A stretch of 64,000 nucleotides of DNA from contig CALFJA010000086.1 of the NCBI GenBank assembly GCA_937877605.1, forward strand, positions 4,384 through 68,383. The letters are read 5' to 3'. Made by a program: the position numbers and the translations under genes. The notes beneath the pieces were generated by a model that was given only the letters and a program-made list of their open reading frames with translations, made no database searches and was not told where the DNA came from. Origin of the DNA: an uncultured Prevotellaceae bacterium (GTDB lineage Bacteria > Bacteroidota > Bacteroidia > Bacteroidales > Bacteroidaceae). Positions 1 to 64,000 of the stretch are shown here, piece by piece (position 1 is the first letter of the stretch; the number at the start of each line of letters is the position of its first letter).

Positions 1-1171
1 CACTGTCGGCAATGTCCATTATCTGTTGCATAGTGACTGGATAGAGTGCCAATGCCGCCCGCATCTCTCCGCTGTCCACGCGGCGTTTCAGTTCGCCAAG
101 TCCGCGCAGCCCACCCACGAAGTCGATGCGCTTGCTGGAGCGCAGGTCACCGATGTTCAGGATTTGGTCGAGGATGAGGCGTGAGGAAATGTCAACATCG
201 AGCACGCCGATAGGGTCTTTGTCGTCGTAGGTGCCGTCTTTTGCCTGCAGGCTGTACCAGTGCTGATCGAGATAGAGTGAAAACTCATGCAGCCGGGCAG
301 GCTTGTATATTTCCGTGCCACGGTCGGTGACGATGAAGTCCTGTTGCAACGCTGCGAGGAATCCTTCCGATGTGAGTCCATTCAGGTCCTTCACCACACG
401 GTTGTAGTCGAGGATGGTGAGTTGGCTGGCTTGGAAACAGACGGCCATGAAGTAGTTGTACTCCTCATCGCCGCGATGGCTGGGATTGGCCTTGGCCTTC
501 TCCGCACCTACCAGGGCTGCGGCAGCCGAACGGTGATGACCGTCGGCGATGTAGAGGGCCGGCATCTTGGCGAACTCGTCGGTGATGGTGCGGATGTCCT
601 TGTCGTCGGCGACAATCCAGAGCTGGTGCTGAAATCCGTCGATAGGCGCAATGAAGTCGTATTCCGGTTGTGTGGCGGCATAGCGCATAATGAGTGCATC
701 GAGCACCGCATTGTCGGGATAGGCAAAAAACACCGGTTCGATGTTGGCATTGTTCACGCGCACATGCTTCATGCGGTCCTCTTCCTTGTCGCGCCGTGTC
801 AGTTCATGCTTTTTGATGGTTCCGTTCAGATAGTCGTCGACATAGGCTCCCACTACCAGACCATACTGCGTGCGGCCGTTCATGGTCTGCGCATAGATGT
901 AGTATTGCTCCTTTTCGTCCTGACGGAGCCAGCCTCGGTCCTGGAACTTCCGAAAGTTCTCGGCAGCCTTCTCATAGACGCGCGGGTCGTATTCGGAAGT
1001 GCCCTCGGGAAAGTCTATCTCCGGTTTGATGATGTGGTACAGGCTCATTTCGTTGTCACCGGCCTCAGTGCGTGCCTCTTCCGAATCAAGCACATCGTAC
1101 GGGCGTGATTCAACTTTTTCTACCAGTTCACGCGGTGGACGCACACCGCGAAAGGGTTTAATCTTTGCCAT
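1..1171 (-). CDS. DUF1015 family protein; C-terminal end runs off the window edge (absent from the supplied ORF track)
   Basis: Own translation of the minus strand from the ATG (complement of 1169-1171): MAKIKPFRGVRPPRELVEKVESRPYDVLDSEEAR...MPALYIADGHHRSAAAALVG...ALYPVTMQQIMDIADS. The frame is open down to base 2. The plus-strand ORF 287-1108 is its shadow. Confidence 0.75.
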   Translation of the reverse strand, partial: MAKIKPFRGVRPPRELVEKVESRPYDVLDSEEARTEAGDNEMSLYHIIKPEIDFPEGTSEYDPRVYEKAAENFRKFQDRGWLRQDEKEQYYIYAQTMNGRTQYGLVVGAYVDDYLNGTIKKHELTRRDKEEDRMKHVRVNNANIEPVFFAYPDNAVLDALIMRYAATQPEYDFIAPIDGFQHQLWIVADDKDIRTITDEFAKMPALYIADGHHRSAAAALVGAEKAKANPSHRGDEEYNYFMAVCFQASQLTILDYNRVVKDLNGLTSEGFLAALQQDFIVTDRGTEIYKPARLHEFSLYLDQHWYSLQAKDGTYDDKDPIGVLDVDISSRLILDQILNIGDLRSSKRIDFVGGLRGLGELKRRVDSGEMRAALALYPVTMQQIMDIADS

Positions 1172-1246
1172 GTTGGTTGTTTGGTTGTTTAGTCGTCTAC
1201 AAAAATACGAATAAAGAATGAAAAATGAACAAATGAAGAATGAAAT

Positions 1247-1330
1247 TCGTTTGGGGCTCAAACGCAATGTAATTGGGCCACAAATGGCACACGAAAGAGC
1301 CCCAAACGCAAGTCGTTTGGGGCTCTTTCG
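1247..1330. repeat. REP-like palindromic intergenic element, copy 1 (CGTTTGGGGCTC / GAGCCCCAAACG units)
   Basis: Three units of the motif. A perfect 15-bp hairpin (1293-1307 pairs with 1313-1327, 5-nt loop) lies just downstream of the serA stop on the minus strand. Confidence 0.8.
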
Positions 1331-1409
1331 GAATTAGAAGGTAAAGTTCTGATTTACAGTTGATTGGAAGCTTTGAACAGCAAGTGGCCAAATCAACTGA
1401 AAATCCAAC

Positions 1410-2330
1410 TTACTTGTTGACCTGGAACTTGGTACAACCGTCGCTGAAGAAGGCATTGATCTGCCGGGCGGCGGCTATTCCTGCATTCGTGTTGGCCTCG
1501 GCGGTCTGGGCACCCATTTTCTTCGGCGTGGCGAAATAGCGGCCTTCGAGCGCTGCGAACTCAGCATCGGCATCGGGTTTGATGTCGGTGATGTATTTCA
1601 AGTCAGTGCGTTCGTTGAGCAACTGGAGGAGTTCCGCTTCGTCGATGACCTCCTTACGGGCAGTGTTCACGAGGATGGCATTCGGCTTCATCTTGCCCAC
1701 CAGTGTACGGTTGATGCTCTTTATGGTCTCGGGTGTTGCGGGGATGTGTAGGGAAACGACATCGCAAGTCTCGAAGAGTTCATCCTGCGAGGCAACGGCA
1801 TGCACCCCACTCTGCTCAATAACCTCGGTCGGACAATAGGCATCGTAGGCATAGACATCCATGCCAAAGCCTTTGGCTATGCGCGCTACGTTGCGGCCGA
1901 CATTTCCAAAAGCCAACAAGCCGAGTCTCTTACCGAGCAGTTCGGTTCCGGCCTTACCATTATAGAAATTGCGGACAGCATAGACCAAAAGCCCGAAAAC
2001 AAGTTCTGCTACGGCATTGGCATTCTGGCCTGGCGTGTTTTCAACTATGACGTTGCGGGCCGAAGCAGCTTGCAGGTCGATATTGTCGTAGCCTGCTCCT
2101 GCGCGGACAACTATTTTCAATTCCTGGGCTGCATTGAGCACCTCTTCGTCAACCTTATCTGAACGGACAATGAGTGCCTCTGCAGTGCCGACAGCTTGAA
2201 GCAGTTGAGCCTTGTCGGTGTATTTTTCAAGCAATGTGAGTTCATGCCCTGCCTCTTCAAGTTCTTTTCTCATACCGTCAATGGCAGCAGATGCAAACGG
2301 TTTTTCAGTTGCTACTAATACTTTTGACAT
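1410..2330 (-). CDS. serA: D-3-phosphoglycerate dehydrogenase (short form, 2-hydroxyacid dehydrogenase family)
   Basis: 306-aa ORF with an NAD-binding segment LGLLAFGNVGRNVA and VVRAGAGYDNID. It sits directly next to serC. Confidence 0.8.
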   Translation of the reverse strand: MSKVLVATEKPFASAAIDGMRKELEEAGHELTLLEKYTDKAQLLQAVGTAEALIVRSDKVDEEVLNAAQELKIVVRAGAGYDNIDLQAASARNVIVENTPGQNANAVAELVFGLLVYAVRNFYNGKAGTELLGKRLGLLAFGNVGRNVARIAKGFGMDVYAYDAYCPTEVIEQSGVHAVASQDELFETCDVVSLHIPATPETIKSINRTLVGKMKPNAILVNTARKEVIDEAELLQLLNERTDLKYITDIKPDADAEFAALEGRYFATPKKMGAQTAEANTNAGIAAARQINAFFSDGCTKFQVNK

Positions 2331-2363
2331 AATTCTGAAAATAAATAAATGAATAATTCTTTA

Positions 2364-3431
2364 TTAATGCTTTGCCTCAAATTCCTGCATACAAGCCACA
2401 AGAGCCTTTACACCTTCGATGGTCTGTGCATTGTAGCAACTGGCCCGGAATCCGCCTACGGAACGGTGTCCCTTAATGCCTACCATGCCACGCTCGGTGG
2501 CAAACTCCATGAAGGGTTTCTCCAGTTCGGCATATTCGTCGTTCATGACGAAGCAGATGTTCATGAGCGATCGGTCCTCGACGGCTACGGTGCCACGGAA
2601 GAGTCGGTTGCGGTCGATCTCGTCGTAGAGCATTCGTCCGCGCTCAACGGCACGACGGTTCATGGCCTCTACTCCACCCTCGCGCTTGATCCAGCGAAGT
2701 GTTTCGAGCGCAGAATAGATGGGAACCACAGGCGGTGTGTTGAACATGCTGCCCTTCTCCACATGTGTGCGATAGTCGAGCATGGTGGGTATCTCGCGTG
2801 GCGCCCGCCCCAGACAGTCGTCCTTCACGATGATGATGGTGACTCCTGCCATGGCAAGGTTCTTCTGCGCACCGCCATAGATGCAGTCGTACTTGCTCAC
2901 ATCAACAGGACGGCTGAAGATGTCGGACGACATGTCGGCGATGAGACGCACGGGCACATCAAGGTCTTTGCGGATCTCCGTTCCGTAAATGGTGTTGTTG
3001 GTGGTGATGTGCAGGTAGTCCACATCGGTCGGGCACTGCCAACCTTTGGGTATATAGGAATAGGTTGCCTCTGCCGAGGATGCCACTTCTACCACTTCAC
3101 CGAAATGCTTGGCTTCCTTCATGGCCTTCTTAGCCCAAACACCCGTGTTCAGGTAGGCAGCCTTCTTTATGAGGAAGTTGCAGGGAACTTGGCAGAACTG
3201 CAGGGAGGCTCCGCCACCAAGGAAAATCACGGAATAACCCTCGGGAACATCGAGCAACTCTTTCACGAGTGCCATGGCCTCGTCCATGACGGGCTGAAAG
3301 TCTTTGGCACGATGGCTGATTTCCATCAGGGAGAGACCAGAACCGTTAAAATCGAGCATCTGCTTTGCGGTGTTTTCAATCACTTCGCGTGGAAGCATTG
3401 AAGGTCCGGCATTGAAATTGTACTTTTTCAT
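2364..3431 (-). CDS. serC: phosphoserine aminotransferase
   Basis: 355-aa ORF. The N-terminus [17 protein letters not shown] and overall length are typical of SerC. Confidence 0.9.
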
Positions 3432-3469
3432 AGCGTTAATAATTTGTGGTTATTGTATATTAATTGTTG

Positions 3470-4810
3470 TCAGTTGATGATTTCGAGCAGGACACGCTGT
3501 CCTTTTATTTTCTGGCCGCTGACTTGCAGGACACGCTTCAGGCAGGGGCGCGAAACGGCAACATAGGCGAAGCGTTCGAAGAGGTCGATGCGTCCTATGT
3601 CTTTCATGGTCATATCGGCATTCTTACAGAGGAAACCGACAATGTCCTTCTTGCTTGTCTTGTCTTTCTTCCCCTTCCCCACATAGATGGTCTGCATCTT
3701 CGGCTGTGACGGCTCCGGCAGGATGGCAGGGACGACATATGCTGCCGTATCGGCATCGGCAAAGGGCGGCAACGGCTCGTTGGCTCCCAGCAGGTGGAAG
3801 GTCTGGCCGGTCTTGTCCCAGCGTGCGGTACGCCCTACCCTATGCAGATAGACTTCGGGAGACTCAGCCGTATGGTAATGTATGATATTGTCTACCTGCT
3901 GGAAATCCAACCCACGGGAGGCTATGTCTGTACACACCAGCACATTGCGACTGCCATTCATGAACTTGTAGAGTGAACGCTCGCGGTCTTTCTGTTCCAT
4001 GCCTCCATGATACATGGCAGGTTCAAAACCCTGCTGGCACAGTTCGTCGAAGATTCGCTCCACACTCTCGCGGTAGTTGACGAAGACAATGCTGGCCGTC
4101 TCGGGCAGACTGAGAAGCAGACTGCACAGCAGGGGGAGTTTGTCGGCTGTCTCGGAACGCAACCAATAAGAGCGCAGCCGGTGGGAGATGTCCTCGCGGG
4201 CATCAATTCTCTTGCAACATTCAAGGCGGAGAAACTTTGCCGCAACATCAGTGTCGGTGGCAGAGAGAAGAATATGGCGACAGCCCGTGGGGAGCAGGCG
4301 CATGAGTTGCTGCATCTCATTCTCAAACCCCATCTGGAGGCACTTGTCAAATTCGTCGAGTACAATGTAGCGGACTGCCGATACATCAAAATTGGATTTC
4401 TGAAGATGGTCGAGCAATTTACCGGGAGTACCGAATATGATGTGTGGATGCTGTTGGCTGATGGTACGGTGCTCCTCCATAGTGGAGCGGCCTCCGTGGG
4501 ATGAAAAACCGCGGAAAGGTGTTTTCATGTGGTTGAGGACATCGAGCGATTGATTGCAAAGTTCACGCGTGGGGAGGATGACTACCGTCTGTAAGCTGTC
4601 TTCGTCAGTCTTCATCGTCGTAAGCACAGACAAAAGGTAGGCAATGGTCTTCCCCGATCCTGTGGGAGAAAGCAATAGCAAATCACCATTTCCACGGGAA
4701 AAGAATGAAAGCACCTGTTCTTGCATGGGGCTCAGGCGGTCGATGTGGAGATTTTGCAGATAATCAGTTATGCCCATAAGAAATTCGTTTCTTTTTAAGG
4801 ATGCAATCAA
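3470..4810 (-). CDS. DEAD/DEAH-box RNA helicase with DbpA-like C-terminal RNA-binding domain
   Basis: Motifs SPTGSGKT, VLDEFD (a DEAD variant), SAT and HRVGRTAR, plus a basic C-terminal GKGKKDK...IVGF segment. The start may instead be the internal Met at 4777. Confidence 0.85.
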   Translation of the reverse strand: MIASLKRNEFLMGITDYLQNLHIDRLSPMQEQVLSFFSRGNGDLLLLSPTGSGKTIAYLLSVLTTMKTDEDSLQTVVILPTRELCNQSLDVLNHMKTPFRGFSSHGGRSTMEEHRTISQQHPHIIFGTPGKLLDHLQKSNFDVSAVRYIVLDEFDKCLQMGFENEMQQLMRLLPTGCRHILLSATDTDVAAKFLRLECCKRIDAREDISHRLRSYWLRSETADKLPLLCSLLLSLPETASIVFVNYRESVERIFDELCQQGFEPAMYHGGMEQKDRERSLYKFMNGSRNVLVCTDIASRGLDFQQVDNIIHYHTAESPEVYLHRVGRTARWDKTGQTFHLLGANEPLPPFADADTAAYVVPAILPEPSQPKMQTIYVGKGKKDKTSKKDIVGFLCKNADMTMKDIGRIDLFERFAYVAVSRPCLKRVLQVSGQKIKGQRVLLEIIN

Positions 4811-6011
4811 TCTGGTCGAACTCGTCGCCCATATTCAAGTTGAGATATATCAAATAGAGCGGCAGCGCCCACTGGTCGGCATCGCCAGGTACCAACCGTC
4901 TATAAGTTTCCAGATATGGGCGGGCTGCGGAATAATTGGCAATGACATTACGCTGGTCGGCCTTGCTCTTCTTCGGCAGTTTGTCCAGACGGACGGCCTT
5001 ATAGTAATGGGACAGCCCTGCGTTGAGATAGGCACGCGACAATGTGTCGGATACTGCGATGATGCTGTCGCAAAGGGCTATGCACTCGTCGTATCTTTCA
5101 GTATAGAGCAGTACAGTAGACTTTGCCACATGGAACAGCATGTCAGCAGGTGCGACGGAAATGCCCTTGTCCGACAGTTCCATGCATTTTCCCCAGTCAC
5201 CGTTTGAAGCGTAATGGTTGAACAGACGGGGAAAGAAATAAGGGGAAGAGGGACTGCCGTCGAAGCCTTCCTGCAAGGTCTGGATATACCGCGAAGTGTC
5301 GTTCTCCAACTTATATGCCTCCGAGAGATACTGCAGCATAGTCAGCCGATTGGCCGTATCCTTCAAGGCTGTGTACGAATGATGCAGCATCTGCTGCGGA
5401 TTCCGGTTCATGTATCCACTATAGACAGACCAGAAGGCTGCCTTTGCGAGTAGCGTGTCGGTCTGCGAATAGTTGAACGCCTTAAACAAATGAGAGTTTG
5501 TACCCTTCAGATAGTCATCGAAATATGTATAGGCAGCATTGTACTTCTTGGTAAACAGTTTATACAGGCCACCGTGATAGAGATTCGGACGGCATTTGTT
5601 TAAATCGTTCGCACGCTTTTGAAGGTGCCTCAATACTTTTTTGTTGGGTCGAACAGCCGACTGGGAAAAGGAATCTACCTTCTGGTAAACAGAGAACAGA
5701 CGCTGAATATTGGCAAAAAAAGCAGCAGTGTCCAGTTGCTGGTGCAAGTAAAGTCGCTCGTTCTGGCTCTCGTAACGCTTGTAGAGACATTCACCCAGTA
5801 GCAGCCAGATATCTGCGCGATGCTGATTGGCAGAATCCTTGAGCAGCGTTTCGGCCATAGTCTGCGCCTTGTCAAGTTCGGTTCCTTTTTTCAGCAAATC
5901 CTGTATTTGCAGCATATCCTTCTTCTGTGCGCTGATGGACACTGCAAATAAAAGAAACAACAGAACCTGAACAAAACGACTCTTCATTATAAATCTATAA
6001 AAAAAGAACAT
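4764..6011 (-). CDS. secreted TPR-like repeat protein, function unknown
   Basis: 415-aa ORF with an N-terminal hydrophobic signal (VQVLLFLLFAVSISAQ) and helical-repeat composition. Confidence 0.5.
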   Translation of the reverse strand: MFFFYRFIMKSRFVQVLLFLLFAVSISAQKKDMLQIQDLLKKGTELDKAQTMAETLLKDSANQHRADIWLLLGECLYKRYESQNERLYLHQQLDTAAFFANIQRLFSVYQKVDSFSQSAVRPNKKVLRHLQKRANDLNKCRPNLYHGGLYKLFTKKYNAAYTYFDDYLKGTNSHLFKAFNYSQTDTLLAKAAFWSVYSGYMNRNPQQMLHHSYTALKDTANRLTMLQYLSEAYKLENDTSRYIQTLQEGFDGSPSSPYFFPRLFNHYASNGDWGKCMELSDKGISVAPADMLFHVAKSTVLLYTERYDECIALCDSIIAVSDTLSRAYLNAGLSHYYKAVRLDKLPKKSKADQRNVIANYSAARPYLETYRRLVPGDADQWALPLYLIYLNLNMGDEFDQIDCILKKKRISYGHN

Positions 6012-6053
6012 GTGTAAGACCCAATCTCAGGCCTTACACATGTCGAAGCGTGA

Positions 6054-7259
6054 TTATTTGGAAATCAGATTCTCAATTTCCCTGGTGCGAGCATCCGACT
6101 CGCCAAACAGATTGTAGTAGCATTGGTATAATGGATATGCCCAATTTGCAAACTGACGGTCGGGATCCAAACTGCGAGCTGACTCCAGATATTCCTTACT
6201 CTCTTTATAGAGACTTCGGCTGTCTACACCTGCTGCAGCCTCGGCGGCCTTCGTATTGATGCAATAGCCAAGATAAGTCAGCACGGCAACATTGTTAAGG
6301 TCGGCCTTCTTGAAACTTTGAATAGCATTCTCAAAGTCCTGCTTTGTCATCTCGTTCTGGCCTTTCAGCCCCCAAGCCAGTTGATTGTCGGGCTGAGCCG
6401 CAAGTTTTTCTGCAATCAATTTGTCCGACTTTGCCGACTCTCCAAGATTCGTATAGAGCTGTACCAATGTTGAGAAAAGTTTGTCATTGGACGAATTGGA
6501 AGCATAAAGAGCTTCAACTTCCTTCAGATAAGACAGGGTATCCTCCTTGCTCTTCAGCAGTTTCTCGTTGATTGCCAATTTTATAGGCAGCGCATCATTG
6601 TAAAGTTTCTCATCTGCCAAGGCGCAGTCAATGTATTTATTAGCTTTTGCATAGTCGCCAACAATATAAGCGACACGCGAAGTAAGCATAGCTACTTGAC
6701 TCAGATATTGATCTTCTTGACCTTTCAGTGACGCGAAAACAGGAGCATCTTTGCTATCAACATAGGCACCCCAATATTTCAGCATATCGGCATTGTTGCT
6801 TGACTCGGCTGCCCAGTTTCCTGCATTCAGCAGCTGAGTGCGAAGACGCTGTAACCGGTTTACATTAAGTTCACGGAATTTGGGCTTCACTTTTCCTTTT
6901 TCGTTAGGTTCATTGTCATACTTGTCACACTCCAAACCTGCCATCAGGCCATTATAAGCAGACTCATAGAAACCAAGCGTGTCGTAAGGCTCTACCTTGC
7001 CCTTGCCCAATTGTTCAGCAGTCTGGTTGGCGGTAATCGTCAGTATTTCCTTCTCAAATTTTTCAGAAGCCAAGTCCACGAGTTTGTTGTAGGCTTTTGC
7101 TTTTTCTTCACCAGTCAATTGCGAAAGACTGGAATGCAGCAATTGTGCTGCTTCAGAATAGGTCTTTGCCTTCAGAACCGCCTTCAGAGCTTCACTCTCT
7201 GCAGCAAAGGCTACCGATGTGCCTAGCATCATCAGTGCAAGAATAAAGATTTTCTTCAT
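6054..7259 (-). CDS. secreted TPR-like repeat protein, function unknown
   Basis: 401-aa ORF with signal peptide MKKIFILALMMLGTSVAFAAE and helical-repeat composition. Confidence 0.5.
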   Translation of the reverse strand: MKKIFILALMMLGTSVAFAAESEALKAVLKAKTYSEAAQLLHSSLSQLTGEEKAKAYNKLVDLASEKFEKEILTITANQTAEQLGKGKVEPYDTLGFYESAYNGLMAGLECDKYDNEPNEKGKVKPKFRELNVNRLQRLRTQLLNAGNWAAESSNNADMLKYWGAYVDSKDAPVFASLKGQEDQYLSQVAMLTSRVAYIVGDYAKANKYIDCALADEKLYNDALPIKLAINEKLLKSKEDTLSYLKEVEALYASNSSNDKLFSTLVQLYTNLGESAKSDKLIAEKLAAQPDNQLAWGLKGQNEMTKQDFENAIQSFKKADLNNVAVLTYLGYCINTKAAEAAAGVDSRSLYKESKEYLESARSLDPDRQFANWAYPLYQCYYNLFGESDARTREIENLISK

Positions 7260-7306
7260 GATTGATAAATAGTTATTGGTTAATGTTTATGGTTATTATT
7301 CTTTGA

Positions 7307-9946
7307 TTATTGGTTATCGTTTTCAGGTTCTTCGTCAACCACATCGAGAATGTCCTCATTATTATTGATGTTTTCCATTGCCGATTGGTTTAATCCGACA
7401 GCAGATGCATTCGTTTCACTGAAGGCCTGGTTTTTCTCTGCCCACTGGGCACGGCTCTCAGCCTCAACGCTTGCCTCCAGTTCCGAACTCATCACCTTGC
7501 ACACGCTTGCAATGATGTCGTTCTTCTTCGTCAGGTTTATCAGGCGCACTCCTTGAGTGGCACGGCCCATGACGCGCACTTCGTCCAAAGGCAGACGGAT
7601 GGCAATACCGCTCTTGTTGATTATCATCAGATCGAAATCATCTGTCACATTCTTGATTGCTACTAAACGGCCGGTCTTTTCCGTCACATTCAGCGTCTTC
7701 ACGCCCTTGGCGCCACGGTTCGTTATACGGTAGTCTTCCACAGAAGAACGCTTGCCAAAGCCGTTTTCGCTCACTACCATCACGCTCTCCTTCGACGGGT
7801 CATTCACCACAACCATACCGACAACGGCATCGTCACCCTCATCGCAACGCATTCCTATCACACCTGTCGTCACACGACCCGTCGGACGGATGGCACGCTC
7901 ATGGAAACGGACGGCACGACCGTTACGGTTTGCAAGGATGAGTTCGTTATCCCCATTCGTAAGGCGGACATCCACAACCTCATCACCCTCAACTATGCTA
8001 ATCGCATTTACACCGTTAGAGCGAGGATTCGAATAAGCCTTTAGTAAAGTTTTCTTCACTGTGCCATTCTTTGTCGCAAATACTACATAGTGGGAATTAA
8101 CGAACTCGTCGTCCGTCAGTCCTTTTCCACGCAAGCGGAGGAACGCATTCACCGAGTCGTCACCATCTATGTTCAGCAGATTCTGGATGGCCCTGCCCTT
8201 CGAGGTCTTATCCCCTTCCGGTATCTCGTAGCACTTCAGCCAATAGCAACGACCCTTTTTCGTAAAGAACAGCATTGTCTGATGCATAGTTGCTGGATAA
8301 ATATATTCGGTAAAGTCCTTGTCACGCGTCTGAGCGCCCTTACTGCCTACACCGCCGCGAGCCTGCTCTCTGAACTCACTCAATGCTGTACGCTTGATAT
8401 AGCCAAGATGACTCACGGTAATAATCACGGGATCGTTCGGGTAGAAGTCCTCCGCATTGAACTCATGCTCATAGGGTTTAATGTCTGTGCGGCGGGCATC
8501 CGCATATCGTTCCTTCACCTCCAGCAATTCGTCCTTCATCACCTTGCGGCATAGTTCATCGTCTGTCAAGATATTGTTAAGGTACGCAATCTCTTTCTGC
8601 AGTTCTTCAAACTCGCCATGCAATTGGTCTATACGCAGGCCTGTAAGTTGTGCCAGGCGCATGTCAACAATCGCTTTCGACTGCAATTCGTCAATGTTAA
8701 AACGCTTTTCGAGGTTGGTCTGTGCTTCGGCTGGAGTCTTCGAAGCCCTGATAATGTGCACAACTTCGTCAATATTGTCACAGGCGATAATCAGGCCCTC
8801 CAGTATATGAGCACGCTCCTCTGCCTTACGAAGTTCAAACTTCGTGCGCCGGATCGTCACATCATGTCGGTGCTCAACAAAATACTTGATGCATTCACGA
8901 AGCGTCAACAAGCGGGGACGACCTTTCACCAAAGCAATACAGTTCACCGAGAAAGAACTTTGCAACGCCGTCATCTTGAACAATTTATTCAAAATAACGC
9001 TCGCATTCGCATCACGCTTCACATCAACGACAATACGCATGCCATCACGGCCCGTCTCATCGTTCACATTACTTATACCGTCCAGCCGGCCTTCCTTCAC
9101 CAAGTCCGCTATGTTCTCTATCAATTGCTGTTTGTTAACACCATACGGTATCTCGGTCACAACGATCTTGTCATGGCTCTCACCATTTTCAATCTCCGCC
9201 TTCGCACGGATTACGATTCGGCCGCGACCTGTTTCATACGCCTCCTTCACACCCTGCAAGCCATAGATTGTAGCACCCGTGGGGAAGTCGGGGGCAGGAA
9301 TATATTCCATCAATTCCTCAACATCAATCTCAGGATTATCTATATAGGCACAGCAGCCGTCAATAACCTCACCCAGATTGTGCGTGGGAATGTTCGTCGC
9401 CATACCCACAGCAATACCGTTACCGCCGTTCACCAGCAGGTTCGGAATCTTCGTAGGCATCACACTCGGCTCAACCAAAGTGTCGTCAAAGTTGTTCACC
9501 ATGTCGACGGTGTCCTTTTCCAAATCGTCCATAATATGCTCACCCATCTTCGACAAACGGCATTCCGTATAACGCATCGCTGCCGCAGAGTCACCGTCCA
9601 CACTTCCAAAGTTACCTTGCCCGTCAACAAGTTTGTAACGCATGTTCCAGTCCTGGCCCATACGAACCAGTGCACCATACACCGAACTGTCACCGTGAGG
9701 ATGATACTTACCCAGCACCTCACCCACGACGCGAGCACACTTCTTGTAAGGGTTCGTACTCGTATTACCAATGCCCAGCATACCATACAAAATACGACGG
9801 TGAACTGGTTTGAAGCCGTCGCGGACATCCGGAAGGGCACGAGCCACAATCACCGACATACTGTAGTCGATGTACGACGATTTCATTTCTTCCTCGATAT
9901 TAATCTTGATAATTCGATCTTGGTCAATTGTTCTGTAATCTTCCAT
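7307..9946 (-). CDS. gyrA: DNA gyrase subunit A
   Basis: 879-aa ORF with [12 protein letters not shown], an AAMRYTE active-site Tyr region and C-terminal beta-pinwheel repeats. Confidence 0.97.
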
Positions 9947-10055
9947 TTTTAAGTACTAAAATTTGTTCTTATCTAATCTTTTGTTTTTTCAAAAATTGCG
10001 CTAAAATGGTGTTTATTTTTGTTTTAAGCCATTTTTTACTTTTTATAATACGCTC

Positions 10056-10063
10056 CAAAGGTA
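10056..10063 (-). promoter_or_regulatory. candidate Bacteroidota -7 promoter box (TACCTTTG on the minus strand) for gyrA
   Basis: Matches the TAnnTTTG consensus, about 110 nt upstream of the gyrA ATG. Confidence 0.35.
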
Positions 10064-10218
10064 CAAAATAGCAGCGAAAACATACATCATTTAACGCGGA
10101 ATTTCGCATGTTTTTAATAATTTTTAGTTATTTCGCGCAAAACTCCGCATTTATTACAACTAGCATGCCTAACAACATCCACTATCGAAGACAATAAAAT
10201 CAAAGATTTTACACACAA

Positions 10219-10250
10219 AGGGAGCACAAGAAACAAGACCTGTGCTCCCT
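10219..10250 (-). terminator. hairpin downstream of the HU-fusion gene
   Basis: AGGGAGCACA (10219-10228) pairs with TGTGCTCCCT (10241-10250). T-rich runs flank the hairpin on both strands. Confidence 0.5.
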
Positions 10251-10269
10251 CTTCTTTTTTGATGAGTAT

Positions 10270-11454
10270 CTACTGATTATTCTGTTGCTGCAGTTTTTTC
10301 CAGGCTTTCTTGGTGATTAATTTGGGAATCTTCACTTCGTCGCCGGCCGAAACCGAGGTCTTTCCGTCGTTCACGGCTTCCACATAGCATTCCATCCCCT
10401 CTCCAAGATGGGCTTTGCAGATTCCTTTGAACGTCTGACCCGGGAGGACCTTTACCGTTTCCTTGATTCCTTCTATGCGCCAGGCACCGGTCTGCACCAG
10501 AGGGTGCTCGTTGTAAGATGCAATCAGTTCCTCCTCCGTAGGTTGATTGGGCTGAACGGGCTGTTCTACAGCGGGCTTTACAACTGCATCATTCGATTCT
10601 GCCGCCTTCTTGGACATTCGGGTCCAATAGAGAAATCCTGCCACTATCAGCACAAGCAGGAAAAGTAAGAGCCACAACCACCAGGGCAAGCGCCTGCGGG
10701 AGTGAGCGACTTCTGTTGGCACTTCCGTAACGGCGGCAGCATCTTCTTGGGGGGATTCCTCTACTGGCTGTGCTGTGTCGACTGGAGGTTCCTCCTCGGA
10801 AGCTACCGGTACAGACTCCTGAGGAGCCGCAGCAGGCTGTTCCACGATGGGCGAAGGTGATTCCACAGGGACATCGGGAAACTCAACAGCCTCGGTTAAG
10901 GCTGACATAATTACGGGAGTTGCTTCAGCGGGAGCAGTTGAAACTGGCTCTTTCAGGGAAACCGTTTCTTCTGCCACGGGGGACTCAACCAAATGTTCAA
11001 CTTTCGGTTCTTCCTTCAACACATTAACTGCATCTGCCTCTTCCGATGGCCCAACAAATTGTTCTTCACTTTCTAAGTTTTCATCCTCAACGAAATTATA
11101 CTTCTCGTTTACCTCCGAAAAATCCACATCGTCGGCCAATACAGTTGTCTCGAACTGACCGAATGGCCGGTTCACCAAGTCTGCCATGCTCTTGTCGGGG
11201 GTGAAACTTATCTTGTCGCGGCCGTCCAGCACAATGCTTTCACCAGTAGAAACATTCACACTCTTACGGGCACTGACACTCGTTATCTTGAAAGTACCCA
11301 ACTCTTTGATTTTCACTTGACGGTCCGTACGCAGTCCATCATTCAAGACACCCACCAATTCCTTCACAAAGGCCTGGGCGTCCTTCTTCTTCATGCCGTG
11401 GCGCTCTGCCAATACATGGGACAGGGAAAGCAAATCTATTTTACCCATTTTCAT
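10270..11454 (-). CDS. HU/IHF-like DNA-binding domain fused to an acidic Pro-rich linker, a TM helix and a LysM-like C-terminal domain
   Basis: N-terminus resembles HU (DAQAFVKELVGVLNDGL...VKIKELGTFK). TM segment LPWWLWLLLFLLVLIVAGFLYW. C-terminus VKVLPGQTFKGICKAHLG...GDEVKIPKL. Confidence 0.6.
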   Translation of the reverse strand: MKMGKIDLLSLSHVLAERHGMKKKDAQAFVKELVGVLNDGLRTDRQVKIKELGTFKITSVSARKSVNVSTGESIVLDGRDKISFTPDKSMADLVNRPFGQFETTVLADDVDFSEVNEKYNFVEDENLESEEQFVGPSEEADAVNVLKEEPKVEHLVESPVAEETVSLKEPVSTAPAEATPVIMSALTEAVEFPDVPVESPSPIVEQPAAAPQESVPVASEEEPPVDTAQPVEESPQEDAAAVTEVPTEVAHSRRRLPWWLWLLLFLLVLIVAGFLYWTRMSKKAAESNDAVVKPAVEQPVQPNQPTEEELIASYNEHPLVQTGAWRIEGIKETVKVLPGQTFKGICKAHLGEGMECYVEAVNDGKTSVSAGDEVKIPKLITKKAWKKLQQQNNQ

Positions 11455-11734
11455 TTCCTCCCGACTTTAACTGCTGTTTGATGGATGTGATGGGACGGAA
11501 TTGCAACACAAGTTTTGGCGGTACCAGCATGCGCTGACCGGAAGATGGATTGACCACGATTCGCTCCAAGCGTTTCTTGATTTCAAAAGTGCCGAAATTT
11601 TGCACGGAAAGGTTGTTTCCTTGCTCGAACTGATGTCCCATTTCGGCAATCAGCGTACGGACAATCTTTTGCGCCTGGGCCTGTGTGTAGCCCGTCCGCC
11701 GTGACAATTCGGTGATAAATTCTTTGTTGTTCAT
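11441..11734 (-). CDS. HU family DNA-binding protein
   Basis: 97-aa ORF: MNNKEFITELSRRTGYTQAQAQKIVRTLIAEM...FGTFEIKKRLERIVVNPSSGQRMLVPPK. Confidence 0.85.
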   Translation of the reverse strand: MNNKEFITELSRRTGYTQAQAQKIVRTLIAEMGHQFEQGNNLSVQNFGTFEIKKRLERIVVNPSSGQRMLVPPKLVLQFRPITSIKQQLKSGGNENG

Positions 11735-11768
11735 GGCAACAATGTTCTTGTTTATAAATATGTATTAG

Positions 11769-13061
11769 TTAAATTTTCTCTGCAAACAAATCAAATTGGC
11801 AGGCATCGACTACGCGAACCTGACAGAACTCACCCACCCTGCAGTCGGCAGTAATAGGAATGAGCACCTCGGGGTCCACCTCCGGTGAGCTATCCTCTCC
11901 ACGCGCTATGAAGAACTCACCTTCTGACCGGTCGACTATCACCTTCATTTCCATACCAATTTTCTGCTCCATCAACTCAGTGCTAATCTGCTCCTGGACA
12001 GCCATGAGTTGGTCAAGCCTGCGCTGCTTCTCACTTGCTGGGACATTGTCCTTATAGTGCTGTGCGCTGTAGGTGCCTTCCTCCTCCGAATAGGCAAAGG
12101 CTCCCATGCGCTCGAAGCGTACAGTCCGCACAAAGTCGAGCAGTTCCTCAAAGTCTTCCCGCGTCTCTCCCGGGAATCCCACCATCAGGGTGGTTCGAAG
12201 GGTAATGCCCGGCAATCGCTTGCGGAGGTTTTCGACGAACTTCAATGTCTCGGCTTTCGTTATATGGCGGTGCATGCGCTGCAACATGTGGTCGGAAATG
12301 TGCTGCAGGGCAATGTCCAGATAGTTACACACATTCGCATGCCGTGCCATCACATCCAGCAACTCATAGGGGAAGTCGTTGGGATAGGCATAGTGCAGGC
12401 GGATCCATTCCACGCCAGGAATCTGCGCCATGTTGTCTATGAGTTCTGCTATATGACGCTTGCCGTCGATGTCGACACCGTAGTAGGTCAGTTCCTGCTC
12501 AATTACCTGAAACTCTTTCACACCCGCTACCACCAACTGTCTCACCTCCTCGAGGATTTCCTCCATGGGACGGCTCACATGCTTGCCCGTAATCAAGGGG
12601 ATGGCACAATAGGCACAGCGACGGTCGCAGCCTTCGGCTATCTTAAGGTAGGCATAGTGACGGGGCGTTGTTATGAGCCTTCTGGGCGTTACATCCTTGA
12701 CGGCCTTACCCAAGTCGGACAGAAGTTCCTTGAAGTTGAATTTCCCATAGTATTTGTCCACCTGCGGAATTTCTTTCTCAAGCTCCTCACGGTAGCGCTG
12801 CGAGAGGCAGCCCATGACAAAGAGTTTGCCTATGCGTCCTTCCTCCTTTGCCTGTGCGAACTCCAGGATGGTGTTGATGCTTTCCTGTTTGGCATCACCG
12901 ATGAAACCGCATGTATTGATAACGACAATCTCTCCATCAGGATGCTCGCTGTCGTGTGTACAGGCATAGCCGTTAGCTTCCAGCTGTCGGAGCAGCACTT
13001 CGCTGTCGACGAGGTTCTTGGAGCAGCCCAGTGTGATGAAGTCTACCTGATTGGAACGCAT
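11769..13061 (-). CDS. rimO: ribosomal protein S12 methylthiotransferase
   Basis: 430-aa ORF with an MTTase N-terminal domain (FITLGCSKNLVDSE), a radical-SAM CDRRCAYC motif and a TRAM-like C-terminus. Confidence 0.9.
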   Translation of the reverse strand: MRSNQVDFITLGCSKNLVDSEVLLRQLEANGYACTHDSEHPDGEIVVINTCGFIGDAKQESINTILEFAQAKEEGRIGKLFVMGCLSQRYREELEKEIPQVDKYYGKFNFKELLSDLGKAVKDVTPRRLITTPRHYAYLKIAEGCDRRCAYCAIPLITGKHVSRPMEEILEEVRQLVVAGVKEFQVIEQELTYYGVDIDGKRHIAELIDNMAQIPGVEWIRLHYAYPNDFPYELLDVMARHANVCNYLDIALQHISDHMLQRMHRHITKAETLKFVENLRKRLPGITLRTTLMVGFPGETREDFEELLDFVRTVRFERMGAFAYSEEEGTYSAQHYKDNVPASEKQRRLDQLMAVQEQISTELMEQKIGMEMKVIVDRSEGEFFIARGEDSSPEVDPEVLIPITADCRVGEFCQVRVVDACQFDLFAEKI

Positions 13062-13093
13062 GGGAGAAAGATGGATTGTGAGGAATTAAGTGG

Positions 13094-14050
13094 TCAGTCT
13101 TGTTTGAACAGTGCGTCGACAAAGCGCTTCTTGTCGAAGAGTTGCAGGTCTTCGATGCCCTCTCCGACACCGATGTACTTGACTGGAACCTGCAGTTGGT
13201 CGCTGATACCGATGACCACTCCGCCCTTTGCCGAGCCGTCCAGTTTGGTGATGGCCAGCGCATTGATTTGCGTCACGGCCGAGAACTGCTTGGCCTGCTC
13301 GAAGGCATTCTGCCCGGTAGAGCCGTCCAACACGAGCAGCACTTCATCGGGAGCGGTGTCAACCACTTTCTTCATCACCTCTTTTATTTTCTTCAGCTCG
13401 TTCATCAGCCCCACTTTGTTGTGCAGACGCCCTGCCGTGTCTATCAGTACGACATCTGCATTGTTGGCCTTTGCCGACTGAAGGGTGTCGAACGCCACTG
13501 AAGCAGGGTCGCTACCCATCTGCTGTTTGATGACAGGTACGTCCACACGCTCTCCCCATATGCAGAGTTGGTCGACCGCTGCAGCGCGGAAAGTGTCGGC
13601 AGCACCGATATAAACGCGCTTTCCGGCATCCTTGAACTGATGGGCCAGTTTCCCAATGGTGGTGGTTTTGCCCACTCCGTTCACTCCGACAACGAGGATG
13701 ACATAGGGCTTGTGATCCGCCGGCAAATCCCAGCCGGACATGTCAACGGTGTTGTTCTCTGCCAGCAGGGCAGCAGTCTCGTCGCGAAGGATGCCGTTCA
13801 ATTCGTTGGTGGTTACATATTTGTCGCGAGCCACACGCTCCTCTATGCGGCGGATAATCTTCAGCGTGGTGTCAACACCGACATCGCTGGAGATGAGAAT
13901 TTCCTCCAAATCATCAAGCACCTCGTCGTCAACCGTCGATTTGCCGGTCACTGCACGGGCTATTTTGTCGAAAACACTTTGTTTGGTCTTCTTGAGACCT
14001 TCGTCCAGGTGCTCTTCCTGTTTCTTATTGAATAATCCGAAAAATGCCAT
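13094..14050 (-). CDS. ftsY: signal recognition particle receptor
   Basis: 318-aa ORF with GVNGVGKTTTIGKL, DTAGRL and TKLDG SRP-GTPase motifs. Confidence 0.9.
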   Translation of the reverse strand: MAFFGLFNKKQEEHLDEGLKKTKQSVFDKIARAVTGKSTVDDEVLDDLEEILISSDVGVDTTLKIIRRIEERVARDKYVTTNELNGILRDETAALLAENNTVDMSGWDLPADHKPYVILVVGVNGVGKTTTIGKLAHQFKDAGKRVYIGAADTFRAAAVDQLCIWGERVDVPVIKQQMGSDPASVAFDTLQSAKANNADVVLIDTAGRLHNKVGLMNELKKIKEVMKKVVDTAPDEVLLVLDGSTGQNAFEQAKQFSAVTQINALAITKLDGSAKGGVVIGISDQLQVPVKYIGVGEGIEDLQLFDKKRFVDALFKQD

Positions 14051-14682
14051 AATCTGATAATTTGCTTTGCAAAAGTATAAAAAATCTCACAAATATGTGC
14101 GAACTGCCGGCAAATTAATTGTAAAAAAATCAATTCTTTGAAATCTCTGTAATAAATAATAATAACATCATGTATTAAAGCAAGTTAAGTAATTATTTCT
14201 ACAAAATGCTTTAATAAAATTAGATAAGGGGAAGAAAAAATCAGCATGAAAAATCCGCAAAAGAGATGTTAAAATTTGTTTTTCAAGGCCGTTCCCCCTT
14301 ATTTTTCTGCCGATTTCACCGATATTTTTCCCTGTTTTTCGGCTTTTCTGACTGCATTTTCCATTGTTTCGCACGCCAAAAGAGTCCATTTCGCATTCCA
14401 AGACCTATCCTTTTATGGTGCAAATGGGCTCCTTTCGGAACGCGCTCTGCCGTCGGACTGTCCTATTGTAAAGACAAATTTCTGATTATCAGGCGCTTAC
14501 GAAAAGTGCCCAAATTCTTCAGGATTTGGGCACAACAGTGGTATCAATCACAAATTATTGATTCTGGAGACACTTGTTTTTTTCAGTTATCGGACATCTG
14601 CATTACAAATTTCATACGATGCACCCTTCCCATATTTTTTCGGGATGCTGCACAAAGTTTTTTATTTATAAAAAGATTTTAA

Positions 14683-14690
14683 TACATTTG
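14683..14690 (+). promoter_or_regulatory. candidate -7 promoter box TACATTTG for the dicarboxylate transporter gene
   Basis: Matches TAnnTTTG, 29 nt upstream of the ATG at 14719. Confidence 0.4.
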
Positions 14691-14718
14691 CAACAGTTTA
14701 CACATTAAATTTATTACC

Positions 14719-16179
14719 ATGACTTTGACAATGATTGTACAATTGGCTATCGTTTTACTTGCCCTCTGGGTCGGTTCGCGCTATGGCAGCCTGGCCTTGG
14801 GAGCCATTTCCGGCATTGCCCTGGCCATTTTGGTTTTCGGATTTCAAATGAAGCCGAGTTCCCCACCCACCGATGTCATCTACATTATTATTGCAGCCGT
14901 AACCTGTGCGGGCATCATGCAAGCCTCGGGCGGCATGGACTGGCTCATCCAGATTGCCGAGCGGTTGCTCCGCAAGCATCCCGACCGCATCACTTTCCTG
15001 GCTCCCCTTTGCACCTTCTTCCTTACAGTGTTGGTGGGAACAGGGCATGTGGTATACACGCTGATGCCCATCATCTGCGACATCGCCCTGAAGAAAGGTA
15101 TCCGTCCTGAGCGTCCCTGCGGCATCGCAAGTATTGCGTCGCAGATAGGTATCACCTGCTCGCCCATCGCAGCCGCCGTGGTAGCCTTCGTTACCATCTC
15201 TGGCGAGAACGGCTTTGCCATAACCATACCCAAGGTGCTGATGGTCACCATTCCGGCATGCCTCATTGGCATCCTGATGGCATCGTTGGCATCCTACCGC
15301 CGTGGCCTTGACCTGGACAAAGACCCCGAGTTCCAGAAAAAGATTGCCGATCCCGTGCAGTATACCTACATTTATGGTAACAACGCCACGACGCTCGACA
15401 AGGAGGTGTCGAAGGAAAGCAAGTTGGCCGTCTACATCTTCCTCGGTGCGCTGGCAGTGATTGTGCTGTTTGCCATTTTCCCCGGCCTGCTTCCCTCCTA
15501 CAGCAGCATCAAGGCCATTGCAGGTGCTCCCGCCGTCGACCTGGGTAACGGCATTTCCGAGAGTGCCAAGCAGATAGCCGGTGCCGGCATCGTACTCGAC
15601 GGCGTAACGGAACAGGTACAGACCAAGTTACAGATGAACCTGGTCATCCAGATTGTGATGATTTCCGCCGCAGCGCTTATGATTATCTGCTGCAAGGCGT
15701 CTCCCAAGAAAGCCGTCGGAGGCGCCGTATGGCAGAGCGGCATGGTAGCCGTGGTTGCCATCTACGGCATTGCCTGGCTGGCCAATACCTATTTCGACAG
15801 CTACAAGCCCGAGATGCAGGCCATGCTCACCGAACTGGTGACAAAATATCCCTGGGCAATGGCGTTTGCTTTCTTCCTGGTGTCTGTGCTCATCAACTCA
15901 CAGGGAGCCGTGGTTGTCTCCATGCTCCCGCTGGCCTACTCGCTGGGCATTGAGGGCTGGGTGCTGCTCGGTATCATGCCGTCGGTCTACGGCTACTTCT
16001 TCATTCCGAACTATCCTTCCGACATCGCCACTGTCAACTTCGACCGCACTGGCACTACTGTGATTGGCAAGTACCTGCTCAACCACAGTTTCATGATGCC
16101 CGGACTGATACACATCTTCACTTCGACCATTTGCGGCTACGGCATTGCCTACCTCTTCCATGCACTTGGCGTAATCTAA
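14719..16179 (+). CDS. anaerobic C4-dicarboxylate transporter (DcuA/DcuB family)
   Basis: 486-aa polytopic membrane ORF. The N-terminus IVQLAIVLLALWVGSRYGSLALGAISG...GGMDWLIQIAE resembles the Dcu family. Confidence 0.8.
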   Translation: MTLTMIVQLAIVLLALWVGSRYGSLALGAISGIALAILVFGFQMKPSSPPTDVIYIIIAAVTCAGIMQASGGMDWLIQIAERLLRKHPDRITFLAPLCTFFLTVLVGTGHVVYTLMPIICDIALKKGIRPERPCGIASIASQIGITCSPIAAAVVAFVTISGENGFAITIPKVLMVTIPACLIGILMASLASYRRGLDLDKDPEFQKKIADPVQYTYIYGNNATTLDKEVSKESKLAVYIFLGALAVIVLFAIFPGLLPSYSSIKAIAGAPAVDLGNGISESAKQIAGAGIVLDGVTEQVQTKLQMNLVIQIVMISAAALMIICCKASPKKAVGGAVWQSGMVAVVAIYGIAWLANTYFDSYKPEMQAMLTELVTKYPWAMAFAFFLVSVLINSQGAVVVSMLPLAYSLGIEGWVLLGIMPSVYGYFFIPNYPSDIATVNFDRTGTTVIGKYLLNHSFMMPGLIHIFTSTICGYGIAYLFHALGVI

Positions 16180-16194
16180 CCATCATCAAGCCGT

Positions 16195-17118
16195 TTGCGA
16201 ACTCCCATGCTTTCCCGCATCCTACACACCACTGCCCTGCTCTTTGTCTTCGTCCTGGCACAGGCTCAAAGCAAGGGACTGCCACAGAATACCGCCCAGC
16301 TGGCATACATCGGCAAGTACAAGCACATTGCCGTTGAGCAGATGAAACGCTATGGCATCCCTGCCAGCATCACGCTGGCGCAGGGCATTCTGGAAAGCCG
16401 TTCAGGGCTGAGCGACCTTGCCACGAAGGGGAACAACCACTTCGGCATCAAGTGCCACGGCTGGACCGGTGCTACCGTCTATCACGACGATGACGAGCGG
16501 CAGGAATGCTTCAGGGCCTATAGGCATGCCCGGGACAGCTACGAGGACCACAGCCTGTTCCTCGTGAACAGCAGCCGCTATCGTCCGCTGTTCACGCTTT
16601 CGAGAACCGACTACAAGGGCTGGGCACGGGGGTTGAAGGCCTGTGGGTATGCTACCAATCCGCAGTATGCCGACCTGCTCATCGAACTTATTGAGCGCTA
16701 CGATCTCCACCAGTTTGACACCGGCAAGCACCAGCACCACGATATTGGCAATAATGGGAGCAACGATTCCGCCGAGCATCAGATATGGCTGTACAACAAG
16801 AACCTGTATGTTGTGGCCCGTCGTGGCGACACCTTCAAGTCTATCGGCAAGGAGGTGGGCATCTCCTACCGGAAACTGGCGCGCTACAACGAACGCGACA
16901 AGCACGACATGCTTGACGAGGGCGACCTTGTCTACCTGAAAGGCAAGCGTTCAAAGGCTCCCAAGGATTTCAAGAATGTGCCTCACATCGTGCAGCCCGG
17001 CGAGAGTATGTACAGCATTGCACAGAAGTATGGCATCACGCTGAAGTCACTTTACAAGAAGAATGGACTGCAGCCCGACCACAGTATACGGGTTGGAGAA
17101 AGACTTAAAGTATATTAA
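16195..17118 (+). CDS. glucosaminidase-domain peptidoglycan hydrolase with C-terminal LysM repeats
   Basis: ASITLAQGILESRSGLSDLATKGNNHFGIKCH, followed by two LysM-like segments (YVVARRGDTFKSIGKEVG and HIVQPGESMYSIAQKYG). Confidence 0.75.
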   Translation: MRTPMLSRILHTTALLFVFVLAQAQSKGLPQNTAQLAYIGKYKHIAVEQMKRYGIPASITLAQGILESRSGLSDLATKGNNHFGIKCHGWTGATVYHDDDERQECFRAYRHARDSYEDHSLFLVNSSRYRPLFTLSRTDYKGWARGLKACGYATNPQYADLLIELIERYDLHQFDTGKHQHHDIGNNGSNDSAEHQIWLYNKNLYVVARRGDTFKSIGKEVGISYRKLARYNERDKHDMLDEGDLVYLKGKRSKAPKDFKNVPHIVQPGESMYSIAQKYGITLKSLYKKNGLQPDHSIRVGERLKVY

Positions 17119-18386
17119 TGTATATGCAACAGATGTCCCTTCGATTGCTCCGCTGCATGCTGTTGCTGCTTTCTATTGCAGCCGGCCATGCCTTTGCCCA
17201 GGATTTCGGCGATTACTTTCAGGAGAAGACGCTGCGCATTGACTATGTGCTCACCGGCGATGCCAATGAGCAGGAGATCAGTCTCGACTGCCTGAGTTGC
17301 CTTCCGCAGTGGTACGGCAAGCGTTTCCGTCTTGCCGAGACGCCGGTGGAGGGCAACGGGCAGATAAGCGTCTACGACCATCGTTCACATGTGCTTATCT
17401 ACAAGCACAGTTTCTCCACGCTCTTCCAGGAATGGCTTTCCTATCCTGAGGCAAAGACCTGCAGGAAGGCCTTTGAGCATGTGATGCTCATCCCCTACCC
17501 GAAGGACAGCGTGGAGATAAGCATTGAGTTGCGCAACAACCGCAGGGAGGTGGTTGCTTCGCTGACGCATACCGTTTCGCCCGATGACATTCTCATACAG
17601 CCCAAGGGTTACGGTTGTGTCACTCCCTACACCATCGTACAGCAGGCTGCTGACACGCTTCATTGTGTGCGCATCGCTTTTGTGGCTGAAGGTTATCAAG
17701 AAAAGGAGATGCCTATTTTCATGGGCGATGTGGCGGTTGCCGTCGATGCCCTTTTCCAGCACGAGCCCTTCAAGCGCAACCGGGAAGATTTTCAGATTAT
17801 TGCCGTGCAGTCCCCTTCTGCCGACAGCGGTGTCAGCGAGCCGAAGCACGGCAGTTGGAAGGCAACCGCCGTCGGCTCGCACTTCGACACTTTCTACATG
17901 GACCGCTACCTGACGACCCAGCGCATGAAAGTGCTGCACGACCTGCTGGCGGGTACTCCCTATGACCACATCATCGTTTTGGCGAACACCAGCAACTACG
18001 GTGGCGGCGGCATTCTGAACCACTACAATCTCTCCATGACCCATCATCCGAAATTCCGTCAGGTGGTGGTGCACGAGTTCGGTCACAGTTTTGCCGGACT
18101 TGCCGACGAGTATGCGTATGAGTCAGAGCAAATTCCGATGTATCCTCCCGATGTGGAGCCATGGGAGCCGAACATCACCACGCTGGTGAGTTTCGAGGAT
18201 AAGTGGTCTGGGTTCATGGAGAAGGCTGACGGCATTGGGCTGTATGAGGGTGCGGGATATAATCTTAAGGGTATTTACCGTGCCTTCCCCGACTGCCGTA
18301 TGCGTACGAACGAGCATCCGGAATTCTGTCTGGTCTGCCAGCAGGCAATCCAGGAAGTCATCGGTTTCTATACTGGCAAACAATAA
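17118..18386 (+). CDS. M64-family (IgA peptidase-like) zinc metallopeptidase
   Basis: Signal peptide and an HEFGHSFAGLADEY zinc motif. Size and layout fit the M64 family. Confidence 0.75.
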   Translation: MYMQQMSLRLLRCMLLLLSIAAGHAFAQDFGDYFQEKTLRIDYVLTGDANEQEISLDCLSCLPQWYGKRFRLAETPVEGNGQISVYDHRSHVLIYKHSFSTLFQEWLSYPEAKTCRKAFEHVMLIPYPKDSVEISIELRNNRREVVASLTHTVSPDDILIQPKGYGCVTPYTIVQQAADTLHCVRIAFVAEGYQEKEMPIFMGDVAVAVDALFQHEPFKRNREDFQIIAVQSPSADSGVSEPKHGSWKATAVGSHFDTFYMDRYLTTQRMKVLHDLLAGTPYDHIIVLANTSNYGGGGILNHYNLSMTHHPKFRQVVVHEFGHSFAGLADEYAYESEQIPMYPPDVEPWEPNITTLVSFEDKWSGFMEKADGIGLYEGAGYNLKGIYRAFPDCRMRTNEHPEFCLVCQQAIQEVIGFYTGKQ

Positions 18387-18412
18387 CCAATAGCTATTTC
18401 CGAGTCCATCGC

Positions 18413-19000
18413 ATGTCCCGTCTGAGAATGATATTACTTTGCCTGCTAGTTGTTCCGCTGTGTCATGCCCAGATGAAAGACAGCGAGCGATTGGGTATTG
18501 CCATTGAGTATTTCCAGTCGGGCAAGTATCAGGAAGCCCGGAATATTTTGTTGGAGCTGGACAAGTCTTACACCCTCAACCCCCGTTTCAGGGCATACCT
18601 GGGTGTATGCTGTTTCTATGAATGGGACTTCACGAAGGCGGTGGAGGTGCTTGACTCGGTTATTCCTCAGCTCACCACGCTCTCCCCTCAGGAGAGATCG
18701 GTCTACGCCTATGCCGCAGCGGAGAGTCATTTTGTCTTGGCGCACTACGGGGAAGCCATCCCCTACTTTGTTCAGGTATTGTCGCTTTGCCATCCTGACG
18801 AGCGTGGCGAAGCGTATTTCAAGTTGGCCTTCTGCCATCTTTCGGAAGAAGACTATGTGCGCGCCTATGGTTGTTTGGAGCAGTCGTTGAGTTACTACGA
18901 GCGCTACCAGTGCACTCCGGAGCATCAGGGTCGGATGGTTCAGATTCGGAATATGTTGTTGGGCGCGGAAGCGCGTGTAAAGCGTTTGATAAGGGAGTAA
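18413..19000 (+). CDS. small secreted TPR protein
   Basis: 195-aa ORF with a signal peptide and TPR-like repeats (YFQSGKYQEARNILLEL and similar). Confidence 0.5.
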   Translation: MSRLRMILLCLLVVPLCHAQMKDSERLGIAIEYFQSGKYQEARNILLELDKSYTLNPRFRAYLGVCCFYEWDFTKAVEVLDSVIPQLTTLSPQERSVYAYAAAESHFVLAHYGEAIPYFVQVLSLCHPDERGEAYFKLAFCHLSEEDYVRAYGCLEQSLSYYERYQCTPEHQGRMVQIRNMLLGAEARVKRLIRE

Positions 19001-19213
19001 TGGGACACAACCGACGGAGCAGCAAGGGCAAAGAGAACTTTCTCTTTGCCGAGTCGCGACGGAGGAAAAGGCGGCAGCCTTAAATATTATTGAGATCAGT
19101 TCGCTTGGGGATGCGTTTTTGCGTCCCTATGTGGTTTTGAGGTTGTAAGGTTGGAGGTTTGGTTCTTGCCTGTGGCGAGCGCATAGCGAGTGTTTGGGAG
19201 TTGAGGAATGTTT

Positions 19214-20392
19214 TTAGTCCATTCTGTTGAGGTAGTCTTGGTATGTGAAGTGTCTGAGTGTTTCGAGTTGTCCGTTTGTGTGTAGTATTGCGATGTCTGG
19301 GTGTTGGAGTCCGTTGAACATGTGTGTTTTGACGGTTGTGTAGTGTATCATGTCTTGGAAGATGATGTTTTCTCCGATTTGTAGTTGATGGTCGAACTGG
19401 TATGCGTCGATGTAGTCACCTGCGAGGCATGAGTTGCCTGCGAGTCGGTAGGTGGTTTGGTTGTTTGGGGGGTTGGTGGTTTGGTTGTTTGGGGGGTTGG
19501 TGGTTTGGTTGTTTTGGAGTGGTGTGTTTATTGTTTTTGCGTTTTTGACTTGTGGTTTGTATGGCATTTCGAGTGTGTCTGGCATGTGGCATGCGAATGA
19601 GACGTTGAGTATGGCTGTTTTTATGTTATGTTGTGTGACGATGTCGTTGACTTGTGCGACGAGTGTTCCTGTTTGCCATAGGAATGCGGATCCTGGTTCG
19701 AGTATGAGTTGCAGGTTTGGGTATTGTTTTTTGAAGTTGTTGAGTAGTTGTATGAGTAGTTTTTGGTTATAGTTTTTGTGTGTGACGAGGTGTCCTCCTC
19801 CGAAGTTTATCCATTTGAGTTTTGGCAGCCAGTGTTGGAATTTTTGTGTTATGTGTTGTAGTGTTTGCTGGAATTCTTCTGCTGTGCTTTCGCAGTGGTT
19901 GTGGCAGTGGAATCCTTGTATGTATGTTGGTAATTGTTTTGGGAGTTGTTGTTGTGTGATTCCGAATCTGGAGCCTGTTGTGCAGGGGTTGTATTGTTGT
20001 GTTTTGACGGTTGAGAATTCGGGGTTGATTCTGATTCCGATTGAGATGTCTGGGTTTATTTTTTGTGCTATGTGTGCGTATTGTTGTGCTTGTGTGATTG
20101 AGTTGAAGGTGAGGTGTGATGAGAGTTTTGCGAGTGTTTTTATGTTTTGTTGGTTGTATGCGGGTGTGTATGTGTGTGTTTTTGTTCCGAATTTTTGTGT
20201 GGCGAGTATTGCTTCGTATGTTGATGATGCCGTTGTTGCGTTGATGTATTGGCGGAAGATTGGGAATGTTTTCCAGAGTGCGAATGCCTTGAGTGCGAGT
20301 ATGAATTGTGCTCCGGTTTGTTGTTGTACTTGTTGTATGAGTTGTAGGTTTTGCCGGAGTAGTTTTTCTTCGATGATGTAGGTTGGTGTCAT
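19214..20392 (-). CDS. nspC: carboxynorspermidine/carboxyspermidine decarboxylase
   Basis: 392-aa ORF with ILALKAFALWKTFPIFRQYINATTASSTYEA and INFGGGH. It carries an atypical NNQTTNPP repeat insertion and a strongly Q/T/N/H/K-shifted composition. Confidence 0.8.
   Translation of the reverse strand: MTPTYIIEEKLLRQNLQLIQQVQQQTGAQFILALKAFALWKTFPIFRQYINATTASSTYEAILATQKFGTKTHTYTPAYNQQNIKTLAKLSSHLTFNSITQAQQYAHIAQKINPDISIGIRINPEFSTVKTQQYNPCTTGSRFGITQQQLPKQLPTYIQGFHCHNHCESTAEEFQQTLQHITQKFQHWLPKLKWINFGGGHLVTHKNYNQKLLIQLLNNFKKQYPNLQLILEPGSAFLWQTGTLVAQVNDIVTQHNIKTAILNVSFACHMPDTLEMPYKPQVKNAKTINTPLQNNQTTNPPNNQTTNPPNNQTTYRLAGNSCLAGDYIDAYQFDHQLQIGENIIFQDMIHYTTVKTHMFNGLQHPDIAILHTNGQLETLRHFTYQDYLNRMD
19450..19516. 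repeat. 24-nt in-frame tandem repeat inside nspC (2 perfect copies plus 1 partial)
   Basis: GGTGGTTTGGTTGTTTGGGGGGTT at 19450-19473 and 19474-19497, with a partial third copy to about 19516. It encodes NNQTTNPP NNQTTNPP NNQTT on the minus strand. Confidence 0.95.
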
Positions 20393-20467
20393 GGTGGTTG
20401 TTTGGTTGTTTGGGTGTAAAGTTAGGATTTTTATTTGAGATATGGTTGTTGTTTATTGTATTTTTTG

Positions 20468-20475
20468 TATTTTTG
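20468..20475 (+). promoter_or_regulatory. candidate -7 promoter box TATTTTTG for the thiE-like and prs genes
   Basis: Matches TAnnTTTG, 30 nt upstream of the ATG at 20505. Confidence 0.4.
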
Positions 20476-20504
20476 CGGTTAGATTATTAAGTTGCTTTGG
20501 AGTT

Positions 20505-21119
20505 ATGAAGTTAGTTGTTATGACGCGTTCCTCGTTTTTTGTGGAGGAGGATAAGATACTTTCGAGTTTGTTTGAGGAGGGTCTTGACCGTCTTCATTTG
20601 TACAAGCCTGGTGCGTCTCCTTTGTTTTCGGAGCGTTTGTTGTCGTTGTTGGATGAGGTTTACCACAGGCGTATTATGGTTCATGAGCATTTTTACCTGA
20701 AGGATGAGTTTGGTCTTGGTGGTATCCACATTGATGCGGCTGATGATCGTGTGGTTCCGAAGGGTTACAGGGGTAGGATAAGCCGTGGTTGCACGGATTT
20801 ATCGGAGTTGGGTGTGTTGAAGAGGTGTTCGGATTATGTTTTTCTGCGTAACATTTTCGACAGTATAGAGTACAAGGATCGTGGTGAGAAGTCGTCGTTT
20901 ATGATGTCGGATTTGGAGCGTGCGTCGTCTGCGGGCTTGATAGACAAGCATGTGTATGCGCTGGGTGGGATGCGTCTTGAGAATGTTCATTTGGCAAAGG
21001 AGTTGGGTTTTGGTGGTGTTGTTATCTGCGGTGATTTGTGGAATCGTTTTGACATTCAGTCGGAGCGTGATTTCACTGGTATTATGAAGTATTTTGAGAA
21101 GTTGCGTAAGGCGATGTAG
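20505..21119 (+). CDS. thiamine-phosphate synthase-like (ThiE/TenI family) protein
   Basis: The ORF track starts at 20442, but that Cys/Val/Phe-rich extension looks like translated GT-rich leader. MKLVVMTRSS...EEGLDRLHLYKPG resembles the short Bacteroidota ThiE-like proteins. Confidence 0.55.
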   Translation: MKLVVMTRSSFFVEEDKILSSLFEEGLDRLHLYKPGASPLFSERLLSLLDEVYHRRIMVHEHFYLKDEFGLGGIHIDAADDRVVPKGYRGRISRGCTDLSELGVLKRCSDYVFLRNIFDSIEYKDRGEKSSFMMSDLERASSAGLIDKHVYALGGMRLENVHLAKELGFGGVVICGDLWNRFDIQSERDFTGIMKYFEKLRKAM

Positions 21120-21248
21120 TTGGTGGAATGAGGTTGTGAGGTTATGAGGTGTGAGGTCCTCCCGACTCGCGTGCTCGTAGGAGCGCAGTAGCGAGCGATG
21201 AGGTGGAGGGTTGTGAGTACTATTTTATTACTATATTATTATGTTATT

Positions 21249-22190
21249 ATGGAGGCGAGTAAGCAATATAAGGTATTTTCGGGTAGTGGCAGCCGTTATC
21301 TGGCAGAGAAGATTTGCTGGCATCTTGGTTGTGAGTTGGGTAAGAGTTCGTTGACTCGTTTTTCGGACGGTGAGTTTTGCGTGTCGTTTGAGGAGTCTAT
21401 CCGTGGCAAGGAAGTGTATCTGGTTCAGAGTACTTTTCCGAGCAGTGACAATTTGATGGAGTTGCTGTTGCTGATAGATGCTGCGAAGCGTGCTTCTGCG
21501 CATCATATCATTGCTGTTATTCCTTATTTCGGCTGGGCTCGTCAGGACCGTAAGGACAGGCCTCGTGTGAGCATTGCGGCGAAGTTGGTTGCGGACATGT
21601 TGTCGGCGGCTGGTGTGAACCGTGTTATGACGATGGACTTGCATGCGGACCAGATTCAGGGATTTTTCAACATTCCTGTGGACCATTTGTATGCTTCCGG
21701 TGTTTTGCTGCCTTATATGGAGGGTCTGCACTTGCCGGATCTTGTGATAGCGTCTCCTGATGTGGGTGGTTCGAAGCGTGCGAACTCTTATGCGAAGTAT
21801 ATGGGTTTGCCTTTGGTTTTGTGCAACAAGAAGCGTGCTCGTGCGAATGTTGTGGAGAGTATTCAGATTATCGGTGATGTGAAGGACAAGAATGTTATTA
21901 TCATTGATGACATGGTAGACACGGCAGGTACGATAGCGAAGGCTGCTGACATCATGATGAGCGAGGGTGCGAAGAGTGTTCGTGCATGTGCTACTCATGG
22001 TGTGATGAGCGGTAATGCGGTTGAGACTATTGAGCGTTCGTCGATTACGGAATTGGTGTTTACTGACACGATACCTTTCCATCATGAGTCGCCGAAGATC
22101 AAGCAGTTGTCTGTTGCGGGTCAGTTTGCGGAGATTATCCGTCGTGTGAACAACAACGAGAGTATTTCGTCTCAATATGCGATTAGGTAG
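21249..22190 (+). CDS. prs: ribose-phosphate pyrophosphokinase
   Basis: YFGWARQDRK, MDLHADQIQGFF and IIDDMVDTAGT motifs. The start is taken at MEASKQYKVFSG rather than the upstream Met at 21198. Confidence 0.92.
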   Translation: MEASKQYKVFSGSGSRYLAEKICWHLGCELGKSSLTRFSDGEFCVSFEESIRGKEVYLVQSTFPSSDNLMELLLLIDAAKRASAHHIIAVIPYFGWARQDRKDRPRVSIAAKLVADMLSAAGVNRVMTMDLHADQIQGFFNIPVDHLYASGVLLPYMEGLHLPDLVIASPDVGGSKRANSYAKYMGLPLVLCNKKRARANVVESIQIIGDVKDKNVIIIDDMVDTAGTIAKAADIMMSEGAKSVRACATHGVMSGNAVETIERSSITELVFTDTIPFHHESPKIKQLSVAGQFAEIIRRVNNNESISSQYAIR

Positions 22191-22251
22191 GTGGAATGAG
22201 GAATTTCTTAAGACTCGTAAACTCGTATAAGCACAGTAGCGAGTTAAGAAA

Positions 22252-22281
22252 AGGTCACTCCCTGTTGGGGTGACCTTTTTC
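22252..22281. terminator. bidirectional hairpin between convergent prs and the glucan phosphorylase gene
   Basis: AGGTCACTCC (22252-22261) pairs with GGGGTGACCT (22267-22276), including one G.U pair. An A-run precedes it and TTTTT follows. Confidence 0.6.
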
Positions 22282-22304
22282 TGTGTGGAAGGTGGAATGT
22301 GGTA

Positions 22305-24866
22305 TTATTCGAGCCATTTTACATAGTTGAAGTCCTGTCGGTGTGGTAGGTTTGCATTCTTTGGGTACATTCGTACGCAGCATCGGAATGCTCCGGCCTC
22401 GTCTGGTGAGAAGTTTGCCTCGAATGTGAAGAGGTTTCCTTCTCTTCGTGTGACTTTGAAGGGTCGTACGGTGTGTATTTGCCTGTCGTCTGCGGACTGG
22501 TCGTTCTTGAGTGTGACGAGTTCGAGTCCGATGGCGTCGTCGAGTCCTTGTTCGTCGATGACATACTTGACGGTGTATTCCTTTCCTGTTTCTCCTCCGC
22601 TGTGTAGCACTTCGTCTTCTTTGTAAACGACTTTAATGGCATCCCATCGTTGTGCGACGGTTTCTTTCCATGCTGCGAGGTCTTTTGCGAGTCGGTTGTC
22701 GTTGGCGGCAAGTTTCTTGAATCGCTTTGCTTCCTTGGTGTAGAACTTGTCGTAGTAGTCGTCGAGTTGCCTCTTCATGGTGTAATGGGGTGCGATTGTG
22801 GCAATGGAGTTTTTGATTACCTTGATCCAATCTGTGCTGTATCCCTTTTTGTTGATATTGTAATAGAGGGGTATGATTTCGTTCTCGAGCAATCCGTAGA
22901 TGGTGGCTGCGTCGAGTTGGTCCTGATATGCCTGGTTCTGGTAAGTGCGTTTTTCGGTGAGTGCCCATCCGGCTCCCTTGCGGTAGCCTTCGAGCCACCA
23001 TCCGTCGAGGACTGAGAGGTTTACGACTCCGTTCATCTCTGCTTTTTCTCCTGATGTTCCGGAAGCCTCGAGGGGTCTTGTTGGTGTGTTCATCCAGATG
23101 TCGACGCCGCTGACGAGTCTTCGTGCGAGTTGCATGTCGTAGTCTTCGAGGAAGATTATCTTTCCGAGGAATTCGGGTCGCTGGCTGATTTCGAAAATTT
23201 TCTTGATGAGTCCCTGTCCTGCCCCATCGGCGGGATGTGCCTTACCGGAGAAGAAGAAGAGTACAGGATGTTCGGGGTTGTTGACGATTTTGGAGAGTCT
23301 GTCGAGGTCGGTGAAGAGGAGGTGTGCCCGCTTGTATGTTGCAAAGCGTCGGCAGAATCCGATCATCAGTGCGTTGGGGTTGATGCGTTCGAGGAGTGAA
23401 ACGACGCGTGATGGGTCTCCCTGGTTCTTGAGCCATGTTTCGGTGAATTTCTCTCGTATGTAGTTCACCAGTTTGTTTTTCAGTGCCATTCGTGTTTCCC
23501 AGATTTCTGCATCGGGTACCTCGTAGATGGCATGCCATATTTCCTCGTTGCTCTGGTCTGCCATGAAGGTTTCGGCGAAGTACTTGGCATAGAGTCTGCG
23601 CCATTCTGTTGCTGCCCATGTGGGGAAATGTACTCCGTTGGTGACATAGCCTACATGGTTTTCTTCGGGATAGTAGCTCTTCCAAAGTGGTGCGAACATT
23701 TTCTGGCTTACCCATCCGTGTAGTTTGCTGACGCCGTTGATTTCCTGACAGGTGTTGCAAGCGAAGGTTGACATGCAGAAGCGCTCCTCGAGGTTGTCGG
23801 GATTGGTGCGTCCCATGCCGATGAACTCCTGCCATGAGATGCCGAGTTTCTGTGGGTATCCGCTCATATACTTGCCGAAGAGAGCCTCGTCGAAGTAGTC
23901 GTGTCCGGCAGGAACGGGTGTGTGGACTGTATAGAGTGAGGAACTTTTCACGAGTTCGAGTGCTTCGTTGAAGGAAAGTCCCTCGGCGACATAGTCGCAC
24001 AGTCGCTGTAGGTTGCAGAGTGCTGCGTGTCCCTCGTTGCAATGGTAGATGTCTTTCTTTATGCCGAGTCGCTTCAGCAGCAGCATACCTCCGATTCCGA
24101 GGAGGATTTCCTGTTTGAGGCGGTTTTCCCAGTCACCTCCGTATAGGTTGTGCGTGATGGGCTTGTCGAATTCGGAGTTCATGTCGTTGTCGGTATCGAG
24201 CAGATAGAGTTTCACTCGGCCTACATTGACGCGCCATACATAGGCGTGTACATGATAATTCATATAAGGTACGGCAATTACGAGGGGGGTGCCGTCTTCG
24301 TCCAGTTGGCGCTCAATAGGCAGCGAGTTGAAGTTCTGTGCCTCGTTGTTGGCAATCTGCTGTCCCTCGATGCTCAGCGACTGTTTGAAGTAGCCGTATC
24401 TGTAGAGGAAACCGATGGCGCACATGTCCACATTGCTGTCGGATGCTTCCTTGACATAGTCTCCTGCGAGCATGCCAAGACCTCCTGAGTAAATCTTCAG
24501 AACCTGGCTGATGCCGTATTCCATGCAGAAATAGGCTACTGAGGGACGGGTTTTGTCGGGTTTCACATCCATGTATTCGCGGAAATGCTTGTAGACGGTT
24601 TTGAGTTTCTTCATTGCGGCGGCATCCTTTACCAATGCCTGCTTGCGGTCGTAGCTCAGGCGTTCGAGCAGCAATACGGGGTTGTGTCCTACGCTTTCGT
24701 ACAACTCCCTGTCGATGGTGGTAAACAGCGACCGGGCTTCGTGGTTCCAAGCCCACCACATGTTGTGAGCCAATTCGTTTAAGCATTCCAGTTCGGCGGG
24801 AAGACTCGACTTGATGGTGAGTTCCTTCCACTGCGGAGTGTTTGAATAGTCTGATTTGAGTTTCAT
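22305..24866 (-). CDS. alpha-glucan phosphorylase (GT35, with DUF3417-type N-terminus)
   Basis: 853-aa ORF with [14 protein letters not shown] at the N-terminus, and [14 protein letters not shown] (pyridoxal-phosphate Lys region). Confidence 0.85.
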
Positions 24867-24882
24867 AAAAACTGGTATTTAA

Positions 24883-26529
24883 TTAAATGTTGTTTCTCTT
24901 TTTTGCATTTTTCAGTGCATGGTCGTATGCCCTCTCATAGGCTGCGAAGAAATGTTTCCACAGTGCTTTCTTCGAGAGTTGGCGTGCTTTCTTCCGTGCA
25001 CCTTCCTTCTCCGTTTCCGGGAGTTGTGCATAGCGGCTGACGGTCTGCGCCACCTGTTCCGCCACTTCATGGTAGTTGGTGTCGGATCGGTGGATAACTT
25101 CCACTCCGTTCTCTATGGTAGCAACGGCATTGAGTTCTTCTCTTGCCCAGATGCCAAAGCCTGCGAGGTCGGTAGTCACGCAGGGCACGCTGAAGGCGAT
25201 GGCTTCCAGCGGAGTGTAGCCCCAGGGCTCGTAATAGGAAGGATAGATGCAGAGGTCATTACCCAGAACAATGTCGTAGTAGTGCTTATTGATGATGCCG
25301 TCCTCGCCGTCAAGATAGCAGGGGACGAATATTACTTTGACATTGTCTTCGGGGCGGTTGTGGAATCCATGGCGTTTCAGCATTTGGAGCATGCGATCGG
25401 TTTCCATATTGTGCAGCCAGTGGGTAAGATACGGGCAGGCCAGTGCTGCTCCTCTCGGTTGCTTTCCGCTCATCCGGTCGGCAAGGTCTTCGCGCGGGCT
25501 GGCCACCCAGGCGGGGACATTGACAAACGCCAGCACCTGCTTGCCGGCAGGCAAGAGCGCACGCAACCGTGCCATGGCATCGACAAAGACATCGAGACCT
25601 TTGTTGCGGAACTCATACCGTCCACTGGTCGAAACTATCAGGGTGTCTTCCGGCTGATGCCCTCCCGTGAGGCAGTCTGCCACATCCAGCAGTTGTTTCC
25701 TTGCCATCCAGCGCTTGGCTCCGAAGTCTTTTGCGGCAGGAACGAAGTCGTCTTCAAATCCGTTCAGCAACAGTTCGTCTGGCCGGCGTTCCAGCAGTTG
25801 GGTGCATTCCCTTGCGGTAATGGCGCTCACCGTAGTGAAGCAGTCGGCATTCTGTGCTGCTTTTTGCTCGACGGAGTGCTTGCTGTCGACATTCAGTTCG
25901 CGTGCCATCTGGTTGCCGTAGTAACCTGGCAAGTAGGAATAGAGGTCCTTGCCGTTTCCTGCGATGCTCCTGCCCACCGTCGTGGCATGGGTCGTGAAAA
26001 TGGTTGCCACCTGCGGTACATACCTGTGAAGGTACAGCAGCGCAACACCCAGCATCCACTCGTTGGCATGGAAGATAACGCGCTGCCCGTTGAGGAAGTT
26101 GTTGTGAATGTTTTCAACCAGCCGGGCCACGGCATAGGCAAACATGGATGCCTCATCGTAGTCTCCATAGGCATGCAGGCTGTCCACTCCATAGTCTTCC
26201 CACAGATGCAGGTATATCTCGTTCTTGCGGACATAGTACTGTTGCGAGTTAAGAAGAATGGCTATGGGCTGTCCGGGAATGTTCCATCTGCCCACACGGC
26301 ATTTGATGCCTGCCTGGGCGGCCACAGCCTGCCATTCAGTCATGATGCCGCTGTCTTCAGTAAAGGTGGTGTTGCTGTGCTTTCCCAAGTCGGGACCTAT
26401 GAAAACGACCTTGTCTGGAAAGAGTTTCTGCATGGTGTTGGCGCGAGTGGCCAATACGGTATATATACCTCCCACCTTGTTGCAGACTTCCCAGCTGGAT
26501 TCGAAAATAAAATCGGGTTTGAGTTTCAT
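24883..26529 (-). CDS. glycogen synthase (GT3-like, Bacteroidota type)
   Basis: 548-aa ORF. FESSWEVCNKVGGIYTVL is typical of GT3 glycogen synthases. It lies adjacent to the phosphorylase. Confidence 0.8.
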   Translation of the reverse strand: MKLKPDFIFESSWEVCNKVGGIYTVLATRANTMQKLFPDKVVFIGPDLGKHSNTTFTEDSGIMTEWQAVAAQAGIKCRVGRWNIPGQPIAILLNSQQYYVRKNEIYLHLWEDYGVDSLHAYGDYDEASMFAYAVARLVENIHNNFLNGQRVIFHANEWMLGVALLYLHRYVPQVATIFTTHATTVGRSIAGNGKDLYSYLPGYYGNQMARELNVDSKHSVEQKAAQNADCFTTVSAITARECTQLLERRPDELLLNGFEDDFVPAAKDFGAKRWMARKQLLDVADCLTGGHQPEDTLIVSTSGRYEFRNKGLDVFVDAMARLRALLPAGKQVLAFVNVPAWVASPREDLADRMSGKQPRGAALACPYLTHWLHNMETDRMLQMLKRHGFHNRPEDNVKVIFVPCYLDGEDGIINKHYYDIVLGNDLCIYPSYYEPWGYTPLEAIAFSVPCVTTDLAGFGIWAREELNAVATIENGVEVIHRSDTNYHEVAEQVAQTVSRYAQLPETEKEGARKKARQLSKKALWKHFFAAYERAYDHALKNAKKRNNI

Positions 26530-26716
26530 CGTAAACGGCTTATTGCGTTAACCGTCCGCGAAGTTACAAAAAATATACTTGTCGTACAATTTTAATCCAC
26601 TATAATTCCGTCGATTCTCCTCATTTCTTGATTTATCTCATCTACGATGAGGTGAATAGCAGCCCCTGCCGCCCCACCTTCTCCCTTTTTATGGAAATCA
26701 CAGTAAAAATCCAAAA

Positions 26717-26798
26717 GGGGCCCAAACGGATTACATTTGGGCGGCTTTTGCACTCCGTTTGGGGCTCTTTCGCAATGCGTTTGGGGCTCAAACGCAAG
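26717..26798. repeat. REP-like palindromic intergenic element, copy 2
   Basis: GGGGCCCAAACGG ... CATTTGGGCGGCTTT ... CCGTTTGGGGCTC ... GCGTTTGGGGCTCAAACGCAAG, downstream of the PBP1A stop. Confidence 0.8.
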
Positions 26799-26896
26799 TT
26801 ACTAATCACCAGTGTGTTACGACGACTGGCGCAAGCGTTTGTAAAAAACAGGAGGGAGAGAAGTTCTTCACCTCTCCCCCTCTTGTTTTCCTGTGT

Positions 26897-29209
26897 TTAT
26901 TCCACCACTTCTTCTGGCGGTGGCGTTTCCGATTGAACCGCCTGTACGCCGCAAGGATTATAGCCGTCAGGGATGTCGAACGAAGCGGTACTCTTATAGT
27001 TCAGGTCCTTGTCGGCCATCACCTTCTTCATATAGATGCCCCAGATGGGGAGTGCTGCGGCGGCACCCTGTCCGTTTGCCATGGAGTCGAAGTGGATGTC
27101 GCGGTCGTCGCCGCCTACCCAGCAGGCACTGACAAGCTGCGGCGTGAATCCAACAAACCATCCGTCGGCATTTCGGTTTGTGGTACCCGTCTTTCCTCCG
27201 ATGGAGCCCTGTATGCCATACAGGCGGCGAACGCGGCTACCTGTACCGCCGTCGATAACGCCCTGCAACTCAATGAGCATTTTGTAGGCACTCTCGGCAT
27301 TGATAACTTCGTTCATGCGGGGCTGGAACTGGGCGATGACATTGCCTTCGGCATCCTCGATGCGCGTTACAAACAACGGAGCACAGCGGATTCCCTTGTT
27401 GGGGAATACGGAATAGGCACTGACCATTTCCGCCACGGACACCTCGCAGGGGCCGAGACAGAGAGCCAGCGACGGATAGATGTTGGGATTGTGAATGCCA
27501 TAGGAATGGAGCAATTCAACAAACTGGTAGGGGTTCATTTCGTTCATGAGGTATGCACTGACCCAGTTGTTCGACTGGGCAAGTCCCCATTTCAAGGTCA
27601 CCATCTCCCCATATCGGGCACGGCTGCCGTTGCGCGGCGTCCACGGCTGCCCGCCGACATAGTAGGTGCGTTGCTCGTTTGGCACGACATCGCAGGGTGA
27701 ATAGCCGTTCTCCATGGCCATGGAATAAAGGAACGGCTTGATGGTAGAACCCACCTGACGCCGACCTGCGGTGACCATGTCATACTGGAAGTGGGCAAAG
27801 TCGATACCTCCGACATAGGCTTTCACCTCGCCTGTCTGTGCCTCCATACTCATAAAGCCCGTACGGAGGAACTTCTTGTAGTAGCGTATGCTGTCGAGTG
27901 GAGTCATCGTGGTATCACGCTCGCCTTGATAGGAGAACACACTCATTTCCACTGGCGTGTTGAAGGCACGGCGTATTTCCTCCTCGCTGGCTCCGTCAGC
28001 CCGCATCACACGGTAACGCTCGCTCTGTTTCATGGCACGGTTCAGGATGTCCTGTACCTGCTTGGCGCTCAAGCGCGACGAATAGGGCGCGTTGGGTTTG
28101 TTCTTGCTCTCGGCAAAGAAGCGTGGCTGCAGGGTGCGACCGACATGCATCTCAACAGCCTCCTCGGCATACTTCTGCATACGGGAGTCGATGGTGGTGA
28201 AAACTTTCAGGCCATCGGTGTAGATGTTGTAGGCAGAACCGTTGCGCTTGAAGTTCTTGTTGCACCATCCGTAGAGCGGATCGGACTCCCACGCGATGGA
28301 GTCGTAGACATACTGTACGCGGTTCCATTCGGGATAGTCGTCCTTGTTCGGTTCCTTTGCCATCATGTACTGGCGGAGGAACTCGCGGAAATAAGTGGCT
28401 GTACCGTCCTTGTGGTCGATACGGTGGAAGTCCAGCTTGAGCTCTTCGGCCGAATGCTTGTCATATTCCGCCTGTGTCAGATAACCGGCCTTGACCATCT
28501 GCTGCAACACCACATTGCGCCGGTTGAGCGCACGGTCGGGGAAACGAACGGGATTGAACAGCGAAGGATTCTTGCAGAGGCCTATCAGCGTGGCACTCTC
28601 GTTCAATGTAAGGTCTTTGGCTTCCTTGTTGAAATAGGTGTTGGCTGCCGACTTGATGCCAACGGCATTGTGCAGGAAGTCGAAATAATTCAAATAAAAG
28701 GCTATGATTTCCTCTTTGGTGTAGTGGCGCTCCAGTTTTACGGCGATGACCCACTCTATCGGTTTTTGGAAAAGACGCTCTATCTTGTTGTGCGCCTTGG
28801 CCGAATAAAGCTGTTTGGCCAGCTGCTGTGTAATAGTGGAACCTCCACCGGCACTGGCTTGCTGGAGTATACCTCGCTTGACGATGGCGCGGCCAAGGGC
28901 AATGTAGTCTATTCCAGAATGTTCGTAGAACCGCTCGTCCTCCGTTGCCACCAGGGCTTTCACCAGATAAGGCGACAGTTGCTCGTAGGGAATGCATATT
29001 CGGTTCTCGCGGTCAATGCTGTAGGTACCTATTATCTTGCCATCGGCTGAATAGACCTGGGTGGCAAAGCGGCTGATGGGATTCTGCAAGTCTTCAATAT
29101 CAGGCATATAGCCGATCCATCCGAACCACACTGCCGTGAAAAACAACAACAACGCCAGTAAGAGGCAGCCGAATGCCTTCCACATTCCAATAATAATTTT
29201 GCGTTTCAT
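26897..29209 (-). CDS. penicillin-binding protein 1A (bifunctional glycosyltransferase/transpeptidase)
   Basis: 770-aa ORF with an N-terminal TM helix, GT51 motifs (ATEDERFYEHSGID, GGSTITQQLAK) and a transpeptidase STIKP motif. Confidence 0.9.
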   Translation of the reverse strand: MKRKIIIGMWKAFGCLLLALLLFFTAVWFGWIGYMPDIEDLQNPISRFATQVYSADGKIIGTYSIDRENRICIPYEQLSPYLVKALVATEDERFYEHSGIDYIALGRAIVKRGILQQASAGGGSTITQQLAKQLYSAKAHNKIERLFQKPIEWVIAVKLERHYTKEEIIAFYLNYFDFLHNAVGIKSAANTYFNKEAKDLTLNESATLIGLCKNPSLFNPVRFPDRALNRRNVVLQQMVKAGYLTQAEYDKHSAEELKLDFHRIDHKDGTATYFREFLRQYMMAKEPNKDDYPEWNRVQYVYDSIAWESDPLYGWCNKNFKRNGSAYNIYTDGLKVFTTIDSRMQKYAEEAVEMHVGRTLQPRFFAESKNKPNAPYSSRLSAKQVQDILNRAMKQSERYRVMRADGASEEEIRRAFNTPVEMSVFSYQGERDTTMTPLDSIRYYKKFLRTGFMSMEAQTGEVKAYVGGIDFAHFQYDMVTAGRRQVGSTIKPFLYSMAMENGYSPCDVVPNEQRTYYVGGQPWTPRNGSRARYGEMVTLKWGLAQSNNWVSAYLMNEMNPYQFVELLHSYGIHNPNIYPSLALCLGPCEVSVAEMVSAYSVFPNKGIRCAPLFVTRIEDAEGNVIAQFQPRMNEVINAESAYKMLIELQGVIDGGTGSRVRRLYGIQGSIGGKTGTTNRNADGWFVGFTPQLVSACWVGGDDRDIHFDSMANGQGAAAALPIWGIYMKKVMADKDLNYKSTASFDIPDGYNPCGVQAVQSETPPPEEVVE

Positions 29210-29286
29210 GCCTTATATTCAATTAACAATATTCAATAATCTAATGGCCATCTCCAAAAGCCAATCAAGCGATGAGGCTTCCTTTG

Positions 29287-30516
29287 CTATTCTGACAGGA
29301 ACATAGCCTCAATGAGTTCTTTGTGATGTCCGGGCAGGATTACATGGTGGTTGCCAATCGGGTTGGACAGGAAATAGTTGGTGTCGGAGGGGTCTGCCAG
29401 TCTGATTTGTTGCTGTGTGCGGCAGAGGTCGGGCTTTCCCTGACAGGCTATGAGTTCCCCTTCTGCCACAAACAGGCGCGAAAGGTCGCCGGCCAGTTTG
29501 AATATGGTCACGGGACCCGTCTGCATATATCCGCGGATGCCGATGCCGATGCCCGACTCGAAGTGCGTGTCCAGTTCAAAGCGGTCGACCATGTCAAGTG
29601 GTATGGTGCAATGGGCAAAGAGCATCTCCCCCGTTTCGGGATTGATGTGTGCCGGATTGGCTTGGAAGCCCGAAATTCCGAGCAAAGAACGGGCCGTTAG
29701 CATGGACAGCGCCGTGGGAATGTCTCCCTCGCAGCCTGCCACATAGCCTTCCGCATTGAGCAAGGCAAGTGCGGTGCAGCCTGTGTTCTGCACGGCGGTG
29801 AGCAGGTCGAAGCAGCGAATGGTAAAGCCCTGAAGGTCATGGTGCTTAACAATCGCCTTGAGTGCAGTATACATCTGAAGTGCACCTGCCATTGAATGTT
29901 CTATGCCTGGGGTATCGTCGGCCGACAGGGGGGCTATGTGTGAAGATAGTTCTGCCAGTTTACCGGCATCGGGTTCCGGCTGGCGATCTAGTTCGGCCTT
30001 TACTTCCTCCATGGGAATGTCCACGAGAGCGACACCCAGCCGCTGGCGGACGGTTTCGTAGTCCACTCCGCTGGAAATGAGCCAGTCGGATGGGCGGCCC
30101 ATGACACCCAAGCGCGCATTGCGCAGCCACTTACGGGCAGTCTCCGTCTTTTCCAGCAAATGGATTCGCCGGGAGACATACTCGGCCGAGCCGTGCAATA
30201 TTTCGCCCTTCACATTGTGCTGCCGAAGATAGGAGAGAATCTCTGCCGAGGCGGCCAGCGAGTTGCTCTTGCCGGAAGTGAGCAGGTAGATGGGGCTTTC
30301 GGACTCAAGCAGACGGGGCAACAGTCGCAGGAAGGCTGCTTCCGTGCCGCCGGTACTGACATAGATAAGGTTGAGTGCCGATTCTCCGTATTGCTTGAAA
30401 TCAGAACCGTGGAAGGCGTATTCCACATCCAGGCTGTTCAAATATTCGCGGGTAGTCCGTACCACTGCCTCCTCATTGTGCAGGGACGATGAGAGCATAA
30501 ATATTGCTACTGACAT
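29287..30516 (-). CDS. L-fucose/L-arabinose isomerase-like family protein (function uncertain)
   Basis: 409-aa ORF. Its general resemblance to FucI-like sugar isomerases (GCEGDIPTAL segment) is a weak call made from memory. Confidence 0.4.
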   Translation of the reverse strand: MSVAIFMLSSSLHNEEAVVRTTREYLNSLDVEYAFHGSDFKQYGESALNLIYVSTGGTEAAFLRLLPRLLESESPIYLLTSGKSNSLAASAEILSYLRQHNVKGEILHGSAEYVSRRIHLLEKTETARKWLRNARLGVMGRPSDWLISSGVDYETVRQRLGVALVDIPMEEVKAELDRQPEPDAGKLAELSSHIAPLSADDTPGIEHSMAGALQMYTALKAIVKHHDLQGFTIRCFDLLTAVQNTGCTALALLNAEGYVAGCEGDIPTALSMLTARSLLGISGFQANPAHINPETGEMLFAHCTIPLDMVDRFELDTHFESGIGIGIRGYMQTGPVTIFKLAGDLSRLFVAEGELIACQGKPDLCRTQQQIRLADPSDTNYFLSNPIGNHHVILPGHHKELIEAMFLSE

Positions 30517-30697
30517 GTTGTTTTTAGGTTTTCAGATGGATGGTTTCGGTGTTTTAAGAGCCATTTATTTGGCGAAGGTACAACAATTGCCCGAAAGATG
30601 CAAATGATTGTTGCCGAAACCGCTGCGAATTCAAATTATTTTACCTATTTTTACACCGCAAATCAACCAAACGACCAACTGTCAACACAATCAAAGC

Positions 30698-31606
30698 ATG
30701 CAAAGGGAAATTTATCTTGCCGGTGGCTGCTTCTGGGGGCTGCAGCATCTCCTCCGCCAGTTGCCGGGGGTCATTGCCACGGAGGCAGGCTTTGCCAATG
30801 GGAATACCCCCCACCCCACCTACGAAGAAGTCTACACTGACCGGACTGGCCATGCGGAGACCGTCAGGGTGCTTTACAACGACGAACGGCTACGGCTCTT
30901 CACGCTCATCAATATCTACTTCATGGGCATTGACCCCCTCTCACTGAACCAGCAAGGAGGCGACAGGGGCACCCGATACCGTACCGGTGTCTATTACACT
31001 ACAAAGAAAGACTGCGAAACCATTTCCCAAGTCTTTGCCCTGCAACAAGCAAAATACGGGAAGCCGCTGGCTGTCGAGCTACTCCCTTTGGAAAGCTTCT
31101 ACCCCGCCGACGACCGACACCAGGACTATCTTCTCAATAATCCCACGGGCTATTGCCACCTGCCGCTGTCGCTCTTTCAGGAAGTGAAGCGGCTGAACCG
31201 GAAAATCTACTTTGCCGGTTCCATACGCGGAGGACGGACCGACGAACATCTGTATGCCAGCATCATTGAGCATATCCAGAAACGGCACTTCGTCCTGACC
31301 GAGCATGTGGGAAACCTCCGGAAAAGTGCGCTGGAGAACCAGCCTGCCAACAATGCGGACATCTATAGACAAGACACCGGCTGGATTGCACAATGCGACA
31401 TTCTCATTGCCGAATGCACCGTTCCCTCGTTGGGAGTGGGCTACGAACTGGCCTATGCCGAGCAATTGCGGAAACCCTGCCACATCTTCTTCAACGACCA
31501 GCGCTGCCGCCTTTCCGCCATGATTGCCGGGAACAAGTACTTCTGCCTCCATCCCTATACGGCAGAAGCAGAATTGTTCGACACGATTGACAAAATCCTC
31601 CCGTAG
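30698..31606 (+). CDS. msrA: fusion protein: peptide-methionine (S)-S-oxide reductase MsrA N-terminal domain plus DNPH1/Rcl-like 2'-deoxynucleoside 5'-phosphate N-hydrolase C-terminal domain
   Basis: The MsrA GGCFWG motif is in MQREIYLAGGCFWGLQHL. The C-terminal half (KIYFAGSIRGGRTDEHLY...VLTEHV...PSLGVGYELAYA...LSAMIAG) closely parallels human DNPH1 motifs (GSIRGGR, LTEHV, PSLGVGYEL, LSAMI). The track ORF starts at 30608; the internal Met at 30698 is preferred. Confidence 0.8.
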   Translation: MQREIYLAGGCFWGLQHLLRQLPGVIATEAGFANGNTPHPTYEEVYTDRTGHAETVRVLYNDERLRLFTLINIYFMGIDPLSLNQQGGDRGTRYRTGVYYTTKKDCETISQVFALQQAKYGKPLAVELLPLESFYPADDRHQDYLLNNPTGYCHLPLSLFQEVKRLNRKIYFAGSIRGGRTDEHLYASIIEHIQKRHFVLTEHVGNLRKSALENQPANNADIYRQDTGWIAQCDILIAECTVPSLGVGYELAYAEQLRKPCHIFFNDQRCRLSAMIAGNKYFCLHPYTAEAELFDTIDKILP

Positions 31607-31830
31607 CGTGGCAACCGACCCTTCGCATGGATTTTTTGTAAAGATTTCTTACTGTTTTCACATTTCGGCGATGCTACTGCCGTGTTAAAAAACTACCTGT
31701 GGGCAAAGTTGCCACCGCCGGGGAGAAAAGGCTGTATTCGGAAGTACGGCTGACAACTAGCAACTTATAGGCGTTCTGAAGTGAAAATAATCGCAGCAAT
31801 TTTCCAACTGGGCGGCTCTTGCAAAGCAAA

Positions 31831-31883
31831 AGCCTAGGTCTTGGCCGACAACTGTACGGGTGTCGTATGCCCAGACCTAGGCT
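31831..31883 (-). terminator. hairpin downstream of the BIG2/T9SS gene
   Basis: AGCCTAGGTCTTGG pairs with CCCAGACCTAGGCT. On the minus strand it is followed by TTTTGCTTTGC. Confidence 0.5.
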
Positions 31884-32009
31884 GTTATGGTTCAGTATTT
31901 GGAGATAAAACCGCGAAAAGTGTTAAAATGCCCCTGTCATAAGGCTGCAGAAGCCCTTGAAAAAATGTAATGATTTTTTACGAAAAGGACGCATGCTACT
32001 GACAGTTGT

Positions 32010-33440
32010 CTACTTTATTCTCACCTTCCTGGTCTTTCCCGTACCCGCTTTCTCCAGGACAACGCCCTTGTATGCCTGGTTGGCGGGCACTCCGTCCAAG
32101 GTGTATCGCCTTGCCTTGGTCAGTGTTCCTTCTTCCGTGGGTAGGGACTCGATAGCGGTTGCGGTGTTCACGACATTCAAGTTGCAGGCCTGCTGGCTTC
32201 CACCGTCCAGACTCTCGGCAGTAATGACGCAACTACCGGCCGAATGAAGGCGCACAATACCGTCGCTGACTGTGGCCACCGAGGCGTCGGACGAACTCCA
32301 TCTCACCCGTACATCTGTCGTGGTCGACGGCGATAGGGTGTATTTAAGTACCACGGTGTCCTGCTCAGCCATGTCGGCTTCGCGCTCAATGGCTGAAAGG
32401 GTGAGTGCCGTCGAGACGACGGGCTGGTTCTGTGAGCCGCGCCGATAGAGATACGGCAGTTGGAGCGAAGTGCTCTTGTAGTTCCAGAAGCGTGCATAAC
32501 TGCCCGACGGGGCATTGTAGCGCATGGTTCCGTAGTTGGTGTTGGTGCTGGCAATGGTAGCACCGTCGTAGCCAAGGCTGACCGTCCATGTGGTGACGCC
32601 CTCGTCCCATGCCAGATGCTGTGCCGCAGTGGCACCCAACACCCTGCCATACTGGTCGGTGAAGGTCCAATAGCCCGATGCGTCTTTGGTCAGCGTGAAG
32701 ATGGATACATCCGGTTCGTATAATGAAGAGGTTGAAGCCACACCTATAGCGTCAAGGTAATGGCTGGTGGAAATGCCGTCGATATCGCCGGCTGCGCTGC
32801 CGCTGCGATACATGATGACCACATCACCGTCGTTGATGGCATCTTTCTTCTCCAGTTTGGAGTAAGACCACGACATGGCCGACTCCGTCCCTGCTGCGGA
32901 TGGAGTGTAGTCGATGGTGATTCGGTTGATGTAGACGGAGCCTTCGCTTGTTCCGCCGACTATGGCGATGGCAAGTTCTTCATCGCTGAGTGCCTGCGAG
33001 AGTTGCATCTCCTTGGTCAGGTCCACATATACGCCCAAGTCCTTGCTCACCCACTGCCCGTACCAGTCGTCGGAACTGAAATCCTTGGCCGACATTGTAT
33101 AGAGTGTGGTCTCTCCGTTGGTCACCTTAAGGGCAAAACTGCCGCTCTTTGCGTTGGAACACATGTTCAATGTGACACTGTTCACCGTACAGCCTTCCCA
33201 TCCCTGCAGGTAAAGCGTGGCCGTCTTGTTGCGCGGAACTTGGTTGTAACGGTTGCCCGTGGTGGCGCCATAGGGGTTGTCGAAAATCGCAACCGCCCCT
33301 TTGGGCTGCTCACCGAAGGCCTTCAGCGCGAAATCGGCCTTGTCCTTGTTGTATTCCACGATTTGGTAGGATACCGATGCTGCCATCATCTGACCGCAAA
33401 CAAGCAACGAAAGCAGGAAAAATAAGATTTTACGAATCAT
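32010..33440 (-). CDS. secreted protein with a bacterial Ig-like (BIG2) domain and a T9SS-type C-terminal sorting domain
   Basis: Signal peptide, BIG2-like SSSDASVATVSDGIVRLHSAGSCVITAES, and a C-terminal YTLDGVPANQAYKGVVLEKAGTGKTRKVRIK tail. Confidence 0.55.
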   Translation of the reverse strand: MIRKILFFLLSLLVCGQMMAASVSYQIVEYNKDKADFALKAFGEQPKGAVAIFDNPYGATTGNRYNQVPRNKTATLYLQGWEGCTVNSVTLNMCSNAKSGSFALKVTNGETTLYTMSAKDFSSDDWYGQWVSKDLGVYVDLTKEMQLSQALSDEELAIAIVGGTSEGSVYINRITIDYTPSAAGTESAMSWSYSKLEKKDAINDGDVVIMYRSGSAAGDIDGISTSHYLDAIGVASTSSLYEPDVSIFTLTKDASGYWTFTDQYGRVLGATAAQHLAWDEGVTTWTVSLGYDGATIASTNTNYGTMRYNAPSGSYARFWNYKSTSLQLPYLYRRGSQNQPVVSTALTLSAIEREADMAEQDTVVLKYTLSPSTTTDVRVRWSSSDASVATVSDGIVRLHSAGSCVITAESLDGGSQQACNLNVVNTATAIESLPTEEGTLTKARRYTLDGVPANQAYKGVVLEKAGTGKTRKVRIK

Positions 33441-33665
33441 AATTTGCTATTTAATAATATAGAAAAATATCGTTATCAGGATGTCGGTTAGTTTGAATTG
33501 TCTATTGTTCACTATCTGCGCGTGATACTCTTGTGGACAATTCGTAGTACACGGCCTCCAGTTCCTCGATGCTCATCTCGGACAGAAGATGTCCGATACG
33601 GCTGTTCAGGAGGGAACGGCGCAGGAGTTCGTCCTGCTCAGAGTTTCCAAATCGCACCATATACG

Positions 33666-34292
33666 CTATCGGATGAAATTTGTATGAATCCTGCTCGGTT
33701 CCTCCTCGGGCAGTCCGCTGCGCTCCTTTTCCGCCCGGATAGCCTTAATCAGGAATCCCATGTTGCGTCCTAAGACCCGCATTATCTGCATTCCCTCGGC
33801 ATCCTGCAAGGTTTCCTCCGGTGAATTGCCGTGCACCTCGTTCCAGTATCGGCTGGAAACGATAGGCATTTCTGCTATGGAGAAGTACTTGTTGAGTTGG
33901 TCGAGTGTGGCTATGGTGCCAGCCCTCCTTGCCGATGCCACTGCAGCACCTACCTTCATGCGCTTGGAAAAAGAGGTGCAGTAGAAAAGTCTGTCCATGA
34001 ACGATGTAATGGTTCCGGCCGCACCGGCATAGTAAACGGGCGAACCGACCACCAGACCGTCGGCTTCCTCAAACTTGGCTGCCACCTCGTTCACCTTGTC
34101 GTCGAAGATGCAATGACCCAGTCTGCGGCATTGCAGACAGGAAATGCATCCCCGTACGGACAGATGTCCGACATGGATAATCTCCGTTTCTATTCCAGAT
34201 GCATTGAGTTCGCCAGCCACCACTTCCAAGGCACAGTTGGTGGAGCCGTGAGCATGGGGGCTGCCGTTTAGCAGTATGACTTTCATTGGCAT
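33666..34292 (-). CDS. flavodoxin-like NAD(P)H-dependent FMN reductase / iron-sulfur flavoprotein
   Basis: MKVILLNGSPHAHGST plus a Cys cluster CISCLQCRRLGHC. The start is trimmed to avoid overlap with the upstream rhodanese gene. Confidence 0.65.
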   Translation of the reverse strand: MPMKVILLNGSPHAHGSTNCALEVVAGELNASGIETEIIHVGHLSVRGCISCLQCRRLGHCIFDDKVNEVAAKFEEADGLVVGSPVYYAGAAGTITSFMDRLFYCTSFSKRMKVGAAVASARRAGTIATLDQLNKYFSIAEMPIVSSRYWNEVHGNSPEETLQDAEGMQIMRVLGRNMGFLIKAIRAEKERSGLPEEEPSRIHTNFIR

Positions 34293-34303
34293 TTCGTATG
34301 TTG

Positions 34304-34711
34304 TTATTGTTCGACATGAAAGGAATCTGCCTGCCACTGGATGATACCTCCCAAAAGGTTAACCACCTCGTAGCCCTTGTCTGCCAGCTGGGCAGCGGCA
34401 TTGGCACTTCGCTTCCCACTGCGGCAATAGACAGCCACCACACGGTCTTTTTCCAACTGAGCACAGGCCTGTTCGATGAAATTCCTATTCTTGAAGTCGA
34501 TGTTCACGGCTCCAATCAGGTGCCCTTCGGCAAACTCCTCCGCCGTGCGGACATCCACCAACTGCACATCTCCCGAACCGATTATCTCGGAAAACTCGGC
34601 AGTTGATACTGAACGGAATTTATCTGAGATAGGTTTTTGAGGTAACAGGAAGAAGTAAACCAATGCCAATAAAAGGAGGATGACGATGGCAATAATCAAG
34701 ATTCGTTTCAT
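34304..34711 (-). CDS. membrane-anchored rhodanese-domain sulfurtransferase
   Basis: The internal start MKRILIIAIVILLLLALV is preferred. Active-site loop YCRSGKRS. Confidence 0.75.
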   Translation of the reverse strand: MKRILIIAIVILLLLALVYFFLLPQKPISDKFRSVSTAEFSEIIGSGDVQLVDVRTAEEFAEGHLIGAVNIDFKNRNFIEQACAQLEKDRVVAVYCRSGKRSANAAAQLADKGYEVVNLLGGIIQWQADSFHVEQ

Positions 34712-34920
34712 AAATATTATATAAAGGTGTTTCTCAAAAGGCAAAATTACGAATAAGCGCGTAATAAACAAATTATTATAAGGTAAATTATTTTCGGGGA
34801 AAAAGCGGATAGATATGATCAGAATGTATTTTATCCTGTTTTCTTCGGCGTTTTTTTTGCCAGCAAGAAACTTTTCATTATCTTCGCAGGTAAGAACATT
34901 AAGCAATTTATTTCAATACT

Positions 34921-35832
34921 ATGCAGATAACGAAATTCGACGATTTGATGCATCATCTGGCCGACCACAACAGACAGGTAAGCGTAGCAGTGGTCAAGGC
35001 CGAGGACGAATCCACGCAGGAAGCACTCCGCCAGGCCATGGAACAGGGGTTTGTACGGACCGTTTTCGTGGGCGGTCGTCAGGCTATTGAAGCGAACATG
35101 CAACTCATGGAGCAAAAAGAAAAGTTTCGCATCGTTGATATGGACGACCCGGAAGAGGCCTGCGCCCAGGCGGTGGCACTGGTCAGGGAAGGGAAAGCCG
35201 ATGTGTTGATGAAGGGCCTGGTCAATACTGACAAGCTGCTGCGTGCCATTCTGAACAAGGAAACGGGCATCCTGCCGAAGGGAAGGTTGCTCACGCACAT
35301 CACAGCCGCCGAACTGGCCGACTACGACAAACTCCTTTTCTTCACCGACCCGGCCGTACTCCCCTCACCCACCCTTGAACAGCGACGCGAACAGATTGCT
35401 TATTTGAAGACTCTATGCCATGCCTTTGGCATCGACTGCCCCCGCATTGCCCTCATCCACTGCACGGAGAAAGTGAACGGGAAGCATTTCCCTGTCACAC
35501 TCGACTACCAACAGCTGACCGAGGAATGGAAGGCCGGCCAAGTGGGCGACTGTATCGTTGACGGTCCGCTGGACTTGAAGACATCCATTTGCCGCGAGAG
35601 CATGCTCACCAAGGGAATAAGCTCACCTATAGACGGCCATGCCGACGCCGTGATATTCCCCGACATACAGGCCGCCAATGTCTTCTTCAAGATCATCACC
35701 TTCCTGCCCACCACTAAGGTAGCCTGCTGCCTGCAAGGCACTGACGCCCCCGTGGTGCTCACCTCCCGCAGCGATTCCACCGAGACGAAATTCCTTTCGC
35801 TCGCTTTGGCCGCACAGTCGGTTCACAACTAA
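34921..35832 (+). CDS. ptb: phosphate butyryltransferase (PTA/PTB family)
   Basis: 303-aa ORF immediately upstream of butyrate kinase, with DVLMKGLVNT and ADAVIFPDIQAANV segments. Confidence 0.8.
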   Translation: MQITKFDDLMHHLADHNRQVSVAVVKAEDESTQEALRQAMEQGFVRTVFVGGRQAIEANMQLMEQKEKFRIVDMDDPEEACAQAVALVREGKADVLMKGLVNTDKLLRAILNKETGILPKGRLLTHITAAELADYDKLLFFTDPAVLPSPTLEQRREQIAYLKTLCHAFGIDCPRIALIHCTEKVNGKHFPVTLDYQQLTEEWKAGQVGDCIVDGPLDLKTSICRESMLTKGISSPIDGHADAVIFPDIQAANVFFKIITFLPTTKVACCLQGTDAPVVLTSRSDSTETKFLSLALAAQSVHN

Positions 35833-35861
35833 ACCATTGAAAGTCCTTAACACCAAAATAC

Positions 35862-36932
35862 TTGAAAAACACCATGTACATCCTAGCCATCAATCCTGGT
35901 TCCACCAGTACGAAGATAGCCATCTACAACAACGAGGAGCAAGTGCTCCGCAAGAATATCCAGCACAATGCCGACGAACTGGCAGCCTACGGAGAGGTAA
36001 CGGAACAGTATGCCTTCCGTAAGCAACTGGTCATGAACGAATTGGCAAAACTCGACTCTTCCATCGTGCTTTCGGCCGTTATCGGTCGCGGCGGACTGGC
36101 CAAGCCCGTTGAAGGTGGCGTTTACGAGGTTACACCGCGCATGATTGAGATGACCCGACAGGCCAAGTACAAGCATGTATGCGACCTGGGGTGCCTCATG
36201 GCCTATGAGATTGCCAAGGAAATACCTGGCTGCCAATGCTACATTGCCGACCCCGGAATGGTAGATGAGATGAATCCCTATGCGCGCATCAGTGGTTCTC
36301 CTCTGTTGCCGAGGGTCTGTCTCTGGCATGCCCTGAACCAGCGTGCCATCGCCCGACGCTTTGCCAAGGAGCACGGCAGCCGCTACGAGGATTTGCGGCT
36401 CATCATCTGTCACCTGGGTGGAGGAATTTCCATTGCCGCTCATGACCACGGGCGCGCCGTCGATGCAAACAACGCACTGGACGGAGAAGGCCCGTTCGGA
36501 CCGGAACGCACCGGTTCGCTGCCCGTTGCCGACTTGGTGAGGCTGTGCTTCTCAGGCAAATACACTGAAAGTGAACTGCTCAACCACATCTCACGACGCG
36601 GCGGTGTCATGGCCTATCTAGGCACCAACGACATGATAAAGAATGTGGAAAGCGTCAAGAACGGCGACAAAAAGGCGGAACTCATTGTCAATGCCATGAT
36701 TTACGACACTGCCAAGTTCATCGCTTCCTACACCCCCGTACTCCACGGAGAGGTGGATGCCATCATCCTGACCGGCGGACTGGCATTTTCCGACTATATC
36801 GTCAGTGGGCTGAAAGAGCGTCTCTCTTTCATTGCACCCATCCATGTCTATCCCGGTGAGGACGAAATGGAAGCATTGGCACTGAACGCCCTCGACGCCT
36901 TACAAGGCAATACGGAAGTCAAAGAGTATTAG
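35862..36932 (+). CDS. buk: butyrate kinase
   Basis: ILAINPGSTSTKIAIY and ICHLGGGISIAAH motifs of the acetate/butyrate kinase family, 356 aa. Confidence 0.9.
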   Translation: MKNTMYILAINPGSTSTKIAIYNNEEQVLRKNIQHNADELAAYGEVTEQYAFRKQLVMNELAKLDSSIVLSAVIGRGGLAKPVEGGVYEVTPRMIEMTRQAKYKHVCDLGCLMAYEIAKEIPGCQCYIADPGMVDEMNPYARISGSPLLPRVCLWHALNQRAIARRFAKEHGSRYEDLRLIICHLGGGISIAAHDHGRAVDANNALDGEGPFGPERTGSLPVADLVRLCFSGKYTESELLNHISRRGGVMAYLGTNDMIKNVESVKNGDKKAELIVNAMIYDTAKFIASYTPVLHGEVDAIILTGGLAFSDYIVSGLKERLSFIAPIHVYPGEDEMEALALNALDALQGNTEVKEY

Positions 36933-36938
36933 TTGCAT

Positions 36939-37044
36939 AACCTGTTGGTTTCCAACGGCTTGCAACTGGGGCCCAAACACATTCCAAAAGAGCCCCAAAC
37001 ACACGGCGAAAGCCGTCCAAACGCAATGCATTTGGGCGGCTTTC
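36939..37044. repeat. REP-like palindromic intergenic element, copy 3
   Basis: AACCTGTTGGTTTCCAACGGCTTGCAAC, GGGGCCCAAAC, GAGCCCCAAAC and CATTTGGGCGGCTTT units between convergent buk and glyA. Confidence 0.8.
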
Positions 37045-37083
37045 ATATTTTGGATGAAATTCTGTTGGTAATCGGACAAATTA

Positions 37084-38364
37084 CTACCATGCGAAAAGCG
37101 GGAAGCCTGCCATGGTCTCATTGACCTTGCTGCGTACCGTTTCTATCACCTTCGCATCATCAGGAGCATTCAACACCTCCTCGATGAGAGCTGCCACGAG
37201 GTGCATGGTCTCGGCATCGGCGCCACGGGTGGTCATGGCTGCCGTTCCCAAACGGATACCGCTGGTTTGGAATGCGCTGCGGGTGTCGAATGGCACCATG
37301 TTCTTGTTAACCGTGATGTCGGCTGCCACGAGAGCGTTTTCTGCCACCTTTCCCGTCAGTTCGGGATATTTCGGGCGCAGATCCACCAACATGGAGTGAT
37401 TGTCAGTACCTCCGCTGACGATATCGAACCCACGGGAGATAAGGTCGTCGGCCAGCACTGCCGCATTGGTCTTCACCCGGCTGGCATACTCCTTCCATTC
37501 CGGCTGGAGGTTTTCCTCAAAGGCTACTGCTTTAGCTGCTATGACATGCTCAAGCGGACCGCCTTGAATGCCGGGGAATACGGCGGCATTGAGCAGCTGG
37601 CTCATCATCTTTATCTCGCCTTTCTTGGTGGTCAGCCCCCACGGATTCTCAAAATCTTTGCCCATCAGGATGATACCACCGCGCGGACCACGCAGCGTCT
37701 TATGGGTGGTGGAGGTCACAATGTGGGCATACTTCACGGGATTGTCAAGCAGACCGGCGGCAATCAGTCCTGCCGGATGAGCCATGTCAATCATGAGCAA
37801 CGCCCCCACCTCGTCGGCAATCTGGCGCATGCGACGATAGTCCCACTCGCGGCTGTAGGCCGAACCGCCACCTACAATCAGTTTCGGACGGTGTTCGCGC
37901 GCCAGGCGTTCCATCTCGTCGTAGTCGACACGGCCAGTCTCGCGGTTAAGGTTGTAGCCCACCGGATGATAGAGCAAGCCGGATGTGTTTACCGCGCTTC
38001 CATGAGAGAGGTGGCCGCCGTGGTCAAGGTTCAGTCCCATGAAGGTATCACCTGGTTTCAACACAGCCAGGAACACGGCAGCATTGGCCTGTGCACCCGA
38101 GTGTGGCTGGACATTGGCAAACTCAGCGCCGAAGAGTTTCTTCACCCGCTCTCGGGCAAGGTCCTCTACCTTGTCCACCACTTGGCAACCGCCATAGTAG
38201 CGTTTGCCGGGCAGCCCTTCAGCATACTTGTTCGTCAGCCATGAACCCATGGCACGCATCACCTGGTCGCTCACAAAGTTTTCACTGGCAATGAGCTCCA
38301 TTCCGCGCAACTGCCGCTGGTGCTCCTGCTCAATCAACTGGAAAATTTCATTGTCGTGTTTCAT
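37084..38364 (-). CDS. glyA: serine hydroxymethyltransferase
   Basis: ELIASENF and [12 protein letters not shown] motifs. The start is taken at [11 protein letters not shown]; the track ORF begins 8 codons upstream at 38388. Confidence 0.95.
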
Positions 38365-38415
38365 ATCTATTGGATTTAAGGTTTTCAACTATATGCCATG
38401 CGTGAAGATTGCGGA

Positions 38416-39369
38416 CTAAGGATTGACCACATTGACAGGGCTGCCCTGTACGAAGGAGCGCACATTCTCCACGGCAATGGCCATGAGGCGTTGCCGGGCT
38501 TCGTAGGTGGCCCAGGCTATGTGAGGTGTGAGATAGGCATTGGGGAGATCCAGCAAAGGATTGTCTGCAGCGGGCGGTTCCTGCTCCATCACATCGGCAA
38601 CATAAGCCTGCAGGCAGTTCTGGCGCAATGCAGCAGCAACGGCCTGTTCGTCTACCAGTGGCCCACGCCCAGTGTTCACCAGTATGGCCGATGGCTTCAT
38701 CTGTGTGAGTGAGTCACTGTTGATCAAAGCCTTGGTTTCGGCCGTCAGCGGACAGTGAAGGGAAAGGACGTCGCTCTGTGAAAGGAGTTCTTCGAACGAT
38801 ACCTTTTCAATTTTGCCCAGCAACGACTGCGGCTTGCTCGTAACGGCAATGACACGCATGCCGAACGCCTGTGCAATCCCTGCTACACGCATACCGATAT
38901 TGCCCAAGCCGTAGATGCCGAAGGTCTTGCCGGCAAGTTCGGTCAGGGGGGTGTCCCAATAGCAGAAGTCGGGGTTCTGCGACCATCGTCCGCTACGGGT
39001 GGCTACGGCATAATGGTCTGTCCGGTTACAGACATTCAGCACCAGCGCAAACACCATCTGCGCAACGCTGTCTGTACTGTAGGAAGGAATGTTGGCAACT
39101 ATCACGCCATGCTCCCGTGCCGCCGCAATATCGATGGTGTTGAACCCCGTGGCCAGAATTCCGATGAACTTCAAGCGGGGAAGTCCTGCGATGATCTCTC
39201 GTGAGAAGGGTATCTTGTTTGTCAAAATAATGTCGGCATCCTTTGCCCGTTCGAACAGTTGTTCTAATGGAGTACGGGGATAGACCGTTAGTGAACCGAA
39301 TTCACGGAAAGGCTCCCATGAGAGATCGCCCGGATTGGCCGCATGGCCGTCAAGCACTACTATATTCAT
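38416..39369 (-). CDS. D-isomer-specific 2-hydroxyacid dehydrogenase (glycerate dehydrogenase-like)
   Basis: MNIVVLDGHAANPGDLSW start and a GIYGLGNIGMRVA NAD-binding site. The track ORF extends to 39486 and overlaps rarA. Confidence 0.75.
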   Translation of the reverse strand: MNIVVLDGHAANPGDLSWEPFREFGSLTVYPRTPLEQLFERAKDADIILTNKIPFSREIIAGLPRLKFIGILATGFNTIDIAAAREHGVIVANIPSYSTDSVAQMVFALVLNVCNRTDHYAVATRSGRWSQNPDFCYWDTPLTELAGKTFGIYGLGNIGMRVAGIAQAFGMRVIAVTSKPQSLLGKIEKVSFEELLSQSDVLSLHCPLTAETKALINSDSLTQMKPSAILVNTGRGPLVDEQAVAAALRQNCLQAYVADVMEQEPPAADNPLLDLPNAYLTPHIAWATYEARQRLMAIAVENVRSFVQGSPVNVVNP

Positions 39370-39379
39370 CTCGCTCATC

Positions 39380-40657
39380 CTATTCATCTTTGAACCTGTC
39401 GCCCCAGAACTGGAGCATGCGCTTATAGAGATTTTCTTCAGAAGAAGTGTGTTGTGCATGCCAGAATCTGGCCGAAGCCAGCGCATCGGGCAAATACTGT
39501 TGAGTCACAAAATGGTTGGGATAGTCATGGCTGTACTTGTAACCGTCGCTGTATCCCAACTGGCGCATGAGTTGTGTCGGTGCATTGCGCAGATGAAGGG
39601 GCACCGGCTGATTGCCAGACTGTCTCACCTCCGCCAGGGCTGCATCAATACCGAGATAGGCTGAGTTGCTTTTTGCACTCGTGGCAAGATAAACAACGGT
39701 TTCGGCAAGAGGGATGCGCGCCTCCGGCCATCCTATTTTCATCACAGCATCGAAAGCCGCATTGGCCAGCAACAGGGCATTGGGATTGGCCAATCCGATG
39801 TCTTCCGACGCACTGATAATCAGCCGTCGGGCTATGAACTCCGGGTCCTCTCCTCCTTCAATCATGCGTGCCATCCAATAAAGGGCGGCATCGGGATCGC
39901 TGCCACGAATGCTCTTAATGAAGGCTGAGATAATATCGTAGTGCATCTCCCCGTCTTTGTCGTAGGCCAATGGATTTTGTTGTAGGGTTTCCTTTACGAA
40001 ATCGTCAGTTACCACCACATCACCGTCGCCACGGGAATCAACCACCAGTTCCAGTATGTTCAGCAGTTTGCGGGCATCACCTCCACTGTAGCGCAACAAA
40101 GCATCCGTTTCCTTCAACTGGATGTTGCGCTCCTTGAGAACGACATCCTTGTGTACGGCACGGTCGAGCAGTGCCAGCAAATCGTCTTTCTCCAACGACT
40201 TGAGCACATATAACTGACAGCGAGAAAGAAGCGGGCGTATCACCTCGAACGACGGATTTTCGGTGGTTGCACCAATGAGCGTTATCGTTCCGCGTTCGAC
40301 AGCAGCCAGCAGTGAATCTTGCTGCGACTTGCTGAAACGATGAATCTCATCAATGAACAAAATGGGGGAACCGGAATTGAAAAAAGTACTCTTCTGTGCC
40401 CGTTCAATAACCTCCCGCACATCCTTCACGCCGCTGCTGACAGCACTTAAGGTATAGAATGGTGTCTCCAATCGATGGGCAATGATTTGCGCCAGGGTGG
40501 TTTTCCCCACACCAGGAGGTCCCCACAGGATGAAAGAGGAAATCTTTCCGCTCTCTATCATCCTCCGGAGCACAGCGTTCTCACCGACCAGGTGCTGCTG
40601 GCCGACATACTCGTCGAGCGTACGGGGGCGAAGCCGTTCGGCTAATGGTTCACTCAT
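39380..40657 (-). CDS. rarA: replication-associated recombination protein A (AAA+ ATPase)
   Basis: LAERLRPRTLDEYVGQQHL, GPPGVGKTTLA and FIDEIHRFSKSQQD motifs. Confidence 0.9.
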   Translation of the reverse strand: MSEPLAERLRPRTLDEYVGQQHLVGENAVLRRMIESGKISSFILWGPPGVGKTTLAQIIAHRLETPFYTLSAVSSGVKDVREVIERAQKSTFFNSGSPILFIDEIHRFSKSQQDSLLAAVERGTITLIGATTENPSFEVIRPLLSRCQLYVLKSLEKDDLLALLDRAVHKDVVLKERNIQLKETDALLRYSGGDARKLLNILELVVDSRGDGDVVVTDDFVKETLQQNPLAYDKDGEMHYDIISAFIKSIRGSDPDAALYWMARMIEGGEDPEFIARRLIISASEDIGLANPNALLLANAAFDAVMKIGWPEARIPLAETVVYLATSAKSNSAYLGIDAALAEVRQSGNQPVPLHLRNAPTQLMRQLGYSDGYKYSHDYPNHFVTQQYLPDALASARFWHAQHTSSEENLYKRMLQFWGDRFKDE

Positions 40658-40789
40658 ATCACCACAAAATTACGCTTTTTTATCGATTACGAACACCAAA
40701 CGGCATAAACTTTTATCATTTGGACGGAATTTCAAAATTAAAGCCATGTTTTTACAAAAGAAAAGTTTGCTCATATAATACAAAGTACT

Positions 40790-40797
40790 TATTTTTG
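40790..40797 (+). promoter_or_regulatory. candidate -7 promoter box TATTTTTG
   Basis: Matches TAnnTTTG, 64 nt upstream of the ATG at 40861. Confidence 0.4.
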
Positions 40798-40860
40798 CAC
40801 ACAAGCAGATGCGAAACCAATCCCTGCACAACTATACAACGCCTTTTAATTTTCACCATA

Positions 40861-41643
40861 ATGGCTAAGCAAAACAAGAAACAACTCTCTTTGAAAAACA
40901 TCACCAAGAGTTCTGTCTGGGATGTTCAGGAAAACGATATCATCCGCATGCTCCAGGCGGCCGAAAAGGAAATAGAGATAAAGGAGAATCTCTCCCATTA
41001 TATCAATATCATAAAGACGGCATTCGACATAGAAGAGGTCAAGGTAGACCGCCCCGAAGTGATTCGCAAATACGAAGCCCGTGGGATGAAAATCGCCGTG
41101 CTGAAAAACGAAGACAGCAAACAGAAACTTGCCATTAAGAAGCGTCCCATTACCAGGGTAACCGACCTTACCTACGAGAACATCCGCCATATTTCTGCGG
41201 CCCAGCTCATCGATGTGCTTGACAAGAATTTCGGCGGAGGCTGGGATTCTCTCTCACAGAGCATCAAGGACATCATTGAAACGGGGTTCGACATCAGCAC
41301 CACCACCCTGCCTGCCAACAGACTACACAAGGCCGGCAGTATGTACGACAAGAAAATCAAAGATGGATTTGAAGTGCTGGAAATCCAGCGAGGAGCTTGG
41401 ACAGAGGCTATATTTGCCAAGGAAAAGCCCCTGACGGAGAAACCTAAATACAGGATGGACAACGACGATGTTGACCTCGGCCCAGACGACGACAAACTGC
41501 AAGATAATCCTATTGATAATGATGACGACGATGCCTTCGATGACGACGACTTGACCGAGGAGAGCTACAGAACCACCTACGAAACTGACCCGGAAGACCT
41601 TACATTGGAGGATGCCGAGGCAGCAGAAGACGAGGAATACTAA
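40861..41643 (+). CDS. hypothetical protein with a long poly-acidic C-terminal tail
   Basis: The internal start MAKQNKKQLSL is preferred. The C-terminal ~60 aa are D/E-rich (NDDVDLGPDDDKLQDNPIDNDDDDAFDDDDLTEE...AEDEEY). A strong terminator follows. Confidence 0.5.
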   Translation: MAKQNKKQLSLKNITKSSVWDVQENDIIRMLQAAEKEIEIKENLSHYINIIKTAFDIEEVKVDRPEVIRKYEARGMKIAVLKNEDSKQKLAIKKRPITRVTDLTYENIRHISAAQLIDVLDKNFGGGWDSLSQSIKDIIETGFDISTTTLPANRLHKAGSMYDKKIKDGFEVLEIQRGAWTEAIFAKEKPLTEKPKYRMDNDDVDLGPDDDKLQDNPIDNDDDDAFDDDDLTEESYRTTYETDPEDLTLEDAEAAEDEEY

Positions 41644-41675
41644 CACGCGTACGCGTACATTTATATATTGTTACG

Positions 41676-41709
41676 GTCACCCTGCAGTTTTGCAGGGTGA
41701 CTTTTATTT
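41676..41709 (+). terminator. intrinsic terminator
   Basis: GTCACCCTGCA-GTTT-TGCAGGGTGAC followed by TTTTATTTG. Confidence 0.7.
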
Positions 41710-41745
41710 GCCCGAGGTACAAAGGTTTCGTACGCATACAGCAAA

Positions 41746-41777
41746 GAAGTGCCGGCATGCAAACATGCCGGCACTTC
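41746..41777 (-). terminator. hairpin downstream of the ppiD-like gene
   Basis: Perfect 14-bp stem: GAAGTGCCGGCATG, loop CAAA, CATGCCGGCACTTC. Confidence 0.6.
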
Positions 41778-41801
41778 AAATATGAATGTTTCTAACTAGA
41801 T

Positions 41802-43943
41802 TTAGAAGAAGAGATAACGATTGTCCTTTACATTAGCATTGAGCAACAGTTCCTGCATGAAGTTACCTGCATGCTGGAGAAGTTTCTGGCGTGCAGAAGC
41901 TTCAGCTTCCTTGGCATTGAATTCGACTGGGCGCTTTGCCTTCTCTGTGACCTGGAAGAGGTAGACGCCTCCATTACCCTTAACCGGGGCTGCGGAGAAC
42001 TTACCCTTTGCCGTAGCCGAAACGGCACCACTCAAGGCAGGTTCGCTGGCACCTGTTTCTGTTACGAAGACTGGAGCGGCAAATGTGATTTGCTCAACGG
42101 TAGAGAGTTTGCCACCCTTGGCCTGTGCAGCTTGCAGCGAATTGACTCCCTTCAGGTTTTCTACAATCTGGGCAGCCTTCTTGTCTTTCAGCACCTCTGC
42201 CTTGACGGCCTCCTGTACCTGAGCATCTGCCAATGCACGCGTACCTACCCCATTTACCTTATCAAGAATGAGCAGGAGCAAATGGTCGCCGTTGTTGCCA
42301 CATTCAAACATCTGCGACACTTCGCCTTCCTTGGCATCGAACACCCATTTCAGGGCTTCGCGTGTACTGCGCATATTCAGCAGATTGTGTTGGGAAGTGG
42401 AAACATCGTCAGCAGTAAGCACCTGATAGCCGTTCTTGGCAGCGTTCTTTACAATTGCTTCGGCATTGTTGTTGGCACTGATGAAAGAACTGAACTTGTT
42501 GTAAATCTGAGTACGGGTTTCAGGAGAATAGTCAATGGTCTTCTTGATGACTGCCACCTGATATTTGGTAACTACATTCTTGCGGTCGAGCACCTGAACA
42601 ATGGAATTGCCCTGGGTGAAGACGAGGTTGCGAACTTCGTTAAGTGGCATGGTGTACAGAGTCTCTATCATGTTCTTTGAGTCGGCATCGACAGTTGCAT
42701 TCTGGAACTGTGCGGTTGTCAGCCAAGTTGGCTCACCGGTCTGTCCATAAACTTTTGCCAAAGCTTCGAAGTCGGCACCACCCTTCAGCGCGTTGTAGAT
42801 GGAATCGGCACGGGTACGGGCTTCGTCCAGCGACTGGGCAAATACCTGAATTCTGCGATACTGAACGGAGTCGGGTGTTTGCTGTTTTCCAACCAACTTG
42901 ATAAGATTCAATGTGTTGTCGCGGACATTTTCAACTGGGCCATAGGTCTGACCAACGGCAATAGAGTCGAGGCGGGATGAAATTTCCTGCGGATAGGCAG
43001 ACTTTAACACAGCCAGACCATTATAAGGAATTAACGATGTAGACTTGCGAACAACATCGGCAACATCGGTACTTTCCTGAAGTTGGGCCTTCAGCTGTAC
43101 GAACTGGTCATCAATGGCCTTACGATCTGTGGATGAAGGAACAACGGGAACATTGATGTATTTGATATTACGAGTTTCCTGTGCCTGGTCGAAAAGCATG
43201 CTCAGCTCATCATATTTGGCTTTCATCTCAGCATCGGTAACATTAATCTTTGCATCATCGATGGCAGAATATGGGAACGAAACTAGTTCGACCTTACTTT
43301 CCACATTCTCAGCCTCGTATGCCATCTTGGCGTCTACGGGATTGGAGAGCAAAGCATGTCCAAGCAAACTCTGATACTTTTGCACCAGAAGCTGCTGACG
43401 CATAGTCTTCTCTATGAAGCGCCAGTACTTGTAAATGCTTTCATATCGACGGGCTTCCGGAGAATTCGTATTGGCCACTTTCTTGTATTCTGCAAGGAAA
43501 CTCTTCAGCGAGTTTGCGTCGAATCGACCCGTTTCCTGATTTACAAACGGAGTTTGGAGAAGCATCGGGTTGGTTCCCTTGTTAATAATGTTCTGCAATT
43601 CATCGTTGGTAACTGTCAAACCGAGTTTCTCTGCCTCATTACCCAGAATCTGTGACTGAACATAGGTATTCCATACCATGTCCTTCACCTGGTTCATTTG
43701 ATCTTCATCGAGGTTGTCCAAACCCTGCTGAAGTTTCAAAACTTCGCTGTACTCGTCCATCATTTTCTGGAAGTCCTGCACATTCAGTTTTTTACCCAGC
43801 ACCTCGCCAACCTGTGAACGACGGTTGTTGCGGGCTGATTCGCATGAACGGAAGGCTTCCTCTGCAATAAATGCAAACAGGGCAAATCCAATGATGGAGA
43901 TGAGGATGATGCCCTTACTTCTGATTTTTCCTAATGCTGCCAT
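41802..43943 (-). CDS. periplasmic chaperone / peptidyl-prolyl isomerase (PpiD/SurA-like)
   Basis: 713-aa ORF with an N-terminal membrane anchor (GIILISIIGFALFAFIA) and a parvulin-like central region. Confidence 0.7.
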   Translation of the reverse strand: MAALGKIRSKGIILISIIGFALFAFIAEEAFRSCESARNNRRSQVGEVLGKKLNVQDFQKMMDEYSEVLKLQQGLDNLDEDQMNQVKDMVWNTYVQSQILGNEAEKLGLTVTNDELQNIINKGTNPMLLQTPFVNQETGRFDANSLKSFLAEYKKVANTNSPEARRYESIYKYWRFIEKTMRQQLLVQKYQSLLGHALLSNPVDAKMAYEAENVESKVELVSFPYSAIDDAKINVTDAEMKAKYDELSMLFDQAQETRNIKYINVPVVPSSTDRKAIDDQFVQLKAQLQESTDVADVVRKSTSLIPYNGLAVLKSAYPQEISSRLDSIAVGQTYGPVENVRDNTLNLIKLVGKQQTPDSVQYRRIQVFAQSLDEARTRADSIYNALKGGADFEALAKVYGQTGEPTWLTTAQFQNATVDADSKNMIETLYTMPLNEVRNLVFTQGNSIVQVLDRKNVVTKYQVAVIKKTIDYSPETRTQIYNKFSSFISANNNAEAIVKNAAKNGYQVLTADDVSTSQHNLLNMRSTREALKWVFDAKEGEVSQMFECGNNGDHLLLLILDKVNGVGTRALADAQVQEAVKAEVLKDKKAAQIVENLKGVNSLQAAQAKGGKLSTVEQITFAAPVFVTETGASEPALSGAVSATAKGKFSAAPVKGNGGVYLFQVTEKAKRPVEFNAKEAEASARQKLLQHAGNFMQELLLNANVKDNRYLFF

Positions 43944-44071
43944 TTTGTTGATTATTTGTTATTTTTATCGTATTCGGTCAAAAAAGCGTACAAAAGTAGT
44001 AAAAAACGCGCAATTGAGAAAAGAAAACCTAAGGTTTTTTCATTTCCCTGCCATGGATGGGGTCTTTGCGC

Positions 44072-45364
44072 TCAAGAATTACCTCCTTTCCCCACCGTCA
44101 GGTGTACCAATTCTATTTTCGTCATGGTCTTCTTGGTAACCTTGAAAGAAAAGGGACCCACCTGTACGGTCTCGTTCAATTTCGGGAAACTCTCGTAGGT
44201 GTATAGAATGAGTCCGCCGATGGTCATGTATTCGTCGCTTTCCGGCAGATTGAGGTCGAACATTTCGTTCACCTTGTCAATCTCCAGGCGGGCAGACAGG
44301 ATGTATTCGTTGTCGCCAACTTTCCGCGCTTCGTATTTTGCATTGTCGTGTTCGTCCTCTATTTCGCCGAATATTTCCTCCACGATATCCTCCAGCGCCA
44401 CTATTCCACTGGTTCCGCCGAACTCATCGACAACGATGGCTAGGCTTTTCTTTTCCTGAAGCAGGATCTTCATCAGGCGTTGTGCCTGCATTGTTTCGGG
44501 AACAAAGGGCATGGAGGTAATGCCCTCACGCCAGTCCTTCGTGTCCTTGGAGACCTGATAGCGGAACCATTCCGAAGAATGGTAATAGCCAACGATATGA
44601 TCGATATCGCCTTGATAGACAATGAGTTTCCCATGTCCACTCTCAACAAACTGTTGTTTCAATTCGTCCAAAGTACATTCATCCATGTCAACGGAAACGA
44701 TTTCCGTACGTGGAATCATACAGTCCCTCACTTTCGTCTCGGAGAAATCCAGGGCGTTCTGGAACATTTTCACTTCGTTTTCAATCTCCTCATCAGTGCG
44801 GGCATTCTGTATTGTGGTCTGCAACAGATGGTCGAGGTCCACCCGGGAGAAGTCCTCTTCATTCATGGTTTTCTGAATGCGGATGCCAAACAGCCTGAGG
44901 CAAATTCGAGAAAGAATGGTGGCGAACTTGCTTACCGGCCACAGCAGCAGATAGAAAATGTAGGCTAGAGGCGCAAATAACGAGAGCATGAAGTTGGCAT
45001 TGCCCTTGAAAAGCATCTTGGGCAGAAACTCCGCAGTCACCAGGACAATGAGCGTGGAAAGTATGGTGTCTGCCGGAACGGTGAAAGCCGGAGAGAAATT
45101 GCGGAAGATAGTACCATCAAAGAAAGTAGCAATGAGGATACCATATACCACGAGGACAATGTTGTTGCCAACCAGCATTGTGCTTACAAAGTCGTTGGGG
45201 TGGGTGTAGAAAAAGGAAATAAGTTTCTGGGAGAACCTGTTATTGTCCTTATCAACTTCCGCCAACATCCTATTGCTGGAAACAAAGGCGATTTCCATTC
45301 CGGAGAAAAATGCCGAAAGCATCAGCGCCACTACAATTTCTATGACTAATACAATATCGATCAT
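44072..45364 (-). CDS. CNNM/DUF21-CBS-CorC_HlyC family membrane protein (annotated hemolysin or GldE-like in relatives)
   Basis: 430-aa ORF with N-terminal TM helices, a CBS pair and the C-terminal CorC domain motif. Confidence 0.8.
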   Translation of the reverse strand: MIDIVLVIEIVVALMLSAFFSGMEIAFVSSNRMLAEVDKDNNRFSQKLISFFYTHPNDFVSTMLVGNNIVLVVYGILIATFFDGTIFRNFSPAFTVPADTILSTLIVLVTAEFLPKMLFKGNANFMLSLFAPLAYIFYLLLWPVSKFATILSRICLRLFGIRIQKTMNEEDFSRVDLDHLLQTTIQNARTDEEIENEVKMFQNALDFSETKVRDCMIPRTEIVSVDMDECTLDELKQQFVESGHGKLIVYQGDIDHIVGYYHSSEWFRYQVSKDTKDWREGITSMPFVPETMQAQRLMKILLQEKKSLAIVVDEFGGTSGIVALEDIVEEIFGEIEDEHDNAKYEARKVGDNEYILSARLEIDKVNEMFDLNLPESDEYMTIGGLILYTYESFPKLNETVQVGPFSFKVTKKTMTKIELVHLTVGKGGNS

Positions 45365-45370
45365 GGCACC

Positions 45371-46018
45371 TTAATTACTTTTTGGCATTGGCTGTGTCGG
45401 CGGACGGAAGTGCTCTATTTCCTGTTGGTCGGCCTTTCGCAGCGTATCACCACCGTCGATGTCGCCCCTGTCGAACGACCCACGGGTGTTGGATATGTAG
45501 TATTTCGTCATTTGGTCGTCACTGCGGAAATAGCTTCCTTCCAGTTCACGGTCAGGAGTAATCAGCCGGGAATACTTGTTAGAATAGAGTTCATGGTTCA
45601 GTTCGTCCCAGAACAGTTCGTCACTATAATAGCGCAGGCCGTCGGCCGTTGAGATGCGAACACGCGAACGCAGTTCCCATCGCTTCTCTACATCGTAATA
45701 GTAGGCCGTATCGCATTGAATATAGGACTGGACATGGAATTTCTCATCAAACTGCTCAAGGAAGAGTCCTTTCTCAAATATCCAGCGGGAGGGACGGATA
45801 TTCTGGTTCACTTGCCATTCTTCGCTGACGATCCGGTATTTCAGGATGCCAGAATCGGACACAAGCGTATTCACGCCATAGCTGGTCATGATAGCCACAG
45901 AGTCCTCAGGATGGATAGGAGGCGCCGTATGTTCCTTTTGTCTTGAACAGGCAAAGAACAACAGACATGTACATCCGACTAACAGGAGCCTTACCGGAGT
46001 CTTTCCTACGAGCTGCAT
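45371..46018 (-). CDS. LptC-like LPS export periplasmic protein (putative)
   Basis: 215-aa lipoprotein-like N-terminus (LLFFACS). The C-terminal pattern ELFWDELNHELYSNKYSRLITPDRELEGSYFRSDDQMTKYYI resembles Bacteroidota LptC. Confidence 0.55.
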   Translation of the reverse strand: MQLVGKTPVRLLLVGCTCLLFFACSRQKEHTAPPIHPEDSVAIMTSYGVNTLVSDSGILKYRIVSEEWQVNQNIRPSRWIFEKGLFLEQFDEKFHVQSYIQCDTAYYYDVEKRWELRSRVRISTADGLRYYSDELFWDELNHELYSNKYSRLITPDRELEGSYFRSDDQMTKYYISNTRGSFDRGDIDGGDTLRKADQQEIEHFRPPTQPMPKSN

Positions 46019-46033
46019 ATTATAGCGTTTGAC

Positions 46034-47332
46034 TTATTCAACCTTCCACTTGGCAAACCAACGCTCGTTGAAAGTTATGCCCACACATATCCGGAAGGTA
46101 TTCTCCTTAATCAGCTGGGCGGCATCCATACGGGCATATTGCACGCCGAGATTAAGGATGGAACGGTTGTTATATCCGTTTACTATAGGTATACCAAGAC
46201 CCATGCTCACACTCATTTCCTTAGGGCCGTCCAGACCATTTATCTTAAGATAGGGTGTGGCATAGGAAACACCGGCACGATAACGCATGCGCTGAAAGAA
46301 TTTACGCCCGTATTCCTTTGGGCAGTATTCGCCACCGAAGGTTATCTTGTGTCGATCGTCAAACTGATTGTCTGCCAGCGCATAGGTTGATACACCGCCG
46401 GTAGTCGAATAGATTGGGAATTGGGTCTTTGCCCATTTCTGGAGCGAGTAGTCCAGGCCTATCTTCCAGCGATTGGAATGATTCCAGAGCAGTCCAACGG
46501 CAAAGGAAGAAGGCAGTTCCAGGCCATCCTTCACTGTAAATGTTTCCGTTTCGGTCACCTGTGTCTGCGCATTTGTAGAAGAAACGGTACAGGTTGGATC
46601 GGCTCCGAGGTTATGCCCGAGCGAATAAGTTGCACCGAGGGTCAGGCTGTTCTGCTTTGACAGCCGGGCAGTATACTGCACACCCAAGTCCACTTTGTAA
46701 CTGCTCACCGAGGCGCTGTAGGCTTTCGACACCGTATTTGTCGTATTGTCGCTGTACTCGTTCACCACAGAGCGGTCGAAGTCGCCCCAGAGATACCCGA
46801 CATTAACACCGAAAGAGAAGCCTTTCAAGGGTTCCCAGCCAATTCCAAGATATGCCTCGTGCAGTCCGCCGGAACCAGTATAGGTGTTGGTATAGGTGGT
46901 AGTGCCGATGCCTCCCACGCGGTTAGTGGTTGAATAGTTATACCCAACATTGGTAATCGGTATCAGGCCGAAGCTGACACCCACATGCCTGAAGGCACGG
47001 AAACCGGCAACAATATACTCCAAATCGGCATTGTTGGCATTGATTTTCTGGTTGTTTTCGGTGAAGTTGGTCAACTGCCCGGACACGCCTATGTCGAAAA
47101 TAAACGACAGGGAGTCCACCGAGGAGTAGGAGGCCGGATTCAGGTGGTTCACCTGATTGTGCTCACGGAAGCCTAATGCCAGTCCGTTCATGCCACGGTT
47201 AAAACCACTGGTCTGCTCGGAAAGGTAACCAAGGCCATACTGGCTATATGGTGAATTTGTTCCACTTTGTGCGTTTGCGAGGTGTGAGACTGTCAGCGCA
47301 AGGGCTAACACAACTATCGTTTTAACTTTCAT
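46034..47332 (-). CDS. outer-membrane beta-barrel protein, function unknown
   Basis: Signal peptide MKVKTIVVLALALTVSHLANA, with an alternating beta-strand pattern rich in G/Y/S/T/N. Confidence 0.5.
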   Translation of the reverse strand: MKVKTIVVLALALTVSHLANAQSGTNSPYSQYGLGYLSEQTSGFNRGMNGLALGFREHNQVNHLNPASYSSVDSLSFIFDIGVSGQLTNFTENNQKINANNADLEYIVAGFRAFRHVGVSFGLIPITNVGYNYSTTNRVGGIGTTTYTNTYTGSGGLHEAYLGIGWEPLKGFSFGVNVGYLWGDFDRSVVNEYSDNTTNTVSKAYSASVSSYKVDLGVQYTARLSKQNSLTLGATYSLGHNLGADPTCTVSSTNAQTQVTETETFTVKDGLELPSSFAVGLLWNHSNRWKIGLDYSLQKWAKTQFPIYSTTGGVSTYALADNQFDDRHKITFGGEYCPKEYGRKFFQRMRYRAGVSYATPYLKINGLDGPKEMSVSMGLGIPIVNGYNNRSILNLGVQYARMDAAQLIKENTFRICVGITFNERWFAKWKVE

Positions 47333-47463
47333 TATAATATAATGTTTCGTTTTGTTGCCGGAAAACTCATCGGCAATACTGTGATTTCAATTCAACGGGC
47401 AAAATTATTAAAAAAATCCAAATACGCGAACGATAACTACAAAATATAAAGTATTTTTGCATC

Positions 47464-48771
47464 ATGAAACATTTCACCCGGCATATTTTCATTATTGGGC
47501 TCTGCTTTTCACTTTTTTTTAACTTTGCGAAGGCATATCCCCAGTCCACAGCCCACCAAGAAACGCTTCAGGCTGACAGCATACACGGCAGCTACACCTT
47601 CAGCCTGCTCACTTGTGGCCCTGGCAGCGAGTCCTACACGCTGTACGGACACACGGCCATTCGCATCGTCAACGAGGTTGCCGGCGAGGATTTCGTCATC
47701 AACTATGGCATCTTTTCCTTCAACCAGCCGCATTTCATGCTGCGTTTCTTACTGGGGAAACCCGACTATCGGGTCGAAGCCGTGCCTTTCGCTTATTTCA
47801 TTCAGGAATATCAGTTAGAGCACCGCTGGGTTAAGGAACAAGTGCTACAACTCACAAACACGGAAAAAGAGACATTGATGAAAGCCATCGCCAACAATCT
47901 GCGCCCTGAGAACAGCACTTATCGCTACAACATCTTCACCGCCAACTGCACCACAAAGGCCGCCGACATCATCGAAAGTTCCTTGCAGCATCCCTTGCAT
48001 GCACCATCGCCGGCTCAGAGCACCTACCGCAGCGAAGTGCATAAATACCTGAAATCCCACCCATGGAATCGCTTTGGCGTTGATTTGCTGCTCGGTGTCA
48101 ATGCCGATAGGATTCTTCCGCAGGACAAGCAAGTGTTTCTTCCCGAACACCTGTCCGATTATTTCGGTGCAGCGAAAACGGAATACGAAGAAAACACCGA
48201 CAAATCAGATGCCCAGGAGAGTACACTCACACCCTTTGTCTCAGCCACAAACATGCTGAATCCGCCCACGGAGTCTGCAGGTTCGAACGAAACACCCTTG
48301 ACAACAGTCTGTTCGCCACGCAATTTATTGTCTTTCATTGCATTACTGGTAATCGTTCTATCTTTTTGCGGATACCGTAGAAAGCGCTTTTTCGTCCCGT
48401 TTGACATTGCCATCGCCTCTATTCTGGGGATAGCGGGCTGCGCACTGCTGTTCATGGCTTTCTCCGAGCATCCTACGGTAAGCCTCAACACGCACATACT
48501 CCTGCTGAATCCGCTGTACCTCTTCTGTATTTGCCCGTTGATAGGCATCAGCCGTCGCAACAAATCAGCGATGGTCAACCCTGACGAGTATCGCCAGTCC
48601 AAACCCGTTCGCATCTTTTTGTGCGGTGTTATTGTCCTTTGCGCACCACTGTTCATACTCTCTTCGCTCATACAGCAACACGCCGACGGGACTCTGCTGC
48701 TAAGCGTAGCGCTCTTCATACGCTATTATTTCTTGCTTTTCCGACAGGCCAGCCCTGCCGCATCCCGGTAG
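47464..48771 (+). CDS. DUF4105 domain membrane protein (Lnb-like lipoprotein N-acyltransferase candidate)
   Basis: The periplasmic N-terminal domain has SLLTCGPGSESYTLYGHTAIRI, typical of DUF4105. C-terminal TM helices follow. Confidence 0.6.
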   Translation: MKHFTRHIFIIGLCFSLFFNFAKAYPQSTAHQETLQADSIHGSYTFSLLTCGPGSESYTLYGHTAIRIVNEVAGEDFVINYGIFSFNQPHFMLRFLLGKPDYRVEAVPFAYFIQEYQLEHRWVKEQVLQLTNTEKETLMKAIANNLRPENSTYRYNIFTANCTTKAADIIESSLQHPLHAPSPAQSTYRSEVHKYLKSHPWNRFGVDLLLGVNADRILPQDKQVFLPEHLSDYFGAAKTEYEENTDKSDAQESTLTPFVSATNMLNPPTESAGSNETPLTTVCSPRNLLSFIALLVIVLSFCGYRRKRFFVPFDIAIASILGIAGCALLFMAFSEHPTVSLNTHILLLNPLYLFCICPLIGISRRNKSAMVNPDEYRQSKPVRIFLCGVIVLCAPLFILSSLIQQHADGTLLLSVALFIRYYFLLFRQASPAASR

Positions 48772-49601
48772 CAGGAAGGCATCAAGTCCACAGACTGCCC
48801 CTCTTCCGTTCTTTCGTCAGGATTTTCCTCTGCGCTTAACCATCTTCTTTTCCATAGAGCAACAACACCATCACTTACGGAAAAGGAAAGCGCAGAGAGC
48901 CTGCAACGCATTACCTCCCACCGGCACATTTGGCCCAATCACCGAAACCGTAAAAAAGGGCGACACATTTTTCGGACTTTTAAAAGGCTTTTATACGACT
49001 GGCATTAACAGCCATTCACATTTCTTAACTTAAAACGGACTGTAAAACCATACTTTTCGCAAAATGAAAAGATAGTTTTTGCAGAACAAAAGGCATCCAG
49101 TTGCAGGGCAAAACCTACCCAGTAGCAATCTCAACATTCCAAAAACGCCGGAAAAGAGTTCGCAACTCGCTGGTTGTCAGCAGAACTTTCGAATACAGGC
49201 ATTTCTCCATCCGGGTGGCAACACATCCCACTACGCACTTTTTAACACGGCAGAAATGTTAAGAAAATGCGATTTTAGTAAGAATAGTTGACAAAATCCA
49301 ATTTGTAAATTAGGCATGTACACGCATACAAAAGGATGATAAGAATGACAATTATAGAGCAACTGACAAGAGGAAAGCACTGGACAAAATCACGAATAAG
49401 AAAGAAACAATCCTTTTCCGCGAGAAAAATGGTTGACTTGAAAGGTGACTTTAATCAAATTATGTAATACTTTTACTCTCAAAGGGTAACGATTACAGAA
49501 ACTGAAAATTGGATGTAAAAATCCTGCCTTCCAAAATCTTAAAATATGTAAAAATCGAAAATAATTTTCAAAATTACTCCCAAGGAATTTCTTTTTTGTT
49601 T

Positions 49602-49609
49602 TACCTTTG
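49602..49609 (+). promoter_or_regulatory. candidate -7 promoter box TACCTTTG for nrdDG
   Basis: Matches TAnnTTTG, 120 nt upstream of the nrdD ATG, with a T-rich run upstream. Confidence 0.45.
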
Positions 49610-49675
49610 CAGCAAATCAGGTTTACAAATTTGAAAACTTTGCGGCGCAAATTTGAACAGGAAGTTGTCCAAAAC

Positions 49676-49713
49676 GGAAAACTTTCCGGAAAATTTTCGA
49701 CGAAAAGTTTTCC
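49676..49713 (+). promoter_or_regulatory. 10-bp perfect inverted repeat in the nrdD 5' leader
   Basis: GGAAAACTTT (49676-49685) and AAAGTTTTCC (49704-49713), ending 16 nt before the ATG. A third GAAAACTTT copy is at about 49633-49641. Confidence 0.4.
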
Positions 49714-49728
49714 AAAACAAACAATAAA

Positions 49729-51834
49729 ATGGAAATTAAAAACTTTACCATCACCAAGCGCGGAGGAGAACAGGCACGCTTCTCCCTTGACAAAATCATG
49801 AACGCTGTCATCAAGGCGTTCGAATCGGTCGGAGAACCGGCCGACTTAGGCTCCATCTCAAAGATTCTCAGCCACTTAGACATTAAAGAAGGCATCACCG
49901 TCGAGGAAATCCAAAACCAGGTTGAGGAATCCTTGATGCGTGAGGGACACTTCAAGGTAGCCAAGTCGTTCATGCTCTATCGGCAACAGCACACCGAAGA
50001 CCGCGAAACACTCGAAAAATTGAACTTTTTGACAGACTATGTCGATTCAGTCAACGCGGCAACCGGTTCAAAGTATGACGCCAATGCAAATGTCGAACAT
50101 AAAAATATTGCAACATTGATTGGCGAACTGCCCAAGGCAAGTTTCATTCGACTGAATCGCCGCCTCTTGACAGACCGGATTAAGAAAATGTACGGCAAGG
50201 AACTGGCCGACAAGTATCTGGACCTCCTTTCCCACCATTTCATCTACAAGAACGACGAGACCTCACTTGCCAACTACTGCGCATCCATTACCATGTACCC
50301 ATGGTTGATTGGCGGTACCACCAGCATCGGCGGCAATTCCACGGCCCCGACCAACCTCAAATCGTTCTGCGGCGGCTTCGTCAACATGGTATTCATGGTA
50401 TCCAGCATGCTCTCCGGTGCCTGCGCAACGCCCGAGTTCCTCATGTACCTTAATTATTTTATAGGCTTGGAATATGGTAAAGAATATTATAAAGAACCTG
50501 ACAAGGTTGTCGACCTCTCCACCAAACAGCGTACAATTGACAAGATGATTACCGACTGTTTCGAGCAGATTGTCTACTCCATTAACCAGCCCACCGGTGC
50601 CCGCAACTACCAAGCCGTGTTCTGGAATGTGGCTTACTACGACCGCTACTACTTCGAGAGCCTGTTCGGCGAGTTCTATTTCCCCGACGGAAGCCAGCCC
50701 GACTGGAACGGACTTTCCTGGCTGCAGAAGCGCTTTATGAAGTGGTTCAACCAGGAACGTCTCAAGACCGTGCTCACATTCCCCGTGGAAACAATGGCAC
50801 TGCTCACCAAAGACGGCGAATGCCTTGATAAGGAATGGGGCGACTTTACCGCCGAGATGTATGCCGAAGGGCACTCGTTCTTTACCTACATGAGCGACAA
50901 TGCCGACTCACTGAGTTCCTGCTGCCGCCTGCGCAACGAGATCCAGGACAACGGATTCAGTTATACGCTGGGGGCTGGAGGTGTTTCCACTGGTTCGAAA
51001 AGCGTGCTTACAGTCAATCTGAACCGCTCCATTCAGTATGCCGTGAACAACGGACTGGACTACAAGGAATTCCTGGGCGAGATTATCGACCTCTGCCACA
51101 AGGTACAGACGGCCTACAACGAAAATCTCAAGGACATGCAGGCACACGGCATGCTACCTCTGTTCGACGCCGGCTACATCAACATTGGACGCCAGTATCT
51201 CACCATCGGCATCAACGGCCTGGTGGAAGCTGCTGAGTTCTTGGGGCTGAAGATAACGGACAATCCTGAGTACCTGAAGTTCGTTCAGGGCGTGCTGGGC
51301 ATCGTGGAGAAATACAACAAGCAGTACCGCACCAAGGATGTGATGTTCAACTGCGAGATGATTCCCGCCGAGAATGTAGGCGTGAAGCATGCAAAATGGG
51401 ACCGTGAGGACGGCTACTTCGTTCCGCGCGACTGCTACAACAGTTATTTCTATGTAGTAGAGGACGACTCCCTGAACATCATTGACAAGTTCAAGCTCCA
51501 CGGAGCCCCCTATATTGAACACCTCACCGGCGGTTCCGCCCTCCACATGAACCTGGAAGAACACCTGTCGAAGGCTCAATATGCCCAGTTGCTCAAGGTG
51601 GCTGCCAAGGAAGGATGCAACTATTTCACCTTCAACATCCCCAATACGCTTTGCAACGACTGCGGGCACATCGACAAGCGTTACCTGAAGGAATGCCCGC
51701 ACTGCCACTCCAAGAATGTAGACTACATGACCCGCATCATCGGTTACCTGAAGCGCGTGAGCAACTTCTCACAGGCACGCCAGGAAGAAGCCGCCCGCCG
51801 CTACTATGCAGGCCAGAAACAGTACACCGTATAA
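49729..51834 (+). CDS. nrdD: anaerobic ribonucleoside-triphosphate reductase
   Basis: 701-aa ORF with an N-terminal ATP-cone, a C-terminal Zn ribbon (CNDCGH...CPHCHS) and a glycyl-radical segment RIIGYLKRV. Confidence 0.95.
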   Translation: MEIKNFTITKRGGEQARFSLDKIMNAVIKAFESVGEPADLGSISKILSHLDIKEGITVEEIQNQVEESLMREGHFKVAKSFMLYRQQHTEDRETLEKLNFLTDYVDSVNAATGSKYDANANVEHKNIATLIGELPKASFIRLNRRLLTDRIKKMYGKELADKYLDLLSHHFIYKNDETSLANYCASITMYPWLIGGTTSIGGNSTAPTNLKSFCGGFVNMVFMVSSMLSGACATPEFLMYLNYFIGLEYGKEYYKEPDKVVDLSTKQRTIDKMITDCFEQIVYSINQPTGARNYQAVFWNVAYYDRYYFESLFGEFYFPDGSQPDWNGLSWLQKRFMKWFNQERLKTVLTFPVETMALLTKDGECLDKEWGDFTAEMYAEGHSFFTYMSDNADSLSSCCRLRNEIQDNGFSYTLGAGGVSTGSKSVLTVNLNRSIQYAVNNGLDYKEFLGEIIDLCHKVQTAYNENLKDMQAHGMLPLFDAGYINIGRQYLTIGINGLVEAAEFLGLKITDNPEYLKFVQGVLGIVEKYNKQYRTKDVMFNCEMIPAENVGVKHAKWDREDGYFVPRDCYNSYFYVVEDDSLNIIDKFKLHGAPYIEHLTGGSALHMNLEEHLSKAQYAQLLKVAAKEGCNYFTFNIPNTLCNDCGHIDKRYLKECPHCHSKNVDYMTRIIGYLKRVSNFSQARQEEAARRYYAGQKQYTV

Positions 51835-51852
51835 AACTGCGGGTAGCACAGT

Positions 51853-52320
51853 ATGCTTAAATTCGTCAATACAGGTATTGTCTTTCAGGAGATTCCCGAC
51901 GAGGTGACGCTGTCCATCAACATCTCGCGCTGTCCCTGCCATTGCCCGGGCTGTCACAGTCAGTACCTGGCAGAAGATATCGGTGAGGACCTCACGCCAG
52001 AAGTAATCGACCGTTTTGCCAGGGACTATGGAAAAGACATTACCTGTATTGCTTTTATGGGCGGCGATGCCGAGCCCGCCTATGTCGACAGCCTTGCCTG
52101 TTATGTGCATGAAAGGCATCCCCGTTTCCGCGTAGCATGGTACAGCGGACGCACCGTTATCTCGAGAGACATCAACCGGAACAATTTCGACTACATCAAG
52201 ATCGGGCCCTACATATCACACCTGGGGGCGCTGAACAAGCCTACCACCAATCAACGGCTGTACAAGAAGAAGGGCGACGGCGAATTCGTGGACATCACTT
52301 CCCGGTTCTGGAAGAAGTAA
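51853..52320 (+). CDS. nrdG: anaerobic ribonucleotide reductase activating protein (radical SAM)
   Basis: 155-aa ORF with CPCHCPGCHS (CxxxCxxC), directly downstream of nrdD. Confidence 0.85.
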   Translation: MLKFVNTGIVFQEIPDEVTLSINISRCPCHCPGCHSQYLAEDIGEDLTPEVIDRFARDYGKDITCIAFMGGDAEPAYVDSLACYVHERHPRFRVAWYSGRTVISRDINRNNFDYIKIGPYISHLGALNKPTTNQRLYKKKGDGEFVDITSRFWKK

Positions 52321-52341
52321 CTCTATTCACGACCGACACCT

Positions 52342-52944
52342 ATGAACGGAACAAGACACCAGCCCGCCATAGCCATAATCGACGCAAACACCCTGTCGGC
52401 CATCGGTCTGAAGCAGTTGTTACAGCAGGTGATGCCGTTCATGCAGATAACTTGCCTGCCTTCTGTGGCAGCCCTCCGTCGTGAAGATATCGGCAAGTTT
52501 TTCCATTATTTCGCATCGATGGACATTGTCCTTGCCGAGATGCCGTTTTTTCTTGAGCACCGGCGGAAGACCATCGTACTCTCCCACTCCACGAAGTCCG
52601 ACTCCCGTATGGACCATTTCCACCACCTTTTCATTGATCAACCCGAACAGGAACTTATCCGCTCACTGCTGGTGCTGGTACAGATGGCGCACGGACATGG
52701 CGAGCATTTGCCCCTTCAAAAGAAGGGACAGTCGGCAAAGGTACTCACCCAACGGGAGATTGAAGTGCTGTCACTCATCGTAAGGGGGTTCATCAACAAG
52801 GAAATTGCCGACCGGCTGCACATCAGCCTGACCACCGTCATCAGCCACCGGAAAAACATCACGGGCAAATTGGGGCTGCGCAGTATCGGCGCCCTGACCA
52901 TCTATGCCGTGATGCAGGGATATGTAGACATATCGGAGATATAA
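52342..52944 (+). CDS. LuxR-family HTH transcriptional regulator with an atypical receiver-like N-terminal domain
   Basis: C-terminal LTQREIEVLSLIVRGFINKEIADRLHISLTTVISHRKNI. The N-terminal domain seems to lack the usual phospho-acceptor Asp context. Confidence 0.7.
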   Translation: MNGTRHQPAIAIIDANTLSAIGLKQLLQQVMPFMQITCLPSVAALRREDIGKFFHYFASMDIVLAEMPFFLEHRRKTIVLSHSTKSDSRMDHFHHLFIDQPEQELIRSLLVLVQMAHGHGEHLPLQKKGQSAKVLTQREIEVLSLIVRGFINKEIADRLHISLTTVISHRKNITGKLGLRSIGALTIYAVMQGYVDISEI

Positions 52945-52974
52945 TAAGATTTTTGCTGTTGTCTTTCTTCCGGC

Positions 52975-54276
52975 CTACAGGAAGGGTGCCAGAAGATGTG
53001 CAAACCATCCGACGAACTTTTTCCACGGCGTCCGCCAGCCGTTCCATGTTTCCTGTGTCAGCAGGAAACTGCGGTGCTTGTCACGCTCGAAGAGGGCATC
53101 CATCTCCGCCGTTGTCGACGGATCCACGACGATGACATTCTCCTCGTAGTCGAAGTTCAGGCTCCGTGCGTTGAGGTTGGCACTGCCAAGAGTGCAGAAC
53201 CTGCCGTCGACCATCATGATTTTCGTATGATGGAAACCCGGTTCAAACATCCAGACCTTGCACCCCCGCTTCATCAGTTGATGGGCATTATAGAAGCCGC
53301 AGTCGGGTGTCAGGGGGATATCGCTCTTCACCGACAGCATGATTTCCACTTTCACTCCTCTTTTCACAGCGCTGCGAAGCGCTTTTTTTATGCCGTGATT
53401 CAGGGTGAAGTATGGGTTGATGAGTTTGATGCTGTCCTGGGCCAGGTCGATGGCAGTAGTGTAGAACTTGCGTATGATTTTGTTGGTGACCGTGGGTTCC
53501 CTGTTGATGATGCCTATCATCTTCCTGCCAGCAGCGAGAGCGGTGTCTGCTGCGAGCATGGGCATATAGCGTTCGGGAGGACATCCGTAGTAGTATTGCG
53601 GTCCGTGAACATTCTGGTGCGTGACTTTATTCCATATTTTGAGGAATATTTTTTGCAGGGAGTTCACCTCGTCGCCCTCGATGCGGCAGTGCATATCGTG
53701 CCATTCGCCGACGACATCCGTACCGTTGATGTAGTAGTCGGCCACATTCATGCCTCCGGTATAGGCCACCTTGCCGTCGATGACGACTATCTTGCGGTGG
53801 TCGCGGGAGAAAGCGTGGTTGATCCAGGGGAAGCGCAGCGGGTCGAATTTCTTGATTTGTATGCCTCGCTGACGGATGAATTTCAGGTGTTTCCGCGTGA
53901 GCGGCTGGTTGTTCGATGCATTGCCGAAGGCATCGAACAACGCACGCACCTCCACGCCGGCGGCGGCACGCTCGGCCAGCAGGTCGAACAGCAGGCTGGC
54001 TATGGAGTCGTTCCTGAAGTTGAAATATTCCAGGTGTATGCTGTGACGGGCATTGCGGATGGCGAGGAAGAGGTCGTCGAACTTCTCCTGCCCCGACTCC
54101 AGCAGCACGATGGCATTGTTGCGTGAGAAAGTTACGCCCTCTCTTTCCATTGCTTCAACCAGCAACGAGTCGGAAGTCGGCTCCTGTGCCCGTACGGCAT
54201 TGCCTGCGAAGAGCGACAGGACAAGGAAGATGATGGTACAAAGGCGGTTCATTCTGCGAGGCATCAAATCATGCAT
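52975..54276 (-). CDS. cls: cardiolipin synthase (PLD superfamily)
   Basis: Two HKD motifs (DHRKIVVIDG and HHTKIMMVDG) and an N-terminal membrane/signal segment. Confidence 0.85.
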   Translation of the reverse strand: MHDLMPRRMNRLCTIIFLVLSLFAGNAVRAQEPTSDSLLVEAMEREGVTFSRNNAIVLLESGQEKFDDLFLAIRNARHSIHLEYFNFRNDSIASLLFDLLAERAAAGVEVRALFDAFGNASNNQPLTRKHLKFIRQRGIQIKKFDPLRFPWINHAFSRDHRKIVVIDGKVAYTGGMNVADYYINGTDVVGEWHDMHCRIEGDEVNSLQKIFLKIWNKVTHQNVHGPQYYYGCPPERYMPMLAADTALAAGRKMIGIINREPTVTNKIIRKFYTTAIDLAQDSIKLINPYFTLNHGIKKALRSAVKRGVKVEIMLSVKSDIPLTPDCGFYNAHQLMKRGCKVWMFEPGFHHTKIMMVDGRFCTLGSANLNARSLNFDYEENVIVVDPSTTAEMDALFERDKHRSFLLTQETWNGWRTPWKKFVGWFAHLLAPFL

Positions 54277-55247
54277 GAATAGTGGTCGACAATGCCCAGC
54301 AGATGTCTTTCCTTGTCCACTACGAGCACCGTATGGATTTTGTGACGGTGCATGATGCGTTGTATCTCTGTAATCTTGGTGTTCGGTGTAACGGTCTTGG
54401 GCTCCCGTGTCATGATGTCGCTGACGGTGTGGTCGAAGAACTTTGCCTGCCAGCGTTCCATGGCGCGGCGTATGTCACCGTCGGTGATGAGTCCCACCAC
54501 CCGACCGTCCTCCAGCGAAACGCCCAGTCCCAGTTTTCCTTTGCTCACCAGGATGATGGCCTCGCCCAGGTGCATGTCGGTGGGCACGATGGGAAGTTCG
54601 TCCGAGCGCATCACATCGGCCGCCGTGGTGAGCAGGCGCTTGCCAAGTTCACCGCCGGGATGGAACTGCGCGAAGTCCTTAGGCTTGAACTTCCGGAGCT
54701 GCATCAGTGCTATGGCCAGTGCATCGCCCATGGCCAGTGCTGCCGTGGTGCTGCTGGTGGGTGCCAGATTCAGCGGACAGGCTTCCTTCTTCACGCTTAC
54801 GGTGATATGGATGGTGCTGTATTTTGCCAGGAGCGACTTCGGGTTGCGCGTCATTGAGACGATGGGTATCTCCATCTGCTGAAGCATTGGCACAAATCGG
54901 AGCAGTTCGTCGGTCTGCCCCGAGTTGCTCAGTGCCAGCACCACATCCTCTTTTGTTATCACGCCGAGGTCACCGTGGAAGACATCCAGTGGATTGATGA
55001 AGAACGAGGGCGTGCCGGTGCTCGACAGCGTGGCGGCTATCTTCGCCCCCACATGCCCACTCTTGCCCACACCCGTGACGATAACTTTGCCATGGCAGCT
55101 GAAGATCAAATCGACAGCACGGTCGAAATTGTCATCCAACTGTGGTATCAGGTCGAGCAAGGCCTGTGCCTCGTCATGTAGACATTGTGCGGCAACCTCG
55201 CGAATGGCTGAAATATGATGGTCCATAAAGCGTTTCTCCTTATTCAA
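54264..55247 (-). CDS. kpsF: arabinose-5-phosphate isomerase (KpsF/GutQ family; SIS plus CBS pair)
   Basis: SIS motif GKVIVTGVGKSGHVGAKIA and a C-terminal CBS pair. Confidence 0.85.
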   Translation of the reverse strand: MNKEKRFMDHHISAIREVAAQCLHDEAQALLDLIPQLDDNFDRAVDLIFSCHGKVIVTGVGKSGHVGAKIAATLSSTGTPSFFINPLDVFHGDLGVITKEDVVLALSNSGQTDELLRFVPMLQQMEIPIVSMTRNPKSLLAKYSTIHITVSVKKEACPLNLAPTSSTTAALAMGDALAIALMQLRKFKPKDFAQFHPGGELGKRLLTTAADVMRSDELPIVPTDMHLGEAIILVSKGKLGLGVSLEDGRVVGLITDGDIRRAMERWQAKFFDHTVSDIMTREPKTVTPNTKITEIQRIMHRHKIHTVLVVDKERHLLGIVDHYSCMI

Positions 55248-55332
55248 TTTGAGAACTAATCATTCAACCTACAAAGGTACACAAAAGTTGCAAAAAAGCA
55301 ACTGAAAACGCCCCTGTTTTTCACTCGTTTTC

Positions 55333-55443
55333 CGTTTGGGGCCCATTCGCAATGTGTTTGGGGCCTAAATGGCTTGCGTTTGAAGCCCAAACGCATCGCG
55401 TTTAAGGCTCAATTGCAATCCGTTGGATTCCAACAGGTTGCAA
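55333..55443. repeat. REP-like palindromic intergenic element, copy 4 (inverted relative to copy 3)
   Basis: CCGTTTGGGGCCC, GTGTTTGGGGCC, GCGTTTGAAGCCCAAACGC and CCGTTGGATTCCAACAGGTTGCAA. The last unit is the reverse complement of the AACCTGTTGGTTTCCAACGG unit of copy 3. Confidence 0.8.
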
Positions 55444-55555
55444 AGGCAGTCCAGAACCCTCTGCCAAAGCGTCGTAAAAGGTTCTTTCAAGAGTGGTGAA
55501 AGGCATCTGTTTGAAAATAAACGAAGCAAAATGCGGCAGTTCCGAAAAAAACACT

Positions 55556-55563
55556 TAACTTTG
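55556..55563 (+). promoter_or_regulatory. candidate -7 promoter box TAACTTTG upstream of the structured leader and methyltransferase
   Basis: Matches TAnnTTTG. The predicted start of transcription, about 55568-55572, coincides with the base of hairpin 1. Confidence 0.4.
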
Positions 55564-55567
55564 TCTC

Positions 55568-55776
55568 ACGGATGCAGCACACGGCAAGCGAGCCCTGCAT
55601 CCGTCTTCGTGGAAAACTAACAAGCGTTTGCTGTTATTCGGAATACTTCAGAATTTAGCACATTCAAAGAGACAAAACCGAAAGAATAAGTTGCAGGCGC
55701 CTGTGCTATATAGCATGGGCGTGACTTATCCGGTTTTGTAGGCAAGTGCTAAAGCCTTGAAGTATGGATGAGAATA
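55568..55776 (+). ncRNA. candidate structured RNA / long 5' leader (10-bp hairpin plus a 142-nt rod-like hairpin with ~45 bp)
   Basis: Hairpin 1: 55568-55577 pairs with 55595-55604. The rod has six nested helices: 55635-39/55772-76, 55643-50/55758-65, 55655-61/55746-52, 55672-80/55731-39, 55686-91/55724-29 and 55698-707/55712-21. Two G.U pairs are compatible only with a plus-strand transcript. Confidence 0.35.
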
Positions 55777-55820
55777 TCGTTCATGCTTTTTTGTGCTTTG
55801 CATTAGCCTACCCTCCGACT

Positions 55821-55830
55821 GATAAGCATT
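55821..55830. repeat. 10-bp direct repeat GATAAGCATT, left copy
   Basis: An identical 10-mer recurs at 58300-58309. Together they bracket the methyltransferase-nuclease cassette and its terminator. Confidence 0.6.
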
Positions 55831-55851
55831 CGCCTAAAACCTATATGGCAC

Positions 55852-57042
<1,191 letters not shown>

Positions 57043-57114
57043 CAAATACGACCGGCCATATCTAAAGGGCAAGAGAATGTACATGAGATTATTTATTGCT
57101 AAAAGAGATAAACA

Positions 57115-58236
57115 ATGAAAATAGAACTAAAGAAAGTAACTGTTGCAGAACTGACTGCAGGCTACGAAGATAACGAAGAAGCTGGTGTGCGTGGATATGG
57201 AGGACTGCTCGATATCCGACCACCTTACCAACGAGAGTTTATCTATGATGAAAAGAAACGCAATGCTGTGATTACCACCGTATTGAATGGCTTTCCACTA
57301 AATGTGATGTATTGGGCTGCAAGAGACAAAGATGCCGAGGTCCCATACGAAGTAATGGACGGACAGCAACGAACCATCAGCCTATGCCAGTATGTAAACG
57401 GCGACTTCGCCTATGATTTTCAATACTTTCATAATCTGACAGAGGTTGACAAGCGAAAGATTTTGGATTATGAATTGATGGTATATGTATGTTCAGGTAA
57501 TGACAAAGAAAAACTGAAATGGTTTGAAACCATTAACATCGCAGGCGAGCGACTCACCCGTCAAGAACTGCGTAATGCAGTGTATGCAGGTCCGTTCGTA
57601 AGCGATGCCAAGCGTTATTTCTCCAAGTCGAACTGCGCTGCCTACAACATGGGACACCATTTGTTGTCAGGCTCACCCATACGGCAAGACTATTTAGAAA
57701 CAGCCTTAAAATGGATGGCAAACTCCCTGAACAAGCCAAGTACCCCGATGAACATAGAAACCTATATGGCACAACACCAACATGATCCTAATGCGTCGCA
57801 GTTATGGCAATATTTCAATGCGGTGATAACATGGGTATTTGCCACTTTCGATGTAGGGAAACGCAAAAAAATCATGAAAGGCGTGGACTGGGGGACACTG
57901 TATGACCGGTTCCATGGTACCGTACTCGACAAAAGTTCACTTGATGCTGAAATAGGACGACTGGTTATTGACTCTGAAGTGCAGACTAAAATGGGTATCT
58001 GCCCCTTTGTCCTCACACGCGACGAGCACTATCTCGGTCTGCGTGCTTTCCCGGAAGACATTAAACTGGCAATCTATGAAAAGCAACAAGGAATCTGTCC
58101 GCTATGCGGCGAACATTTTGAAATAGATCAAATGGAAGGCGATCACATCACACCTTGGGCAGAGGGAGGCCGTACCGTAGAAGATAACTGCCAGATGCTC
58201 TGCCGCGACTGCAACCGCAGAAAAGGAAAGAAATAA
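57115..58236 (+). CDS. DUF262 (ParB/GmrSD N-terminal-like) domain protein with a C-terminal HNH nuclease motif
   Basis: DIRPPYQREFIY and MDGQQRTISL (the DGQQR signature of DUF262). C-terminal CPLCGEHFEIDQMEGDHITPWAEGGRTVEDNCQMLCRDCNRRKGKK is an HNH motif. Confidence 0.85.
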   Translation: MKIELKKVTVAELTAGYEDNEEAGVRGYGGLLDIRPPYQREFIYDEKKRNAVITTVLNGFPLNVMYWAARDKDAEVPYEVMDGQQRTISLCQYVNGDFAYDFQYFHNLTEVDKRKILDYELMVYVCSGNDKEKLKWFETINIAGERLTRQELRNAVYAGPFVSDAKRYFSKSNCAAYNMGHHLLSGSPIRQDYLETALKWMANSLNKPSTPMNIETYMAQHQHDPNASQLWQYFNAVITWVFATFDVGKRKKIMKGVDWGTLYDRFHGTVLDKSSLDAEIGRLVIDSEVQTKMGICPFVLTRDEHYLGLRAFPEDIKLAIYEKQQGICPLCGEHFEIDQMEGDHITPWAEGGRTVEDNCQMLCRDCNRRKGKK

Positions 58237-58255
58237 TTCCCATTACAATAAGAAA

Positions 58256-58287
58256 AAAGAGCGACTACATTGTTGTAATCGCTCTTT
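58256..58287. terminator. bidirectional hairpin between the DUF262-HNH gene and convergent atpG
   Basis: AAAGAGCGA-C-TACA, loop TTGT, TGTA-A-TCGCTCTTT. There is one mismatch, and A/T runs form the outer stem. Confidence 0.6.
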
Positions 58288-58299
58288 ATACAAGTAAAA

Positions 58300-58309
58300 G
58301 ATAAGCATT
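58300..58309. repeat. 10-bp direct repeat GATAAGCATT, right copy (abuts the atpG stop codon)
   Basis: Identical to 55821-55830. Confidence 0.6.
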
Positions 58310-59274
58310 TAATTGTTCACAGAACCGCCGACGATGTCGAGCAATTCGTTGGTGATGGCCTGCTGACGGCCCTTGTTGTACTGCAAGTTAAGTTGTCGCA
58401 GCAGTTCGTCGGCATTGTCGGTGGCCGTCTGCATGGCAACCATACGGGCAGCATGCTCGGAAGCGTTGCTGTCGAGCAGTGCCGTGTAGAGCATGAAGTG
58501 TCCCAGTTTGGGAATCAGTTGGCTCAGCACGGTGTTCATGTCTGGTTCAACCAGGAAGTTGTCGTTCAGCGGTTTGGCCTCAGCCTGCTCGTGCTGTTTG
58601 GCCGGCTTGCGGTTCTTAAGGTAGTCCTGGGCCTTCTTCGTCACGATGTTCGAAGTTAAATCGCGTTCACGATCGGCTTCCAGTTCCGACTGGACATCGA
58701 TGGGAAGGAAATCCTTGCGGGTGAGAATCTGGCTGCCTGCACTCTTGAAGTGGTGGTAGATGAGTTCCACCTTGTCAATTTTACCTTCCACGAATTGCAT
58801 GCCCAATTCCTGTGCAATGTCCATACACTGCTGGAAATTGGGATTGTCTGCCAGCGCAGCAAAGTCACCGGCTGCGGTGTAGCCCATTTTCTGGACTTTT
58901 TCAGCCACCTTACGCCCAATGGGATAAATCACGATGTTCTCACGGCCAAGCTGCTCGTATTCGGCAATGGCGTGAGTCATGAGTTTGATCACATTGGAAT
59001 TGTAGCCGCCACACAGGCTGCTGTTTGAACTGAAGACAACAAGTGCCACACGATGTACCTCTCGCTGCTGACTGAACACTGTCTGTGCATCGGCCTCCGA
59101 GGCAATGAAAGTCTTGAGGATGTGCTCCAGCATTGACTCATAGGGCAGCATGTTTTCTATCATGACCTGTGCATGGTGCAGTTTGCTGGAGGCAACCATC
59201 TTCATTGCACTCGTGATTTTACGGGTGCTATTGACACTTGCTATCCGGTTTTTAATTTCTTTGAGTGATGCCAT
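58309..59274 (-). CDS. atpG: F1 ATP synthase gamma subunit
   Basis: MASLKEIKNRIASVNSTRKITSAMKMVASSKL start and C-terminal ITNELLDIVGG. Confidence 0.93.
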   Translation of the reverse strand: MASLKEIKNRIASVNSTRKITSAMKMVASSKLHHAQVMIENMLPYESMLEHILKTFIASEADAQTVFSQQREVHRVALVVFSSNSSLCGGYNSNVIKLMTHAIAEYEQLGRENIVIYPIGRKVAEKVQKMGYTAAGDFAALADNPNFQQCMDIAQELGMQFVEGKIDKVELIYHHFKSAGSQILTRKDFLPIDVQSELEADRERDLTSNIVTKKAQDYLKNRKPAKQHEQAEAKPLNDNFLVEPDMNTVLSQLIPKLGHFMLYTALLDSNASEHAARMVAMQTATDNADELLRQLNLQYNKGRQQAITNELLDIVGGSVNN

Positions 59275-59312
59275 ATCTTTGTCTGAAGATTGGTATGAAT
59301 CGGTGAGGTTCC

Positions 59313-60902
59313 CTACTCGGTCTTATACTGACCCACGATTTCTTCCATAACTTTCTTGATGATGTCAATATCGCTGTCGGTAAGTTTTCCGGAACCCAGC
59401 GAATCGATGACATCGGCGTGGGCCGAGCGCAGTTTCTCAAGGAAGAGATCCTGACAAGCACGTACATTCTCAACCGGTACGGCATGCATCAGCCCATTGA
59501 TACCACAGTAGAGAATGGCAATCTGTTCGCCAACAGGCATAGGGCTGTACTGCGGTTGAATGAGCAACTGATTGTTCTTGCGTCCCCGGTCAAGGGTCAT
59601 TGCCGTCACGGCATCCATGTCACTGGAGAACTTCGAGAAGGACTCCAGCTCACGATACTGGGCCATGTCAATCTTCAGGGTACCAGCCACCTTCTTCATG
59701 CTCTTGATTTGCGCCGAACCTCCCACGCGGGAAACGGAAATCCCGACATTGATGGCAGGACGGAATCCCTGATTGAAGAGATCGGTTTCAAGGTAAATCT
59801 GGCCGTCGGTGATGGAAATCACATTGGTCGGTATGTATGCCGAGACATCGCCTGCCTGGGTTTCGATGATGGGCAGGGCCGTAAGCGAACCACCACCACG
59901 GACATGTCCCTTCAGACATGCGGGAAGGTCGTTCATCTGCTCGGCAACCTCCTGCTGTTCGTTAATCTTGGCGGCACGCTCGAGAAGACGGGAATGGAGG
60001 TAGAACACATCGCCCGGATAGGCTTCGCGGCCGGAAGGGCGGCGGAGAATGAGCGATACTTCACGATAGGCTACGGCCTGCTTGGACAGGTCATCATAGA
60101 CAACCAAGGCGGCATGTCCTCTGTCGCGGAAGTATTCACCGATGGCCGCACCTGCAAACGGAGCATAATATTGCATTGCGGCAGGGTCGGCAGCCGTTGC
60201 ACTGACGATGATTGTATAGGCCAAAGCACCATGTTCCCTCAAGGTCTGGACCAATGCGGCTACCGTAGACGCCTTCTGACCTATTGCAACATAAATACAA
60301 TAGACAGGTTTCCCAGCCTCGTAGAAACTCTTCTGGTTAATGATTGTGTCGATGGCAATGGCGGTTTTTCCGGTCTGTCGGTCACCGATGATAAGTTCAC
60401 GCTGTCCTCGTCCGATCGGAATCATGGAGTCAACAGCCTTGAGTCCGGTCTGAAGGGGTTCCTTCACCGGCTGGCGATAGATAACGCCTGGTGCCTTTCG
60501 GTCGAGGGGCATCTCAAAAGAGTCGGTCAAGTCAATGTCGCCCTTACCGTCGATGGCTTCACCCAGAGGATTGATGACGCGTCCCAGCATGTTGTCGTTG
60601 ACGCGAATGGAGGAGATGCGGTGCGTACGCTTAACGATCTGTCCCTCCTTAATGCCGGCAGTCGGGCCGAGCAACACGCAACCGACATTGTCCTCTTCCA
60701 GGTTCATCACGATGGCCATGGTACCGTTCTCAAACTCCAGGAGTTCGTTCGCTTCTGCATTGCGCAAACCGTAGACGCGGGCTACACCGTCGCTGACCTG
60801 AAGCACTGTGCCGACTTCGTCGAACTTGGTGCTGTCGGTAATCGCATGCAACTGCTTCAATAGCACATCTGAAACTTCACTTGGTTTTAATTTATCTGAC
60901 AT
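59313..60902 (-). CDS. atpA: F1 ATP synthase alpha subunit
   Basis: Walker A GDRQTGKT in a 529-aa ORF with typical alpha-subunit motifs. Confidence 0.97.
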
Positions 60903-60926
60903 TTTCTTCTTTTTTACTGATTGGTG

Positions 60927-61463
60927 TTATTTTTTCAACTGTGTGAGGATGGCTTGGAGCTTCGATTTGACGCTGGCATCCATCCTGTAGGTATCATATT
61001 CCAGGATAAATCCTCCAATGAGTTCAGGATTTATTTCTGTCTGAAACTCCACAGTTCCATTAGTCTTGGACTCAACCATCCGCCTCATTTTATCTGCCGT
61101 CTCAGTGGAGACAGGTGCGGCAGTGGTGAGCTTTGCTCGAACAAGATTCTTCTGTTGGCGGTAAAGCGTAATGTAGGACGATGCTATGAGCTGCATGATT
61201 TCCTCGCGTCCTTTGTCAAGCACCATCTGGATGAAACGGTCTGTCAGTACTGAATGCCCCGTTCCACAGGCCGTTTGTAAAAGCAGGAGCTTGCTCTCCT
61301 TGGCAATCATGGGATTACCGATGGCCTGATGCAGTTCCGGAGTATCGATGTAGCACTTCAACAGTGTCTGCATATCGGCATACACCCGGGCTTCCTCTTT
61401 CGGATCGGAGGTACTCTTCAGCAGCGCTTTCGCATATCTAACAGCAATGATACCAAAATCCAT
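60927..61463 (-). CDS. atpH: F1 ATP synthase delta (OSCP) subunit
   Basis: 178-aa ORF with IAVRYAKALL at the start, positioned between atpF and atpA. Confidence 0.85.
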   Translation of the reverse strand: MDFGIIAVRYAKALLKSTSDPKEEARVYADMQTLLKCYIDTPELHQAIGNPMIAKESKLLLLQTACGTGHSVLTDRFIQMVLDKGREEIMQLIASSYITLYRQQKNLVRAKLTTAAPVSTETADKMRRMVESKTNGTVEFQTEINPELIGGFILEYDTYRMDASVKSKLQAILTQLKK

Positions 61464-61469
61464 AATTAG

Positions 61470-61988
61470 TTATTTATCGTCAGTAGGAATCTCGTCGAGC
61501 AGTTTGTCAATCATAGCCATCTGGCTTTCATCCAAGGCGAGTCGCTCCTTGAGCACTTTCTCGGCAATCTGCACAGAAAGTTCCGCTACCTGCGAGCGCA
61601 TTTCCTTGGCAGCATTACTCCTTGCGGCAGCAATCTCGGCCTTGCCTTCCTCCAGTAGCCGTGCGTTCTCGGCACGCGCTGCCGTCTGGGCCTTGTCGAT
61701 GATGTCGTCGCGTGTGGCAGCAGCCTCGCGGAGTAATTGAGCCTGTTGCTCCCGGGCCGTCTGCAACAGTTGCTCGCTCTCCTGTTTCACATTGGCAAGG
61801 CGCTCGTTGGCCTCGTTGGCTTTCTGCAGGCTCTCGTCAATATAGTTCTTCCTACTTTCCACCATATTGATGATGGCAGGGAAGCCGAACTTTGCCAATG
61901 CAAAAAACACCACCAGAAAGGCCAGGAGCATCCAAAACAGGAGGCCGAGGTCGGGAGTGAGTATGGATGGTAGGTTTTGGAAATCCAT
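61470..61988 (-). CDS. atpF: F0 ATP synthase b subunit
   Basis: 172-aa ORF with a single N-terminal TM helix followed by a long charged coiled coil. Confidence 0.85.
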   Translation of the reverse strand: MDFQNLPSILTPDLGLLFWMLLAFLVVFFALAKFGFPAIINMVESRKNYIDESLQKANEANERLANVKQESEQLLQTAREQQAQLLREAAATRDDIIDKAQTAARAENARLLEEGKAEIAAARSNAAKEMRSQVAELSVQIAEKVLKERLALDESQMAMIDKLLDEIPTDDK

Positions 61989-62004
61989 CTGCTCTTGTTA
62001 ATTT

Positions 62005-62268
<264 letters not shown>

Positions 62269-62299
62269 TTATTAATTAAATGTTGGTTAATATTCCATG

Positions 62300-63367
62300 T
62301 TATTCTTCATGTTCTTCTTTGTGTGCCAGACCGATGAATACAGCGCTCAGCATTGTGAACACATAAGCCTGTACGAAAGCCACCAGCAGTTCAAGGCAGT
62401 TCATGAACAGCAGCATAATGATGCTGAAGGCGTTCAGTCCCAGTCCGAAGCCGACGCCCATCGACCATCCTAGGAAAATCACGCAGGTGAAACTGAGGAT
62501 TACTGCATGGCCTGCCATCATGTTGGCAAAGAGACGGATCATCAGTGCAAACGGCTTGGTGAAAACGCCGAACAGTTCTATCACCGGCATGATGGGAGCC
62601 GGATAGGCTTTTAGGAAGAGAGGCACATCCGGCCAAAAAATCTCTTTCCAGTATTCCTTGTTGCCGAACAGATTGATGGCAATCATTGTGCAAAGCGCCA
62701 AGAAAAAGGTGATGTTGATGTTGCCGGTCACATTGGCTCCGCCGGGAAATACGGGGAGCAGTCCCAACAAGTTAGTGGTCAGGATGAAGAAGAACACCGT
62801 GAGCAGATAGGGAGCATATTTTTTGTAATGCTTCTCCCCTATCGACGACTTCACCACATCGTCGTGAATGGTCATGACTAACATCTCCATTGCTCCTACA
62901 AAACCTGACGGAGCCTCGCTACGCTCATCCTTATTCTTATACCAGCGTGCACACGAGAGGAACACTACTATCAGCACGATGACGACAATCCATATCTGAG
63001 CCACGGTCTTGGTGATGCTCAGGTCGATGGGGCGTGTGGTTGAGCCGTCGGCTAATCTTTGATAAATCTTCCCATGATGTTCCTTGTCGAAGTAGAAAGG
63101 CTCCGGCAGTTTCCCATGCTCAGAAAAACCTACGAACCACTTGCCTGTCTCGCTGTTCCGCACAATGATGGGCAGTGGCAGGCTGATGTGCTTTCCTTTA
63201 TAGGAAGCAATGTGCCATTCGTAAGCATCCGACATGTGTTCAAGCACAATCTCGGGTATGTTCAATTCCTGCTCTCCTTCCGCCGCCCGCATTTGCAAGG
63301 GAAGCAACAGCAGGAGCAAGATATATAGGCTACTCAGTTTTTTCATCATAAGTCTTCTGTTTGTCAA
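62300..63367 (-). CDS. atpB: F0 ATP synthase a subunit
   Basis: 355-aa polytopic ORF with LMIRLFANMMAGH (the conserved Arg helix). The start may be the internal Met at 63346. Confidence 0.9.
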   Translation of the reverse strand: MTNRRLMMKKLSSLYILLLLLLPLQMRAAEGEQELNIPEIVLEHMSDAYEWHIASYKGKHISLPLPIIVRNSETGKWFVGFSEHGKLPEPFYFDKEHHGKIYQRLADGSTTRPIDLSITKTVAQIWIVVIVLIVVFLSCARWYKNKDERSEAPSGFVGAMEMLVMTIHDDVVKSSIGEKHYKKYAPYLLTVFFFILTTNLLGLLPVFPGGANVTGNINITFFLALCTMIAINLFGNKEYWKEIFWPDVPLFLKAYPAPIMPVIELFGVFTKPFALMIRLFANMMAGHAVILSFTCVIFLGWSMGVGFGLGLNAFSIIMLLFMNCLELLVAFVQAYVFTMLSAVFIGLAHKEEHEE

Positions 63368-63761
63368 GACGGTTTGATATTCTTGAAAAATAAAGCGATG
63401 TGTGTATCAATGTAGCAAAATAGTAAATGGCAAAAACGCCTATGAAGGTCTTGATGCCGGACTTGTCCGCCAAATAGTAGACGAACATCAGCAGCAAGGC
63501 CAGCAGGAAGCGTGCACCGGATTCTGCCGTGTAGAATGTGGGAAGGTTGTCGGGCGATTGGATTGCTACCTTCCGCCAGACTATTGCTGTCAACGAACAG
63601 ACAAAAAGGAAAAAGAGGGCACATGCGACAATCGGGGTGAGCAACTGATTCATGTACCATACCCTCATGACAATCAGCAGTATGGCAGTCAGTCCTCCCA
63701 CCAGCCACAATGACTGCCGGTTGTAGCGCTTGCTCAGTTTCCTTGCCTCGTCCATGTTCAT
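63330..63761 (-). CDS. small membrane protein in the atp operon (AtpI/AtpZ-like position)
   Basis: 143-aa ORF with about 4 predicted TM segments, lying between atpC and atpB. The call rests on position only. Confidence 0.4.
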   Translation of the reverse strand: MNMDEARKLSKRYNRQSLWLVGGLTAILLIVMRVWYMNQLLTPIVACALFFLFVCSLTAIVWRKVAIQSPDNLPTFYTAESGARFLLALLLMFVYYLADKSGIKTFIGVFAIYYFATLIHTSLYFSRISNRLDKQKTYDEKTE

Positions 63762-64000
63762 TTTTTCAATTCCACGCAGAGGCTTACTTCATTCCGTTTC
63801 ACCTCGACAAAGCCGCCGTTAATGTCTATTTTGCTGGTTTCCCCGTTGGCCTTATATTCCACGGCACCAACTTCCAAAAGGGAGATGATGGGAGCGTGGT
63901 TCGTAAGTATTTCGAAGTTTCCCATGGCACCGGGCACCTTTACGCTGTCCACTTCGCCCTGGAATTCGATTTTCTCAGGAGAAACAATTTTCAGTGACAA
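63758..64000 (-). CDS. atpC: F1 ATP synthase epsilon subunit (start at or just beyond the window edge)
   Basis: LKIVSPEKIEFQGEVDSVKVPGAMGNFEILTNHAPIIS. The first codon in the window is TTG, so the true start is uncertain. Confidence 0.8.
   Translation of the reverse strand: MSLKIVSPEKIEFQGEVDSVKVPGAMGNFEILTNHAPIISLLEVGAVEYKANGETSKIDINGGFVEVKRNEVSLCVELKK

What the first reader, a model, noticed from the sequence alone, without database searches (positions are those of the whole stretch)
19085..24400. About 5-kb island of extreme plus-strand G+T (keto) enrichment that ignores gene orientation and rewrites codon and amino-acid usage
Hand counts of G+T on the plus strand in 60-nt samples:

| Sample | Location | G+T |
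|---|---|---|
| 19441-19500 | nspC repeat | 95% |
| 19801-19860 | nspC, minus-strand gene | 72% |
| 21301-21360 | prs, plus-strand gene | 70% |
| 22441-22500 | phosphorylase, minus-strand gene | 70% |
| 24001-24060 | phosphorylase | 67% |
| 24301-24360 | phosphorylase | 58% |
| 24701-24760 | phosphorylase | 47% |
| 8101-8160 | control, gyrA | 47% |
| 50401-50460 | control, nrdD | 50% |

Further observations:
- The left edge is fairly sharp at about 19085, with a milder rise in the TPR gene just before it.
- Both A and C are depleted on the plus strand.
- Plus-strand genes (thiE-like, prs) use G/T-rich codons, while minus-strand genes (nspC, phosphorylase) use A/C-rich codons.
- NspC has become conspicuously rich in Q, T, N, H, K and P at positions where relatives, as far as I recall, carry E, R, D and G.
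- All ORFs are intact, so the pattern is evolutionary rather than an assembly error.

A strand-specific excess of C-to-T and A-to-G changes is the signature of deamination of a strand that is often single-stranded, as on the G+T-rich heavy strand of vertebrate mtDNA. Possible causes:
- A persistent R-loop or very heavy unidirectional transcription, including antisense across nspC.
- A local replication peculiarity.
- Targeted deaminase activity.
- Recent transfer from a genome with very strong strand skew.

I know of no described mechanism that gives a 5-kb local skew island in Bacteroidota.
Basis: partly seen in the sequence, partly recalled or inferred. Interest (0 to 1): 0.72.

Follow-up and report, generated by a model that had tools for sequence, protein, structure and literature searches.

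The report
Five-kilobase one-strand G+T island in Prevotella
In one uncultured Prevotella lineage, about 5 kb of ordinary housekeeping genes has lost almost every A and C from one DNA strand wherever the proteins allow it, whichever way the genes point; this local, strand-specific pressure is as strong as that on animal mitochondrial DNA and I found no description of it in a bacterial chromosome.

Summary
From 19099 (support 19084-19131) to about 24.2 kb the + strand is 66.5% G+T (76% over 19099-20500), against 49.7% (sd 3.5%) in the rest of the window. No 500-nt window in 2.3 Mb of related loci exceeds 67%.

At 4-fold degenerate sites the + strand is 90-100% G/T from 19.2 to 23.15 kb. This holds in genes of both orientations (nspC -, thiE-like +, prs +, glgP -). 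It fades to background by about 25.4 kb, inside glgP/glgA.

The island is lineage-specific. The closest relative and about 25 loci with the same gene order show none. The genes are native and still under purifying selection. A second assembly carries the identical sequence.

In NspC, Gln is 12.0% against 2.1%, and the protein has 57 unique replacements against 10 in the sister lineage.

Net change is "anything to G or T", and many changes are transversions, so this is not a clean deamination signature. The polarity is opposite to the local replication skew. No mutator or mobile gene lies in the 64 kb.

My best reading is an inference: chronic single-strandedness of the + strand, caused by a rightward DNA or RNA transaction such as an R-loop or strand displacement. 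The phenomenon is real, extreme and unexplained.

The parts
19099..24200 (+). Core of the island. On the + strand A and C are depleted: keto .665 overall, and .85-1.00 at 4-fold degenerate sites.
19084..19131 (.). Sharp left edge: the support interval of the composition change point, best estimate 19099. It lies in the spacer between the convergent TPR and nspC genes. It coincides with a break in gene order relative to every relative examined.
24201..25400 (+). Right-hand decay zone inside glgP and glgA. 4-fold keto falls from .75 to .60. No gene boundary lies here.
17100..19000 (+). Weak left shoulder over the peptidase M64 and TPR genes. Third-position keto is .57-.63 and 4-fold keto about .60, against about .40-.50 in other + genes.
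19214..20392 (-). nspC, carboxynorspermidine decarboxylase. The coding strand is almost pure A/C at third positions (94.6%). The amino-acid composition is rewritten (Q 12.0% against 2.1%). It has 57 lineage-specific replacements against 10 in the sister. 92% of invariant columns are kept.
19447..19518 (+). 24-nt tandem repeat (GGTTGGTGGTTTGGTTGTTTGGGG), in frame, encoding NNQTTNPP in a variable loop of NspC. There are 3 copies here and 4 in the second assembly. A 67-nt run of G/T only starts at 19451.
20502..21119 (+). thiE-like gene (weak TMP-TENI match in the sister's orthologue; the longest ORF starts at 20442). 4-fold sites are 97% G/T.
21249..22190 (+). prs, ribose-phosphate pyrophosphokinase (the longest ORF starts at 21198). 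4-fold sites are 93% G/T.
22305..24866 (-). glgP-type alpha-glucan phosphorylase. The gradient lies within this gene: 4-fold + strand keto is 1.00 at its 3' end and .68-.70 at its 5' end. It is 91% identical in amino acids to the closest relative but only 79% in nucleotides.
24883..26529 (-). Glycogen synthase. This is the last trace of the effect: third-position keto is .582 against an orthologue mean of .438.
19027..19050 (.). 10-bp hairpin (GGCAAAGAGA/UCUCUUUGCC) that folds on either strand. It sits just outside the island and keeps its A and C. It is the likely 3' end of the two convergent transcription units.
19107..19128 (+). Hairpin followed by a U tract, forming only on the + strand; 3 of its 10 pairs are G.U. 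It sits at the very start of the island.
19085..19092 (+). TATTATTG, one mismatch from the Bacteroidota -7 promoter motif TAnnTTTG. If used, it would place a rightward transcription start at about 19097-19099. This is a weak lead: no -33 element is present, and a chance match is likely.
   Evidence: sequence
20468..20475 (+). TATTTTTG, an exact -7 motif upstream of the thiE-like and prs genes. It is the probable promoter of the rightward operon.

Best explanation
Shown:
- In this one Prevotella lineage a long-lasting, strand-specific directional pressure has replaced A and C with G and T on the + strand of a native segment of about 5 kb (19.1-24.2 kb). A 1-2 kb tail follows on the right and a weak shoulder lies on the left.
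- Purifying selection kept the four genes working.
- The pressure saturates neutral sites: 4-fold sites are 90-100% G/T.
- In the periphery it is held in check at NAN codons.
- It forced polar A/C-codon residues (Q, T, N, K) into NspC.

Inferred, my preferred cause:
- The + strand of this segment is chronically single-stranded, because a rightward-moving transaction keeps starting near 19.1 kb and dies out around 24-25 kb.
- The version I favour is a rightward, largely untranslated transcript, antisense to nspC and glgP, that forms R-loops.
- Its RNA is extremely C-poor and G/U-rich. From general knowledge of E. coli Rho, not tested in Bacteroidota, such RNA is a poor substrate for Rho termination.
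- Loss of C would therefore make read-through and R-loops more likely still, which is a self-reinforcing loop.
- On the exposed strand, deamination gives C to U and A to hypoxanthine. Base loss followed by insertion of A opposite the gap gives any base to T. Together these would produce the observed flux to T and G.
For: - Real and extreme. Absent from 2.3 Mb of related loci and from the sister lineage's nspC-prs locus, where third-position keto is .49-.56.
- Filtered by selection, so old and genuine. Third positions are .73-.95 against first and second positions at .49-.68. 92-99% of invariant protein columns are kept. NspC matches a solved carboxynorspermidine decarboxylase at E=1.7e-139.
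- Directional. Polarised changes to G/T against changes to A/C in this lineage: nspC 111 against 12, thiE-like 30 against 2, prs 29 against 6, glgP 91 against 23, glgA 48 against 31. The sister lineage is roughly balanced or biased the other way.
- Graded strength. In nspC every codon class is .96-.98. In the thiE-like, prs and glgP genes the 2-fold NAN codons resist (.32-.53) while 4-fold sites are .82-.97. That is a balance between pressure and codon selection, not a design.
- Independent of gene orientation, and opposite in sign to the background replication skew.
- Geometry. There is a sharp start at 19099 and a decay inside a gene on the right, as expected for something that starts at a site and ends at variable points.
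- The sign matches the non-template strand of a rightward transcript. [quoted passage not shown]
- The neighbouring rightward genes (M64, TPR, thiE-like, prs) all carry the excess on their non-template strand.
- The flux goes mainly to T, then to G, and GC content falls to .40-.43 in the core. This fits deamination plus abasic-site bypass on single-stranded DNA.
Against: - There are no expression, R-loop or single-strand data of any kind.
- No convincing rightward promoter sits at the edge, only a one-mismatch -7 motif without a -33 element. A + strand terminator-like hairpin sits right at the start of the island.
- The RNA would be about half U, and rU:dA hybrids are weak (general knowledge), so R-loops are not obviously favoured thermodynamically.
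- The spectrum is not diagnostic. Transversions such as C>G and A>T are abundant, and C>G is not explained by the proposed chemistry.
- The sharp left edge coincides with a break in gene order. It may therefore be historical, with newer DNA joined to an already skewed segment, rather than a start site.
- At 4-fold sites the profile is a plateau, not an exponential decay.
- Only one lineage is known. The two assemblies differ by no substitution over 21.2 kb, only by one copy of a 24-nt repeat, and may derive from the same population or even the same reads. There is no polymorphism to show the process is still active.
Confidence: 0.4

Rival explanations
1. Nick- or origin-primed DNA synthesis. 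A site near 19.1 kb is repeatedly nicked or used as a unidirectional origin: a cryptic plasmid-type or R-loop-primed origin, or a pseudo-oriT cut by a relaxase encoded elsewhere. Rightward strand-displacement or nick-translation synthesis either leaves the old + strand single-stranded or rebuilds it with an error-prone polymerase that favours G.T-type misinsertions. Tracts end within a few kb.
For: - It has the same geometry as the main explanation: a sharp start and a variable end.
- It needs no transcript, so the terminator-like hairpin at the edge is no obstacle.
- An insertion bias towards G and T would explain 'anything to G/T', including transversions.
- From my own knowledge, mutation footprints of Pol I on ColE1 plasmids are strand-asymmetric and fade over a few kb from the origin.
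Against: - No Rep, relaxase, primase, nickase, integrase or error-prone polymerase gene lies in the 64 kb.
- There are no DnaA boxes or iterons at the edge.
- The edge region has no similarity to 72,556 plasmids.
- To drive neutral sites to 95-100% the events would have to outnumber normal replication errors many-fold.
Confidence: 0.2
2. Selection or a fixation bias on composition itself. A G+T-only strand is favoured for a structural or functional reason, and the pattern is not a mutation bias. Possible reasons are a strand that cannot form hairpins or palindromes, one that is preferred by RecA-type proteins, one that forms G-quadruplex or Z-DNA, or an unstructured A/C-rich nspC mRNA.
For: - Changes to G/T are raised and changes to A/C are suppressed in every class, transitions and transversions alike. 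A fixation bias predicts exactly this.
- A strand made only of G and T cannot contain palindromes or Watson-Crick hairpins; this follows directly from the sequence.
- A/C persists where hairpins or repeated intergenic elements occur (19027-19050, 21155-21200).
Against: - Per-site selection on hundreds of synonymous sites across four unrelated genes of both orientations has no known rationale. The gradient ends in the middle of a gene and the left shoulder is weak.
- mRNA-level benefits would have opposite signs for the + and - genes.
- No relative shows even a weak version.
Confidence: 0.12
3. A relic of an earlier genomic context. The segment acquired its skew elsewhere or earlier, for example next to a former origin or in a long-lived single-stranded or rolling-circle state. 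A rearrangement then placed normal DNA to its left. The process is no longer active.
For: - The left edge coincides with a break in gene order relative to all relatives.
- The two assemblies differ by no substitution over 21.2 kb, which includes the 5-kb island.
Against: - The order glgA-glgP-prs-thiE-like-nspC is the ancestral Prevotella order, and the right-hand decay lies inside it.
- The left flank also carries a weak excess of the same sign.
- This relocates the unknown mechanism without explaining it.
Confidence: 0.15
4. Enzymatic hypermutation by a nucleic-acid deaminase: a toxin, a dual C/A deaminase, or an editing-plus-reverse-transcription route such as a diversity-generating retroelement.
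For: - A and C are the two deaminable bases, and both are lost from one strand.
- Strand-coordinated clusters are typical of deaminases acting on single-stranded DNA (general knowledge).
Against: - No deaminase or reverse transcriptase gene lies in the window.
- There is no template repeat.
- Apparent context effects (CpG, ApC) follow codon class, not DNA context.
- A burst would hit all codon positions equally and would create stop codons. Instead third positions are far more affected than first and second positions, and the proteins are conserved.
- Transversions are abundant.
Confidence: 0.05
5. Artefact or foreign DNA: a mis-assembly, chemical conversion or damage in vitro, or a recent import from a genome with extreme skew.
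For: Only one lineage is known. Both assemblies come from metagenomes and may share reads.
Against: - A second contig of 94 kb from ENA assembly ERZ922529 is identical over 21.2 kb except for one extra repeat unit.
- The pattern respects reading frames, codon degeneracy classes and catalytic residues. No artefact does that.
- The best hits of every island protein are Prevotella, with the same sister lineage as the flanking genes, and the gene order is ancestral.
Confidence: 0.03

Closest known systems
Heavy-strand compositional asymmetry of vertebrate mitochondrial DNA (strand-displacement replication)
   Same: - One strand is strongly G+T-rich and the other A+C-rich, irrespective of gene orientation.
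- The effect is strongest at synonymous sites, and amino-acid usage is dragged along.
- The magnitude is comparable: 4-fold sites here are 85-100% keto.
- The cause is attributed to time spent single-stranded (from my own knowledge).
   Different: - Here it is a 5-kb patch inside a normal bacterial chromosome, with a sharp edge. It is not a whole replicon.
- No origin is identified.
- Net changes include many transversions, whereas mtDNA asymmetry is dominated by C-to-T and A-to-G.
Transcription-associated mutational strand asymmetry (G+T excess on the non-template strand; C deamination on the non-transcribed strand in E. coli)
   Same: - The sign of the skew fits the non-template strand of rightward transcription.
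- The rightward genes in and beside the island carry the excess on their non-template strand.
- The mechanism is established in bacteria and vertebrates (PMC2927911).
   Different: - Known skews are about 0.06-0.1 (PMC2927911). Here GC skew is 0.32-0.55, and neutral sites are saturated.
- In nspC and glgP the excess lies on the template strand of the annotated gene, so a dominant antisense transcript has to be postulated.
R-loop-prone GC-skewed regions (immunoglobulin switch regions, CpG-island promoters)
   Same: - They are kilobase-scale regions with a G-rich non-template strand, a defined upstream boundary and a ragged downstream end (PMC4245955 abstract, as listed).
- GC skew here far exceeds the values associated with R-loop formation.
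   Different: - Those regions are non-coding, often repetitive and eukaryotic.
- Here the DNA is single-copy coding sequence for four enzymes.
- It is as T-rich as it is G-rich.
- No RNA:DNA hybrid has been demonstrated.
Replication-associated leading/lagging strand skew in bacteria
   Same: [quoted passage not shown]
   Different: - Replication skew spans whole replichores at low amplitude.
- The island is 5 kb and 5-10 times stronger.
- Its sign is opposite to the orientation-corrected background of this window.
Strand-coordinated hypermutation clusters (APOBEC/AID kataegis, somatic hypermutation, deaminase toxins, engineered polymerase-deaminase mutators)
   Same: They are local and strand-coordinated, they start near a defined site, and they fade over a few kb.
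   Different: - Those are somatic or one-off events that hit all codon positions with a sequence-context signature.
- Here the pattern is germline, filtered by selection, lacks a context signature and involves all base classes.

Membership tests
Replication-associated strand skew | Sign agrees with the replichore background and the skew extends over the replichore | tested here: not met
   Outside the island, coding-strand keto at 4-fold sites is .40 in + genes and .47 in - genes. The + strand is therefore slightly A+C-rich. The island has the opposite sign and is confined to about 5-8 kb.
Replication-associated strand skew | Sign switch at an origin or terminus (DnaA boxes, dif) | tested here: not met
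   There is no sign switch; the composition returns to the same background on both sides. Only three scattered DnaA-box-like 9-mers were found, at 10207, 40793 and 56685, none near the island.
Transcription-associated mutational asymmetry | G+T excess on the non-template strand of the transcribed unit | tested here: inconclusive
   Met for the thiE-like, prs, M64 and TPR genes. The opposite holds for nspC, glgP and glgA unless an antisense transcript dominates.
Transcription-associated mutational asymmetry | A transcript whose start and end match the borders of the skew | not testable with these tools
   No RNA data are available. There is only a one-mismatch -7 motif at 19085-19092 and a weak + strand hairpin at 24088-24105 near the right-hand decay.
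R-loop-forming region | Strong positive GC skew on the non-template strand over hundreds of bases or more | tested here: met
   GC skew is +.55 over 19099-20500 and +.32 over 19099-24200.
R-loop-forming region | Demonstrated RNA:DNA hybrid with a displaced strand | not testable with these tools
   This needs DRIP-seq or bisulfite/permanganate footprinting.
mtDNA-type strand-displacement asymmetry | Asymmetry carried mainly by C-to-T and A-to-G on the displaced strand | tested here: inconclusive
   - Transitions are raised. In nspC, A>G is 30 and C>T 42, against G>A 0 and T>C 3.
- Transversions are raised too: C>G 29, A>T 10, G>T 17.
- In glgP, 4-fold sites show 148 transversions against 55 transitions.
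- Sites are saturated.
mtDNA-type strand-displacement asymmetry | An identifiable origin of displacement synthesis | tested here: not met
   No Rep or primase gene, no iterons, no DnaA boxes and no plasmid similarity at the edge.
Deaminase hypermutation / kataegis | Only C (or C and A) is targeted, in a characteristic sequence context, regardless of codon position | tested here: not met
   - Third positions are far more affected than first and second positions.
- Apparent contexts track codon class, not DNA context.
- G>T and T>G are also raised.
Deaminase hypermutation / kataegis | Deaminase encoded at or near the locus | tested here: not met
   A Pfam scan of 46 of the 52 ORFs of the 64-kb window, including every gene within about 20 kb of the island, found none. 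The rest of the genome could not be examined.
Diversity-generating retroelement | Reverse transcriptase plus a template/variable repeat pair with adenine-specific differences | tested here: not met
   There is no RT, no repeat pair of that kind, and the changes are not adenine-specific.
Horizontally acquired genomic island | Foreign phylogenetic affinity, broken gene order, mobility genes or a tRNA at the border | tested here: not met
   - The order glgA-glgP-prs-thiE-like-nspC is conserved in more than 20 Prevotella loci.
- The sister lineage is the same for island and flank genes.
- There is no tRNA and no integrase.
- Only the left border coincides with a break in gene order.

The most novel reading that the evidence does not exclude
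A bacterial chromosome contains a self-sustaining zone in which one strand is persistently exposed, for example an R-loop made by a C-poor antisense transcript that escapes Rho. This has driven 5 kb of essential-type genes to a two-letter alphabet on one strand at all free sites and has remodelled an enzyme's amino-acid composition. It would be a natural, heritable, locus-specific and strand-specific mutator state: the first chromosomal bacterial counterpart of the mitochondrial heavy strand or of immunoglobulin switch regions.
Probability: 0.35. Interest if true: 0.9.

Novelty: new variant of a known kind. Interest (0 to 1): 0.75.

Why it matters
- Local mutation pressure is usually treated as a small correction to genome-wide rates. 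Here a few kilobases behave like a different genome. Neutral sites are at 90-100% G/T on one strand, and the composition of one enzyme is rewritten while it stays recognisably functional.
- If the cause is chronic R-loop or displaced-strand exposure, the locus is a natural experiment. It shows how much damage single-stranded DNA suffers in vivo, and how far a protein can be pushed by biased mutation (Q from 2.1% to 12.0%).
- It could also test whether C-poor transcripts escape Rho termination, and whether such a state can feed on itself.
- It gives a simple statistic, keto fraction at 4-fold sites, with which all genomes could be screened for further cases.
- It is a caution for annotation and binning. 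The island produces long spurious antisense ORFs and atypical k-mer content inside a native region.

Tried and rejected
- **Recent foreign import:** rejected on gene order and on a consistent sister lineage.
- **Assembly glitch:** rejected by a second contig and by frame-aware structure. Independence of the two assemblies is not proven.
- **Exaggerated replichore skew:** rejected because the sign is opposite.
- **One-off deaminase burst:** rejected by codon-position dependence.
- **CpG-specific loss of C:** I first saw C/(C+T) of .07-.10 before G. Then I found that it tracks codon class: 4-fold NCG against NCA, and retention at Met ATG and in NAR/NAY codons. I dropped it as a DNA-context signal.
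- **Transition-only model:** I considered that transversions might be two-step artefacts, a baseline transversion followed by a fast transition. The excess of transversion differences in glgP over more distant normal pairs argues against a pure version. Saturation in the other genes prevents a firm answer.
- **General acceleration of protein evolution in the island:** rejected. Only NspC is accelerated (57 against 10). The thiE-like, prs, glgP and glgA genes are not. My reading is that A/C-rich codons encode tolerable polar residues, whereas G/T-rich codons encode G, V, F, L, C and W.
- **Closer relatives, to obtain polymorphism:**
  - The 5.8-billion-protein search found only this sequence, in one 90% cluster with the variant from the second assembly that carries one extra repeat unit. 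The next hit is at 60%.
  - The metagenome scan gave at best 55%.
  - An exact look-up of the window's own NspC returned nothing.
- **Other searches with no result bearing on the island:**
  - Rfam: no hits.
  - tRNA: none.
  - Plasmid similarity of the edge: no match.
  - Phage similarity: only prs homologues.
  - Four literature searches found no description of such an island.
- **Similarity of the 24-nt repeat to sequences in both nspC untranslated regions** (families D1/D2): judged likely chance in two-letter sequence.

Full report
**1.

A full-window computation shows the + strand at 49.7% G+T (sd 3.5%, maximum 60% in 500-nt windows) everywhere except a block starting near 19.1 kb. In that block, 500-nt windows reach 70-78%.

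- In 100-nt steps the value jumps from .48 (19001-19100) to .75 (19101-19200). It stays at .69-.83 to 20.5 kb.60-.72 to 23.5 kb, and about .57 to 25.5 kb.
- A likelihood change-point analysis puts the left edge at 19099, support 19084-19131.
- Both A (.14) and C (.096) are depleted in the core. GC skew is +.55 and AT skew -.51.
- No 500-nt window in 162 related loci (2.3 Mb) lies outside .344-.672.

**2. Genes**

Pfam and orthologue comparison give the following genes.

| Gene | Coordinates | Strand |
|---|---|---|
| TPR protein | 18413-19000 | + |
| nspC (carboxynorspermidine decarboxylase) | 19214-20392 | - |
| thiE-like (weak TMP-TENI match in the sister) | 20502-21119 | + |
| prs | 21249-22190 | + |
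| glgP-type phosphorylase | 22305-24866 | - |
| Glycogen synthase (glgA) | 24883-26529 | - |
| Class A PBP | 26897-29209 | - |

- The order glgA-glgP-prs-thiE-like-nspC is conserved in more than 20 Prevotella and Segatella loci. The segment is therefore native.
- Everything else in the 64 kb is housekeeping. A Pfam scan of 46 of the 52 ORFs, including every gene within about 20 kb of the island, found no reverse transcriptase, deaminase, relaxase, Rep or integrase. There is no tRNA and no Rfam family.

**3. The signal sits at free sites and ignores gene orientation**

Third-codon-position keto on the + strand, with the orthologue mean for comparison:

| Gene | This lineage | Orthologue mean |
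|---|---|---|
| nspC | .946 | .41 |
| thiE-like | .863 | .45 |
| prs | .818 | .48 |
| glgP | .729 | .44 |
| glgA | .582 | .44 |

- The 120 consecutive third positions at 19871-20228 are all G or T.
- At 4-fold degenerate sites the + strand is 90-100% G/T from 19.2 to 23.15 kb. It is .85-.90 to 23.97 kb.68-.75 to 24.8 kb.60-.68 to 25.4 kb, then background. Background bins have mean .49, sd .11 and maximum .775.
- At neutral sites the island is therefore a plateau of about 4 kb, with a sharp left edge and a right-hand decay of about 2 kb. The decay falls inside glgP and glgA, not at a gene boundary.
- A weak shoulder of the same sign covers the two + genes to the left. Their third-position keto is .57-.63, above all the other + genes.

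**4. It is evolutionary, old and filtered by selection**

- First and second codon positions are shifted much less than third positions. In nspC they are .68 and .65 against .47 and .53. In prs they are not shifted at all.
- 92% of NspC columns invariant in 22 orthologues are kept. The figures for the other genes are 96% (thiE-like), 89% (prs), 99% (glgP) and 98% (glgA).
- NspC matches a solved carboxynorspermidine decarboxylase (36gy) at E=1.7e-139 over its full length.
- Codon classes show a graded balance between the pressure and codon selection.
  - In nspC every class is at .96-.98.
  - In the thiE-like and prs genes, 4-fold sites are 93-97% G/T, yet 2-fold NAY codons keep C in 32-42% of cases.
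  - In glgP, 4-fold A/(A+G) is .82, yet 2-fold NAR codons reach only .53.
- An apparent CpG effect dissolves into this codon-class effect.

**5. It is specific to this lineage**

- The closest relative found is a cattle-rumen Prevotella MAG (L001). Its glgP is 91% identical in amino acids and 79% in nucleotides.
- L082 carries the PGK-prs-thiE-like-nspC locus. Judging from the record names, it probably comes from the same assembly as L001. Its third-position values there are normal.49-.56.
- I used that sister plus outgroups to polarise changes.

| Gene | This lineage, to G/T : to A/C | Sister, to G/T : to A/C |
|---|---|---|
| nspC | 111 : 12 | 5 : 27 |
| thiE-like | 30 : 2 | 9 : 7 |
| prs | 29 : 6 | 25 : 28 |
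| glgP | 91 : 23 | 44 : 34 |
| glgA | 48 : 31 | 44 : 38 |

- Only NspC is accelerated at the protein level: 57 unique replacements against 10 (p=4e-9). The other four genes are balanced.
- NspC composition has shifted.
  - Up: Q from 2.1% to 12.0%, T from 5.6% to 11.2%, N from 3.9% to 8.4%.
  - Down: E from 8.0% to 2.8%, R from 5.5% to 1.8%.
- My inference for why NspC alone is affected: the A/C-rich coding strand of nspC leads to polar residues (Q, T, N, K) that protein surfaces tolerate. The G/T-rich coding strand of the thiE-like and prs genes would lead to G, V, F, L, C and W, which selection resists.

**6. It is not an artefact or an import**

- A second contig of 94 kb, from ENA assembly ERZ922529 of run ERR1278104 (a bioreactor metagenome), is identical over 21.2 kb. 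The only difference is one extra copy of a 24-nt in-frame repeat in nspC.
- The two assemblies may share reads, so this excludes an assembler glitch but does not provide an independent population.
- Frame awareness, codon-class structure and conserved catalytic architecture exclude chemical or sequencing artefacts.
- Foreign origin is excluded by gene order and by the consistent sister lineage.

**7. What the substitution pattern does and does not say**

- The net pattern is 'new base is G or T'. In nspC the polarised counts are A>G 30, C>T 42, C>G 29, A>T 10, G>T 17 and T>G 8, against G>A 0, T>C 3, G>C 1 and T>A 8.
- At glgP 4-fold sites compared with the sister there are 55 transition and 148 transversion differences. 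A>T (54) exceeds A>G (25), C>G (31) exceeds C>T (17), and G>T is 34.
- Transversion differences make up 44% of those sites. In more distant normal pairs they make up 24-35%.
- In the other genes 4-fold sites are saturated, and the controls also keep purine/pyrimidine class only 54-64% of the time.
- A pure C-to-T plus A-to-G deamination signature is therefore not demonstrated, and in glgP it is disfavoured.
- The dominant flux is to T, then to G, and GC content falls to .40-.43 in the core.
- From general knowledge, this is what deamination plus abasic-site bypass by insertion of A on an exposed strand would give. C>G remains unexplained.

**8. Relation to replication and transcription**

- Outside the island, coding-strand keto at 4-fold sites is .40 in + genes and .47 in - genes. 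After correcting for orientation, the + strand is slightly A+C-rich, which is lagging-like. Most genes (34 of 52) are on the - strand.
- The island therefore has the opposite sign to the local replication skew.
- Its sign is that of the non-template strand of a rightward transcript. [quoted passage not shown]
- The rightward genes in and beside the island carry the excess on their non-template strand. nspC, glgP and glgA carry it on their template strand, so a dominant rightward antisense transcript has to be assumed.
- At the edge there is only a one-mismatch -7 motif (TATTATTG, 19085-19092), which would place a start at about 19097-19099. There is no -33 element, and such a match is expected by chance in roughly one of four 50-nt intervals (my estimate).
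- A + strand hairpin with a U tract sits at 19107-19128. A hairpin that folds on either strand sits at 19027-19050.

**9. Best explanation and rivals**

*Shown.* A long-lasting, lineage-specific, strand-specific directional pressure acts on a sharply bounded native segment and is opposed by purifying and codon selection.

*Inferred (confidence about 0.4).* The + strand is chronically single-stranded because a rightward transaction starts near 19.1 kb and ends variably around 24-25 kb.

- I favour an untranslated, R-loop-forming antisense transcript.
- Its extreme C-poverty (4-13% C) would, by analogy with E. coli Rho, hinder Rho loading. That would make the state self-reinforcing.

*Rivals.*

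- Nick- or origin-primed displacement or error-prone synthesis: 0.2.
- A relic of an earlier context, cut by the rearrangement at the left edge: 0.15.
- Selection or a fixation bias on composition: 0.12.
- Deaminase or RT systems: 0.05.
- Artefact or import: 0.03.

The sharp left edge coincides with a break in gene order. It may therefore be historical rather than a start site. This is the main weakness of any 'start-site' model.

**10. Novelty**

- Four full-text searches found no description of such a local island in bacteria.
- The closest analogues are the vertebrate mitochondrial heavy strand, transcription-associated skew and R-loop-prone GC-skewed regions.
- The island differs from each in scale, amplitude or context, as set out under Closest known systems.
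- I rate it a new variant of a known kind, namely strand-asymmetric mutation pressure. Its amplitude and locality are, as far as I can tell, unprecedented for a bacterial chromosome. Interest: 0.75.

Noticed in passing
window 19447-19518 (and L081 equivalent): The 24-nt in-frame tandem repeat in nspC (NNQTTNPP) has 3 copies in the window and 4 in the second assembly. This is the only difference in 21.2 kb. It is either a real length polymorphism or an assembler collapse.
   Followed up: partly
window 19776-20381 (+), 19452-19772 (+), 21231-22175 (-), 23242-24042 (-): Long antisense ORFs of 106-314 aa lie inside the island. Both strands are depleted in stop codons, which need both T and A/G, so these are by-products and could be mis-called as genes.
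   Followed up: partly
window 21111-21195 and 22179-22243 (also 22287-22306, 19171-19195): The spacers after the thiE-like and prs genes share a repeated element (GGTGGAATGAGG ... GACTCG..CTCGTA..AGC.CAGTAGCGAG). It keeps its A and C in the middle of the G/T-rich region, which suggests a conserved structured element such as a terminator or a REP-like repeat.
   Followed up: partly
window 55852-58236: A low-GC (.41-.45) pair of genes: an EcoRI-type adenine methyltransferase (E=5e-145) and a GmrSD-N/HNH endonuclease. This is probably an inserted restriction or defence module.
   Followed up: no
window 30698-31606 (+): One ORF combines a peptide methionine sulfoxide reductase domain (PMSR) with a nucleoside 2-deoxyribosyltransferase-like domain, an unusual fusion.
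   Followed up: no
window 10270-11734 (-): Two adjacent HU-family genes. One encodes a 394-aa protein with an N-terminal HU domain and a long extension with no family match.
   Followed up: no
window 14001-14500, 34501-35000 and 49001-50000: Short stretches of low GC (.35-.40), partly intergenic, upstream of the dcuB-like, pta-like and nrdD genes. They are probably promoter or regulatory regions.
   Followed up: no
L001 and L082 (sister lineage): In the closest relative the prs-thiE-like-nspC cluster sits next to pgk/queF/queC and serA/serC instead of glgP. The glgP-prs junction has therefore been rearranged in the sister, while this lineage keeps the ancestral order.
   Followed up: partly
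window 21249-22190 (prs): Prs has lost 23 of 206 columns that are invariant in 26 orthologues (89% kept, against 99.6% in controls). It shows no keto shift at first or second positions. The sister lineage is just as divergent (12 against 20 unique changes). This looks like lineage depth and not an effect of the island.
   Followed up: partly

Follow-up and report, generated by a model that had tools for sequence, protein, structure and literature searches.

Restriction nucleases can kill a cell whose DNA is still unmethylated, and the expression of restriction-modification genes therefore needs care. Known means of control include C-protein controllers, methyltransferase autorepression and antisense RNAs (EcoRI, Eco29kI). 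The terminator of ToxIN sets the RNA:protein ratio, and ToxI consists of 36-nt repeats in tandem that the toxin processes. Among Bacteroides, capsule operons use leader-specific NusG-like antiterminators (UpxY), and tetQ is subject to translational attenuation.

Here we describe a leader of about 290 nt directly upstream of the methyltransferase gene of a putative restriction-modification operon, in a 64,000-nt stretch of DNA (the window) from an uncultured Prevotellaceae bacterium. It is a structured RNA of the sense strand that contains its own terminator, and its conservation is stricter than that of the enzymes encoded behind it. Its competing structures are both conserved and both covary on the plus strand, its terminator is conserved, and it is linked to restriction-modification cargo. 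On the basis of folding models and comparative analysis, the region is probably a cis-acting, multi-state RNA switch, serving as the 5′ leader of the operon within a portable promoter-plus-leader module.

Cargo, distribution and genomic context

Two genes follow the leader, and they are the only genes between it and atpG; no C-controller gene is present there.

55852 to 57042, plus strand: cargo gene 1, EcoRI-family N6-adenine DNA methyltransferase (Pfam PF13651, E = 5e-145; PADLOC MTase_II, E = 7.5e-121)
57115 to 58236, plus strand: cargo gene 2, type II restriction endonuclease, GmrSD_N (DUF262) plus HNH (Pfam PF03235 and PF01844)

Cargo gene 2 also gave a full-length match to PADLOC REase_II (E = 1.2e-121). 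With adjacent methyltransferase and endonuclease genes, the cargo is predicted to be a type II restriction-modification system.

Homologues of the leader were recovered at about 78 species-genome loci and in about 90 metagenome matches (89 of the 100 contigs searched), after about 40 of the 119 genome matches had proved to be chance matches. A match in Hoylesella shahii, considered as a cultured carrier, was a chance 17-mer inside a gene. Carriers are rumen or gut Prevotellaceae and other Bacteroidales, and the rumen Prevotella-type genomes with the leader number well over a hundred. Genes for an EcoRI-family methyltransferase and an HNH nuclease lie 11–60 nt downstream on the same strand at about 60 of the 78 genome loci and at 87 of the 97 metagenome loci. 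Other cargo (type II + IIG, type III, CfrBI-type and HKD-SNF2) stands behind the same leader, which is shared through ATGGC; the junction falls right after these five bases, with the leader constant and the cargo variable. Leader identity is 73–88% at the nucleotide level, while that of the methyltransferase drops to 40–71% at the amino acid level.

Leader cassettes were found in many unrelated genomic contexts, and neither an integrase or transposase gene nor a regulator gene recurs near leader loci. No direct repeats of 8 nt or longer are shared by 55230–55640 and 58200–58340, and a search for tandem repeats in 55200–55900 returned chance two-copy matches only. The leader was not found in plasmid, phage or IMG/VR viral-contig collections. 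An Rfam 15 covariance-model scan of 55540–55870, a check proposed by an earlier sequence-only reading of this DNA, gave no match to any family, 6S, 6S-Flavo, Bacteroidales-1, riboswitches and T-box among them, even when E values of up to 10 and lax filtering were allowed; its sole match was a 13-bit chance match on the minus strand. Literature searches, exact sequence strings included, and a paper on microbiome RNA motifs likewise yielded no match.

Two candidate identities were rejected. A 6S RNA or other housekeeping non-coding RNA, suggested by a conserved block of about 180 nt between variable flanking sequences in metagenomes and metatranscriptomes, was discarded given the lack of an Rfam match, the linkage to restriction-modification or defence genes and the absence from relatives. 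The sequence-only reading had also considered ancestral sequence downstream of the atp operon; this origin is refuted, as the leader moves with its cargo between unrelated contexts and, among the nearest relatives searched, is absent 3′ of atpG in the closest cassette-less ones.

Promoter and 5′ hairpin

The 5′ end of the region contains two features.

55556 to 55563, plus strand: Bacteroidetes-type −7 promoter box TAACTTTG, a TAnnTTTG box recurrent in homologues
55568 to 55604, plus strand: P0, 5′ hairpin domain with a 10-bp lower stem, a small GGC/GCC top and an AAGCGA loop

Both had been noticed from the sequence alone, and the box stands exactly where it had been placed. A TAnnTTTG box was found 5′ of 71 of the 74 homologous leaders, 37–117 nt (mode 65) ahead of GCGTTTGC, and its columns are invariant in alignment A2. 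An RNA contig in metatranscriptome X14 begins about 5–6 nt 3′ of the equivalent box, although the assembly is unstranded and this end may be an artefact. The GACTTTNG motif was ruled out as the true −7 box, because the TAnnTTTG box recurs in nearly all homologues.

The arms of the P0 lower stem (55568–55577 and 55595–55604; 10 nt each) are 100% complementary. In homologues the P0 sequence is unrelated and the structure is retained, with compensatory changes at 11 of 11 consensus pairs (29 sequences) and a final hairpin loop of AGCG or AGUG in 32 sequences. The domain comprises one to three hairpins, depending on the locus. The idea that the 10-bp hairpin is an insertion between promoter and leader was rejected, since nearly all homologues have both the box and a covarying P0. 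A search for long-range pairs linking P0 to the core found none.

Strand preference and rod A

The plus strand of 55556–55851 folds to −105 kcal/mol against a shuffle mean of −75.3 (z = −6.2; none of 200 shuffles as low), compared with z = −2.9 for the minus strand. All 72 homologues fold more stably on the plus strand, with a median gap of 15.8 kcal/mol. G.U pairs make up about 12.5% of pairs in these homologues, and pair types drift via G.U intermediates, one pair being UG in 27 cases, UA in 26 and CG in 21. The sequence-only reading had favoured a plus-strand RNA and advised folding both strands; the plus-strand preference bears out its claim, and the folding exceeds chance.

The main structure of that reading is the rod named rod A here.

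55638 to 55772, plus strand: rod A, composed of helices h1, h2, h3, h4 and b:c
55638–55640 with 55770–55772, plus strand: h1, rod A helix
55643–55651 with 55757–55765, plus strand: h2, basal rod A helix, 95.7% paired
55654–55661 with 55746–55753, plus strand: h3, rod A helix, 99.1% paired
55672–55680 with 55731–55739, plus strand: h4, rod A helix, 93.8% paired
55684–55706 with 55713–55730, plus strand: b:c, rod A helix

RNAfold gave 55635–55776 as a single rod with 48 pairs in six helices and a 4-nt apical loop (−51.6 kcal/mol). The 142-nt, six-helix architecture had thus been read correctly, with helix lengths slightly off. The 12-nt apical palindrome (TGCTATATAGCA, 55704–55715) and the wobble pairs 55702.55717 (U.G) and 55703.55716 (G.U) are both present, and in general every element that had been listed from the sequence was found at its position.

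In an independent metagenome alignment, 92.3% of the rod A cells were paired and 30 of the 50 pairs showed compensatory changes, values equalled by none of 500 shuffles; slid controls reached only 33–46% pairing. For all 72 homologues, the minimum free energy (MFE) structure of the pre-terminator transcript contains helix h2, which has at least eight covarying sequence variants. Its pairing was taken from the covariance-model alignment, as MAFFT shifted the ACTTCAG group by one column and returned a misleading 66%. The unpaired internal-loop bases of rod A are conserved as well.

A terminator that competes with rod A

Rod A exists, but it is merely one of several competing structures. Three things had gone unnoticed in the sequence-only reading: a terminator hairpin, a second rod that includes the start codon, and conservation elsewhere. 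The first of these, with its extension, comprises the following features.

55759 to 55794, plus strand: intrinsic terminator, a 13-bp hairpin (55759–55789) plus a U-run (55789–55794)
55795 to 55811, plus strand: 3′ arms of h8 and h7, which pair with 55738–55753

The T6 run at 55789–55794 and the ATG at 55852 had been recorded correctly. A terminator scan found 13 pairs at 55759–55789 followed by TTTTTTG, that is, a G+C-containing hairpin with an immediate U-run, the structure of an intrinsic terminator. All 72 homologues have such a terminator (10–15 bp; median −14.8 kcal/mol), with a median of 5 U in the following 8 nt plus 3 U inside the stem, and the hairpin is 89–96% paired, with compensatory changes. 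Beyond the U-run, h7 and h8 are 76–87% paired, and 11 of their 14 pairs show compensatory changes.

The terminator hairpin and rod A overlap at 55759–55765, where the 3′ arm of h2 (55757–55765) coincides with the 5′ arm of the terminator (55759–55771). An alternative helix therefore shares the terminator's bases, and both are conserved, as in an attenuator. The net gain of the terminator over h2 is a median of only −5.1 kcal/mol. On the same metagenome alignment, which was fitted to the rod A model and thus leans to rod A and not to the alternative, the terminator plus its extension still scored well (85.4% paired, 21 of 28 pairs compensatory, none of 500 shuffles equal). Dense compensatory changes mark rod A and the terminator alternative alike. 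Columns 130–147 covary with two different partners, and the partner columns of h7 and h8 covary also with the 5′ arm of h3; covariation of the same columns with two partners is the signature of a switch.

Two full-length states

Downstream of the terminator the conserved module continues to the start codon, and its segments have more than one possible partner.

55618 to 55642, plus strand: segment a, TAACAAGCGTTTGCTGTTATTCGG, nearly invariant; folds on itself (Pa, GUUU loop) or pairs with b or d
55814 to 55834, plus strand: segment d, CCTCCGACTGATAAGCATTCGCC; partner c (rod B, State I) or a (P1, State II)
55841 to 55855, plus strand: segment e, within the conserved module; holds the ATG (55852–55854) of the first cargo gene
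55700 to 55855, plus strand: rod B (State I), composed of e:b, c:d, h7, h8 and the terminator hairpin

The partner of segment a depends on the fold: d in RNAalifold, b in the full-length MFE structure of the window, and itself (Pa) in shortened transcripts. Its columns are invariant in alignment A1. Segments a, b, c and d are all nearly invariant, so that covariation is unable to separate Pa, a:b, a:d and c:d. Pairing reaches 98.5% in the c:d helix, which is nonetheless invariant, and the a:d helix is paired in 63–73 of the 74 sequences. Segment e pairs with 55701–55713 in rod B, which places the start codon in the basal helix of this rod, and GCGTATGGC within segment e is retained even ahead of unrelated cargo genes (alignment A1).

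Rod B and rod A are mutually exclusive. Rod B is the more stable of the two, at −71.8 kcal/mol against −49.0 for its minus strand; 79.9% of its cells are paired, a value that none of 500 shuffles attained. Constrained folds of the 72 homologues gave a median difference of +0.8 kcal/mol for State I minus State II (range −6 to +10), out of a total of about −88, and the unconstrained MFE structure was one of these two states in 70 of the 72. State I pairs the AUG in 65 of 71 homologues and State II does so in 34 of 71, so the exposure of this codon differs only moderately between the predicted states. Segments a and c, like b and d, are similar in sequence, from which the near-equal energies of the states partly stem.

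Proposed mechanism

The scheme that we infer for the folding order, the ON state, termination in vivo, the purpose and any trigger is as follows. Transcription would start a few bases past the TAACTTTG box, and the variable P0 and the small Pa hairpin would form earliest. Rod A would then zip from its tip, in the order b:c, h4, h3 and h2, and h2 would sequester the 5′ arm of the terminator; because h2 holds this arm, rod A is the putative antiterminator. The emerging 3′ arm of the terminator could displace h2, stopping transcription at the U-run and leaving a leader RNA of about 230 nt. Transcripts that read through would gain h8, h7, d and e, with the 3′ arms of h8 and h7 lengthening the terminator hairpin, and would adopt either of the two nearly isoenergetic folds. 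On the one hand, State I (a:b plus rod B) would bury the start codon at the foot of a rod of about 60 bp. On the other hand, State II (an a:d closing helix, a b:c hairpin and the extended terminator hairpin) would leave it free or in a short local hairpin. The leader would thereby gate transcription elongation into the methyltransferase-nuclease operon and also its translation. Termination in vivo and the direction of control, that is, which state is ON, are predictions of this scheme.

A cis-regulatory leader was one of three options in the sequence-only reading and is the best supported, by the promoter box (71 of 74), the covariation, the plus-strand preference (72 of 72) and the bases shared by terminator and rod. 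Nothing suggests the purpose named there, namely setting the methyltransferase/nuclease ratio: the leader precedes the first gene and is found with single-gene and non-methyltransferase cargo too, which argues that it gates the whole operon. Its role is most likely to keep operon expression low independently of where the cassette lands, and the balance may be shifted by some factor or condition through the invariant segments a–d.

Leader RNA in metatranscriptomes and a possible sRNA

Leader RNA turns up as contigs in at least four rumen metatranscriptomes, which are unstranded assemblies with possible DNA contamination. One contig of 228 nt begins near the predicted start and stops at the U-run, and a second one continues from leader sequence into the coding part of the methyltransferase gene. 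Of the RNA contigs, one ends at 55791 and others extend past the U-run; these are contig ends and not mapped 3′ ends. Two of the four RNA runs contained the leader without a matching coding region, the coding regions being too divergent for a comparison at 80% identity.

These data bear on the second option of the earlier reading, a stand-alone non-coding RNA. The functional product could be the terminated RNA of about 230 nt itself (P0, Pa, rod A and the terminator hairpin), a stable sRNA acting in trans or in a dual role, for example by sequestering a protein, restraining the nuclease or acting on DNA or RNA that enters the cell, with read-through into the operon secondary. The strong, universally kept terminator would suit such an RNA, as would the exact start-to-terminator fit of the 228-nt contig (unstranded, with ends that may be artefacts), the runs with leader and no matching coding region (too divergent for a fair comparison), the higher conservation of the leader relative to its cargo, and a layout of non-coding RNA, terminator and potentially toxic gene that recalls type III toxin-antitoxin loci. 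We nevertheless regard this explanation as unlikely, since it leaves unexplained why the conserved, covarying part extends past the terminator (h8, h7, d and e) to the start codon, and one RNA contig continues from the leader into the coding region. The ToxI-style tandem repeats are lacking, and the diversity of the cargo makes a protein-specific partner unlikely, which disfavours the guide or antitoxin that had been proposed.

Invariant segments and a possible signal

A true sensor, whether as a riboswitch or as a binding target for an RNA-binding protein or a NusG-like factor, would be a sharper version of the cis-acting switch rather than a reading opposed to it. The invariant segments and internal-loop bases (UUCGGAAU, GAAU, GCC and CCUCC) would form a putative site that chooses between antiterminator and terminator, and a cellular signal, or one related to phage, would turn restriction on. 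Several stretches are indeed extremely invariant, with 19–20 nt identical between species, and the unpaired internal-loop bases of rod A are conserved. Moreover, the energy balance is so fine (medians of 0.8 and 5.1 kcal/mol) that even a modest energy of binding could be enough to decide it, and the NusG-like leader-specific antiterminators of Bacteroides capsule operons provide a precedent. However, no known aptamer or leader family was matched, no regulator gene recurs next to the leader, and P0, the sole domain outside the switch, varies in architecture. The invariance is already accounted for by two or three pairing partners per segment, although that of a–d could equally reflect a bound protein or ligand. 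We therefore consider a dedicated sensor quite improbable. A broader version, to which we would give some credence while thinking it doubtful, is a new class of portable RNA sensor that couples the restriction-modification and other defence operons of rumen Bacteroidales to a cellular or infection-related signal, a chassis whose cargos are swapped after ATGGC; the signal could be a factor binding the invariant a–d segments or an altered transcription speed.

Upstream reading frames and DNA-level function

Attenuation of the trp or tetQ type would require translation of a short upstream reading frame, with a ribosome on the ATG at 55715 (M-G/D-V-T-Y) or 55764 (M-D-E-N) melting segment c or the terminator arm. 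Both of these ATGs are within conserved sequence, the 55764 frame in the window stops at a TAA overlapping the main ATG, and tetQ provides a precedent for translational attenuation in Bacteroides. Yet neither frame holds up as a conserved one in start, length or frame. At 55764 the ATG is not at the expected place in 9 homologues (GTG, TTG or ATA where checked), and the product varies from 3 to 96 aa with ends in different frames. The 55715 frame ranges from 6 to more than 49 aa with only its first six codons conserved, and these are fixed by RNA pairing, the Gly/Asp change covarying with its pairing partner. Control by such frames is accordingly very unlikely.

Least credible of all is that the sequence acts as DNA, as a recombination or integration site or a single-stranded hairpin for the exchange of defence cassettes with incidental RNA folds: the constant leader, the variable cargo joined directly past ATGGC and the many unrelated contexts would fit, but the strand asymmetry (G.U pairs become A.C mismatches on the other strand, weak in DNA), the covariation of both mutually exclusive structures, the promoter ahead and terminator within, the lack of a recurrent integrase or transposase nearby and of flanking direct repeats in the window, and the absence from phage, plasmid and viral collections all speak against it.

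Comparison with known systems

The cis-acting switch is best read as a new RNA family on a known principle, a terminator and antiterminator combined with start-codon occlusion. As in the trp, pyr, bgl/sac RAT-type and T-box attenuators, a promoter-proximal helix (here h2) excludes the terminator, and the trp leader likewise has four similar segments, as a–d are here, that pair 1:2 + 3:4 or 2:3 + 1:4. The present leader differs from these attenuators in having no conserved leader peptide, T-box or RAT sequence, or Rfam leader match. With regard to an input, the upstream reading frames are unconserved, Rfam contains no matching aptamer or T-box, and no regulator gene recurs nearby. Its antiterminator is a long, stable rod instead of a weak, protein-dependent hairpin; it adds a second layer, two iso-energetic full-length folds that involve the start codon; and it precedes restriction-modification genes. 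Riboswitches resemble it in bistability, in a terminator-based expression platform with possible start-codon occlusion, and in strongly conserved sequence and structure acting in cis 5′ of the regulated genes. In contrast to them, the leader has no recognisable aptamer and is absent from Rfam 15, and its conserved bases are those engaged in alternative pairings.

With 6S RNA the leader shares a rod of about 180 nt with internal loops and visibility in metatranscriptomes, whereas it matches no 6S model, is tied to restriction-modification or defence genes and is absent near atpG in the nearest relatives searched. The ToxIN locus has the same order of structured non-coding RNA, intrinsic terminator and gene for a harmful protein; here, however, repeats are lacking, the conserved RNA passes the terminator to reach the start codon, and the first gene encodes the protective methyltransferase. 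The UpxY-controlled capsule leaders, and ops/JUMPstart with RfaH, are likewise long and untranslated, belong to operons acquired horizontally in Bacteroidales and have their control point at premature termination. The present leader is not accompanied by an upxY-like gene, and its dependence on a NusG paralogue would be pure conjecture.

C-protein controllers, autorepression and antisense RNAs probably perform the same task as this leader, limiting or timing a potentially lethal mobile nuclease operon. They do so by a DNA-binding protein or an antisense transcript, whereas the leader is on the sense strand, ahead of the first gene, and common to several types of system, of type II, IIG and III as well as helicase-nuclease ones. 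If our interpretation holds, it represents a previously undescribed regulation of restriction-modification and defence genes, a ready case of natural RNA bistability in which each state shows dense covariation, and a marker for mobile defence cassettes in Bacteroidales metagenomes. It also offers a testable model of how a two-gene cassette without a recombinase could carry its own context-independent expression control.

Structured leader in front of the cassette

The ~290-nt structured leader, which occurs once in the window, lies in a 604-nt intergenic gap with a kpsF-like gene on one side and a two-gene cassette on the other, beyond which lies the atp operon on the minus strand:

54264-55247, minus strand, kpsF-like SIS+CBS gene
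55852-57042, plus strand, EcoRI-family adenine methyltransferase
57115-58236, plus strand, GmrSD_N+HNH nuclease

PADLOC classified the two cassette genes as encoding a type II methyltransferase and, over its full length, a type II restriction enzyme. The G+C content of the cassette (0.33-0.47) is lower than that of the flanks (0.50-0.62). The methyltransferase gene contains a long (AG)n dinucleotide tract (56874-56909, coding for ...LEREREREREREREY...) that could be a slippage-prone contingency tract; it is three units shorter, with the frame kept, in the near-identical contig L001, and the C-terminal stretch with the AG-encoded residues is absent from most methyltransferase homologues (335-360 aa). 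In the stretch that separates the leader promoter from the kpsF-like gene, overlapping inverted repeats rich in G+C, with GTTTGGGGCC-type arms, are clustered at 55320-55445, and no counterpart of them was found in other runs or loci (contig depth 0). Where the nuclease and atpG genes converge, a hairpin flanked by A-rich and T-rich sequence (AAAAAAGAGCGACTACATTGTTGTAATCGCTCTTTAT, 58258-58290) resembles a bidirectional terminator; its Rfam matches were weak and due to chance only.

Homologues and linkage to cargo

Rumen metagenome and metatranscriptome contigs, one RNA run among them, covered the intergenic DNA at 55618-55797 only, as many short contigs with differing flanks. When one genome per species was scanned for exact patterns, at least 119 places matched, about 78 of which were true homologues by BLAST (73-88% identity), the remainder being chance 17-mers. 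Going by the record titles, the homologues are in MAGs of Prevotella, Prevotellaceae, 'Bacteroidaceae', Bacteroidales and Alloprevotella, most of them recovered from cattle, sheep, goat, deer and yak. Scanning metagenome contigs for another segment of the leader gave at least 119 matches, and a covariance model based on the homologues of the first scan matched 90 times in the first 100 of these contigs. Runs X19, X30 and X31, labelled as single organisms (coded A and B) rather than metagenomes, contained up to 20% of the leader 31-mers and may represent cultured leader carriers.

About 60 of the 78 genome loci listed encode an EcoRI-family methyltransferase (40-71% protein identity to the window enzyme) on the same strand, 11-60 nt downstream of the leader, followed by a nuclease homologue (35-85% identity); in the metagenome set listed, the first gene was of the EcoRI-family methyltransferase type in 87 of 97. 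Conservation of the non-coding leader, at 73-88% nucleotide identity, thus exceeds that of the enzymes it precedes. The cassette was found at many unrelated genomic sites, and the neighbourhoods of homologous loci contained, besides the cassette, no recurring gene and no recurring integrase or transposase. The sequence-only reading had also considered the structure as ancestral sequence downstream of the atp operon. This option failed, as in the nearest relatives judged by atpG (83% identity) that gene is followed by ftsY, with no cassette and no leader-model match there.

In about 13 of the genome loci listed, the leader is intact through GCGTATGGC before other cargo, namely a type II methyltransferase with a type IIG enzyme, an N6/N4 methyltransferase with a type III Res subunit, a HEAT-methyltransferase with a CfrBI-family nuclease, HKD(PLD)-SNF2 helicase-nucleases, or a TPR protein with a MazG-like protein. 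The module is conserved through GCGTATGGC at the start-codon junction (window 55847-55856) in all homologous loci, and unrelated cargo proteins therefore share a Met-Ala start (ATGGCA or ATGGCT), a pattern that points to putative cargo exchange directly behind the first two codons.

Six loci (L141, L214, L209, L123, L101 and L205) carry secreted-protein or lipoprotein genes behind the leader, without restriction-modification genes; they may be decayed cassettes, or the leader may have been adopted by other genes. L205 also contains a further leader-like copy of much greater divergence (47 bits; minus strand, original coordinates 341-508), ~3 kb downstream of the standard leader on the same strand. 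This copy has a TAAATTTG box of its own, and pairings like those of h2, h3 and b:c can be recognised in it. Thus, the family probably includes more distant members, and one leader may follow another in series.

Promoter, overlapping rods and terminator

The elements noticed from sequence alone were all recovered in the window: the promoter box TAACTTTG (55556-55563), a 10-bp hairpin of perfect complementarity (55568-77/55595-604), a single rod at 55635-55776 (48 pairs in six helices with a 4-nt loop, -51.6 kcal/mol), the 12-nt palindrome and two wobble pairs, the T6 run (55789-55794) and the ATG at 55852. When the sequence upstream of the conserved core was aligned across 74 loci, the promoter and first hairpin proved to be genuine family parts. 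A TAnnTTTG box is present in 71 of the 74 loci, 37-117 nt (mode 65) upstream of GCGTTTGC, followed by a 5' hairpin domain, P0 (the 10-bp hairpin in the window), whose sequence is unrelated between loci while its pairing is kept; the commonest P0 class has compensatory changes at all 11 consensus pairs, and the loop of the last P0 hairpin is usually AGCG or AGUG.

The plus strand of 55556-55851 folds at -105 kcal/mol versus -75.3 for shuffled sequence (z = -6.2), and the minus strand folds less well (z = -2.9). The minimum free energy (MFE) fold of the entire region is not the rod proposed earlier. It contains a second rod at 55700-55855 (-71.8 kcal/mol on the plus strand versus -49.0 on the minus), in which the 3' half of the first serves as the 5' half; at the base of the second rod 55701-55713 pair with 55841-55855, which include the start codon, and its tip is a 13-bp hairpin (55759-55789) leading into the T-run, a predicted textbook intrinsic terminator. 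Bases 55759-55765 are common to the terminator 5' arm and h2, the basal long helix of the first rod. These overlaps divide the region into three parts, the first pairing with the second (rod A, 55638..55772, with helices h1, h2, h3, h4 and b:c) and the second with the third (rod B), with the terminator at the hinge. Individual folding found the terminator in 72/72 homologues, with a net gain over h2 of only -5.1 kcal/mol (median), and before the terminator 3' arm is made h2 is in the MFE of 72/72. At least eight sequence versions of h2 exist, each with a perfectly matching partner.

Covariation and strand

The first alignment, made with MAFFT from 74 sequences, gave 87% pairing for rod A, 80% for rod B and 96% for the terminator, and in h3 both sides had changed in as many as 32 of the 74; the apparent 66% pairing of h2 resulted from a one-column alignment offset. 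For the 82 distinct sequences of the independent metagenome set, aligned with the covariance model, pairing in rod A was 92.3% (h2 95.7%, h3 99.1%, h4 93.8%; slid controls 33-46%), with compensatory changes at 30 of 50 pairs (474 cells) and 0/500 shuffles as high. The alternative structure, in which helices h8 and h7 extend the terminator and to which this alignment was not fitted, reached 85.4% pairing and had compensatory changes at 21 of 28 pairs, again with 0/500 shuffles as high. Alignment columns 130-147 covary with two partners, one in rod A and another in the alternative structure.

The earlier argument from G.U pairs for a plus-strand RNA extends to the entire family: about one pair in eight is G.U across homologues, and the plus strand beats the minus in 72/72, by a median of 15.8 kcal/mol. 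A leader acting at the DNA level is unlikely, because of this strand asymmetry, the double covariation, the promoter and terminator internal to the module, and the lack of recombinases near homologous loci and of flanking repeats.

Two folds of the read-through RNA

Four near-invariant segments form two look-alike pairs, a (55624-42) with c (55713-30) and b (55684-706) with d (55814-34), so that two folds of the read-through RNA are possible. The predicted State I combines a:b with c:d, i.e., rod B, whose basal helix holds the start codon; the predicted State II combines a:d with b:c, a three-way junction with an extended terminator hairpin. When 72 homologues were folded under constraint, the energy of State I less that of State II had a median of +0.8 kcal/mol, ranging from -6 to +10, against a total near -88 kcal/mol, and the unconstrained MFE was one of the two in 70/72; RNAalifold favoured the State II arrangement. 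The AUG is paired in 65/71 homologues in State I and in 34/71 in State II, there only in a short local hairpin. Covariation cannot choose among a:b, a:d, c:d and Pa (the self-hairpin of a), since segments a-d vary too little.

Expression and proposed control

Leader 31-mers occur in at least 11 runs that are labelled RNA libraries, and leader contigs were found in 4/4 RNA runs examined. A 228-nt contig that ends in the U-run has its start 53 nt upstream of the conserved core, by calculation ~5-6 nt past the expected -7 box, and another contig spans the leader into a methyltransferase reading frame. These contigs, from unstranded assemblies with unmapped ends, show the presence of the leader and would fit terminated RNA as well as read-through RNA.

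Our best-supported reading is that the leader is cis-acting and gates the operon twice. While transcription proceeds, a choice would be made between the terminator and the antiterminator, the default probably leaning towards termination; in the read-through RNA, two folds of near-equal energy would then hide or expose the start codon. Such a module could provide low, insertion-site-independent expression for a mobile, potentially lethal operon. A trans factor or ligand possibly acts on the invariant segments. Conserved upstream reading frames were also tested as a means of control and were rejected.

Comparison with known systems

The leader matched no Rfam 15 family, lax thresholds included, no leader-like sequence was found in the plasmid, phage and IMG/VR collections searched, and the literature, searched also with exact sequence strings, yielded nothing on it. 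To our knowledge, restriction-modification is not controlled by a sense-strand structured leader in any known system, and none was found in the literature searched. In its action the leader would resemble a classical attenuator or the expression platform of a riboswitch, but without a known input domain. Given these searches and this likeness, we rate it a new RNA family that applies a known principle in a new setting.
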